From Eledone cirrhosa (Eukaryota), in contig OZ024744.1 of NCBI GenBank assembly GCA_964016885.1, positions 83,700,001-83,764,000 on the forward strand: a stretch of 64,000 bases of DNA, read 5' to 3'. The notes beneath the pieces are model-generated. The model ran no database searches. It saw only the letters and a list, made by a program, of their open reading frames with translations, and was not told the origin of the DNA. This document shows positions 1 through 64,000 of the stretch, piece by piece. The stretch's first letter is position 1; every line of letters starts with the position of its first letter. The position numbers and the translations under genes were made by a program.

Positions 1-210
1 ATGAAATGTGAGCGAGAAAAGGATTTCACACAGGTCAGCCGGGAGGAAGTGAGAGAGGGGAGTAACAGAGAGTGAGTGAGTGAAAGTGTGGGAAAGAGGC
101 CAACCGAGAGAGGGTGACTGGCAGAGGGGGTGAATGAAGGTAAGAGATACAAGGAGAGAGAAAGAGGATAGCAGTAAGAAAGAAACAGACTGGTCACAGC
201 GGAGAGAAAT
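1..210. repeat. Fragment of dispersed repeat also present at ~47000-47200
   Basis: Shared words: gagagtgagtgagtgaaagtgtg / gagagtgagtgaatgaaagtgtg; gagagaaagaggatagcagt; gtcacagcg. Confidence 0.7.
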
Positions 211-456
211 ATATAAATATAATTAGGTCAGGGCAAGACTTGTGAAAGATATCCTAAAATGGGAAACTGTTAGAAAGCCGACTGGATAGAGGACTGGGCT
301 TGTATTTCACATGCTTAGTCTTGTCACGCTGATTTTCCTGGACAATTAAGTTACGCGTAGACCATTCTTTGGAATATTCCGTCATTGCACAATAATTCAA
401 TGAGTAAGTTCCATTAAACCAGCAACAAAACGCTCATCCGTCTCTACCAATGATAG

Positions 457-568
457 TTCAATCCCGCCGAGGTTGACTTTGCCTTTCATCCTTACAGGGT
501 CGATAAAATAAAGTATCAGTAATGCATTGGATAATTGCTGGCCTTGTGCCTAAAGTAGAAACAATTAT
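457..568 (+). mobile_element. tRNA-derived Nin-domain SINE, 3' half
   Basis: gttcaatcccgccgaggttgactttgcctttcatccttacagggtcgataaaataaagta...ggccttgtgcctaaagtagaaacaatta; matches other copies in the window. Confidence 0.85.
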
Positions 569-610
569 ATACAGACAAACATATATATATATATAAATAT
601 ATATATATGT

Positions 611-899
611 ACATATTATAATAGAATATAAAAGAAAAACGAACACAGACATATACATATAAGTGTTCAAATCGTAAGGGACCGGATTCGCTCAGGTGAA
701 AAGAATACTAACTATAGACAATTGGGTCTGCTTGTCTCAATTTAAGAAAAAATTAAGCAAATAAATGCAATATATGTATATGTCTGTGTTCGTTTTTCTT
801 TTATATTCTATTATAATATACGGCTCGGAAATATCTCTTTCTTGGAGCTGTTTTATTGTAAGAGACTATTTTGAGTTCCTAACTCAATATATAACTTTG

Positions 900-905
<6 letters not shown>
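611..905 (+). mobile_element. Short hairpin PLE-like remnant in (TA)n (arms ~613-660 / 771-819 plus one-sided tail)
   Basis: Inverted arms atattataatagaatataaaagaaaaacgaacacagacatatacatat; tail cggctcggaa... is similar to 48320-48420. Confidence 0.6.
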
Positions 906-2325
<1,420 letters not shown>

Positions 2326-5300
2326 ATCATTTTCTTTATTTTTGCCTCTATTTTTCGTTCTTTGTTGTTTATTTTTGTTGCTGTTTATTCTCTATGTGTT
2401 TGTATTTAGTTACTTGACAGGAGACAGGTTATTAAGGCAATCAGAGAACTTACACCTATCGACTGCTCCGTACACATATAGAGCGATAAGTAGAATTGCA
2501 CATATACATAACTGTACTATATAGCATATGAGCATGTATTCACGAGTGTTCACAGATTCTTCAAGTCATATAATTATACGTTTGTGTATGTAAGCATTCA
2601 CGCACTTATGTTAACAGACAAACTGAGATGGGTGTATTGTTATTCATACATTCATATGTTCATGCACGTACATCATTTCATAGTATAGCAATAAGTAAGA
2701 TATCTGTGCTCATGGTTTTCCTAAGCGCTGCAATAGGTCATACTGCTTAGAGTATGGACAGCCAACTCATTGAATATAGTGCGTTTATCATAGCTGCACC
2801 TTCAATGAGATCTATAAGTACATTCTTGTCTCTTGAATTACAAGAAAAGTATATATGTGGTTTATTTCAGCTTATATCTCGCTAGATTTCTTCACATAAT
2901 TCCGAAAGATTGTGATGAATATTTTAGCCTTATGGCCATACACACACACATACATACATACATGCCTACATAGTGACTGCAAACTCTGCTGAGAGCATAG
3001 CAATCGCTTGTCAGATTATAGAGTTTGGTGCACTTTTGGGCTACGGCCAGCCACATGAACCTGTAACAGATCCTGAACAAGCAATGTCTGTGCAATACAT
3101 ACATACACACATACATACACACACACATACATACATACACACATACATACATACACACACACATACATACATACATAGATACACACATACACACATACGC
3201 TTTTTCTTGTACATTTGGACGCTTAAACCTTGCTTATGAATTTCATTGAGAGCACAACTACATTTGGAATGCATGAAGGTGTTTGATTTAATGATAAGAG
3301 TGCTGACTGCACGATAGTATGACCGTAAGTTGAAATCCTAGAATGTGCAGGGCTTATTTTCCTTGCGCAAACAATGCATTTCTCATTGTTCCAATCCACC
3401 CACCTCGGGAAAGACTAGTTGCGTCGAAACTGGTGCTAAGATGTATGGTTATTTGCTTTTCCATTGAACAACATTAACGTTGTAGAGAACGGAGTCATGC
3501 TCAAGTCTTCCTTCAACAAAACACTATGTCCAGACTTGTGTTACAGAGAGACAAACCCACGATCAATTAAAAAAGGCAAGTCATGACCTAATGGGTGGGG
3601 TACCTTTCCTATGTTCTGCATAACAAAAAATAAATTGTTATGCATGAAAGTATTACCCGTGAACTTGGTGATAATTCCACCATTAACATAGAATGTAGCA
3701 TTTCTTGAACTTGTCACCGTCACGCCACATTCTTGAAGGTTATGATTTTGAAATCTAAGAGCAGGAGATAGGTACGAAATATATAATGAACAAAGAGGAC
3801 ATTAACGCCTTTAAAACACATGTATGCAAAGGAATATATCGATTGTGTCACATTTCTAACATTGGAAAGTGTCTTCATATACCTCGGACAGGAAATCAGT
3901 ATGCGTCAGAAGAAGCCCTGTACAAACATGTCCTCCACTGAACGGCGTGTATCTAGGGAACCAATAGGGAAATGTTTTGGATCGTGGATGGAGATACATT
4001 TGATGATTACGTCTCGAAATAGCTTACAATGATAGGTAATTAACTATTGTCATTGTCGTTGTTTCATTTTGTTTTTTTGTCTGTACTAATTTATTGTTGA
4101 GGAAGAGTTTGTTCCGATAACCTGACATAATCACCTGACATAATAACCCAGAAGACGGTAAGATTTACGCAGTTACTATTCTTCTCAAACAACTGTAAGT
4201 TAACGGCTATTGGGGAGACAAGACATGGAGTAAATACCAGTTAGTTGAAAGTTGGGTAAGAAAGGAATAGATAGAGTGATTTGTTTGGTTCAGAGTAGGG
4301 GGAACAACTGTGTGAAGAGATGAAGAGAGTCAAGTAAATCGAGTGGCTCTGAGTGGATGTAGTACGGGATTAGCTCGCTCTGAAGAATGGAGGCTACTTT
4401 AGTAGAAGTAGAAAAGGCAAAGTGGGAGAAACAATCTAGACAAAGTGTTTTCGTGGGAGACTTCATTGTAATCAGTAGTGTAGCCAATTTTTATGTAGTC
4501 TGTGTTGTATAGGGATTTTGGAAATGGAGTTTTTTATAGGATTAGTAAACATTGCAAGCTGAAGTATGTTATGGCAGTACTTTGTTACAAGTGGTTGCTT
4601 ATATGCTTATACTTCGAAAAGTGTGGGACGTCCATTCTATTTCCACCACACTGTTGAGCTAGACGAAGGGCTCACTGGTAAGGTGCAGTAAAATCTTGAA
4701 CATTAAAAAAAAACTTTCTCGTTTTTTTCTTTAAAAATAAAAATTCTTTGGCTTACTCATATTCAATGAAGTAGACGACAGATTTAGTTTTACCGCTAAC
4801 ATGCCTGTCATAATAATCCCTCACCACAACTCACTCTTAAATCGTCAACAATGTTGTTGAAACCGTTGGAAGATTGTCAATCTACGCACTGGCAGTTGTT
4901 GAATAAAATATCAGTATCTCCTGTAAATATGGAAGACACTGAAAGCGTTGATATTCTTATACGGAATGTATATTTACAAATAGAAAGATGAAAGACTCAC
5001 ATTTCATGATATATATATATATAAACAATGTGATAACCTCGCGGAGATTCGATTAAAGAGAGAATGCACGAGTGTACTAAAACAATTGAACTTTAAACGT
5101 AGGAAAATAAATTAAGAAATCTAATGTCATGTTAAACAACATAGAAAAAAGGAAATGTTACAACTACTGAAGGAATGAATAAAATAGACAGTACACAATA
5201 CTCACACACACGCAAACACACACACATAAACACACACACACATACACAAACACAGAGACACACACACACACACACGCACAGACGCACACACACACACACA

Positions 5301-5469
5301 CACACAAACGCACGAAAGAAAAGATTCGAAATAAATATCACAGAGAAAGATTAATACTTAAAATAGGACTAAATGATAAAAGTAAGGTAGTAGACATCAA
5401 TAATCTAGCCTTCGAGTAACAGGATATAAATATAAGATTTTAAAATAAAGCATTAGGAAGACTAGACGA

Positions 5470-6060
5470 AAAGGCAAGAAATTTACTGAGCTTATAATAT
5501 ATCACCAAACATATTACATACACAAATTACATTTACCACGAATACTGGGACGTACAGAAGTCTTCTGTAACCCCCCCCCCCCCCAACATTTATAAAACCT
5601 TTATAACAACCAGTGTACAACTGCAAAAATAAAATGTAGTAAAGAAATGGAAACCTATAAATAGTTACAAAACAAGCATACTAGCATATGCCTTCAAGAA
5701 TCATGGCAAACACAGCCCAACTTGGAATTCGTGAGACTACCTAACAAACAGTCATAGTTGAGACAGGAGGACTTTAATGGTGACACAGAATAGGAGCCCT
5801 CTACAAAGATACGACTAAAATTATTTAATGAAGCGCAATGTATTCGGTAACTGTGGAAAATGTGCAAGTTGTGATGATATTAAAACATATTAATCTAGCT
5901 GCCCTGTCTTAGCCAAGAGAGAATACAACTATACGTATGACAGAGTAGGGACTTTCATACTCTGGCAGTTATACTGGCTTTAATACAAATGCAAACACGG
6001 TGGTGTAAATATACACCATATAAGGTCTTGAAGAAGGACTAGGACATCAACTCTAAAATA
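5470..6060 (+). pseudogene. Decayed R4/Dong-like (RLE-type) non-LTR retrotransposon fragment
   Basis: Frame remnants resembling LYLPR..GGRG (~5530) and SCPVLAKREYNYTYDRVG (~5900-5950), like the CCHC region before the RLE domain. Confidence 0.5.
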
Positions 6061-6924
6061 TGGCAGTCTATTGAAGTTTAATCGGCATTATATTATTTTG
6101 AAAGTCTATCGGAAGATGAAGTGTGTTTTCATTGAAGCATCTGTCAAATATAAAGATCTGGATATATAGATATGTGAGGGAGATAGTGTATAGTGCGTTC
6201 ATATTTACCATACGTATTGATAATGTAACCAAAAACAAATTGAAAAGTACTATTAGGATCTCTAAGAAAAAAACAATTTCTAATATAATTCGCTTAGATA
6301 GGAACAAAATATGTGTAGTGAAACAAAAAACAGAAAATGTATATTATTTAAAATCTCATCTGTAAAATTTGTTGTCAATTTCAAATCAAAATACGAATAT
6401 ATTTCGAGGGACAACGATTACTGATTACATCTAAAATCAACACATGCTCGTAGAGAATTTTCCAACTGAGAAATAATAATAATAAGAAGAAGAATACATT
6501 GTTACTATATTTCCTAACTTAAATATCATGAAATATTTTAGCAACAATAACAATTTGAACATCAAGGATAATATCATATGTGGAAACAAAAGGGAAAATA
6601 TTGGGTGCAATTTAAATGATCTGATTAAGGGAATGTATTTATGTATAAAGAAACAATGTACGAAAGTAGAATTAATAGTGAAATATTCGATTAAACAACA
6701 GTACAGCACTAGTGGACCAAACAATGCAGCTATATAGGAATTTTATACAATGAATTGTGAGAGGATCAAAGACCATGCTCACTTGTTAAAGATCTCTGGA
6801 AAGAAAAGAAAAACATTCATTAATGAATGAGAATATCAATTTTAAAAAAATAACAAACGAAAGACCAACCCAATAATGATAATACTGTTGTTATAGTATA
6901 ATAATTATTGTGAAGATGATTACG

Positions 6925-7270
6925 GTAGTGTTGATGGTGATGATCGTGTGGTGATCGTGGGGTGGTGGTGTTGGCGGTGGGGGTGGCGCTGGTGGTGGTG
7001 GTGATGGTGATGATGGTGGTGGTGATAGTTGTGGTGGTGGTGGTGGTGGCAGTGGTTGTGATGCTGGTAGTGCTGGTCGTACTGGTGGTAGTGCTGGTCG
7101 TACTGGTGTTGGTGTTAGTGGTTTTGTTGGTGGTGGTTATGGTGGTAGTGGTGGTAGTGGTGTTGGTGCTACTGGTGCTGATGGTACTGGTTCTGATGGT
7201 ACTGGTGCTGGTGTTAGTGGTTGTGATGGTGGTGGTGGTGGTGCTGCTGCTGCTGGTGGTACTGGTAATA
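6925..7270. repeat. (GGT/GTG)n degenerate trinucleotide repeat
   Basis: Direct reading; explains the poly-Val ORF 6962..7477. Confidence 0.9.
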
Positions 7271-7364
7271 ACGGATGTAATGATGCTGAAAATGTTAATA
7301 ATGTTGCTAAATATAAGGATTATAACAATAATGCTAGAAATAATAATTTTTAAAAAATATTCTA

Positions 7365-7548
7365 ATAATTGTTTCTACTTTTGGCACAAGGCCAGCAATT
7401 ATCTCAGTACATTACTGGTACTTTATTTTATCGACCCCGTATGGATGAAAGGCAAAGTCAACCTCGGTGGGGTTTGAACTCAGATCGTAAAGGGACGTAA
7501 CTATGCTGGAAAGCATGGCGTCCAACCCTTTACCGATACTGCCAATCC
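7365..7548 (-). mobile_element. Full-length tRNA/Nin SINE
   Basis: Minus strand: A-box tggcagtatcgg, B-box gagttcaaacc, Nin domain tttcatcc..ggggtcgataaaataaagtaccag, tail gtagaaacaattatt. Confidence 0.9.
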
Positions 7549-7555
7549 AACTAAT

Positions 7556-7740
7556 AAATAATTGTTTCTACTTTTGGCACAAGGCCAGCAATTACCCAGT
7601 ACATTACTGGTACTTTATTTTATCGACCTCGTAAGGATGAAAGGCAAAGTCAACCTCGGCGGGATTTGAACTCAGACTGTAAAGGGACGTAACTATGCTG
7701 CAAAGCATGTCGTCCAACCCTCTACCGATACTGCCAATTC
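7556..7740 (-). mobile_element. Second full-length SINE, head-to-tail with the previous copy
   Basis: Same sequence repeated immediately adjacent. Confidence 0.9.
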
Positions 7741-7834
7741 ACCAATATTCTAATAATGATAATCATAATGGTTCCGGCAAGTAAAGCATGAACATAATAT
7801 CGATGGTGTTTATGATCGTCATCGTTGTCGTCGG

Positions 7835-7884
<50 letters not shown>

Positions 7885-8612
7885 TAAAGAAAAAATATAA
7901 TGAAAATCATTTAAGACCACGTGAGTAGGGAAATACACAAAAGGAATTCATGAAAAAAAAAAGGAACAATTAAAACGAGATTAACAATAAATGTACTAAG
8001 AGCAACAACGATGATGATGATAAATTTAAAAAAAAAGGAAATACCATTGAATATCACGATGATTACTGTGAGGAAAAAAATCGTAATAAAATACAATAAA
8101 TAATGAAAATGAAAATAATAATGATTTTTTTATCACCACAATGGTGACAAATGGGAGGCATTACAAGGATAAATTACCAAATGAAGATGGTTTTTTTAAA
8201 AGCGTATAACTAATACGCATGAGAAAAAAACAATAATAATATTACAGGGAAATTACATGGAACCAATATGAGGGTTGATCAAGCGTTCTTTCAAATCCTG
8301 TATCACTCTGACTGTTGATTAGATATAAAAAGCCGCACGTACAAATTTTGATAATAGAGAATAAGGGCCTTTATAAATATTGCCTCGAAACTGGCAGTTT
8401 TCCTTTTCATTTTCTAGTTTTTACTAATATCAACCGGCAGAAAATCCAGGGGTAGACTCTCACCGCGAGCAAGATGGTTCGATAACATCCATGAGCTTGG
8501 CTTGTCTTGCTTGGAGATCCAGCCGGATCAGTTGGAGAAGGTTGCTTCTGACAGGACTAGTTTGAAGGTGCGTTTGAAGGTGCCACCACGACCCTCTCAG
8601 GGATTAGTAAGC

Positions 8613-8614
<2 letters not shown>

Positions 8615-8679
<65 letters not shown>

Positions 8680-8728
8680 AAGAAGAAGAAGAAGAAGAAG
8701 AAGAAGAAGAAGAAGAAGAAGAAGAAGA
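8615..8728. repeat. (GTA)n(GAA)n compound microsatellite
   Basis: Direct reading. Confidence 0.95.
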
Positions 8729-8817
8729 ATTATATCCTATGTTTACATATACATAATGCGTTGGGAGTCCTAGACACATGGAACGGATTTGCCAACACAG
8801 GAATAATATAAAAATGA

Positions 8818-8860
8818 TGTAGTCTGATGAAGGATTATAATGCGAAAGCGTTCACAATCA
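8818..8860 (+). ncRNA. Degenerate minimal hammerhead motif
   Basis: CUGAUGA(8824)-AGGAUUAUAAUGC-GAAA-GCGU-UC; stems imperfect. Confidence 0.4.
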
Positions 8861-9156
8861 ACTAGGCTCGTAGACTGTAGACACGTGACCGTTCACGGTA
8901 ACTATGCTAACACTATCCTACCATATTTCTAAATCTATAGCTAACCCTAGATTTACCATTAAATATATTCGTCTTTCTACAGATCTGCCTTTACATAAAC
9001 AATAATAAAACACAAGAGATATACCATTTTAAAGCAAATTTTATCTCATCTATTGTAATATATTATAGATTCTCCCTCTCAGGTCCCTGAAGCTATCTCT
9101 TCATACCTTTCCTTGAACTACACACACCACGAACACTACACAACCCACTACACACA

Positions 9157-9245
<89 letters not shown>

Positions 9246-9352
9246 ACACACACACACACACACAAGCATACACACACAATTTATTTTTTCATTTCCCCAT
9301 TCCTTTCTATTCTCCCTTTTTACTTTCTATATATCTTATATTTGTACCTCTA

Positions 9353-9388
9353 TCTTCTGAAAATGGACTATAGTCCGAAACGTTGAGA
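9353..9388 (+). ncRNA. Minimal type-I hammerhead motif, one core mismatch
   Basis: UCUU-CUGAAAA-U-GGACU AU AGUCC-GAAA-CG-UU-GAGA; palindromic stem III ACGU. Confidence 0.55.
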
Positions 9389-9566
9389 CTCGCTTCCTGC
9401 TATTTAAAGTATTAAACTAATGTTTCTCTCCCCCTCTAAAATACCGTTTGATTAGTTATTCATGCTATGTCTACTTACCTTTTACACACACACACACACA
9501 CGAACACACACAAATATATATATTCCTTCCATATACTGTACCGTTTGTGTTTTTATTTCTTTTTAC

Positions 9567-9604
<38 letters not shown>

Positions 9605-9618
9605 CAGATATATATGTA

Positions 9619-9709
<91 letters not shown>

Positions 9710-10135
9710 CAAATTGTTTTATCTTTTTTATTATCGATTGTGTTGTTCCCTACTATATTTAGGTGTATAACTATAGACGCATTTAGATAGTTCTCTTGTG
9801 AGTATCTTTTCGCGATATATAGAATAACCCCGTGAAAAAATCAATTTTACATAAATGATGCAACATGTATTAAGAAAAATAGCAAAATTTATATTTAGAT
9901 AATTCATTCTATGATATATGACGCTTCGATAAAGAGTGATCTATAAAAAGAATGTCAAACTTAAAGAAGTATGTACTACGGAACTTTTCATTGAATTGTT
10001 CACCACACCAATCTTCCGCGACCCTCCGTCCTCAATCACCTTCCTCTTCTCTCTTCATCTTGTTACTTTTCTCGACTACCATGTTAGACTTCACACACCA
10101 TGCCCAACTAAACCGTTGAAGCGAAAACATACACA

Positions 10136-10200
<65 letters not shown>

Positions 10201-10382
10201 CAGAACATATACACACGCATTTCTAACTTAACGTTACATAGTGGGACCATTATCACATGTATTATCCTGACAAAGGACTAATATCCGATACTTGAACTTC
10301 TTTTCTCTTTTATCCAAAGTGTGAACCTAATAACAGTAATTGTTTTTGTATCTCTGTGTTTATCATTTTATATTATATTGTA

Positions 10383-10480
<98 letters not shown>

Positions 10481-10488
10481 CATAGAGC

Positions 10489-10617
10489 AAATATTTATTA
10501 AAATAACAGATTAAAGTTTAAGCAAACAATCGCTGCTTACACCCTCTGAAGATCCCGTTAAGGGTGAAAGCACCGATTCTTTGCTTAAACTTTAATCTGT
10601 TATTTTAATAAATATTT
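10489..10617. repeat. Fold-back hairpin (57-bp arms) centred on an HHR core
   Basis: Arms 10489-10545 / 10561-10617; CUGAAGA-U-CCC GUUAA GGG-U-GAAA at 10546-10569. Confidence 0.75.
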
Positions 10618-10669
10618 ATCGAAGAAAAAACATGTATCATAAGAGTAAAAGAAACAGAACTATGATATA

Positions 10670-11950
10670 ATATATTAGATGCCAATAGACGAAACTTGGA
10701 TAAGATTGATGTAAATAAGTATAAGCTGTTTACGTCTAATGACTTAAGTAAATATTACCAGAAGATAACTGTAAGCACACTTAACAACATAAATAGCTTG
10801 TGTAAGGCTATTGTAATTAACCTAGAATTTGAAAAATACACTGACCCTTATAAACCTATGACACCAAGTTCTCCCTTATGGATCACAAGTTTAATTTTAA
10901 TAATAAACCCTCGATTAGATTAATATGCCCCTCTACATGAGATATTGGTAAAATTAATAAAATAATCCTAGATACAATAATACCTAGATAAAAGTATATG
11001 CTATCAGGCAACACAGACCAAGTTATTGATTGGTTCACTACGATACAGGAAAAGAAATCACTTAAATTTCTATCTCCCCTATGCTATTAAACAAAGCTTT
11101 CATTTTAGCTAAATATAATACTAATATTACTAAAATAGACATAGTGCTTACTGCTAGACGTACTATGATGGAATTTGATGCCTCCTACTGGACCAGAGCC
11201 AACCAACCCGATAACTTTGATATCACGATGAGTAGAGAGACGCTGCCCAGGGAACGGACCTTGTCGGCATCTACATCCTTTACAGACTCAGACAGGAAAT
11301 CTCGGCACTTATTAGCGGTTTATATAGAGACGACTATATTTACTGCAAAAAATTACAAACTCTCGTTGAATAGAAAATCTTAGTAATTATATACACAAAT
11401 TCTTTAAAACAACAGCCTTTCGGTAACCATTGACTATAACCATAAGATAGGTAACTTCCTAGACGCAACATTAGAACTAGATACAGGCCTATAACAACCA
11501 TATCATAAGCCGGGTGAGATGCTTTCTTACATTAGCAAATTATCTAACCACCCCCTTCTATCCTCAACTCTATAGTGAAGAACGTCTCTTATAGAAACTC
11601 AAAGCTTTCAGCCAATGGGGACATATTTAACAGTGCGCTTGCAGCGCCAGGCTATATTAATAAGATATTTTACATCCATGATATTAAATCTCTTAATATC
11701 CCATATAATTGTAATATCGTAATCACACAACGCAGTAACATTACTAAGGATAGGAATAATTTAACTAGCTTAGGTAAGATGAATAACACCAAGGAGTAGC
11801 ATCATAGTAATAAAATAGTTAGGTATGGCTATAATAAACAAACTTACTACATAAATAAAATTGGGACAACTAACCTATATATTTCCTGATTATAGACACA
11901 ATACTGGGGATGCGCTGCTACCTACACCTACCAATAAGCATAGAATCAAG
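10670..11950 (+). pseudogene. Decayed Penelope-like reverse transcriptase
   Basis: Frameshifted homology to the 34112 ORF: RLICPS..DIGKI, LLNKAFILAK, YWTRANQPDNFDITM, LYRDD, NFLDATLELDTG..QPYHKP, SNHP. Confidence 0.85.
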
Positions 11951-12049
11951 CCTGCAAACTTCCTCAATGACATAGTAACATATAAGGCAAATAATGACGG
12001 GGCGTGCAAAAGGCCCGGTCTTGGTAGCAACAAGAATAATATCCATTAT

Positions 12050-12215
12050 GGCATTAGTGCCGAGCTTCAGGCCCACCGACTTTTCCTGGTTGATCATTGC
12101 CCCTGTCACCGCCTGATATTCTTTTAGTGTGGTGTCGATTGCCTCGATGCATTTGGCGTTCGACACCATTACGCTGACGTCGTCTGCATATGCTGACACG
12201 GTTCTTCTGCATCCC
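12050..12215 (-). pseudogene. Tx1/L1 RT fragment
   Basis: SAYADDVSVMVSNAKCIEAIDTTLKEYQAVTGAMINQEKSVGLKLGT, matching ORF 13859..15970. Confidence 0.85.
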
Positions 12216-12739
12216 AGTTTGTGCAGTAATGTCTGCGCACTTTTTGCAGCTTTTGTGAATGATGTCGCTTCTCTTTGCTGTGTTGGTTCATCGTTAGTCT
12301 TGCTTTTGTTTTTGTTGTTGTTAGTGGTGGTAGATACAGCCTTGTGTGTGTTTTTTTTCTGTGTTGCTGCTGTTACAGTTGTTGTTATTTGGGTTCTTTG
12401 TGGTTGTTGCTTCTTTTGCTGTTGTTATTAAGGTGGCGGTGGCCCTGGTGTTTGTTGATTTTTCTAACGACGGAAAATATTTAATGTAGTCTGACGCTGT
12501 GCTGCTACTGATAATCTAAAGTCGTTGGTGCTGCTGCTGCTGTTGAGGGGTGTGATTGAAAATAAACACGAATTCAACCCTTAAGCGCCCAAGATACAGT
12601 TAAAAAACCACCTCCTTTGAAAGAGGGGTTCTTTAGCAAGGCAACGATGTATAATATACTATAGAAAAGTTTCAATAATCACATGAAAAATCAACTGACT
12701 TACTCCGTCATAGTTACATAGGTCTCGAGAGATTCAGCA

Positions 12740-12842
12740 CAAATAATAATAATAACATCAACAACAACAACAAAAATAACAAGAATAACAACCACAAGAT
12801 CATCAATACGAAGAAGAACAACAACAACAGCAACAGCAGCAA

Positions 12843-12874
<32 letters not shown>

Positions 12875-12879
12875 GCAAC

Positions 12880-12958
<79 letters not shown>

Positions 12959-12970
12959 TTTTAATAATAA
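12740..12970. repeat. (AAC)n/(AAT)n microsatellite abutting the Tx1 3' end
   Basis: Direct reading. Confidence 0.9.
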
Positions 12971-13240
12971 TGTTTTCTTTATTAACTACAAGGGTTTACA
13001 TAAAGTAGACATTAAGGAGAGTACAGGACAATACAGGACGGTACAAATGGGCATTTCTGCGTGTAAAAAACAAAAACAGAGGATGTAACAAAAAAATAAC
13101 AACGAAAAATTCCCCGATAGGGCGGAGACATCGGAGGGACATTTGTGGAGAAAGCCCAGTAAAAGGCCACAGTGACCCTGACCACCAGGGCAAGTGCCCT
13201 GTCCCAGTTTTCCACCTTTAATTTACAGATACATACTCAT

Positions 13241-16200
13241 TTACAGATACATACTCAGAGTAGGCCCATTCACTCGGGCCATTCTTGCTTCTCTCACCCA
13301 CCTTTCAACAAAATGCTGGGAAGAGAGCACTTCCCTCTCTAATCTGATTTTCCTTTTCAAATGAAATTTGAAAATGTCAATCAGGGCATCACCGAAGAGG
13401 TAACTGCTCGTCTTCAGCCCTTTCAAACGTGTCCACCATGCTATCTCTTTCGCCATGGCCACTAGACAGATAATAACTGCCTGCCCTTCCGGGCTAAAGG
13501 AAGAGGGCGGGGCAATCCTCACGATGGACACAGATGATAGCCGGATCCGTCCTACACGCGACAGCAGGTGTTCGACATAAACCCACAAGTCAGCAATTTT
13601 CGGACACTGGACGAGTGCGTGCAGGATGGTTTCGTCGCCCTGCGCGCATCTCGGACATGCCCGGCTGACGGCACCTCCATGCCTGTAGAGTTTATCCCGA
13701 ACTGGCAAGGCTCCTCGGTAGCACTGCCAGGCCAGAGATTCTGGAAGTTGTCCATAGGCCTCGGCCCGAAAGTTCTTCCGAAGAGATTGGCTAGTTGATT
13801 TTCGTCGACGCCTAGAGTTTCCCCAAGTACGTCGTCGCTCTTCCCCTCCACTAATCCTCTATAGAACGCTGAGGTGGAGTTTCCACCGATCACATTGCCC
13901 GATTCGTCGAGAGCTGTGAGCGCCTGAAGACATTCCAGTCTCCAGGCGCTCCCTCTCGGTCTTCGCTTGACCCAGGACTGCAGCTCCGTCAAGGAAACGT
14001 GCTGGGTGTTGATAACAGATGGACCGCCTGACCATCGGTGCGCGTCCCTTCCACAAAAAGCGAAAGAGCAAAGGCTCCAGCCCAGTCAGGCGGGGCTTAG
14101 GACAAGGTACAACGGTCAGGCGGTAGCAGATGACAGACGCGATGTACGCGTTAGCCACCTCCGCTCGACCTTTCAGGGATAGCTTCCTCTCGGCCCATTT
14201 TTGGGTGAGAGAAGCCACCCTGCTCGTCACCTCGTCCCAGTTTTTGTCCGTCTGGAGGTCCGGACCGAAACAGACCCCTAGCAATTTTACCGGTCCGTCC
14301 GTCCAGCGTCCGACGACGCTATGGGACGGACTGGACCTGCCTCTCCAGGTGCCGAGCTGCAGGCCCACTGACTTTTTCTGGTTGATCATTGCTCCTGTCA
14401 CCGCTTCGTATTCTCTTAGTGTAGTGCCGATCGTCTCGATGTGTTTGGCGTTCGACAGCACTACGGTGACATCGTCCACATATGCTGACACGGATCTTCC
14501 GCATCCTAGTTCGCGCGTGACGCCCTTCAACGTCTCCAGTTTGTTTAGTAATGGCTCGAGAGTCAATAGGTGCAAGAGGGACGAGAGGGGACATCCTTGG
14601 CGGTCCGAGCGCATGATGTTGAACGGTTCCGAAAGGTCACCTTTTACTCTCACCACAGAGCAGATGTCGCTGTGCATGGCAGCGATCCAGCCTCTGAAGA
14701 CTGCCGCTAGGTAAAGATGGTCGACGCTATCGAAAGCTTTCGACTGATCCAAATTGATCAAAGACCCACCCGTGCCAGGTTCCCTAGCTACCTTCTCTAC
14801 GATGTATCGCATGAGGTGGAGGTTGTCATGGATGGATCTGTCGGGAATGGCGCATGTCTCCGCCTCTCCCACCAGACCACCAACGACAAGCGCCAACCTC
14901 TTTGCTAGCACCTTGGTCAAAATCTTGAACTCTCTGTTTAGCAGAGTTATGGGCCTAAAATTATCTATGTTATCCCCCTTGTTCGGATCCTTTCTCAGCA
15001 GTGACACCGCTCCTCGGCTCACAGAGCTGGGAATACTCCCGTTCTGTTGCCAGTAGCAGTAGACGTCGGCCAAGAGGCCTCCGAACAAGTCTGGTTTCTG
15101 TACGTAAAGTTCATAGGGCAGACCATCCAAACCAGGCGATTTACCCCTTGTGCAACTAGTCATTGCATCCCCTACTTCAGCGGCTGTTATCGGCTTTTCG
15201 CAACACTCCGCCTCAGTGGCCGAGAGCCGCGGCAGTCGGTCGAGACAGACAATAAAGTCCATGCCTCGACCCGGCCCACCTCTGCCCCCTAACAGCTGAG
15301 CGAAGTGTCGCTGAAAAGCTTCACACATTTGCCCGGGATCGAATAGCATGCGCCCGTCGTGGTCCACCAAAGACCGGATCGTGGCTTTGTTGCCATGACA
15401 CGCCTCCGCCACTCGGGCCCATTGAACGGCTTTCGTCCCCTCGTGTCTGAGAGCACGCACCCTAGCTCTGACAACGCAGCCTTCGTGCTTTGCATTGAAA
15501 AATTGGTCAAGAGCCAATTTCGCCGCAAGCACGTCGGTCGCGATGCCTATGCTAAGCGCCTCGTCTAATTTTCTAACTAGTTCTCCCTCTGCTCTATGTT
15601 TCTCTATTGCTAAAGCCTTTCTAAACCTAATGGACTCTATTCTAATCGCTCTTTTCGGAGCAAACCACCACTTGTTGTTGACGATGGCCCCCGTCAACGC
15701 CCGCTTAACTAGTTCGCTAATCCGGTCTCTGTAGGCCTTGCGCGCTGCTAAGGACGCGTTTAGCTTCCAGTAGCCGGATCCTCGTCTATGAAGCCTATCT
15801 AAGTCAAGCACACAGATCACGAATTTGTGGTCCGTGTAGCTGACTATCTTGAATTGTGGACAGCCTATGCTAGACCTATCTATTTCCCTACAAAATACTC
15901 TATCTAGATATAATCTGGATGACCCTATGCGATTTGTCCAAGTCCACATTGGCACATTCGGGAAATCCAATCGGCACCTGTCAGACGGCCACTAAACTGA
16001 AAGCTTGCCCGTCTCCGCTGGTCACGTCCAGCACCACCAACTTACCTTCTGGGTCCAGGAACATGGCCCGTATGGCAAGATCCAAACCTCTCCGAAAAAG
16101 CACAGCAACTCCTCCCCCTGATCCCGGACGGCTGGGAGATGCGTACACATCGTAGCCGCCGAAGATCGGTGCGAAGGCCCGTGCTTCGGAGATTCTGGTC

Positions 16201-16316
16201 TCGCTGATGGCCGCTACATCTATGTTTAGTGACCTTAGGTCGTTGAGCAGGTGGCCCTGCTTCCATGACGACCCCAAGCCACGCGCATTTATGCTGCCTA
16301 TTCTGAGTGAGGTCAT
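13241..16316 (-). pseudogene. Tx1/L1 ORF2 (APE endonuclease, RT, zinc finger) with EN deletion and frameshifts
   Basis: GSINARGL..ISET; SYTDH; KSPGLDGL; NFRPITLLN; LDQSKAFD; RQGCPLS; YVDD; CPRCAQGDETILHALVQC; break near 15975. Confidence 0.9.
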
Positions 16317-16350
16317 GTTGAAATGGAGTGGAAAAGATGGGAAAGACCAG

Positions 16351-18042
16351 TTACCTTATTTCTCGTAGAGGAAGGACGGTTTCTCTATCCTTTTCATTGC
16401 TTGTGGCCTCCACAGGAAGGATGTCCTTATAAATCCTCCTGGAGCGTGCTTGTCGGAAGTCTCCGATGTCTTGGGGGAATTTTTGTTTTAGTGTCATGTA
16501 CGTTTTCTGTTTGATACGAGTGATTTGTATGTGTGGAGGTGGGGTGAATTTTTGGGTTGTTGTGTAGTCTTTTTCTGTGATGCTGGTGTTGTGTTGGATG
16601 TAGTGTAATAATTGCTTGTTGTTCAAATTTAATGCTGTGTAGTGTGTATTGTTTTGGTTGTTTTGTTTTGTTTGCGTTTGTTGTGGGTTTGTTTCTGTTT
16701 CGCTTTTTGGTGACTTTTGTGGTGTAGGTGATGGTAGTGTTGGGGTTAATGATGGTGATGGTGTTGGTGTTTGGGGTGATGGGGTTGGTGATGCTGGTGT
16801 GGATGGTGGCATATCTGTCCTAACTTCTTTGTTTGATAGTTTATTTGTTTCCCTCTGTATTTTGTTTTTGGAGGGGGAAGGAAGAGAATTTTTTTCTTTT
16901 TTGGCTTCTTTTTTTCTTTTTTTCTGATACCGTTTCCCACTTCTCGTCGTGTCACAATCTGTCTCCAATTGTGATAGGCCGGGTAGTGGAAAATCCTCCA
17001 CAGGCGTTAGTTTTGGTTGTGTAGTAGTGGATGGTGTAGGCGCTGGTGCTAGTTCTGGCGCGTTGGATGGTGGTGGTGTTGGTTTTGCTACAGTTGCTGG
17101 GGTTGTTGCTGTTACAGTTGCTTCTGTTGTTGATGCTACAGTTCTTGCTGCCATCTCTACTGCTGGTGGTGTTGATGGTTGAGTCACTGGTGTGAGTAGG
17201 AGAGGTGGCCTCAACCTTTTAGCCTGAGGGCAGAAAGCCCTTAGGTGGGTTCTTTCACCAGAAACGACACACCTAGGCCTTCTGCCCTCGACAATTATGG
17301 TGAGGTGGCTGCCGTCAGTGAGGTCTATTATCTCTGGGATCTCGTCAATGCTTTTTTGGTCCGCTTGGATCAGGAGCTCCATCCCAGATCCGGACCAGTT
17401 CTCCTGCTTTTCTTTGGCTATTGCTATTATCTTGGTGTTGACTTCGATGCCGGCGAGGACGGCAGCTATTAGCCAGGGAATTTCGATGGCCGGTGGAACG
17501 TGGTTGATCCTGATCTTTACGAGTCTCTGGCCACAATAGCTTAGGACGAGTGTGAAGTCGTCACTTCTTAATGGGGTCATGGAGTGTTCCCTAGCCTCCT
17601 GTGGTGTTTCAAAGAACACGTCCACGGTTCCATACTTCTGCCCACGTCTGATGTGGGTTGTTTTTTTTGGGGGGCCCACACATGTCCCAAAGCTTTTTGG
17701 ATTTGGGACTCGATGCCCGTTCCACTCGGCGCGATTTTATATTAATTGTTCGATAAGACACGGTGCTTAGGCGCCGATGCTCCATTTTATTAGGTGTGGG
17801 GTGAGGCTGACCCTGTATCAATCTTTCTTTACCATTTTTTTGGCTTCTTCTAATGCCTACTGAGTTACCTGAAATGCATCGCACTGTTTTGCTACTCTGG
17901 CAAAACTCAGAGTGGTTTTCTTAATGTCATTGTAACTGTTGTTGTTATCGTTATTTTTGTTATTATTAATTTTAGTTTCAGTTGTGGTGGCGGTGGCGTC
18001 AGTGGTGTTCGGTGTGGAAGAGTTCATTTTGGTTGAATTCAT
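16351..18042 (-). pseudogene. Tx1 ORF1 (gag-like nucleic-acid-binding protein), frameshifted near the N-terminus
   Basis: TLSFARVAK; VEGRRPRCVVSGERTHLRAFCP (degenerate CCHC); Pro/Thr-rich tail; lies directly upstream of ORF2. Confidence 0.8.
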
Positions 18043-18518
18043 TTCGATATCACGGGTTAATTTATTTTTTTCTTTTGGTTTCTGTTGTCGCGTTCGTGGT
18101 AGGGGTGGTGGTGGCGGCTTTAACCCCTGCAGTCATTGGTAATGACGGGAAATGAATGTCTGCCTGAGACAAATTTAAAATATTGCTACTTCTTATATTT
18201 TTAGTGTTGGCAAACGTAGTAATATTTACAATGGTGGTGTCGGTGTGAGGTGTTAGTTTGTGAGAAAGGAGTGACTCTGAGTCGGCCCTGATTTTTCAAA
18301 GAAAAATTTTTGTTTGATAATTATAAAAGTTTAAATTTTGGGCTCAAGACCCCAATCTTTTTGGGTGTCCTTTTCACAATAATGTATGTGCACTTATATA
18401 CAGTTAACAATAAACATTTTCCATGAATGGCAATTTTAAACAACTGAAAATAACAAACCTTTGCGGAGCTCACGATGATACGATTTACTACGTAGGTCGC
18501 CAATAATAATAATTATAA

Positions 18519-18582
18519 TAATTGTTTCTACTTTAGGCACAAGGCCAGCAATTACCCAGTGCATTACTGGTACTTTATTTTA
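18519..18582 (-). mobile_element. SINE 3' fragment between Tx1 copies 2 and 1
   Basis: ttgtttctactttaggcacaaggccagcaattacccagtgcattactggtactttatt. Confidence 0.85.
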
Positions 18583-18608
18583 ATAATAATAATAATAATA
18601 ATAATAAT

Positions 18609-21600
18609 GGTTTTATTGACCACAAGCGCTGACACAAAGAAAAACATTAGAGACGGCACAGAACAGTACAGGACGATACAAAGTGCGTTTTGGTCGTGTA
18701 AACAGGTTATAACAAGATTGGTCTAGAAATAAAAAAAAATTTCAAAAAACAAAAATTCAAAAAACAAAAATTCTCTCACTTTTCCCACTCCTCAGTCTAC
18801 AGGCGTATACTCGATGCGGTCCCGTTCACTCGGACCACACACGCCACTTTCACCCACCTTTCAACAAAATTTCTAGAAGACAGCACTTGTCTCTCCACCC
18901 TGATTTTCCTCTTCAAGTGAAACTTGAAAAAGTTAATCAGGGATTGGCCGGAGAGGAAAGTGTCCGTCTTCAACCCTTTCAATCTTGTCCACCACACAAT
19001 CTCTTTCGCCATGGCCACCAGGCAGATGAAAACTGCCTGCCCTTCCTCCTCTTTAAAGGAGTATGGTGGGGCTATCTGCACAACGGTCTCAGTCGATAAC
19101 CGGATCCGTCCTTCACGCGACAGCAGCTGTTCGACATAGCTCTACAAGTTAACAATGCTCGGGCACTGAACGAGTGCGTGCAGGACGGTTTCGTCGCCCT
19201 GCGCGCATCTCGGACAGGCTCGGCTGACAGCACCACCACGTCTATAGAGCTTATCCCGAACCGGCAACGCTCCCCTGTAGCACTACCAGGCCAGGGATTT
19301 CTGGAAGTTCTCCATAGGCCCCAGTCTAAAAGTTCTCTTGAAGAGAGCGAACAGCTGATCGTCTTCGACGCCCAGGGTCTCCCCGAGAACGTCGTCGCTC
19401 TTTCCCTCCACTAGCCCTCTATAGAACGCCGAGGTGGATGTTCCACCGATACTAGTGCCCATCTGGTAGAGGGCGGTGAGCGCTTGGAGACATTCCAGCT
19501 TCCAATCGCTATCCCTCCGTCTTTTCCTGATCCAAAACTGCAGCTCTGTAAAGGAGACGAGCTGGGGAAAAGCGCGTCTAGCAAACGGCGACCATACCTG
19601 ATCACTTTCAAGCAAGCACCAGAGATGTCACAGCCTCAGCGCATGTTTGCGCATCATCAGCCACGGCATGCCTAGTCCTCCACGGAACGGGTGTTGACAG
19701 CAAATGGTTCGTCTGACCATGGGAGCACGTCCCTTACACAAAAAGCGGAAGAGAAGGCGCTCTATTTTGGTCAGAGTTGGGCGGGGGAAAGGGACGACGG
19801 TCAGGCGGTCAGATGACGGACGCTATGTACTCATTCGCCACCTCCGCCCGACCTTTCAAAGATAGCCACCTCTCGACCCATTTCTGGGTAGAGAGGCCAC
19901 CCTGCTCGTCACCTCGCTCCAGCTTTTCTCCATCTGGGGGTCCAGACCGAACCAGACCCCGAGCAATTTAACCGGTCCTTCCGTCCTGCGTAATACAACG
20001 CTGTCGGACGGCATGGACATGCTTCTTCAGGTGCCGAGTTGCAAGCCCACCGACGTTTCCTGCTTTATCTTTGCTCCTGTCACCGCTTCGTATTCCTTGA
20101 GAGCGGTACCGAGCATCTGGACGTGTTTGGTAGTCGATACCACCACGGTGACGTCGTCGGCGTAAGCTAACACGGATCTCCCGCATCCCAGTTCGCGTGG
20201 GATCCCCTTCATCGTCTCCAATTTGTGCAGTAACGGCTCGAGGGCCAGAATGTACAAGAAGAACGAGAGGGGGAAACCCTGGTGGACCGAGCGCATGATG
20301 CTGAAAGGCTGCGACAGGTGACCATTCACCCTCATAATCGAGCAGATGTCGCTGTGCATCGCAGCGATCCAGCCCCTAAAAACGGGCCCGAAGTCGGCCG
20401 CCTCGAGGACCGCAGCCAGCTACCGATAGTCGATCCATCAAAGGCTTTAGATTTATCCAAGTTGATCAGGGCCCCACCCGTGCCAGGTTCCTTAACCACC
20501 CTCTCTATGATGTATCGCATGAGATAGAGGTTGTCGTGGATTGATCTGTCCGGAATGGCGCATATCTGAGCCTCTCCCACCAGATCACCGACAACAAGCG
20601 CTAATCTTTTTGTAAAACCTTGGCCAATATCTTAGACTCTGCGTTTAGCAGAGTTATGGGCCTGAAGTTGTCTATAACGTCCCCTTGTTCGGGTCTTTTC
20701 TCAGCAGCGCCACCGCTCCCCGGTTCAGAAAGCTGGGAATGCTCCCGTTTTGCTGCCAGTTGCAGTAGACATCTGCCAAGAGGTTGCCGAACAAGTCTGG
20801 CATATGCGCATAAAGCCCGTAAGGTAGACCATCCAAACCTGGCGATTTACCCCTCGTGCTGTTAGACATCGCTTCCCGTGTTTCATTTGCTATTATCGGC
20901 TTTTCGCAACACCATGCTGCGGTCGTCGAGAGCATCGGCAGTCTGTCGAGGTATGCACCGACCGGCCCGCCGCCGCTCCCGAAAAATTCAGAAAAGTGCT
21001 GTTGAAAAGCCGCACACATCTGCTCGGGTTCGAGCAACATGCGCCCGTTTTGATCAGGCAAAGACCGAATTGTGGACTTCTTGCCACGTCGCGCCTCCAC
21101 CACCAGGGCCCATTGAACGGCTTTCGTTCCCTCGTGTTTTAGAGCACGTCCTTTAGCTCTGACAACGCAGCCTTCATGCTTTGCGTTGAAGAATTGGTCA
21201 GTGCCAATCTCGCCGTACGTCGGTTGCGATGCCTGTCCTAAACGCCTCTTCTAGCTTTCCCTTTACTCTATTTTCCTCTATCAGTACTCCTTCGATTCTA
21301 CTCTAATAGCCCTTTTCAGGGTAAACCACCACCTGTTATTGACGATCGCAACCGTCAACGCACGCTTAACTAATTCGCTAATTCTGTCTCTGTAAGCTTT
21401 GCGCGCCGGGAACCGCGCGTTCAGCTTCCAGTAGCCAGGCCCTTGCCTATGGCGTCTAAATCAACTTCACAGATCACAAATGTGTGGTCCGTGTAGTCGA
21501 CTACTTTAAATTGTGGACACTAGCCTTATCTGTTTCCCTACAGAATACCCTATCTAAATACGATCTGGATGACCCGATGCGGTTTGCCCATGTACATATT

Positions 21601-23488
21601 GGCACATTCGGATAATCCCGTCTATACCTGTCAGACAGTTCAAAACGTCTGAGCAAGTTTTCTTTTCTTGTTGTTGCTTTGGGTGCATGTGTTTTGTTGT
21701 GTTTGCGATGTTGGTGTCTTTGGTGATGCTGGTGGTGGTCTGGTGCTGCTGGTGGTGTTGCTGCAAGTCTACTTGCAGCATTTACCCCTCTTTTTCTGCC
21801 TTCGCTTTTGGAGGGTGAAGCTAAGGGTTTTTTTTCTTTTTTGATTTTTGTGACAGACCGTTTGTCACTTCCCTCCCACCTCACACTCCATGTCAGACCC
21901 TGCGGGGTCCACTGCTGTTATTGGTGGTAGTGGAGACAACTCCGGCGATCTTACCGCCGGAGTAGCTAGTGCGACTGTTGGTGTTGCCGCCACTGCTGCC
22001 GCTGCTTTAGTTGCCCGTGGCCTTGGTATGGGTGCCACGGACGTTGCCCTTCTACTCACCATCGAAGGGGCTTCTGCCTCAGCTGCTTGCCCTGCTCTTG
22101 GTAGCAGTTCATGAGGCGTCGGAAGGAGGAGGGTTGTCCTCTTCTTGGTTTTCTACTGCGGGCAGAAGGCCCTGAGATGATACTTCTGCCCTTCTGCCCA
22201 CAGAGATAGCACTTTTGGCGCCTTCCTTCCACGCTTATAGGGAGTTGGAACTCTTATTCGAGGTCTATGATGTCGGGGATGGTCTCGATGCACTCCTGGT
22301 TAGTCTGTATTAGCATTTGCATGCCTGACCAGTTCTCTCTTCCCATTCTCTGTATTTTCAGTATGGTGGTCTACTCCTCGATTCCAGCCAGTACAGACGC
22401 GGCCAGCCAAAGTATGGTCACGTCGGGCGATACCTGGGTCACTTTGACCCTCACAATTCTCTGTCCGCAGTAGGAGGGCACCAAGACTATCTCCTCACTC
22501 TTTAGGGTTTCCAAAGAGTGAGACTTCGCCTCTTGGAGGCTGGTGAAAAGTACTTTTTGCCTCGGGTGATGTGGGTTTTGCGCGCTTAGACGCACCCCAA
22601 GGCCTTTTGTATTTGAGCCTCCGTGGATCTCTCCACCCGATGTGACATGTTGCTTACGGTGCCGTAAGTCACCGTGCGGAGCTGCTGGTCTTTGAAGAAA
22701 TCGGGTGGAGGTTTCAGGGAAACTCTATTATCATTTCTAGTCACCATGGCTCTGGCGACTGCCATCTCCTCCTCCGTGACTAGCACTGTCTCTATATTTC
22801 GGGCCACACCTGCGAAAGAAGTGGCCCCTTTCTTAGCGGCACCATTATTGCTGCCGGTACTGCTGCTACTGTTCTTGTTGTTGGTGCTATTGCTGTTGCT
22901 ACTGCTATAAACGGTGTTGTTGGTGTTGTTGCTGTTATCACTGTTGTAGTTGTTTGTGTTTTTGGTGCCACCGTTGTTGTTGTTTTCGGTGCAATTTGTA
23001 TTGTTGCTGTTGGTGTTGTCGTTGTTTATTTTCTTGTTAGTGGTGTTAATATCGTTGTTGCATTTGCTGTCATTTTTTTCTGATGTCTGTATTTTGGTTA
23101 TCGCTGTTATTGTTGTAGTTGGTGTGGTAATGTTTTCAAAATGAGTGTTCTCAGTGTTGTTGTCTTAGTTCACATTGTTTGTGGTGTTGTCTGTTGTATG
23201 AATTTCACTAACCCTCCTCTCAACATTTACGCAGTTGTCAGACGACAGCAGACATATTGCTGTGGGACGTGGTTCAGTCAGGTTTTTTTTTTTATAATTT
23301 TTTTTTTTCTTTAACGTAAAATATTCAAATATTTGGGCCAAAAGGCCAAAATATTATACTTTCCCCTTCACAGGACAAACTCTAAGGGCTTATATAGCTT
23401 ACACAACAAGAAATATTTAACAACAAATAATTTTAACAGGCAAATAAAGCGACTTACTGGGAGCGAGCGAAAGACGTCCGATTAGACC
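18609..23488 (-). mobile_element. L1/Tx1-clade LINE, copy 2 (diverged, many frameshifts, ORF1-EN deletion)
   Basis: YADD (20027..20359), KSPGLDGLP, SRSYLDRVFC, ORF1 remnant LVPSYCGQRIVRVK; junction near 21660. Confidence 0.9.
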
Positions 23489-23496
23489 AATAAAAA

Positions 23497-23615
23497 TAAT
23501 TGTTTCTACTTTAGGCACAAGGCCAGCAATTACCCAGTACATTACTGGTACTTTATTTTATCGACCCCCGTAAAAATGAAAGGCAAAGTTAACCTCGGCG
23601 CGATTTGAACTCAGA
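23497..23615 (-). mobile_element. SINE (5'-truncated) immediately upstream of Tx1 copy 2
   Basis: Nin domain and tail present. Confidence 0.85.
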
Positions 23616-23639
23616 CCAAATAATAATAACAATAATATT

Positions 23640-23863
23640 GTTTTCTTTATTGGCCACAAGGGCTAACACGAAGAAAAACATTACAGACGGCACAGAACGG
23701 TACAGGACGATACAAAGTGCGTTTTAGCCGTGTAAAAAGTTTATAAGAAGAAGATAGGTATATCAAAAACATTCAAACAACAAAAATTCCCCAATAGGGG
23801 AAAAACTTCCGAGTGTCACTCATGGCGAAAACCACACAAAAGACCACGGTCACCCTGACCACC
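23640..23863 (-). mobile_element. Tx1 3' UTR fragment, copy 3
   Basis: Matches 12973-13190 and 18609-18710 (acaggacgatacaaagtgcg; caccctgaccacc). Confidence 0.8.
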
Positions 23864-23879
23864 ATTATTATTATAATAC

Positions 23880-23980
23880 TTGTTTCTAGTTTTGGCACAA
23901 GGCCAGAAATTACTCAGTACATCACTGGTACTTTATTTTATCGACCCTGTAAGGATGAAAGGCAAAGTTAACCTCGGCAG
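23880..23980 (-). mobile_element. SINE (5'-truncated) upstream of Tx1 copy 3
   Basis: Nin domain and tail present. Confidence 0.85.
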
Positions 23981-23981
23981 G

Positions 23982-24029
<48 letters not shown>

Positions 24030-24671
24030 ATCAATTGCCCACATAGACTTCACTACTCCTTCTCCAACAGAATCTATGTTGCCATAAAGCCAAATGTTCA
24101 ACCTCAATTTCTCACCCCTCAACCCTAAAATAGACCCTCTCTTAGCTATATAATAGGTTAATTAATTGAAGACTGTTCACCTTAGCCCACAACACACCAC
24201 CTAGCATCATCAATTCTATCAATGTCACTTAATTTGGCTAGTTATAATTACATTTTCTTTTTAATACACCATAGTTACTTCCCTTAGATAATTACGCCCC
24301 TTTGTAACCACCATTTTAGATTTATAAGTTAATTTTAATTTAAAATGATTCGGTTAAGATATGAACTCCGACATATACTTGTCTCTGATTATTCCTCTGA
24401 AGGAATAATTAATCCAGTAATGGTAATTTCGTTTGCTGTTGTATAAATTGGACTACGATCCAGCAACATTAATAAAGATTCTAAGAACAAATTCTTTATA
24501 ATAATATGTATGCATACGGACAAATATATATAAACATGTTATATACATATTATGCCTTAAATGAAGGACCGTGAAAGGAGTAAATTTTGTTTTTAAATTT
24601 ATTGACTTCCCCTTTTACTTTTGTTTATATATATATATGTATATATATATATATGTATATATGTATATATG

Positions 24672-24706
<35 letters not shown>

Positions 24707-24723
24707 GTATATATGTATATATG

Positions 24724-24756
<33 letters not shown>

Positions 24757-24767
24757 GTATATATATA

Positions 24768-25513
24768 ATTTTTGGCTATGCGAATGATTGTTTAACCATC
24801 GTCTCAGTGTGTTTGGCGTTTAACGTTTGTTATAGCTCTGATTCATCTGAACCATTGAGCACTTGCCTCACATCTCGGAGGTTGTTTTTCGTTATTTCGT
24901 GGGCCGAAATGCGAATCTCGATAATTTATGTTTGTATTTATCTCCAGACTCTAGCTATTGACCAGTTAATTTTCTTGATTTTTTAGTTGATTCTATTGAC
25001 TGGTGAATAGCTTATGTTAATTTTAACCCTTCTGTTGAGAACTTTATTCGATTTGTGATGTTTTTGCATTCTTGCAAAAATATACACAACTGAATTTATT
25101 CGCCTTATACAGGGGCTGCCTCCCTTGCCGATCCCCACGTGGAGTCAGCAATAGTCAGTCCTTGTATTAACTTTGAACTAAAACCTGTTGAGAAAGTGGC
25201 TTCCTTGTTCAATCACCTTACCAGAAGCCTGACATTATTTATGCAAGCGGACGGTACTTGATTTAGGAGCCGCAGAAACCAAAATACTGGATTTTACCTA
25301 CGTTCCAGGGGTCCGGGTAAGTTTTCAATACCCGAATTACTTGATCGTTTTTTTGGCTATGCGAATGATTGTCTAACCATCGTCTCAGTGTGTTTGGCGT
25401 TTAACATTTGTTATAGCTCTGGTTCATCTGAACGATTGAGCACTTGCCACATATCTCGGAGGTTGTTTTTCGTTATTTCGTGGGCCGAAATGCGAATCTG
25501 GATAATTTATGTT

Positions 25514-25518
<5 letters not shown>
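24768..25518 (+). mobile_element. Non-coding partial-tandem (~1.3-mer, 581-bp period) element in (TA)n, HHR-bearing
   Basis: Direct repeats 24771-24937 / 25352-25518; homologous to 41412-42221 (minus). Confidence 0.8.
25183..25318 (+). ncRNA. Extended type-I hammerhead with U3-A8 core
   Basis: ACCUG-UUGAGAA-A-GUGGCUUC..(62 nt)..GGAGCCGC-A-GAAA-CC..CUGGA..UCCAG..GG-UC-CGGGU. Confidence 0.75.
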
Positions 25519-25560
<42 letters not shown>

Positions 25561-25566
<6 letters not shown>

Positions 25567-25748
25567 TTCTACAGGACTAGAACTGTTTCATTCTTTAGAA
25601 ATCATCGGGAATCAGAAGATTCCGATGGTTTCTAAAGAATGAAACAGTTCTAGTCCTGTAGAATCTCATCTATATTAAAACTTTTATACTCTGCAATGTA
25701 TTGAGTACCTTACTTACTGTGGTTACCTCCGATTCAACCCAGAATAAC

Positions 25749-25750
<2 letters not shown>
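25561..25750 (+). mobile_element. Near-perfect ~109-bp palindrome plus one-sided tail in (TA)n (PLE-like end)
   Basis: Arms ~25561-25614 / 25618-25669; HHR-like CCGAUGR-UUUCUAAAGAAU-GAAA-CAG-UU in both arms; tail gtattgagtac. Confidence 0.7.
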
Positions 25751-25810
<60 letters not shown>

Positions 25811-25890
25811 TAACAGAGAAAACACAGATAAGCATTAAGAGAAGAATTTTATCCAGGTATTTATAACTATATATATATATATATATATAT

Positions 25891-26040
25891 AGGGCGGGTA
25901 AAATTCCCGAGATTCATGGACGAGTTCTCTCCAGCGGTCTCTGTCCCTCATTATCGCTACCATGTCCTGCGTCTCTAACAGAGCAGTGTCTGTCCTTAGG
26001 GCATCAACATACGTTAACCTTGGTCTTCTTCTTCCAGAAG
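25891..26040 (-). mobile_element. 3' fragment of the RTE-type LINE family seen at 61.7-62.7 kb
   Basis: Matches the reverse complement of 62590-62738 (GRRRPRLTYVD...EFYPP). Confidence 0.85.
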
Positions 26041-26107
26041 TAATTATTTCGAAAAACCTTGCAATCGAAGGTAAACAAGAAGACGATCCATATATATATG
26101 AGTATGT

Positions 26108-26241
<134 letters not shown>

Positions 26242-26585
26242 CGCGGAATGCAAATATATGTTAGAACACAGCGTATATTAGAAGATTTTAAATAGATTTA
26301 AAATATATATTACTAGATAAATATTTTTTTAAAAATTGAAATCCTTTGTTGTAAACACTTTCATCTATTCCTTTGTACTCAGAAAACATAAGAGATTTAT
26401 GTATTCCCTAAATTTTTGTTTTTTTCTTATAAATGAACTGCCCCTCTCACATTGAAAACAGTTGCTAGACACATAATATTCTGATACACAAAGATCTCAT
26501 ATATTTTGCTGCGCAGAGAGGATTAGTTGAAACTGTTAAAGGTTAATTAAAAAACAGTAGTTATATCTACATTAATTCACCTATA

Positions 26586-26722
26586 TGTTGGACGCCATGC
26601 TATCTAGCATAGTTACGTCCCTTTACAGTCTGAGTTCAAATCCTTACGGGGTCGATAAAATAAAGTACCAGTAATACACTGCGATAATTACTAGCCTTGT
26701 GCCAAAAGTAGAAACAATTATT
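26586..26722 (+). mobile_element. SINE with internal deletion
   Basis: gttggacgccatgct...gagttcaaatcc joined to ttacggggtcgataaaataaagtacc. Confidence 0.85.
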
Positions 26723-26733
26723 ACTATATATAC

Positions 26734-26811
<78 letters not shown>

Positions 26812-26814
<3 letters not shown>

Positions 26815-28005
26815 AGTCTTAGTATTAGTTCCTCCAGTCCCTTGTGGAACATTAGGCGCGAGTTTCCTCCACTTGATCCTGTCACTGCTGGCCCTTCTAG
26901 CACCCCTCCAGGTAATTCCCATCTCCCGCAGGTCCTCCCTGAATGTGTTCCGCCATGTTTTTCGTGGTCTTCCCCGTTCTCTCCTGCCACCTTCTGGTAC
27001 CCAATCCATGGCAATATGAGCAGGTCGATCTGCCGGCAAACGAAGGATGTGGCCCGCGAACCGCCGTCTCCTTTTCCGGACAATGTCCCTTAACCTCTCC
27101 AATCCTGACCTCCTCATCACTTCCTCGTTGCTAACTTGGTCTCTCCATGAAATTTTCAATATGGTCCGAATGCAACGATGGTGGAATACATCAAGCTTGT
27201 TACATTCACTTTCCGTACTCTTCCATGTCTCACAGGCATATATCGCTGTTGGCACTACAATGGACATGTAAACAAGGAATTTGACGGCGTTGCCGATGGA
27301 CCACCTGGACCATACCGGACGGAGTCGCTGGAAGACCGCCGCTGCTTTTCCCAGCCTTGTGCGCACATCCACCTCAGCATCCCCATCGTCAGAGATGTTG
27401 TTGCTAAGGTATTGGAAGTGGTTTACACATTCAATGTTACGCTGAGCAACCATGATGGGAGGATTTCTAGGGTCACCTGTCGACATGGTCTTGGTTTTTT
27501 TCACAACTGATGCGCAGGCCAACTTTCTCTGCATTGTCATTCAGAACGTTTGTCATCTCTTGCAGGTCTTCTCGGGAATGACCTATCACTGCGATGTCAT
27601 CGGCAAAGTCCAGGTCGCTTAATCTCCTTCCATCCCAACTGTTGCCAAAACGAGGGTGACTCATTGTATTCTTCGTGATGAAATCGATGACAATGAGGAA
27701 AAGGAAATGCGAAAGGATGCAGCCTTGTCGAACACCCGTCAAGATGTCAAACATTTCCGTGTTTCCGTCCTTTGTCCTATCGCAGCACCTGGAATGTCGG
27801 TACAGCGACCTGAAGATGTTAATATATTTCTCTGGGACACCGTAGAGTCTTACAATCTTCCACAATGACTCCCGATGAACACTGTCGAAAGCTTTCATGA
27901 AGTCAATGTAGTTGACAACAAGGGACTTGTAGAACTCCCGACATTGTTCAATGATATTTCGGAGAGTGAAGATCTGCTCTGAACAAGACCTTCCACTGCG
28001 GAAGC
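26812..28005 (-). pseudogene. 5'-truncated RTE-clade LINE (RT plus C-terminus), frameshifted
   Basis: KAFDSV, GVRQGCILS, LDFADDI, FQYL, YACETW, RFAGHILR, GRPRKTW. Confidence 0.9.
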
Positions 28006-28009
28006 TAGC

Positions 28010-28940
28010 CTGTTCGTCTCGAAGAAGACTACCCCTTTAAGAAAACCTACTGTACAAATAGGAAATGTGTTATATGTAAAATGAACCCCCAGATAAATTG
28101 TAAAACTAGAAATGTAATCTATAGCGTAAGATGTACAGAGACATGACAACGAGTAGAAACATGACAACGACATGATGAGACATGGTGAGACAGTTCGAAG
28201 TATAGGAGAAAGAATAGACAAACACAGGGGGAATTAAAAGGACAAAAATACGGTGTCAGTAGTATATGAACACGCCATACAAAGACATGACAGTAATATG
28301 AACAACATAGAAATTAAAATAATATCTAAGCATAGAAATGACTCAACAGGGAGGCAAATGAGAGAAGCAACTGAGATAGAACTAAGAAGACCGAAGTTTA
28401 ACAGAAAGAATGAATGGTATAACAACAACGACCATACCCAAATAAACAATACTAATTTAAGGGAAATGTAAATAAATAAATAAACAAATATATATAAATA
28501 TGTACAATAACAATAAACTCATATAAACACACACTAGTGAACAAAGATAGAATACAAAAACAAAAACACATACACTCAAATGCGAACACACAAAACAAAC
28601 ATTATACACACGCAAACACATAGACAGAGACAAGAGGAAATAAGTTAATTAATCAAATAAAAATGGTGTAGACATTACAATACAATGGGAGGAAACATAA
28701 TAGTACCACCAATGATGTTGCAAATGTGCGACGAAAGAACTCAGATAGACTATATATATTTATATCTGTATTTTTAACCGCTGGTCAATCCATGATTAAC
28801 ACTGATTGACAAATAAATTAACTATGGAGATATAAAAGATACAGCAGCGAAAACCAACCCAAACCAAACAGTAAGTGTGTTCTGATATTATTTCTGGCAA
28901 TATTATAACAATATGACCCTCCCAAGTATAATAATATTGG
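28010..28940 (+). pseudogene. Decayed PLE GIY-YIG endonuclease plus 3' UTR
   Basis: CKTRNVIYSVRC..GETVRSIGER..VVYEHA..RQMREATEIELRRPKFNRKNEW; homologous to 53455..54150; decayed HHR near 28705-28745. Confidence 0.85.
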
Positions 28941-29034
28941 TTTCGACACACGATTTCATATAAAAAACCTTGCAATATATATATATGTGCCCCAGCATGG
29001 CCTCAGCCGGATGGCTGAAACAGGTAAAAGAGAA

Positions 29035-29109
<75 letters not shown>

Positions 29110-29114
29110 ATACT

Positions 29115-29282
<168 letters not shown>

Positions 29283-29476
29283 GATAAATCTACCAAGAGT
29301 TTACGGTAGTGTCCAATCCGTATGAAGAACTCAATGTATTCCGGATATCATGGAAAGAAGAGATGTAATGAAAAATCACTTTCGGTGAAAGATAAACGGA
29401 ATACAGAGTCAAGATAAAATATTAAACAAATAATGAATAAAACAATGAAACAGTTCCTTATATTAAACAAAAAAAG

Positions 29477-29628
29477 TTCATTATTTAACGATCGTTTCTA
29501 GGATATATATGTGTTAGAATTGGCATGCATATTCAACAGATCTATGTACAAAATTATACAAAATTATACAAACTATCAAGATTAAATATACATACCAAAC
29601 ACACATATATGCCGTCTTCAGAAATAAT
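29477..29628 (-). ncRNA. Extended hammerhead, inverted-arm copy; stem I cut to 7 bp by the SINE insertion
   Basis: Reverse complement of 39848-39999. Confidence 0.75.
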
Positions 29629-29807
29629 TGTTTCTACTTTAGGCACAAGGCCAGCAATTACCCAGTGCATTACTGGTACTTTATTTTATCGACCCCGTAA
29701 GGATGAAAGGCAAAGTCAACCTCGGCGGGATTTGAACTCAGATCGTAAAGGGACGTAACTATGCTGGAAAGCATGGTGTCCGACCCTCTACCGATACTGC
29801 CAATCTA
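29629..29807 (-). mobile_element. Full-length SINE inserted in the left arm only, with 10-bp TSD
   Basis: TSD cagaaataat at 29619-29628 and 29808-29817; empty site in the right arm at ~39848-39857. Confidence 0.95.
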
Positions 29808-30437
29808 CAGAAATAATGAAATATATTTATTGATAATAACAACAATTCAAAATTTCAGGTCCGTTTGGGAACGGAGTTCAAAATTGACCAATGAAAATAC
29901 AAAAAGTTTTATGCAGTTTGGTGTGTGTATATACATGTAACTAACCCCGTACACATATTTATACAAAGATATATGCTCAACATGCATACGCATGCCAAAA
30001 AGATGTATGCAAATACAAAAGTTTAAGGCTAATGTCTCTGTAAGTTTATAATCCACAGATAAAATGCGTATAGACACATAAATATGAAATAAGTGTATAC
30101 ATATATTCTCATACTCACACATATCCGTACACTCACACACACGCGCGCGTATATGCATAAACATACACATAATTACGAACATACATACACACACACACCC
30201 CCACACACATATATATGTGGATATAATATTATCATAAGCACATGGATATTAATTCACTCACATAAACACTGCCACACACATTTAGATCAAGATACAGAAA
30301 TTAGGTGGGAGGGGGGGAGAGGTCAGTATTCAACGGTTTGGGCAGACTGCTTATTTATAGATGTATCTATAAACTTCGAAATAAAAAGAAAAGAAAAGAA
30401 AAAGAAAAAAGAAAAAAGAAAAAAGAAATATATCAAG

Positions 30438-30496
<59 letters not shown>

Positions 30497-30561
30497 CTAC
30501 ACATACAACCCACACACACACACATATATAAACATATACATATATATATATACACACATAT

Positions 30562-30602
<41 letters not shown>

Positions 30603-31202
30603 TACACATATATACACACACACATATATAGACACACATATATATACACATACACGCACATATACATACACATACATACTTATATACATACAGACATACA
30701 CATACATACATATATATACACACATATACATACAGACATACATACATACATATACACATACACACATACATACACACACATACATACTCATACATAGACA
30801 TAGATATATATTCACCCACACATACGTACTTATATATACGCATATATACAAATACTTACGCATCCATATATCGGTATATACATACAAACGCCACTACACT
30901 CTCACACAACTCAGACATACAAAGAAAAAGGTATATACATATACACATATACACATACAAATAGAGATACATATACATATATATATATATATACACATAT
31001 ATATATATATACATACATATATACACACATATATACATACACATACATACATGTACACACACATACACATACATACATACACACATACACACATACATAT
31101 ATAGTCACACACACACACCTACACAAACATACACATACACATATATAAAGATATATATACACACACATACACACACACACATATATATAAAATGAACATA
31201 TA

Positions 31203-31234
<32 letters not shown>

Positions 31235-32847
31235 CACATATACATACACATATATGTACATACATACACATACATACATACATATACACACATATATATA
31301 TATATATATATACACACATACACACATACATACATACAAACACACATACATACACACACATACATACTCATACATAGACATAGATATATATTCATACACA
31401 CATACGCACTTACATATACGCATATATACAAATACATACGCATCCATATATGCGTATATACATACAAACACCACTACACTCTCACACAACTCAGACATAC
31501 AAAGAAAAAGGTATATACATATACATATATACACACATTAATAGAGATACATATACACATATATATATATATACACATACATTTATATATATACCCACAC
31601 ACACATACAACCATAAACACACATACAAACACATACATACACACATATATACATATATATACACACACACAAAAACACACATACACATATATATTTTTAC
31701 ACATATATATACATATATATACATATACACACCCTCACATATATACATATACACATAAGTTATATTATAATAATAAATAATATATATATATATACACATA
31801 CGAATATATATATACACACATAGATATACATATATATATATACACACACACACACACACTCACATATATATGTGCGCACACGTACATATAAACACATACA
31901 CACATATACACATAAACATATACATGTGCATACATGTACATACACACATATACCCACACAGATACGAAGATAGACATATATATAGAGAGACATACATATA
32001 CATACACATATATACATACACATACATACACACATATATATATATATACACACACATACACGCCCACACACATATACACATATACACATATATATATATA
32101 TATATACACACATATATATACACATGCATATATACACATATATATATATACATATATATATACACACAATCATACATTCTTATTTGCATGCGCATATATG
32201 TATTTTTATACTCAGATATAAACACCCAAACATATATACACCTACCTACATATATATTCATACATACACGCTTACAAACACAGATGATAATAGTATGGGG
32301 GAAAGGGGGGTGGGGGTGGAGAAGGGGATTATAGTAAATATATGTTTCAAGAAACATAGAATATTAATCTGTATTTGGATCTCAATATATGTTTTTACAT
32401 AGTTTCAGTGTTAGGAAATGCAAGAAATAAGGCAAAATTATGCATTTCAAAATAAGTATACCATTAATTATATGTTAACTAAACTAAAGAAAGTTAACAT
32501 ATTGATTTCTAAGGTGTAAATTAGTTAGGTTTATAATATTTGAAGCAGAATTTTGAAGTTAAATAGTAGTAGAGTATTAATTATAGTATAACTAAATTAA
32601 AGTTATTAACGTTATGGTATCAATATTAGGAAATGAATTTAGTAATAGGGAAAAAACAAATAAAGTATTACATCGGTAGTAGAATATAAATTATAGGTTA
32701 ACTAAATTAAAAATTATATATTAATTTCTATAGTATATGTTAATTAGGTATATAATAAATAAAACAGATATTGTATTTTATCAATAGCAGAATATAATTA
32801 TATGCAAATAGAAATCAAAATTAATACATATACATATACATATACAT

Positions 32848-32908
<61 letters not shown>

Positions 32909-34111
32909 TACATACATACACATACATATACATACATACATATACATATTTTTTCAAAAATTGCAAAGAATATATTAACTAGGTATACATCCAAAACACA
33001 TCCCATTCTATGATTACATGACACTCTGCAATCCGTCTGTATTAGGATACTAATTTTAAGCCAATTAAATTAAATTTTTAGGTTGACTAAATTTAAAACC
33101 AAATTATAAATATATTTCTAAAATGTATATTAATTAGGTCTATAATACTAAAAATTATTTCTCTGTCATTGGATACACGATATTTTGTTATATTTTATCT
33201 GTAAAGGAATTTTAATAAAGGGTTAAATAAATTAAAATTAATCTATAAATTAAATTACTAAGTATATATTAGTAATATTTAAAGGTTTTTCACAATTTAT
33301 GATTACACAATATTTTATATTCTCATCTGTAGTAGAATTTTAATTAAATTAAATTTATAGGTTAACTAACATTTAAATTAAATTATATATTAATTTCTAA
33401 AATAATGTTATTAATTAGGTTTATAATATTTAAATGTTTTTTTTAGTTTATGATTACACGATATAATTAATTCCTGTCGTTTATTTAATAGGATATCCTT
33501 AGATTTCATTATTTCAAATAGTTCTTGGGAACATAATCTACATTCATTTCTATTATTTTGATAAGGGGTGGCTCTTTTGAGCACACTCCAGGTCAAATCA
33601 TATTCTATATTCTTATTTTTATAACTATTGATTTTTTCTGCTAGAGATGTTGTATTAGCCAGTGCGGCATTTTTAAAACTATTCTTGTGGGTATTAAACC
33701 TTGTCTTAAAATTGTTAGAAGTAGCTCCTATATATGAGCAAATAGAATCTTTAGTTTTAACATTACATTTATAGACTATGTTGTTAACAAGACAATTCCC
33801 TTTTAATGGGCAGTTTGCTTTGTTTCTACAGTTACAACCTTTCGTTAATTCTGTATTTGAGGAGATATTATGGTTAATTTGATGTATTGGTGGTATACTT
33901 ATGGTTTTCTTACATTTATATGCATTATAGGCACTTATATTTTGTTTTATGTTATTTGTTGTTGAGTATGAGAATTTAACTGTAGACCTATTTAAGATTT
34001 GATGGTATTTGATGGTATAAAGTTTGATTTATGATCCTTCAGGTTGAAGTGTGGTCTTTTCAATGCCAAAGGTTCAGTTCTATCTTCAATGTTTAGTTTT
34101 TTTACTATGTT

Positions 34112-36271
34112 GTGTGTTTTGATTCTACCCTATTGGACCTAAAAAAGTCTAAAAAAATCCATGTCCACTCGGACAAAACTGGTAACTTGTATCACATGGA
34201 TATTGAACATTATAATGAGTTCATATATAAAGAACTCAGAAAAAATTATAAAAAATCTAATAATGCGTCACTCACCAACATCAACAACAAAACACACAAC
34301 ATAGTAAAAAAACTAAACATTGAAGATAGAACTGAACCTTTGGCATTGAAAAGACCACACTTCAACCTGAAGGATCATAAATCAAACTTTAACTCAAATC
34401 CTTCTATAAGACTTATATGTCCCTCCAAATCAGATATTGGAATAATTAGCAAAAAAATTTTGGATAGAGTCATCCCACAAATAAGAAAACACGTTATTTT
34501 ACCACTCTGGGAAAACACCTCCCAGGTAATTAACTGGTTTAAAAATATTAGATGTAAATCTTCTGCTTCATTTCTACAATTTGATATAGATAATTACTAT
34601 TCTTCTATATCACCTATACTCCTGAACAAAGCATTGATATTTGCTAAAAATAGATCTAACTTAACTTTGGATGACATTAATATTATTACACATGCTAGAC
34701 TAACACTTATTGAATTTCAGAATGAATACTGGACCAGAAACACATATAGTAATCTATTTGATATTACTATGGGTTCAAGCGATTCCGCCCAAATTACTGA
34801 TCTTGTGGGCCTCTTTCTCCTTTTCAACATAAATGCCTCCTTTCCCCACCTTAAAGGTGGTTTATATCGTGATGACTGTCTTCTTCTTTCTAACAACCTT
34901 AGCCTTTCAGAAATAGAAAAAAACAAAAAACATATTAGAACTTTCCTTAAAGACTATTATAATCTTCATATTACTTTTGAAAAAACAAGTAAAGTAGTAA
35001 ATTTCCTAGATATAACTTTAGATTTTGCTACGGGTATCTACCAACCTTACCATAAACCAAACCAAAACTTACATTACATACACTCACAATCTAATCACCC
35101 TAAATCTATCCTTAAAAACCTTGCATATAATATATCACTTAGAATTTCTAACCTTTCTTCTAACCAAGATGTATTTGATAAAAATGCGACCTTCTATAAC
35201 GAAGCTCTAGATAGAAGTGGCCACAAAAATAGATTAGAATATATACCTTCTACTAAAAATACTAAAAGCATACAACCTAATATTACCAACAAACACCAAA
35301 TGAAAAGTACACACCTAAATGCCACCCACACTATACCCCAAAATACCAAATCTTCTAATATAAAATATAGTAACTCTCAAAAAACTACTCATCATACAAC
35401 TCTAATAAATATTAATAATAAAACTCCTAATAAAAAAGATAAAACACCTAAATCTACAAATATAACTAAAAATGGTTGTGGTGAGATCATTAACATTAAT
35501 CCTCCTAGTAAACATCACGATACAACCTATAAAAATAATAAAAATAATAAACAACATAGAAACCGTAATAGACGGGTTACTTGGTATAATGCTCCATTTA
35601 ATTTACAAATTAAGGATAATATTGCTAAAAAATTTTTTTATATCCTAGAGAAAAACTTCCCGCCAAACCACAAATACCATCAAATCTTAAATAGGTCTAC
35701 AGTTAAATTCTCATACTCAACAACAAATAACATAAAACAAAATATAAGTGCCTATAATGCATATAAATGTAAGAAAACCATAAGTATACCACCAATACAT
35801 CAAATTAACCATAATATCTCCTCAAATACAGAATTAACGAAAGGTTGTAACTGTAGAAACAAAGCAAACTGCCCATTAAAAGGGAATTGTCTTGTTAACA
35901 ACATAGTCTATAAATGTAATGTTAAAACTAAAGATTCTATTTGCTCATATATAGGAGCTACTTCTAACAATTTTAAGACAAGGTTTAATACCCACAAGCA
36001 TAGTTTTAAAAATGCCGCACTGGCTAATACAACATCTCTAGCAGAAAAAATCAATAGTTATAAAAATAAGAATATAGAATATGATTTGACCTGGAGTGTG
36101 CTCAAAAGAGCCACCCCTTATCAAAATAATAGAAATGAATGTAGATTATGTTCCCAAGAACTATTTGAAATAATGAAATCTAAGGATATCCTATTAAATA
36201 AACGACAGGAATTAATTATATCGTGTAATCATAAACTAAAAAAAACATTTAAATATTATAAACCTAATTAA
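34112..36271 (+). CDS. Penelope-like RT + GIY-YIG endonuclease polyprotein (5'-truncated, frame open)
   Basis: FDIDNYYSSI, ITMGSSDS, YRDD, VNFLDITLD, SNHP, TWYNAPF, CNCRNKANCPLKGNC, IVYKC..YIGAT..FKTRFNTH, CRLCSQE. Confidence 0.93.
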   Translation: MCFDSTLLDLKKSKKIHVHSDKTGNLYHMDIEHYNEFIYKELRKNYKKSNNASLTNINNKTHNIVKKLNIEDRTEPLALKRPHFNLKDHKSNFNSNPSIRLICPSKSDIGIISKKILDRVIPQIRKHVILPLWENTSQVINWFKNIRCKSSASFLQFDIDNYYSSISPILLNKALIFAKNRSNLTLDDINIITHARLTLIEFQNEYWTRNTYSNLFDITMGSSDSAQITDLVGLFLLFNINASFPHLKGGLYRDDCLLLSNNLSLSEIEKNKKHIRTFLKDYYNLHITFEKTSKVVNFLDITLDFATGIYQPYHKPNQNLHYIHSQSNHPKSILKNLAYNISLRISNLSSNQDVFDKNATFYNEALDRSGHKNRLEYIPSTKNTKSIQPNITNKHQMKSTHLNATHTIPQNTKSSNIKYSNSQKTTHHTTLININNKTPNKKDKTPKSTNITKNGCGEIININPPSKHHDTTYKNNKNNKQHRNRNRRVTWYNAPFNLQIKDNIAKKFFYILEKNFPPNHKYHQILNRSTVKFSYSTTNNIKQNISAYNAYKCKKTISIPPIHQINHNISSNTELTKGCNCRNKANCPLKGNCLVNNIVYKCNVKTKDSICSYIGATSNNFKTRFNTHKHSFKNAALANTTSLAEKINSYKNKNIEYDLTWSVLKRATPYQNNRNECRLCSQELFEIMKSKDILLNKRQELIISCNHKLKKTFKYYKPN

Positions 36272-36773
36272 TAACATTATTTTAGAAATTAATATATAAT
36301 TTAATTTAAATGTTAGTTAACCTATAAATTTAATTTAATTAAAATTCTACTACAGATGAGAATATAAAATATTGTGTAATCATAAATTGTGAAAAACCTT
36401 TAAATATTACTAATATATACTTAGTAATTTAATTTATAGATTAATTTTAATTTATTTAACCCTTTATTAAAATTCCTTTACAGATAAAATATAACAAAAT
36501 ATCGTGTATCCAATGACAGAGAAATAATTTTTAGTATTATAGACCTAATTAATATACATTTTAGAAATATATTTATAATTTGGTTTTAAATTTAGTCAAC
36601 CTAAAAATTTAATTTAATTGGCTTAAAATTAGTATCCTAATACAGACGGATTGCAGAGTGTCATGTAATCATAGAATGGGATGTGTTTTGGATGTATACC
36701 TAGTTAATATATTCTTTGCAATTTTTGAAAAAATATGTATATGTATGTATGTATATGTATGTGTATGTATGTA

Positions 36774-36834
<61 letters not shown>

Positions 36835-38453
36835 ATGTATATGTATATGTATATGTATTAATTTTGATTTCTATTTGCATATAATTATATTCTGCTATTG
36901 ATAAAATACAATATCTGTTTTATTTATTATATACCTAATTAACATATACTATAGAAATTAATATATAATTTTTAATTTAGTTAACCTATAATTTATATTC
37001 TACTACCGATGTAATACTTTATTTGTTTTTTCCCTATTACTAAATTCATTTCCTAATATTGATACCATAACGTTAATAACTTTAATTTAGTTATACTATA
37101 ATTAATACTCTACTACTATTTAACTTCAAAATTCTGCTTCAAATATTATAAACCTAACTAATTTACACCTTAGAAATCAATATGTTAACTTTCTTTAGTT
37201 TAGTTAACATATAATTAATGGTATACTTATTTTGAAATGCATAATTTTGCCTTATTTCTTGCATTTCCTAACACTGAAACTATGTAAAAATATATATTGA
37301 GATCCAAATACAGATTAATATTCTATGTTTCTTGAAACATATATTTACTATAATCCCCTTCTCCACCCCCACCCCCCTTTCCCCCATACTATTATCATCT
37401 GTGTTTGTAAGCGTGTATGTATGAATATATATGTAGGTAGGTGTATATATGTTTGGGTGTTTATATCTGAGTATAAAAATACATATATGCGCATGCAAAT
37501 AAGAATGTATGATTGTGTGTATATATATATGTATATATATATATATATGTGTATATATGCATGTGTATATATATGTGTGTATATATATATATATATATGT
37601 GTATATGGGTATATGTGTGTGGGCGTGTATGTGTGTGTATATATATATATATGTGTGTATGTATGTGTATGTATATATGTGTATGTATATGTATGTCTCT
37701 CTATATATATGTCTATCTTCGTATCTATGTGGGTATATGTGTGTATGTACATGTATGCACATGTATATGTTTATGTGTATATGTGTGTATGTGTTTATAT
37801 GTACGTGTGCGCACATATATATGTGAGTGTGTGTGTGTGTGTGTATATATATATATGTATATCTATGTGTGTATATATATATTCGTATGTGTATATATAT
37901 ATATATTATTTATTATTATAATATAACTTATGTGTATATGTATATATGTGAGGGTGTGTATATGTATATATATGTATATATATGTGTAAAAATATATATG
38001 TGTATGTGTGTTTTTGTGTGTGTGTATATATATGTATATATGTGTGTATGTATGTGTTTGTATGTGTGTTTATGGTTGTATGTGTGTGTGGGTATATATA
38101 TAAATGTATGTGTATATATATATATATATATGTGTATATGTATCTCTATTAATGTGTGTATATATGTATATGTATATACCTTTTTCTTTGTATGTCTGAG
38201 TTGTGTGAGAGTGTAGTGGTGTTTGTATGTATATACGCATATATGGATGCGTATGTATTTGTATATATGCGTATATGTAAGTGCGTATGTGTGTATGAAT
38301 ATATATCTATGTCTATGTATGAGTATGTATGTGTGTGTATGTATGTGTGTGTGTATGTATGTATGTGTGTATGTGTGTATATATATATATATATATGTGT
38401 GTATATGTATGTATGTATGTGTATGTATGTACATATATGTGTATGTATATGTG

Positions 38454-38485
<32 letters not shown>

Positions 38486-39085
38486 TGTTTATTTTATATA
38501 TATATGTGTGTGTGTGTATGTGTGTGTATATATATCTTTATATATGTGTATGTGTATGTTTGTGTAGGTGTGTGTGTGTGTGTGACTATATATGTATGTG
38601 TGTATGTGTGTATGTATGTATGTGTATGTGTGTGTACATGTATGTATGTGTATGTATATATGTGTGTATATATGTATGTATATATATATATATGTGTATA
38701 TATATATATATATGTATATGTATCTCTATTTGTATGTGTATATGTGTATATGTATATACCTTTTTCTTTGTATGTCTGAGTTGTGTGAGAGTGTAGTGGT
38801 GTTTGTATGTATATACCGATATATGGATGCGTAAGTATTTGTATATATGCGTATATATAAGTACGTATGTGTGGGTGAATATATATCTATGTCTATGTAT
38901 GAGTATGTATGTGTGTGTATGTATGTGTGTATGTGTATATGTATGTATGTATGTCTGTATGTATATGTGTGTATATATATGTATGTATGTGTATGTCTGT
39001 ATGTATATAAGTATGTATGTGTATGTATATGTGCGTGTATGTGTATATATATGTGTCTATATATGTGTGTGTGTATATATGTGTA

Positions 39086-39126
<41 letters not shown>

Positions 39127-39191
39127 ATATGTGTGTATATATATATATGTATATGTTTATATATGTGTGTGTGTGTGGGTTGTATGTGTAG

Positions 39192-39234
<43 letters not shown>

Positions 39235-39844
39235 CTTGATATATTTCTTTTTTCTTTTTTCTTTTTCTTTTCTTTTCTTTTTATTTCGAAGTTTATAGAT
39301 ACATCTATAAATAAGCAGTCTGCCCAAACCGTTGAATACTGACCTCTCCCCCCCTCCCACCTAATTTCTGTATCTTGATCTAAATGTGTGTGGCAGTGTT
39401 TATGTGAGTGAATTAATATCCATGTGCTTATGATAATATTATATCCACATATATATGTGTGTGGGGGTGTGTGTGTGTATGTATGTTCGTAATTATGTGT
39501 ATGTTTATGCATATACGCGCGCGTGTGTGTGAGTGTACGGATATGTGTGAGTATGAGAATATATGTATACACTTATTTCATATTTATGTGTCTATACGCA
39601 TTTTATCTGTGGATTATAAACTTACAGAGACATTAGCCTTAAATTTTTGTATTTGCATACATCTTTTTGGCATGCGTATGCATGTTGAGCATATATCTTT
39701 GTATAAATATGTGTACGGGGTTAGTTACATGTATATACACACACCAAACTGCATAAAACTTTTTGTATTTTCATTGGTCAATTTTGAACTCCGTTCCCAA
39801 ACGGACCTGAAATTTTGAATTGTTGTTATTATCAATAAATATAT

Positions 39845-39999
39845 TTCATTATTTCTGAAGACGGCATATATGTGTGTTTGGTATGTATATTTAATCTTGA
39901 TAGTTTGTATAATTTTGTATAATTTTGTACATAGATCTGTTGAATATGCATGCCAATTCTAACACATATATATCCTAGAAACGATCGTTAAATAATGAA
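39845..39999 (+). ncRNA. Type-I hammerhead with 116-nt stem II domain
   Basis: UUCAUUAUUU-CUGAAGA-CGGCAUAUAUGUGU..ACACAUAUAUAUCCUA-GAAA-CGAUCG-UU-AAAUAAUGAA; 10-bp stem I, palindromic stem III. Confidence 0.8.
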
Positions 40000-40053
40000 C
40001 TTTTTTTGTTTAATATAAGGAACTGTTTCATTGTTTTATTCATTATTTGTTTA

Positions 40054-40084
<31 letters not shown>

Positions 40085-40223
40085 TCTGTTTCTTTTTTAT
40101 TATAAGTTGAGCCAACTTATGCAGCTTCATATGCAAATGAGATTAATCACCTCATTTACACAGACGAGAAATGTATATATTCTCAGCTGTCTTCTAGTCC
40201 AGCAGTCGCAAGCGGTGGGAGGG

Positions 40224-40267
40224 ACCGTCCTGACGAAGGCCAATTAAGCCTGAAATGCATAGACGGT
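40224..40267 (+). ncRNA. Canonical minimal type-I hammerhead ribozyme
   Basis: ACCGUC-CUGACGA-AGGC CAAUUAA GCCU-GAAA-UGCA-UA-GACGGU; all core positions intact. Confidence 0.9.
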
Positions 40268-40397
40268 TGTCCCCCTTGCTTCTGCTGGACATCAGCAGAG
40301 GGCTTTAGCCCCCCGGTGTTTACATAGCTACGGCTTCCTAAAACTGTATTTCTTTGGAGATACGAAATATTTAAACATATATATATAGAGAGAGAGA

Positions 40398-40740
40398 GAA
40401 AAAAAGATGAAATCGAAAATGCAACTGGAGTCTTATTTTTTAAAAAAATATATATATTTATTTGGTTCCTTTACCGGTTTTGCAGTTCTTCTGCTTTTCA
40501 AGAGTAGAGTTGAGATGGAGGGTCTGTGGTTTTTCTCAGATGTGAGAAAAACCACAGCCCCTCCATCTGAACTCTACTTTTGAAAAGCAGAAGAACTGAG
40601 AAACGGGTAAAGGAACCAAATAAATATATATATTTTTTTAAAAATAAGACTCCAGTTGCATTTTCGAGTTCATCTTTTTTTCTTTATACTTTCACTCGTG
40701 TGGGACACCTTGGTTATTTTTCATTTTGTAAAAAAACCTC
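40398..40740. mobile_element. Hairpin element (~140-bp arms, apex ~40540) with a U3-A8 HHR in each arm
   Basis: Plus strand 40577-40612: CUU-UUGAAAA-GCAG AAGAA CUGA-GAAA-CGGG-UA-AAG; minus strand 40469-40504 has CUGC-AAAA-CCGG. Confidence 0.75.
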
Positions 40741-40769
40741 ACTTTCTAATAAATAATATATATATATAT

Positions 40770-40906
40770 AGTTTTGTATGGCGTCGTAACATATTGTTTA
40801 GCTCTAGATTTTTAACTATCGAGCGCTTGCCAGTATCATACCTGACGTTTTCGTTTCGTTTCGCTATTTCTACCCGCCGAAATGCGATTCTCGCTGAATC
40901 TATATT

Positions 40907-40910
<4 letters not shown>
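40770..40910 (+). mobile_element. 3'-end fragment of the 0.6-kb HHR element family
   Basis: Reverse complement of ~41410-41550; ends gccgaaatgcgattctcgctgaatctatattt then (TA)n. Confidence 0.75.
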
Positions 40911-40997
<87 letters not shown>

Positions 40998-41296
40998 GCA
41001 TTACCCCAGCATGGCCTCAGCTGGATGGCTGGAACAGGTACAAGATTAACAGAGTAAAATATATGACGGCATTAGTTTGTGCCAAGCTGAAAGGTTATGG
41101 AAAGACACTGTTTTCTAAAAACTACAATAACTACAGAGGCAATTCGCTTCTTAAAACACTGTGTTTCCTTCAAAAACTATGGAGATATAAAAGATACAGA
41201 AGCGAAAACCAACCAAACAGTGAGTGTGCTCTGTTATTATTTCTGGCAATATTATTTCAACAATATGAACCTCCCCATGTATAACAATATACATAC

Positions 41297-41387
<91 letters not shown>

Positions 41388-41411
41388 TATATATATATAT
41401 GTATATATATA

Positions 41412-42221
41412 TAAATATAAATTCAGCGAGAATCACATTTCGGCGGGCAGAAATGGCGAAACGAAACGAAAAAGTCAGGTATGATACTGGCAAGCGCTCG
41501 ATAGTTAAAAAAATAGAGCTAAACAATATGTTAAGAGGGCATACAAAACTGAAATAGTGGTCAAGAAAGTGTCAACCACCTAAGCCAAAAAGCAAATCAA
41601 GCTAAAACAGGTCAAAACATAAATAATAAAGAAAACACAGACCTGGACCCCTTGGAATTGATTTTAATATCCAAATGCAGGGTTTCTATGACATATAAAT
41701 CAAAATACTGTCTGCTTAAAAATATAAGCTTTAGGTATAATGGTCGAACAAGGAATATCACGTTATCAACAGGTATATTTCTCTGTTCCAAATGTGTGAG
41801 TGACACAGAGGCACGTAAAAGCACGTGTGGAATTCACAAGGGGAAAGAATCCCAGATTTTGGCATATGAATTCAGTAAGTGTATACCATGCAAAAAATTT
41901 CATAAATAGCACAAATCGAATAAGCTCTCAACCGGGTAGTTTTTAAAATAAACTTGTACAATTAACCTGTCAATAAAAAGTATTAACAAGTTAATTGTAA
42001 GACTCCGGAGATTAATACAAATATAGATTTAGCGAGAATCGCATTTCGACGGGTAGAAATGGCGAAACGAAACGCAAAAGTCAGATATGATACTGGCAAG
42101 CGCTCGATGGTTAAAAAACTAGAGCTTAAACAATATGTTAAGAGGCCATACAAAACTGAAATAGTGGTCAAGAAAGCGTCAACCACCTAAGCCAAAAAGC
42201 AAATCAAGCTAAAACAGGTAA
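41412..42221 (-). mobile_element. Non-coding partial-tandem (~1.3-mer, 606-bp period) element in (TA)n, HHR-bearing
   Basis: Direct repeats 41412-41615 / 42018-42221; colinear homology with 24768-25518. Confidence 0.8.
41641..41774 (-). ncRNA. Extended type-I hammerhead with U3-A8 core
   Basis: ACCUG-UUGAUAA-C-GUGAUAU..AUGUCAU-A-GAAA-CCC..UUGGA..UCCAA..GGG-UC-CAGGU. Confidence 0.75.
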
Positions 42222-42247
42222 AAAAAAAAATATATATATATATACAC

Positions 42248-42430
<183 letters not shown>

Positions 42431-42933
42431 TATATAAGAATTAAAATACTAGAGTGTGTTGGAGTTAAACACCCTCTTCGTATTATAGAAATGACAGTAA
42501 AGGTATAGCTCAATGTAACTAAACAGAGCCGAAGAATTAAGAAAATAAACCAAAGAAGCCTTCAATACATCAAAAGTCTTTATTAGCCAACAATGTTTCG
42601 TCCTATTAAGGACTCATCGGGGCAATTAAAGCTATGAGAAAAACACTATCGGCCAATATAAGCCAACAACTCAGAAGAATATGGAGTGTACATACATTAA
42701 AGCATAGGATAATTATCGGGTAAAAATTATCAAGTAAAAATTGCTAAGGAAGTGAATAACATTTTGAACCATATTACAAATATAGTCCAATGTAAAAACT
42801 AAAGCTAAACAAAGGTGGTGATATAGAGCGGGAATTATTGTACTATATATAATATAATATAATATAATATAATATAATATAATATAATATAATTGATAAT
42901 GATAATAATAATAATATTAAAAGGCCCAATATA

Positions 42934-42995
<62 letters not shown>

Positions 42996-43694
42996 TATAC
43001 ATATATATCAATACACAATTCCATCAATACAAGCACAAACTAACACTTATTAAGAGTTTAAATATAAATAAAAATAATAAGAATAAAAATAAAAATAAAA
43101 ATAAAAATAAAAATAAAAATAAAAATATAATACATATATTATTTACAGTATAAAATGAAGAAGAAATGAGTAAAAGTAAACATATAATATATAATAAACT
43201 ATATAATTATATAATTGATGATCTCCGTTTAATTTGCACAAACAATATAAATGTTACAATAACACTATAATAACAATATTATAATAATATTATAATATAT
43301 TGGCATATAACTTAACAAATCATGTAGAGTTACAGACCGGGTGAGAAAAAATATCGTACAGAACTAAATTATGTTGGAAAAATTGTGTTGGAAAAATATC
43401 AATACCATTGCAAGAAAACAGATGGAGGTCAAGTTTTTATACAATTGGTGTAAATAAATATTATCCAAACATTACAAAAATTATAAAAATATAAACATAT
43501 TACAGAATTTACAAAATTTAACATAATGGTACATTTAATAATCGGTGAATAATTAAGATCAATAGTACGTTTACAAAGAGTGGAATGATATAACAACTTC
43601 AATATCAAATAATGAACATAGTATAATATACATAATTACGTGGTTGGTGGACAGACATTTGTGAATAAGTGAATAAGAACCAGACAGAAAACTA

Positions 43695-44123
43695 CGCCCT
43701 TTAAACGGTAACTGCCTCTCTAAGAACATCGTTTATGCTTGTGTAGTTAAAACTAATTCCTCTAATAGCACATATATAGGCTCAACATCTAACACTTTTA
43801 AGACTAGGTTTAATTCTGATATCTCTAATTTTAAACATGTTAAGTTTAAGAATTCTACTTCATTAGCACACCATATCTGGGATCTTACGGGGGCTAATAT
43901 ACCATATAGCCTTAATTGGCGAATAGTAGCACGCTCTAATAACCTTTCAAGACATACTAAATTTTGTAATCTCTGTATCCTTGAGACCCACTCTATAATT
44001 TTCTCTAGGGAAACCTTACTTAATAGAAAGTCTGAGATATTCTCTTCTTGCCCCCACGCCATTTCAAATTCTTACTTTTATTATAAACCTAAAGGTTCTG
44101 GTAATGTAAATTGTATCCATTAG
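43695..44123 (+). pseudogene. PLE GIY-YIG endonuclease frame (no start codon, absent from ORF track)
   Basis: PLNGNCLSKNIVYACVVKTNSSNSTYIGSTSNTFKTRFN..TSLAHHIW..CNLCILE..LLNRKSEIFSSCPH. Confidence 0.9.
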
Positions 44124-45916
44124 CTGCTATATTCCCTTATCTTTTTAGTTTAGGTTCATTTTGTTTACCACCATCATTATCATCATTATTATTATTATTG
44201 GATTTTAACAGCTTTTCAATCTAGTTTTCATAGTCCTTTGGCTACCATACCATATCTATCTTCTTAAATATTATATTTTCACTATTAACACCTTATGAGT
44301 TTATATCTGATTATATATTTTATTTTATATTATTTTATTTTATTTTATTTGGATTCTTCTTTTGATAATTAACCCCCCACCCCCACCCAACAACCACACT
44401 TGTCATTCGCCCCTTCAATTATACTATAATTATATTCAATTCCCTTTTATGCTCCTTTCTATTGCATAATACAGTATATTGATAATGATTTTATGCTCCT
44501 TCGTATCCTCCATACATTTCTTTTTTCTGTCCCCATTAGCCTACCATAATTCTATTTAAAATCCGTTTATTAGATAACGTTATTCAACTGATAGTAGAAT
44601 ATTTCATTCTTTTCTAGATATTTTTATTGAGATATCTTAAACTTTGGAGATTTTGATTACTTAAACCATAGCTAATTTTGTATTGACTTATTATGTATTT
44701 TAAATACTTTCAATATTAATTAATTTAATAGGGTTTTCTAGTCATTTATCCGGGTTTGTTTCCTAAATGTTTTACTTAACTGCATGTGACACCTAAGTAA
44801 ATACTTTTGTTTTTGTTTTTCGATTTCCGGTTGATTTTATTTATATATTTATACTACCGTGCGTAGTTTTCTGTCTGGTTCTTATTCACTTATTCACAAA
44901 TGTCTGTCCACCAACCACGTAATTATGTATATTATACTATGTTCATTATTTGATATTGAAGTTGTTATATCATTCCACTCTTTGTAAACGTACTATTGAT
45001 CTTAATTATTCACCGATTATTAAATGTACCATTATGTTAAATTTTGTAAATTCTGTAATATGTTTATATTTTTATAATTTTTGTAATGTTTGGATAATAT
45101 TTATTTACACCAATTGTATAAAAACTTGACCTCCATCTGTTTTCTTGCAATGGTATTGATATTTTTCCAACACAATTTTTCCAACATAATTTAGTTCTGT
45201 ACGATATTTTTTCTCACCCGGTCTGTAACTCTATATGATTTGTTAAGTTATATGCCAATATATTATAATAATATTATAATATTGTTATTATAGTGTTATT
45301 GTAACATTTATATTGTTTGTGCAAATTAACCGGAGATCATCAATTATATAATTATATAGTTTATTATATATTATGTTTACTTTTACTCATTTCTTCTTCA
45401 TTTTATACTGTAAATAATATATGTATTTTTATTTTTATTTTTATTTTTATTTTTATTTTTATTTTTATTTTTATTTTTATTTTTATTTTTATTTTTATTT
45501 TTATTTTTATTTTTATTTTTATTTTTATTTTTATTTTTATTTTTATTTAAACTCTTAATAAGTGTTAGTTTGTGCTTGTATTGATGGAATTGTGTATTGA
45601 TATATATATATATGTGTACATATGTATATATATATATAAGTATATTGGGCCTTTTAATATTATTATTATCATTATCAATTATATTATATTATATTATATT
45701 ATATATAGTACAATAATTCCCGCTCTATATCACCACCTTTGTTTAGCTTTAGTTTTTACATTGGACTATATTTGTAATATGGTTCAAAATGTTATTTACT
45801 TCCTTAGCAATTTTTACTTGATAATGTTTACCCGATAATTTTCCTATGCTTTAATATATGTACATCTATATTCTTCTGAGTTTTTGGCTTGTATTGGCCG
45901 ATAGTGCTTCTTATAG

Positions 45917-45970
45917 CTTTAATTGCCCTGATGAGTCCTTAATAGGACGAAACATTGTTGGCTAATAAAG
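45917..45970 (+). ncRNA. Minimal type-I hammerhead (mirror copy at 42578-42631, minus, core CCGAUGA)
   Basis: GCC-CUGAUGA-GUCCU UAAU AGGAC-GAAA-CAUUG-UU-GGC. Confidence 0.85.
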
Positions 45971-46035
45971 ACTTTTGATGTATTCAAATCTTCTTTGGTT
46001 TATTTTCATAATATAAATATATATATATATATGCA

Positions 46036-46632
46036 TATATAATAGAAGAAAATGAGGAAGTTTCGTGTAAACAGGAAGCAGGGACTGGCCCTATGAGTAG
46101 GGGTATTTGGCGTGTGTCACGCTTAGACGACTCGGTGGTAGTTTCCACCAAAGCAAGTTTTTGACTGACCAATACACATTCCAAAACGCGTCCACACCCG
46201 CGCGCACACACACACACGAATCCTTGATTGCTCGCGCTTCCACAAATATGCCTATGAATATCGGTGAACATACACCCACATTGCTCCCACACCAATTACA
46301 CCAAAATACACACATACGCCCATACACACACAAAAAAGAATTAGGCCGATGCCTATATATATAACTTCTTATTCTACATAGCACAAAAAAAATATATCTT
46401 TTGTCACATCAACAGTCTGAGGAGCAGATCAATACTGGGGTCAGGTCCATAACTCCTATGGGTCACCTTGAGTCAATGCTTTGCGAAACGTGTGTAACAT
46501 GTCGATACACAATAAATATTTTTCGTATCTAAACGAAACATCCTCGTTTATTTATATTATATACTTTCAGCCTGGCCATACAGTGCTTGTTTTGGTAACA
46601 ACACCAGTATTTCACCATACTACCTACACTAT
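46036..46632 (+). mobile_element. PLE-like remnant with short terminal inverted arms and HHR at 46411-46510
   Basis: CUGAGGA(46417)-GCAGA..UUUGC-GAAA-CGUGU GUA ACAUG-UC; stem I weak; arms ~46036-46070 / 46530-46563. Confidence 0.6.
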
Positions 46633-46638
46633 ATATAT

Positions 46639-46669
<31 letters not shown>

Positions 46670-46673
46670 ATAT

Positions 46674-47348
46674 ATACAAATTAAAATGAAGAATTAGAAA
46701 TAGAACTATCCATCATCAGTGATCTACTAGCCCTCATAGGTATTTCTTCGCATTAAAGACCAGATACCTCAGGCTAGCGCGGACAATAACACAAATAAGT
46801 TATTGGGATAAAAACACTTGGGTGGAGAAAGACAGACAGTTAAACAAACATGAATGGTGAGGCAACGTAAAGAGAGGAAAACATGAGAAAATCAAGTCAA
46901 TGATTCATTTGAACATAAGAACTTGCGAATATTGACGAGAAGACGAGAGACACATCCCAACCATGCGAAAGTAAGCGAGGAAAGAATTAAGCACGGTGTG
47001 GGACGATGGAGGAAGTGAGAGAGATGGTGAGTAGCAGAGAGTGAGTGAATGAAAGTGTGAGGAAGAGGCTAGCCGAGAGATGGTGACTAGCAGAGGAGGT
47101 GAATGAAAGTAAGAGGGAGAAGGCGAGAGAAGGGGGAGAGAGAAAGAGGATAGCAGTGAGGGAAGAGAAAAAGACAAGTCACAGCGAAGGGAAAAGCATA
47201 TAGGAATGAAAAATGGCGTGCTGTGTTGTTGCAAATGTGATATACAAATTAAAATGAAGAGGTACAAATAGGACTATCCATCATCAGTGATCTACTAGCC
47301 ATCATATGTATTTCTTAGCCTTAAAAGCCAGATACCTCAGGCTAGCGC
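46674..47348. repeat. Non-coding partial-tandem element (~105-bp direct repeats, ~570-bp period) in (TA)n
   Basis: atacaaattaaaatgaaga...atccatcatcagtgatctactagcc...gatacctcaggctagcgc occurs twice. Confidence 0.75.
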
Positions 47349-47904
47349 ATATATATATATATGATCGATTCTCCCGTCGATAACCGACGTATGAGTGTCC
47401 AACAAAAGTTCAGCTCTCTCGATGCCGGTGTCTCATGTGGCATTTCAATCCCCATCGCCTACGAAGACTGGCGGAAATGTGAGAAAGTGAATTCGTGTTG
47501 AACTATCAACACAAAGTTTTGTTTTAAGTGGTGAAGGCTTGTGTATGACTAACCACACTTTTTGACAATGACGACACATATCTTCGGTGCAAATGTTTGG
47601 CGCAGAAAATACGACAGCCCTAAGCTTTTTATGCCTCGGAGTTTAACCTCACCGTATAACTTAACAAAAAAAAAACTATTTGGATGGCTGTTAACTCTGC
47701 TGAGTAACTCCATCCTTTGCCGGGATTCGTATTTCATCCCGCAGGGTGTCCAAGTATCACCCTCCCTACAAAACAAGCTTGGTGGGGTTGCCGGTTTAGT
47801 CACCGACGACTCGACCACGACCATGAGACAGCTTGTACAGGGTTACGTGTTACCAGTAACACTCGAGAGTGACCTGACATAAATATATATATATATATAT
47901 ATAT

Positions 47905-48430
47905 AATTGAATAAACAAGAGAGATGAACACTAATATAAACAAACATGTGTTCTAATCGTATGGACCAAATTTGCTAGGGTGAAAAAATACTAACTACAG
48001 CAATATGGTTTTCAATATCGCACACAATTCATTCTCTAATATATTTCTCAACAACTACTGAGGAGCAGAGAAACGTGAGAACCTCACTTAATAAGATGTT
48101 GTGAAACAGTCTCCAATATTGTCTAGTTGATACCAGGCGTTTGCCCAATATAGGTCTGTTATTTTTCTTTATTTTTCTTGATTTAATATTTAAAGTTAAG
48201 GATAACAAACCATATTAGTGTAGTTAGTATTTTTACACCCTAGCTAATTTGGTCCTTACGATTCGAACACATGTATGTTTATATTAGTGTTCATCTCCCT
48301 TGTTTATTTAATTATATTGAACGGCTCGGAAAAGCTTTTTTCTTAGAGCCATTTAATTGTATGAGACTACTCTGCGTTCTTAACTATAGATATATATTGG
48401 CTTTTTGCTACAATATTTTCTGTACCTTTC

Positions 48431-48432
<2 letters not shown>
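47905..48432 (+). mobile_element. Hairpin PLE-like remnant (arms 47905-48010 / 48208-48313) with HHR in the loop
   Basis: Diverged inverted arms; (TA)n flanks; related to 611-905. Confidence 0.75.
48052..48129 (+). ncRNA. Type-I hammerhead with enlarged loop II
   Basis: CAACUA-CUGAGGA-GCAG..(30 nt)..UUGU-GAAA-CAGU CUCCAAU AUUG-UC-UAGUUG. Confidence 0.8.
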
Positions 48433-48474
<42 letters not shown>

Positions 48475-48565
48475 CGAAGGAAATGTGGTAAGGAACGAGG
48501 TGGACCATAACGCACCAAAGTACTCAATACTTAGGGTAGTAGAGTGGGTAATAGGAACCAGTAAG

Positions 48566-48659
48566 ACCCCAACGGCTGAGCTCAAGCCGTTTCGACGGCT
48601 AATTCTGGACTAAATGAAAATTTATCCTGGTATATAAATAGCCGAGCTTCTCAAGGGGT
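48566..48659 (-). ncRNA. Hammerhead with U3-A8 core, long stem II and full stem III
   Basis: ACCCC-UUGAGAA-GCUCGGCUA..UAGCCGUC-GAAA-CGGCU UGAGCUC AGCCG-UU-GGGGU. Confidence 0.8.
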
Positions 48660-50041
48660 AATTCCATATATGGTCAAAGTGATTGTCACAAGGATTGGTC
48701 ACAAGTTAGTAGTAATTCTGTGATGGCAAATTAGTGGGGGAGAGGGTGGCTAAACCTGCCAGTAGGAGAAAAAGGGGAGGGGTGGAGTAGACCAAATCAT
48801 GCGTTGGTAGTGCCGGCTACAGCTGGGCATGAGGTCAAAGAAGATACTACGGAGGGGGAGGGGGAGGAAGTCGAAACGGTAAGTAGAACAATGCAGGGTA
48901 AAAATATATATATAAAAAAAAAAAATACTGAGAGTGATAAAAAGCGAATAAATGTAAAGAAAAAAATATAAGCAATTTCTACGACCTAAGTCTCTAGCTA
49001 TTGCTAGGCTAGATAAATAAATAAATAAAGAAATAAAGAAATAAAGAAAGAAATAAAGAAGTAAAGAAATAAAGAAATTAAAAAATAAGTAAATAAACTA
49101 GGTGGGACGGAATAGGAAAGGACCCTTTTAAGAGGTATAAGTACGTATATCATACGGTGACGGGTCAACAATTGGGGCCAAAATACTAAAGAAGCTACCA
49201 CGAAATAATTAATAAAGGTTTCTACCCCGGACACAAGGCCAGCAACCACCCAGTGCAGAAAAGTAAACTAGTACGAGATAATAATTCTGAGTCCCGAAAA
49301 AAATATACTAATGCTAACTCTAATGGTACCGCCATGCTACAAAAGTTCTTATACAAGGTACATGAAAGTTTGTACGAAGTAAAAGTAGAATACGGAAAAA
49401 TAAATTCAGAATCCACCCCGCCCAAAAGAAAAGAGAAGAAAGAAATACTGAAACGAGAAATTAAGGCAGAGGTGCCAATAAGAAATATAGAAGACACGGA
49501 AAAAAGGGGGGAACGGTCGGATAAGGGGGCAAGTATCCGAGGGCTATATGATATACGTACTTATACCTCTTAAAAGGGTCCTTTCCTATTCCGTCCCACC
49601 TAGTTTATTTACTTATTTTTTAATTTCTTTATTTCTTTACTTCTTTATTTCTTTCTTTATTTCTTTATTTCTTTATTTATTTATTTATCTAGCCTAGCAA
49701 TAGCTAGAGACTTAGGTCGTAGAAATTGCTTATATTTTTTTCTTTACATTTATTCGCTTTTTATCACTCTCAGTATTTTTTTTTTTTATATATATATTTT
49801 TACCCTGCATTGTTCTACTTACCGTTTCGACTTCCTCCCCCTCCCCCTCCGTAGTATCTTCTTTGACCTCATGCCCAGCTGTAGCCGGCACTACCAACGC
49901 ATGATTTGGTTTACTCCACCCCTCCCCTTTTTCTCCTACTGGCAGGTTTAGCCACCCTCTCCCCCACTAATTTGCCATCACAGAATTACTACTAACTTGT
50001 GACCAATCCTTGTGACAATCACTTTGACCATATATGGAATT

Positions 50042-50135
50042 ACCCCTTGAGAAGCTCGGCTATTTATATACCAGGATAAATTTTCATTTAGTCCAGAATT
50101 AGCCGTCGAAAGGGCTTGAGTTCAGCCGTCGGGGT
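50042..50135 (+). ncRNA. Mirror copy of the U3-A8 hammerhead (GUC site, one stem III mismatch)
   Basis: ACCCC-UUGAGAA..GAAA-GGGCU..AGCCG-UC-GGGGU. Confidence 0.75.
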
Positions 50136-50145
50136 CTTACTGATT

Positions 50146-50181
<36 letters not shown>

Positions 50182-50186
<5 letters not shown>

Positions 50187-51724
50187 AGATCAAAAGATGG
50201 TTAAAGGAGTTCCATATATTTTATTATGCGCATTTCAAAAACAAACATCATCAAGCAATAATATTTGTGTTTTCATCAGATAAAACAGGAGAACATGATA
50301 TGAAGGCTAAAAAAACACTTGTTGATAGTGCAGTTTTAAATCAACATATGAAAAGTGGTTTTAGATTGATGTGTGATATTGGGAAAAATATTTTATTTAG
50401 AGAGGGGGGGAGGATGAAAAGGGAAGGAGATGAGAGGGAGAGATGGGTGATAGAGAGAAAGAGATAGTTTTTATAACTGAGAGGAGATATATTTTTTACA
50501 TAGAGGGGTTGAAAACCGTTGGAAGATACTGTATAAATTAAAAATTTTGAAAATTAACGAAGGGAGGATATGTGCGAGGAAAAAATATTTTATTTAGGGA
50601 GGGTGGGGTGGAAAGGATGAAAAAAAGGGGGGAGGAGATGAGAGTGAAGGTGGAGAGGGAGAGATGGGTGATAGAGAGAAAGAGATAGTTTTTATAACTG
50701 AGAAAAAGATATATTGTTTTAATATAGAGAGGTTGGGAACCGTTGGAAGATAACGTATAAATTAAAGGAATTTGAAAATTAACGAAGGGAAATTATGTAT
50801 GAAGATAGAGAGAAAAAAATAATAATTGTGGGTGAATATTCTAACGTCAAAAGAAGAAATGTATGTATTGTGGCAATTTCAAAATTAGCGAAGAGAAAAA
50901 TTGTTAAGGTAGAAGGATTTGAGAAGTGTAGAAGGATTTGAGAAAAATAATGTGAAGTTAAAGTTTGTATATTGAATTGATATGTATTAATAATGAGTTC
51001 GTTGATGGGGAGAAAAAAATAATAATAAATTAAGGATGAAATTGAGATTAAAAAGATTTATGATAGAGAGAAAAAAATAATGATTGCGGATGAATATTCA
51101 AAATGTCAAAAACAAATGTTATTATTTTACGAGAAGATAGAATGAGGGTAATGAGTAAACAAGTAGTATAGAGTGTATAATGCCCTTTAAAGTAAGGTAG
51201 ATGGGTATATTTTAAAGAGGTGTATGTATATGTGCCTTTGAGAAAAGATTCTAAATTGATAAAGAATTGAATATTAACTGTATACTTTGTGAAAAGTTCT
51301 ATGGAATTTATGCAGGCAGATAGAAAACAAATCTGAGCGTCTATTTATTATAGATTCTAGGTTAGAGATAATGGTAAATTTTTCATTTAGGCAGAGATTA
51401 CAGATTTTAGATAGAGAGCTGTTCAAGTATGAGGATGCAGAAGAAATCTTTTTCCAAAAGATGTTATATTTAATGTTTTTGTATTTTAAGGACCATATGA
51501 GTTCTGAGAGAGCACTGTTAGTTCTTTTAAGTTTGTATTTGAAAGATGAATGATGATTATAGAGACGAGCTATAAAAGAGGTGGAAGTGGAGCCAAAATA
51601 GGTGAAGGAGTTGGTGCTAGTTATAATTTTACATTCATAAATTAAGTTTTTATCGAGGCAATGGTTGTTATCTTATCCGATATCTGCATTGCTTTATTGT
51701 ACTACAATAAAACTCACCTCCTAC

Positions 51725-51728
<4 letters not shown>
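50182..51728 (-). mobile_element. 5'-truncated PLE (GIY-YIG, 3' UTR with ~220-bp duplication, HHR) with short inverted tail
   Basis: Minus frame ~51274-51668: NNHCLDKNLIYECK..TYFGSTSTSFIARLYNH..ALSELIWSLK..CNLCLNEK..INRRSDLFSICLH. Confidence 0.88.
50217..50287 (-). ncRNA. Intact type-I hammerhead with 16-bp stem II
   Basis: UGUUUUAU-CUGAUGA-AAACACAAAUAUUAUU GCUU GAUGAUGUUUGUUUUU-GAAA-UGCGCA-UA-AUAAAAUA. Confidence 0.88.
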
Positions 51729-51796
<68 letters not shown>

Positions 51797-51801
<5 letters not shown>

Positions 51802-52338
51802 GTTAAGAATGTACATCCACATATGTATACTGAAATACTAGTATGCATATGAATACACACACGTGTGCATATGTAGATGTACCGAGTTTTTCACTGGTCA
51901 CTTTTCACGCTCTATGCAAATTAGTCTGCCCACTACTAATTTTCATAGAAAAATCATATAACGATATGTGCTTTTACGATTCTCTAGAAAGGCCGGAAGA
52001 TGGGTAAATATTGCTGATGAGATATAACAACACCGAAACTAGTCCAATATTCCTTGTCTGGCTTTCTGGAGAATAGAGGAAAGGTGTTTCCTCAAAAACC
52101 AGTATGACTCTAAAAACCGGTTTGTCTGTGTGTTTACAAACAGAATAGCTGGGCACTCACAGTAAAGTGACCAGTGAAAAACTCGGTACATCTACATATG
52201 TACACGTGTGTGTATTCATATGCATACTAGTATTTCAGTATACATACGTGGATGTACATTCTTAACTTAATTGTTTAAGCGTCAGTCATACAAAAGTGAG
52301 TTACAAACGAAACGAAATTTAATTTCGTTTCGTTATTT

Positions 52339-52342
<4 letters not shown>
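51797..52342 (+). mobile_element. Hairpin non-coding element (arms 51797-51904 / 52164-52272) with HHR in the loop
   Basis: HHR 52007-52051: AAUAUUG-CUGAUGA-GAUAUAACAACACC-GAAA-CUAG-UC-CAAUAUU; stem II decayed. Confidence 0.8.
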
Positions 52343-52424
<82 letters not shown>

Positions 52425-52431
52425 GTATATG

Positions 52432-52566
<135 letters not shown>

Positions 52567-53435
52567 GTATGTATGTATTTGCATATATATCTATGCATGA
52601 GTACAAGCGCATTTGTATGTATAAACAATATTCAGTTGTCTGAACATGTTTAGATATATATATCTTTGTATATATGATCAGGAGTTCACATACACATGTG
52701 TATCTCCTTACTCTAATATTTGCATTTTACAAAACCCATCTTCCCCATTAAAATAAGACATTCAACAACCCCCACCGATTGCCAGCGAAATGTAATTTAC
52801 TATTGTCTAAACAGACTGCAGTTAAACTATTTATCAAATTTAAAATCACCAATATAAGTGTTAATGATCTTATACAGAAATTCTTCAAATTTACATTTCT
52901 TTTTATCTTTGAAACTCAACAAATCTGTAACCATCCAAAATACCTCATTAATGTTACTATTATATGTTTGTTATTACCAAAATTGCATCTGCATATAATC
53001 TACAGTTTCTTTAGTCCCCATCCATCAATCAGTTGGTCCGAAATCAATCATAACCACCACATGCTCTCTACCACCGTTGATGCTAAAAAAAACTCTCATT
53101 AGCTATTCATTATTTTCTCATGATTATGATATTTATACACAGCTTGTTTGTTTTTTTCTACGTTTTAATCTTACTTATTATAGCAGTTGTGTATATTTAT
53201 TCATCTCATCATTCTTTTTATTTCTGCATATAGACAATATTGTTTAACCAACTATATATAGAGAGGCTATGATGTGTAGTTTGCCAGTTGACTTATGAAA
53301 CAGAAGTACGAAACTTGAGTAGTCACTCACTCACACATATATTTCACTAGGATCCTCCGTCAGTTTCAAAAGTGGTTATTAAATCGTTCAACTAGTGAAA
53401 TAACTTTTAAGTCGTATCCAATTCTCTGGTTACAA

Positions 53436-54552
53436 TCAGAGAGATAAAATCAGAGTGTATAGAGGAGCCAGAACCAAATGGGAAAAAATGGTAAATAATG
53501 ACGCAAATGGGACCTGCGCCTTGTATAGGAGCAAATTTTGGAATAGAATAGAAAGAACTAGGAATAAGGCTAATAGAATAAACTCATGGTATGATAGCAA
53601 TAAATACCAGAGTGTAATGTTCATCGATACAAACCCTAAAGGTGAATTAGCTTACAAATTTAGAAGGGCCCTAGATAAACATAAACTCAATATTAAGATA
53701 GTAGAAAGGCCAGGTACCTCCATAAAAACATATATTAGCAAGACATACCAGTTTCAAAGACCTCCCTGTTTAGATAAGAAATGTATAATCTGTAAATTAA
53801 GCCCCCATATTAACTGTAAAACTAGAAATGTAATATATAGCATAAGATGTACTGAAGGACAATGTAGAGATAAAAATATAGTGTACATAGGTGAGACAGC
53901 TCGTAGTATAGGGGAACGGATAAATGAACACTGGCGAGACCTTCAAGATAGTAAAGAATCATCTGTACTCTACCAACATGCTAAAATAGAACATAAGGGT
54001 AAATTAGAGAACATAGAAATAAAAATAGAATCTACACACAGAAAAGACGCAATGTTTAGACAAATCACAGAGGCAATAAATATAAATGAATTACAACCAA
54101 AATTAAATAGAAAACATGAGTGGAACAGCAACATCACAACTTACAATTAAGGACAAAATGAAAACGCACACGCATATAGAACAAACAATCAACCAGTAAC
54201 ATGTAAATAAACAAATAAATAAACGAATATAAACACAAACAGACACCCGGATGTAACACATGCGCAAACTAAGCACACAACACACACACAAACAAGATGG
54301 CGTAGGACAGAACAAAGGCGTGGCACAAAAAACAAAGAAAAGAATCCCCAGTCACTGAAAAGGTCACAGAATGTGTGACGAAAGAACTTTTACAATATAT
54401 AAACAAGCATCTGGTTGTGGAACCAACCAACCAACCAACCGATAATTTATAAATTCCTAAATTTATAAATTTATTATAATAAATTGAAGTGAAAGCTTCT
54501 GATGCGTGTGTTTCTTATTGGCAACATGACCCTCCCAAAGTATAACAATGTA
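53436..54552 (+). mobile_element. 5'-truncated PLE (EN ORF, HHR ~54351-54393, 3' end into (TA)n)
   Basis: GUCA-CUGAAAA-G-GUCACA GAAUG UGUGAC-GAAA-GAAC-UU-UUAC; 3' end atgaccctcccaa shared with 28914, similar at 41264. Confidence 0.8.
53455..54150 (+). CDS. PLE C-terminal fragment: linker plus GIY-YIG endonuclease
   Basis: KIVERPG; C..KCIIC..CKTRNVIYSIRC..VYIGETARSIGERINEH..SVLYQHA..RQITEAININELQPKLNRKHEW. Confidence 0.88.
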   Translation: MYRGARTKWEKMVNNDANGTCALYRSKFWNRIERTRNKANRINSWYDSNKYQSVMFIDTNPKGELAYKFRRALDKHKLNIKIVERPGTSIKTYISKTYQFQRPPCLDKKCIICKLSPHINCKTRNVIYSIRCTEGQCRDKNIVYIGETARSIGERINEHWRDLQDSKESSVLYQHAKIEHKGKLENIEIKIESTHRKDAMFRQITEAININELQPKLNRKHEWNSNITTYN

Positions 54553-54574
54553 TATATATATATATTATCTCTAT

Positions 54575-55609
54575 ATATATAAATGGAAAAGAATGAAACG
54601 ATATGTGTACAGACGCACAGTAGTATGTATATATATATACATACATGCACACATATATATATGTGTACGTAAGGGTTTACCGAACATTTATTATAATGTT
54701 CGGTTTGTTTATAAACAAACAGCCCGAATTTCGCCGTACAGTGCTCGGCAACCATCGTTGCCTTTTTGTTCAACACTGACACAGGAACGATGTACTAGTT
54801 TCAAGCCTATTAGCTATCATCAGCATCGTATACCTTCTGTCAGATGATTGAACGTCTGAAAGTATATACTTTCGTCATGCATATTAACGGCTGAGAAGAC
54901 TAATTTGCATATCGAGTGAGTTAGTCGGCCGGGTATACCGAAAACGATAAATGGAAAAGAATAAATTAAATTTCATTTCTCGCTCTTAGTACGGCTGATA
55001 CCTAAATATAAGTATGTATACGTACATACATATATGTGTACAGACGCACAGTAGTATGTATATATATATACATACATGCACATATATATATATATATATA
55101 TGTGTACGTATGGGTTTACCGAAAATTTATTATAATGTTCGGTTTGTTTGTAAACAAACAACCCGAATTACGCCGTACAGTGCTCGGCATCCATCGTTGC
55201 ACTTTTGTTAACACTGACACAGGAACGATGTACTAGTTTCAAGCTTATTAGCTATCGTCAGCATCGTATACCTTTCTGTCAGATGGTTGAACGTCTGAAA
55301 GTATATACTTTCGTCATGCATATTAACGGCTGAAAAGACTAATTTGCATATCGAGTGAGTTAGGCGGCCGGGTATACCGAAAACGATAAATGTAAAAGGA
55401 TGAAACGAAATTTCATTTCTCACTCTTAGTACGGCTGATACTTAAATATAAGTGTGTATACGTACATACATATATGTGTACAACAAACCGAACATTATAA
55501 AATATGTTCGGTAAACCCATACGTACATATATATATATGTGCATGTATGTATATATATACATACTACTGTGCGTCTGTACACGTATATGCATGTACGTAT
55601 ACATACTTA

Positions 55610-55615
<6 letters not shown>
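54575..55615 (-). mobile_element. Retrozyme-like non-coding tandem (438-bp unit, ~2 copies) with terminal inverted segment 55480-55615
   Basis: HHRs at 54787-54829 and 55225-55267: ACGAUG-CUGA(U/C)GA-UAGCU AAUA (G/A)GCUU-GAAA-CUAG-UA-CAUCGU. Confidence 0.85.
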
Positions 55616-55662
<47 letters not shown>

Positions 55663-56127
55663 TAAAATGTTAACGAATGAAAAATATTCTCATAATCAAT
55701 ATACATATATATATATATTTCCCTGTATGAATAAAAACGTTTTTAGACTTTGATAAGCTAATGTGTAAAGATGTTGACGCAAAATATTGGAATTCGAGTT
55801 CTCCGAAAAGATACATCGGATTAGCGGTTTTACATGCGCTCACTTACATATTAACGAAATACCTGTCAGTTATGTAATAAATATTAATCCTTCGATTGCT
55901 AAATTCGTGTATTCTTGTGATTTATTAATTTCTCTATAAATACTCCAAGAATTTCCTTCATGCTACCTACGGATGATCACCAGATAAAAACTATGGAAAG
56001 CGGTTCATATATTGAGTCAAAAGCCAGTGCATGTTGACATAGTCTTCGATTTAAGGTTACACAACAAATTCAACTAACGGAATCCGATTTCGACTATAAT
56101 ATACATATATGTTTATTATATGTAATT

Positions 56128-56292
56128 ATGGCAGTATCGGTAGAGGGTTGGACGCCATGCTTTCCAGCATAGTTACGTCCCTTTACAGTCAAATCCCGCC
56201 GATGTTAACTTTGCCTTTCATCCTTACGAGGTCGATAAAATAAAGTACCAGTAATGTAATTGCTGGCCTTGTGCCTAAAGTAGAAACAATTA
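56128..56292 (+). mobile_element. tRNA/Nin SINE with small deletions
   Basis: tggcagtatcggtagagggttggacgcc...gtcgataaaataaagtacc...gtagaaacaatta. Confidence 0.88.
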
Positions 56293-57613
56293 TATGTAAT
56301 TATGACATTCTGAGACAAACAACTATTAGCCAATGAGCGTATTAACCAAGCAATAGTCAAAATAATTCAGTATATAGAAACATGTAAACATTATTCAAGA
56401 TAAATAGCTGTCTGAATTTATTTATTATTTCCCTTGGGCGTCGAATTGGGAGTCGTTCGAACGTCAGATAGAATGATTTATGGTATTCCTTCCGGTTCTC
56501 AGCTCTCTGAGTTCAAATCTCACCGAGGTCAATTTGCCTTTCTTCCTTTCGATGTCCTCTATATCTCTTCCTCTCTCTCTCTCTCTCTCACTTTCTATCT
56601 TTCTCGGGAAATAATCAGCTATACTAAGCCCCGGGGAGGGTTAGGCTCCGCCAGGCTTAAAATGTCCAAGAAACACCTTATATCAATACAACGCCCCTAC
56701 CACTCCCCCAGGAATTACGGGACCATACCATACCGTTATCTCCATTGTGTCATTGATATCATATCATACTTACAACTCAGTTTTCTGGCTAAATCTTTAC
56801 TAATTATGTGAGATTCTCCAATTAATTTAAATACTTCTCTAAAAATCTTATAATCTGCCATCTAATACATGAATCTAATTAACTATTATCTTGTTAAGTA
56901 ATTTTACTAATAAAATACTTCTATCGGCAACTAATTGGAAATTTCCTAAATCATGCAAATTTTCTCCAGCAAATAGAAATCAAAAACTTAACCTGATATT
57001 AGTATATTTCAAAAGACTGTATAAAATCTATATAAAATATGTCAGAGGTAAAAAAAGAGTTATTTTAAAATTATATGTATTTTAAAACATCTTATAAAAA
57101 TGATAACATTAAGTGAAAATTAAGATTCCAAGCATATTTTTAAAAATATATATGTATATATATATACCGAACTCGTGCGTAACAATTCTGATACATACAA
57201 ATAGAAAAAAAATGTATATGAACATTTTTCTTTCTCTTTTTTTTTTGTCAACACCAACACAAGATAATGTAGATTTTAACATTTCCCACTGCTCTTTATT
57301 CGATTCTATTTAACAATATTCGGATATTCGGATAAATGTGCTATATTTAGCGACAAGAACGACTGCATAAAGACTCCCTGGCCTCTACAATGATCACTTT
57401 GTTAGTCTTTAGCCCCGGTTCTAACCTGATTGAGCAGACAGTTTATGAAAGGCATTTCAGCCGTGATTATCTGATCTGATTGTTTGTAGAGTATAGAGTT
57501 AATGTGAAGATGTAATCGTTTCCTTTAAGTTAAAATAGTGAGGGAATTTGGCCGTAGTTTCTGGCAGAATTCCCGACGGTGTGTGTATGCTTTTTTGTAA
57601 GGAACTGTCTTAG

Positions 57614-57661
<48 letters not shown>

Positions 57662-57665
<4 letters not shown>

Positions 57666-57880
57666 GATTGCCAGTTTCGGTGGATAGTCGTACACCATGC
57701 TTTGCAGCATAGGGTTACGGCCCATTACGATCTGAGTTCAAATCCCGCTGAGGTTTACTTTGCCTTTCATCCTTACGGGTTCGATAAAATAAAGCACCAG
57801 TAGCGTACTAGGGTCAATCTAATTGACTGCCCCCCAACCAAATTACAGACCATTTGCCTATACTAGAAATCATTATTAAG
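57662..57880 (+). mobile_element. Older, diverged Nin SINE
   Basis: gagttcaaatcccgctgaggtttactttgcctttcatcc..tcgataaaataaagcaccag. Confidence 0.75.
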
Positions 57881-58029
57881 GTGGTTTGAATTGTTATTTT
57901 CGGGACCTATTTCACGAGAGTTATTCTAAAGATTTTCTAAACGTGGAAATTGTTAGGCTATCATCTCTAAATTTCTATTATAGGGTGGTTGAATATGTTA
58001 ATCAGATTTTATAATATTTTTAGTTATGT

Positions 58030-58335
58030 GAAATCGCATGGTTTAGTGGTTAGAGCATTGGGCTTGGAATTGAGAGGTTGTGAGTTCGATTCTCGAACCG
58101 GGTGATGCGTTGTGTCCTTGAGGAAGACACATTATTTTAGCTGTAGAAAAGAGTTGCCATGTCACTGGTGCGAAGCTGTATCGGTCATTGCCTTTCCCTT
58201 AGACATCATCGGTGGGGACTGGTTGCATTGAGGACTATTGGTCTTCCTCAAAAACAAACCTTGTCCAGGTTTGTGCCCCGGAGGGAAACTATCTAGGTGC
58301 AAAACCATAGTTATTCGTTACCGAGTAGGGCTTTC
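58030..58335 (+). mobile_element. Second tRNA-derived SINE family
   Basis: A-box tggtttagtgg, B-box gagttcgattc, central tgtgtccttgaggaagacac. Confidence 0.75.
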
Positions 58336-58504
58336 AATAGTTATAGTTCTATTAGTTTCAGGAGCTCATTACACCATCACGTCATCTTACATCAAAAATG
58401 TTTTTGTTTACATAATTTAGACGGATTAAGTTTTCGTAAAATGCAAAGGGCTTTCTCAGGTGCACAGACACACTTATGTATGTATATATACATATGTGTG
58501 TCTT

Positions 58505-58631
<127 letters not shown>

Positions 58632-58699
58632 GGGGAGGGAGACACTCGTATGGCAAACACGACTATAAAAGAGGGAAACCTCAAGGTAACAGCAACAAA

Positions 58700-59370
<671 letters not shown>

Positions 59371-60143
59371 TTTAAAAAATAATATAAAGAGTAACAACAT
59401 GCAATAATATGTTATAAGAAATATGTAAAAAATATTACACAAATATATTTCCTATGAAAATTACAGATGAAGTATAAGACAAAGAGACTATTAAAAATTG
59501 CGAAAATAATTATGAAATGTATGTGATGTTGTTTTTACATATTATATATATATATATGTGTGTGTGTGTGTATGTATGTGTGTGTTTTTGAGTGTGTATG
59601 TTTGTGTATCTGTTTGTGTGTGTGAGTTTCTGTGTGTGCGTGTGTGTGTGTGAGAGTTTCTGCATTTGCGTGTCTGTGTGTATGTCTGTGTTTGCGTGTC
59701 TGTGTGTGTGTGCGTGAATTGTGTCTGTGTGTATTGGTCTGTAAGTGTGCGAGCATTTGTGTTTGGAAGTTGGCGTATGTGTTTGCTTTGGTCTTTGGAT
59801 ATGTATAGGGAAATGCTTGTATGTTGTGCGTGTGCATGTGTGTGTGCGTGTGCGTGCGTTCATGTGGGTGTATGTGTGTGTGTATGTGTGGGTGGGTGTG
59901 TGTGTGTGCAAATCTCTGAACCTTTTCAAGAAAAGTTTCCCTTTATACAAGAATATCTGTAGTGTCAAATTTTGTGTATATATTTGTATTTTTGTCTTTC
60001 TATGTGTATATAATTATTTGTAGATTACTAGGAAATCAACATCTTAATTGTCTCCAATTTATATGAAAACGATTTATATATATATCTATGCATGTGTGTG
60101 TATATTGTGTATGTATCTATCCATCCATCTCTTTCTCTTTCCT

Positions 60144-60182
<39 letters not shown>

Positions 60183-61349
60183 CTCTCCCTCTCTCTCCCC
60201 TCCCTCTCTCTCTACAGATATACAAATATTATATATATAATCGTCTCCTGAAGAAGTGTTTTAGGTTCGAAATATTTGGACAGGTGACGGACCAACATCT
60301 TAATTGTCTTCAATTTATATCAAAACCATTTTGTTTTGTCGTAGCCTTCAAATAACATACTGTTTTATACGCTAACTCAATGCTTCAGGTAAATTGACAC
60401 ACCCTCTTATATATATTTATATATAGGTTTACGAAGCTATTTGAAGAGAACTCTGGTCGCCATTTACTCACTCAGTGCTATAGCAAGATTCTTTTACGTT
60501 AGAAATACAAACTCGTTACTCACAGTGCTCATAGACGTTAATCACTCAGATAGATGACTACGAGTGGGTAATGATATTTGTATATCGTATATGCATGGAC
60601 TGATAAGCAGTTTCGGAACACTATTCACAGTACTTAGGTAATATCTGAAGACACTACGCAATTTGGTGTTGGATGCACCTCTTCAGCGGGGGATCGCCTC
60701 CCCATAATGGAAAAGTTTGTTTAAACGACTCATGCAAATCCAGTCACTGCTATTACAAGTGTAGCAGTTTTAGGCCTGCTGTATTCATTATCTAGCGATT
60801 CTACTACACAGTTGTTTTGGATAAATACGAAAGTAATATCTAACTTTCATTACTACGCAATTTTGATCTTACTTTGGAAAGAAATCAAAGTATGTATACA
60901 TTTCGTTTTATTTCTAATGAAAAATTCTGCGTATGTTTTCAATATAATTTTTCAATAATGAAGAAATAATTTTAAATCGAGCGTTTCTGACCACCAAGTT
61001 TTCCCATTTCCAGGGATACTCTATCTAAGATATTCAGTTATTTTTATAGTCATCTGCAGTGTGGCGGCGGCTAGAAAGCAAAGAAAAATATTCTCAACCT
61101 TCCACAATCGTGAAAGGGTGTATATATATATAAGTCTGTTGTCTAACTTGTTTTTCCATTGTTTTGGTATTGTATGGCTGGGTTTTGCCTGCTGCAATTT
61201 TCAATATGTCAAGCTATCTAAATGTAATGTTATTACTCTAAGGGCCTACCCTTATTGAGTGCTTTGCTACTCATTCCTAATTGTAGGTTGACTTCGCTTG
61301 GCCGTAGTCAAAGCTTCGATTTTACTAAGCTTCCACTTGTATATATATA

Positions 61350-61601
61350 TCACCTTGATTACCTTGAACGACCAGTCTGTTGGGCGCCAATCGGCGCCGC
61401 TGGTCACAGCACGTCGTGCTGTTTCAGCCATAAGATAACGCCATCCCACTGGCTGGGCGAGCAGGCCGGTACTCTTTCTACACCTGAGTAAACTGGAGCA
61501 ACGTGAAATAAAGTGTCTTGCTCAAGGAAACAACACATCACCCGGTCCGAGAATTGAACTCACAACCTTTCGATTGCAAGCCCAATGCTCTAACCACTAA
61601 G
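61350..61601 (-). mobile_element. SINE with the same head as 58030 but a different body and tail
   Basis: Minus strand: ttagtggttagagcattgggcttgcaatcg..gagttcaattctcggaccgggtg..ccttgagcaagacac. Confidence 0.75.
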
Positions 61602-62739
61602 TCTCAGGCCCGTACAGCAGCACAGACTCCACTACAGCAATGAAGAGGCGGACTTTCAGGTCTTTACGAAGGTCCGATTTCCACACCGATCTCAAGCTGC
61701 TTGATGAAGATCTTACAGGCTTATGGAATCCCCAAGTAGTGGACCTCATATCACTGCTCTACACCAACACCAAAGCCCAAGTCATTACACCTGATGGGAT
61801 GACAGAGTTCTTTGCGATATTGGCTGGAGTGCTCCAGGGAGATACATTGGCTCCCAACCTTTTTATCCTCGTAGTGGACTATTGTATGCGCCTTGCACTG
61901 GAGAAACACCAGGACTCTAGCTTTACTGTAACACCGGCTCAGAGCAGGAGAGTTAAAGCGAAAAAGATATTGGAAGCTGAATTTGCCGACGACATAGTTT
62001 TGGTGACAAACACAGTGAAGGAGGCAGAGGATTTGATGCAGGATATTGAGACTGTGTTGATGAGTGTGGGGCTGAGCATGAATGAGATTAAGACAAAATA
62101 TCTGGTAGAGAATGTTGAGAAGCCAGACGGGAACACTAATGTAGGCGGGGAGCCGCTAGAATTGGTTGAGGACTTCCTGTATTTGGGAGCAAAGATTGGG
62201 AATACGGAAGATGATGTGGTCGAGAGGAAGACAAAGCCTGGGCGGCGTGCCACAGCTTGAGATGGGAGTAGAAGTCAGATCTTCGTAAATACCTGAAGAT
62301 CCGCCTCTTCATTGCTGTAGTGGAGTCTGTGCTGCTGTACGGGTCTGAGATTTGGACACTGACCAAGAAACTCACTCAGATGGTGGATGGGTGCTACACG
62401 AGAATGCTGATGATGGCTCTGAACATTAATCAGTATACACTGAGGATGAAAAACTCAGAGCTGTACGGGAGCCTCCCAAGAGTCAGCTCAAAAGTGACAC
62501 AGGGGTGACTGAGGTTAGCTGGACATTCTGACCGACATCTAGAGTTGGCACTGCACTCAGTGTTCCTGTGGGAGCCCCTGCATGGACACACTGGAAGAGG
62601 AAGACCAAGGTTAACATATGTTGATTCCCTAAGGAGAGACACTGGTCTGATAGAGACGCAGGACATGGCAGTGATAATGAGAGACAGAGATCGCTGGAGA
62701 GAACTCGTCCATGGATCTCGCGAATTTTACCCGCCCTAG
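61602..62739 (+). pseudogene. 5'-truncated RTE-type LINE (RT plus C-terminus) with inverted 5' segment
   Basis: GVLQGDTLAPNLF, EFADDI, FLYLG, ESVLLYGSEIWT, GRPRLTYVD; tail (TAGA)n. Confidence 0.88.
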
Positions 62740-64000
62740 ATAGATAGATAGATAGATATACATAGATAGATAGATTTGTCTGTAACAGTGAGTGAAGGAG
62801 AGTCTGTGTCCGTGTGTATGTGCGTGTGAGTGGTGCCTGTGTGTGAATTTACATATAAATATATATATATGTACAGATACGTGCATACAATATATATACA
62901 TGCATTCATATATACATCCATGCATACTTACAGACATATATACATACATATATGCATACATACATACATACATACATACATACATACATACATACATACA
63001 TACATACATACATACATACATACATACTACTATTTATTGTGTGAGCTAGAGTGCTATTTTGGAAATGTCAGAAAGATTACCTTAGGAAAATGCGTCGTAG
63101 TGGAAGCTCTGTAATATTATCAGAGGTCGGTTTTTGGTGATGTGTTTTGTGTTGTTTTGTATTGAAATGTCGATATTTTAAATGCTAGAACTGTGTGTTA
63201 TGTTGTACTACTGTTGATGTATTATAAAGCATCAATATTTCAGTGTTATGTTTTAGTATTAATGTATTACAAGGCATTCATATTTGTGGTAGTAATGAGC
63301 GTTCTTTATTAGTTACATAGATGTGATGTTACTACAACACTGTTACACATAACAAAACTGTGTTGTTGTCTTTTTTATTTTTTATACAGCTTGTTTTCTG
63401 CGTTTGTCCAAAATCAATGTAACCTGTAGCTAAATGAACGTTGTTTCATATTTTATTCAATATTGTAATTATTAGCAAATACTTCGCCTTCAACCTTTGA
63501 CCATTGCTATTGTGTATTTTACATCAATAATCGAACAGTTTAGTCCTATCTTAACTGGTGGAAAATATATCTGTAGATTTCCCACTAATGAACATTTGTT
63601 TTGCATTCATTTTTATCGTGCATAACGGGATACTTTTGTGAGTATGTCTGAATTTGTGGAAAATTGTGCATATATATATATATATATGTATATATACACA
63701 CATGTATATATATACACACACATACATATATATATACACACCGACACACACACACATACACACGCGCGCATATATATATATATATATATACATTATCTTT
63801 CTTTTTTAATAATATGAATTATTCCAAAAATTAAAAACAAGCTGCAATGCTGAAATTTATATATCAACAACGGGGAAAATTACATATTGAACTTTAGACG
63901 AGTCTTGCTTATCTTCTTACAATACAGTTTACAGGGGAAAATTTCCGGAGAAAATGCGTGTTACTTTTTCGCCTGAAAACCCAAACTTTTCCTGTTTACG

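Follow-up and report, generated by a model that had tools for sequence, protein, structure and literature searches.

The window, i.e., the whole 64-kb stretch of DNA that was analysed, is AT-rich and microsatellite-rich and apparently of animal origin. At 48/50 kb it contains an inverted repeat set between two (TA)n tracts (48434–48473 on the left, 50148–50181 on the right), which adjoin both ends of the element at this one insertion; the left tract appears to be half of a split target microsatellite. The arms (48551–49154 on the minus strand and 49547–50150 on the plus strand) measure 604 nt each, differ by five substitutions without any gap (99.2% identity) and enclose a spacer of 392 nt (49155–49546), in agreement with the original prediction of a hairpin with 600-bp arms.

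The left arm outreaches the end of the right arm by 77 nt (48474–48550, minus strand). This 3′ extension, present on the left copy only, corresponds to the tail as conceived in PMC8557442 and PMC11167929. The pyrimidine fraction was 0.65 for the spacer minus strand and 0.66 for the arm sense strand, compared with 0.35 for the spacer plus strand. From this shared bias we infer that the left copy most likely extends 5′ through the spacer on the minus strand, and that the main copy runs from 49546 to 48474, with the left arm as its pyrimidine-rich 3′ region; the right arm would then be an inverted, 5′-truncated copy without a tail. A minus-strand copy of 1073 nt accordingly meets a 604-nt inverted copy head-to-head inside (TA)n. 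Both arms read outward, and a type I U3-A8 hammerhead lies near the 3′ end of each copy.

Self-comparison of the window revealed no direct repeat or partial tandem within the element, and no second copy of it was found in the 64 kb. Comparison with prokaryotic genomes gave 0 exact matches, as expected, and ARAGORN reported no tRNA. Neither a reverse transcriptase (RT) nor an endonuclease remnant was detected in 48474–50150 (five queries, tblastn at E ≤ 1, and Pfam), so that membership in the Penelope-like elements (PLEs) rests on architecture.

A stop-free frame of 127 codons (49190–49573, plus strand) spans the spacer and is probably no gene; it opposes the compositional sense and was equalled in 21 of 2000 shuffles. 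As a gene candidate it was rejected, with no Pfam family at cut-off, no Atlas match and no homolog among 10 candidates of 69–223 aa. P0001 and P0002 had no family in Pfam.

Within the spacer, 49211–49257 (minus strand) corresponds to the end stretch of a SINE-like repeat (38/47 positions identical to the copy at 29.6 kb, E about 1e-7). This repeat of about 180 nt is dispersed over the window in about ten copies or fragments, e.g., at 7371–7741, 23494–23615, 29622–29830 and 56129–56293, and may resemble octopus SINEs. Left of the element, a small inverted repeat (47906–48434; 106-nt arms with 9 differences) is related to 770–893 and contains a doubtful C3-G8 hammerhead-like match at 48058(+).

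The Hammerhead Motif

A large U3-A8 type I hammerhead motif is present at 48/50 kb. Its intact version occupies 48554–48665 (minus strand) in the left arm, where the core UUGAGAA (48654–48648) is followed by a helix II domain (48647–48594), GAAA (48593–48590), a 17-nt helix III domain (48589–48573), U16.1 (48572) and U17 (48571), with the predicted cut between 48571 and 48570. Helix I is formed by 48659–48655 with 48570–48566 and continues through a 6-nt bulge into a 6-bp distal helix. The second copy, in the right arm, extends over 50036–50147 (plus strand), with the core at 50047–50053, the triplet GUC and a predicted cut between 50130 and 50131. The left cut site lies 97 nt from the end of its copy, and the right one 17–20 nt.

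The original prediction placed the complete motif, including a 5-bp stem III, in both arms. A 5-bp helix I, UUGAGAA, a helix II domain of exactly 54 nt, GAAA and U16.1 are indeed common to both, as are the Watson-Crick 3-8 pair, G12-A13-A14, A15.1-U16.1 and H17 (U in the left arm, C in the right), whereas the 5-bp stem III was found in the left arm only. The left arm forms the three helices, open at helix I, with five Watson-Crick pairs plus A15.1-U16.1 in helix III. In the right arm, a G at 50112 creates a G15.2·G16.2 mismatch and so abolishes the 15.2-16.2 pair, with four pairs beyond the mismatch; judged from its sequence, this hammerhead is probably damaged at the helix III base. Three of the four arm differences within the hammerhead preserve the structure (H17 C/U, a distal-helix U·G versus U-A, and a loop change that is still G·U-paired in the dimer).

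The helix II domain begins with a single G-C pair (G10.1-C11.1) and a 2x1 loop, followed by 6 bp and then an irregular hairpin. This irregularity counts against the explanation favoured below, and a descriptor disallowing the 2x1 loop misses the motif. With a strict descriptor (helix I at least 5, helix II at least 7, helix III at least 5), 48654(−) was the sole match in the window, and 0 of 150 block-wise dinucleotide shuffles matched. No canonical loop I/loop II contact was evident; several 5–8-bp pseudoknots, mostly A-U/G·U and counted without a chance control, are candidates for a helix I/II contact. An ATG frame through the hammerhead meets a stop after 22 codons.

The Rfam search over 48400–50250 yielded 11 matches at E ≤ 10 with no hammerhead among them, probably on account of the large inserts. 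Among the 150 window-wide Rfam matches listed of 184, two sub-threshold hammerheads appeared, at 45922–45966 and 51996–52067.

The motif could be decayed or copy-specific, in which case the family would be C3-G8 and this copy inactive. The missing Rfam match at E ≤ 10 is consistent with such decay, as are the single insertion event, the irregular helix II base and the damage already present in the right copy. The 5-bp helix I is, however, perfect in the U3-A8 register, and, with arms 99.2% identical, hardly enough time has passed since insertion for two changes in the core. The earlier claim that the core was swapped before the duplication is correct but says little, since at this identity its presence in both arms amounts to one observation, not two. 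In addition, an unrelated family in the window independently retains U3-A8, natural U3-A8 hammerheads are documented (PMC4209133, PMC3088659), and U3-A8 covariation occurs naturally (PMC3088659). Decay is considered unlikely. For the element itself, U3-A8 is known from one insertion, which as a sequence observation would not imply a family consensus.

Related Motifs at 25 and 41 kb

Two further elements, each a partial tandem of about 1.3 units, were located at 24769–25522 (plus strand, hammerhead core at 25188) and 41421–42232 (minus strand, core at 41769). They are diverged homologues with units of 581 and 606 nt, respectively, and lie beside (TA)n; a fragment of the same family occupies 40771–40899 (plus strand). 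No PLE ORF was detected in either of the two elements.

A wide descriptor (helix II up to 130 nt) gave three matches in the window, 25188(+), 41769(−) and 48654(−). All were U3-A8, the inserts measured 54–80 nt in all three (3/3 in 64 kb), and 300 shuffles produced 0 matches. Descriptors limiting helix II to 70 nt miss the 25/41-kb motifs, which were also absent among the 150 Rfam matches listed of 184.

The helix II domains comprise 80 nt at 25 kb and 76 nt at 41 kb, the triplets are GUC, and helix III is paired (2–4 bp plus a distal 5 bp) and non-palindromic. Between the two motifs, two compensatory pairs were noted in helix II (G-C/A-U and U-A/A-U) and one in distal helix III (C-G/U-A). In the 25-, 41- and 48-kb motifs alike, helix I has 5 bp and is closed by A-U. 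Motif pairs were tabulated from structure; a MAFFT alignment of four motifs had the cores out of register.

Outside the core, the original prediction had seen no similarity between this family and the 48/50-kb element, and none was found by blastn (word 7, E ≤ 10) or in 22 local-alignment comparisons, the best of which ranked at 2 and 4 of 100 shuffles and so fell short of significance once all 22 are counted. The architectural contrast drawn at the same time did not hold, as the 25/41-kb motifs too are U3-A8 with a long helix II and a paired helix III. The 48/50-kb element appears to represent a second family with the same large-hammerhead architecture, one that goes unrecognised by Rfam.

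Folding Predictions

Monomer folding was expressed as the joint probability of the three helices in 120-nt ensembles. Joint helix probabilities were used because the strict probability that all core bases are unpaired penalises spurious core pairing; the strict values, 0.008 for the left arm and 0.009 for the right, did not separate the arms. The energies throughout are predicted at the level of secondary structure and include neither tertiary contacts nor Mg2+.

All three helices coexisted with a probability of 0.50 in the left ensemble and of 0.08 in the right, in the latter never with the 15.2 pair. Monomeric cleavage, which had been deduced from the stable stem III, is accordingly possible for the left arm and poorly compatible with the right. 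Since helix III repeats a 5-bp helix II sequence, a hairpin between the helix II 3′ strand and the helix III 5′ strand, which buries GAAA, competes in the left monomer with a probability of 0.48. In global folds with more than about 80 nt of upstream sequence, the left three-helix fold dropped to 0–0.37, and span-limited folding with longer context brought it back to about 0.5. In folds of the whole locus, on both strands, the hammerhead was paired with the other arm (about −1190 kcal/mol).

The left segment from A15.1 to U16.1 is self-complementary but for one bulged U, and loop III is self-complementary. Two left copies were predicted to assemble into a classic double hammerhead (dG −14.8 kcal/mol), with the 19-nt helix III segment (48572–48590, minus strand) as the intermolecular duplex. 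Probabilities in the dimer were 0.99 for helix II, 1.0 for intermolecular helix III and 0.99 for helix I, and the competing hairpin fell to 0.0. Of 1907 7-nt loops drawn at random (about 12% of the 16384 possible), only six dimerised as well or better, which places the natural loop in the best 0.3%. Predicted dimerisation was −5.6 for the right copy and −6.3 kcal/mol for each of the 25/41-kb motifs, so that the latter have no particular propensity to dimerise. Five other hammerhead-like motifs compared within the window also have short helix III segments that are palindromic or near-palindromic.

The long helix III may nevertheless serve an efficient monomeric ribozyme, with the palindromic loop incidental. 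The five Watson-Crick pairs plus A15.1-U16.1 of the left helix III, its hairpin energy (−9.1 kcal/mol on its own) and the presence of all three helices in half of the left ensemble would fit such a monomer. Monomer cleavage is on record for a fungal PLE hammerhead with a large helix III (PMC4209133), and the U3-A8 motifs at 25/41 kb have a paired, non-palindromic helix III. Against this stand the competing hairpin, the strongly favoured dimer, the rank of the loop among random loops and the lost 15.2-16.2 pair of the right copy; moreover, the sole PLE hammerhead tested with its protein, as described in PMC11167929, needed that protein. We regard an efficient monomer as a tenable but less likely explanation.

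The earlier description of the motif as monomeric and unlike minimal PLE hammerheads is only partly supported, since its helix III palindrome is expected to form a double hammerhead, the PLE rule. A palindromic helix III with dimer cleavage is the norm for animal PLE hammerheads in the published work considered here (PMC4209133, PMC6765202, PMC3088659). Given this norm and the palindromic neighbours, the long helix III is read as an expanded PLE palindrome that would permit some monomer activity while favouring the dimer, with no break with PLE behaviour.

Surrounding Elements and Arm Divergence

The same layout, accompanied by protein remnants, occurs twice more in the window, at 42536–46012 and 29476–40000. 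The former is a PLE-like inverted repeat with hammerheads at its outer ends and a GIY-YIG-like frame (43698–44123) in the loop; the frame had a Pfam E of 0.025, below cut-off, and by eye resembles Hydra-clade alignments. One of its hammerheads lies at 45928(+), and the inverted copy has a longer tail. The latter is a 10.5-kb palindrome with RT-like remnants in the loop (34139–35269) and endonuclease-like remnants in both arms. A SINE-like copy (about 29624–29830) is present in its left arm only, and a minimal C3-G8 hammerhead lies beside it at 40230(+).

Further PLE-like remnant regions were noted at 51274–52271, 53404–55445, 28018–28444 and 10702–11637. GIY-YIG-like frames were seen at 51274–51672(−), 53404–54150(+) and 28018–28444(+), an RT-like remnant at 10702–11637, and C3-G8 hammerhead-like motifs near 52015(+), 54823(−) and 55261(−). 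The window also contains two GC-richer copies of a repeat of about 2.7 kb (12057–15986 and 18821–21636, 77–79% identical) and short near-perfect palindromes free of a spacer (10489–10617, 25561–25669 and 40406–40674).

Divergence between the arms was uneven. At 48/50 kb, four of the five differences fall within the distal 39 nt (p = 0.0024 for four in any 32-nt span; Fisher p = 7e-5 for distal clustering, with the boundary chosen post hoc). The 42.5–46.0-kb element shows the same gradient, since the distal 216 of 1152 nt contain 14 of its 21 substitutions (p = 1.5e-6, again with a post hoc boundary), and there too the inverted copy carries a damaged ribozyme (U4C). The inner 572 nt of the large palindrome contain one substitution, and three short inverted repeats (95–108 nt) showed no distal clustering. 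The gradient may stem from conversion that spreads outward from the loop, from the use of separate template segments for the two ends, from mutation beside (TA)n or from polishing error.

Near-identical arms adjoining (TA)n, with differences bunched at one end as mis-polishing could leave them, might also point to an assembly or fold-back artefact, or to a DNA foldback or MITE-type element. The five arm differences and the unequal tails argue against an artefact, as do the two other inverted repeats with PLE-type protein remnants, one of which shows the same distal gradient, and a hammerhead at each outer end would be unexpected in a DNA transposon. Explanations of this kind are very improbable.

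Discussion

The locus is likely the product of a single retrotransposition by a PLE family, with a ribozyme predicted to act best as a double hammerhead and probably silent here. In other words, a piece of a retrotransposon of an already known animal type most likely inserted here as two copies placed back to back. The element would be either 5′-truncated or non-autonomous.

The original assignment of a U3-A8 type I hammerhead to a PLE-like setting is supported by the core in both arms and by the PLE architecture. An inverted 5′-truncated copy lies at the 5′ end, the 3′ ends point outward, the tail is one-sided (77 nt here, typically 30–40 nt), and a hammerhead with palindromic helix III and loop III is located near the 3′ end. 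The single insertion is in (TA)n, a preference known from Hydra and Naiad and paralleled by the microsatellite bias of Neptune. Such a layout, i.e., an inverted 5′-truncated copy at the 5′ end, a one-sided tail and (TA)n targets, is described in PMC8557442 and PMC3846280, and Penelope-13_HM provides an example of the inverted-copy arrangement with a hammerhead on each strand (PMC8557442, Files S1/S2).

By analogy with PLE biology, the GIY-YIG endonuclease and reverse transcriptase of a PLE would have nicked the AT-rich target, and the element RNA would have been copied from two start points, leaving one end with a tail and the other without. Folding suggests that in a tandem transcript of the source element the ribozyme would cut after position 17, and that cutting would be most efficient when the palindromic helix III segments of two motifs pair to give a double hammerhead; the monomer would divide roughly evenly between the active fold and the GAAA-burying hairpin. 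At the 48/50-kb locus the ribozyme is probably silent because the copies lie on opposite strands, the motif would be sequestered in a read-through duplex of about 600 bp, and the right copy is mutated. The two copies at this locus cannot form a dimer in cis.

The absence of any coding remnant over more than 1 kb could also suggest a retrozyme-like, non-autonomous descendant of PLEs that lacked an ORF from the start and spread by hammerhead-cut, possibly circular RNA. Animal retrozymes have been proposed as PLE derivatives (bioRxiv 10.64898/2026.07.22.740005), and the U3-A8 elements at 25/41 kb, being partial tandems of about 1.3 units with no PLE ORF detected, fit a retrozyme-like description better than the 48/50-kb element does. 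The non-LTR retrozymes described in PMC7229834 and bioRxiv 10.64898/2026.07.22.740005 share with the latter the non-coding nature, the type I hammerhead, the animal genome and the relation to PLEs. They differ from it in that they are head-to-tail tandems of about 200–400 nt with canonical hammerheads, whereas the element is an inverted pair of more than 1 kb. Head-to-tail units each bearing a type I hammerhead were not found in it, nor was any direct repeat or partial tandem. Furthermore, non-coding 3′ sequence accounts for about 1.9 kb in the ORF-bearing neighbour at 43.7–46.0 kb, so that 1 kb without an ORF is expected in a truncated autonomous copy. A retrozyme-like origin is somewhat unlikely for the 48/50-kb element.

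Returning to a truncated or non-autonomous PLE, Cercyon of Schistosoma mansoni appears to be a close parallel, with type I U3-A8 hammerheads at the PLE 3′ position in opposite-strand pairs (PMC4209133). About 1,300 U3-A8 PLE hammerheads, with opposite-strand pairs 100–700 bp apart, are given for S. mansoni (Cervera and De la Pena 2014, PMC4209133), and U3-A8 occurs in 2 of the 56 rows of Fig. S3 in its supplement. The minimal Cercyon hammerheads have a helix I of 4–5 bp, as here. As we read the 56 rows of Fig. S3, they practically lack helix III, carry one additional nucleotide behind A9 and have helix II domains no longer than about 25 nt; in contrast, the 48-kb motif has a 54-nt helix II, no extra nucleotide, and a 5-bp helix III with a self-complementary loop.

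Hydra-clade animal PLE hammerheads also have a palindromic helix III, of 3–4 bp (PMC8557442, File S2). Those listed there (e.g., Penelope-13_HM and Hydra-1_Obim) are all C3-G8, with short helix II loops and a loop III of 1–3 nt (Craig et al. 2021, PMC8557442), and the present element contains no ORF by which it could be placed in the clade. Membership in Naiad was considered and rejected: by eye, the 3′ regions of Naiad_Obim and Naiad_Ovul are unlike the element, and four short motifs (three from this element and one from the 25/41-kb family) marked no comparable hammerhead among the hits in the corresponding supplement.

Long inserts are found in plant and algal PLE hammerheads, in helix II or loop III (PLE-X1_sMoe and Chlamys-3_cBra; PMC8557442, File S2); the helix II domain of PLE-X1_sMoe, about 53 nt, resembles the 54 nt observed here. 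These File S2 motifs are non-animal and C3-G8, i.e., not joined to a U3-A8 core. Among fungal and protist PLE hammerheads with a large helix III, that of Serpula lacrymans has a stable helix III and monomer activity (PMC4209133); they too are non-animal and, in that account, not combined with U3-A8.

The novelty implied by the original prediction is not sustained, since U3-A8, opposite-strand pairs, a paired helix III and a long helix II have each been published for PLE hammerheads. The combination of U3-A8 with a 54–80-nt helix II and an extended helix III in an animal genome was not found in the literature searched, mostly non-subscription, which is weak evidence that it is unreported although each oddity is known separately.

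What hammerheads contribute to PLE transposition is still described as an open question (PMC8557442, PMC11167929); the Anolis PLE hammerhead required its protein, and insertion in vitro did not depend on this ribozyme (PMC11167929). In this respect, a natural animal PLE motif that can fold as monomer or dimer, with a damaged twin adjacent, would offer an inexpensive way to ask whether selection maintains dependence on the dimer. In itself the insertion is a commonplace transposon scar, and its transcripts, if any are made, would supply long double-stranded RNA.

Since the 48/50-kb motif had no hammerhead match in Rfam and the 25/41-kb motifs were absent among the 150 matches listed of 184, ribozymes may be undercounted in such genomes. 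More speculatively, and with rather low confidence, several diverged, recently mobile and PLE-dependent families might share large U3-A8 hammerheads, with the bistable monomer at 48/50 kb locking into the active form on pairing. The class as proposed has a helix II domain of 54–80 nt, an extended helix III and a 5-bp helix I closed by A-U, and would escape both Rfam and the usual short-spacer descriptors. If this were true, cleavage would report tandem context, with helix III repeating helix II sequence, and some PLEs scored as hammerhead-free may carry such motifs.
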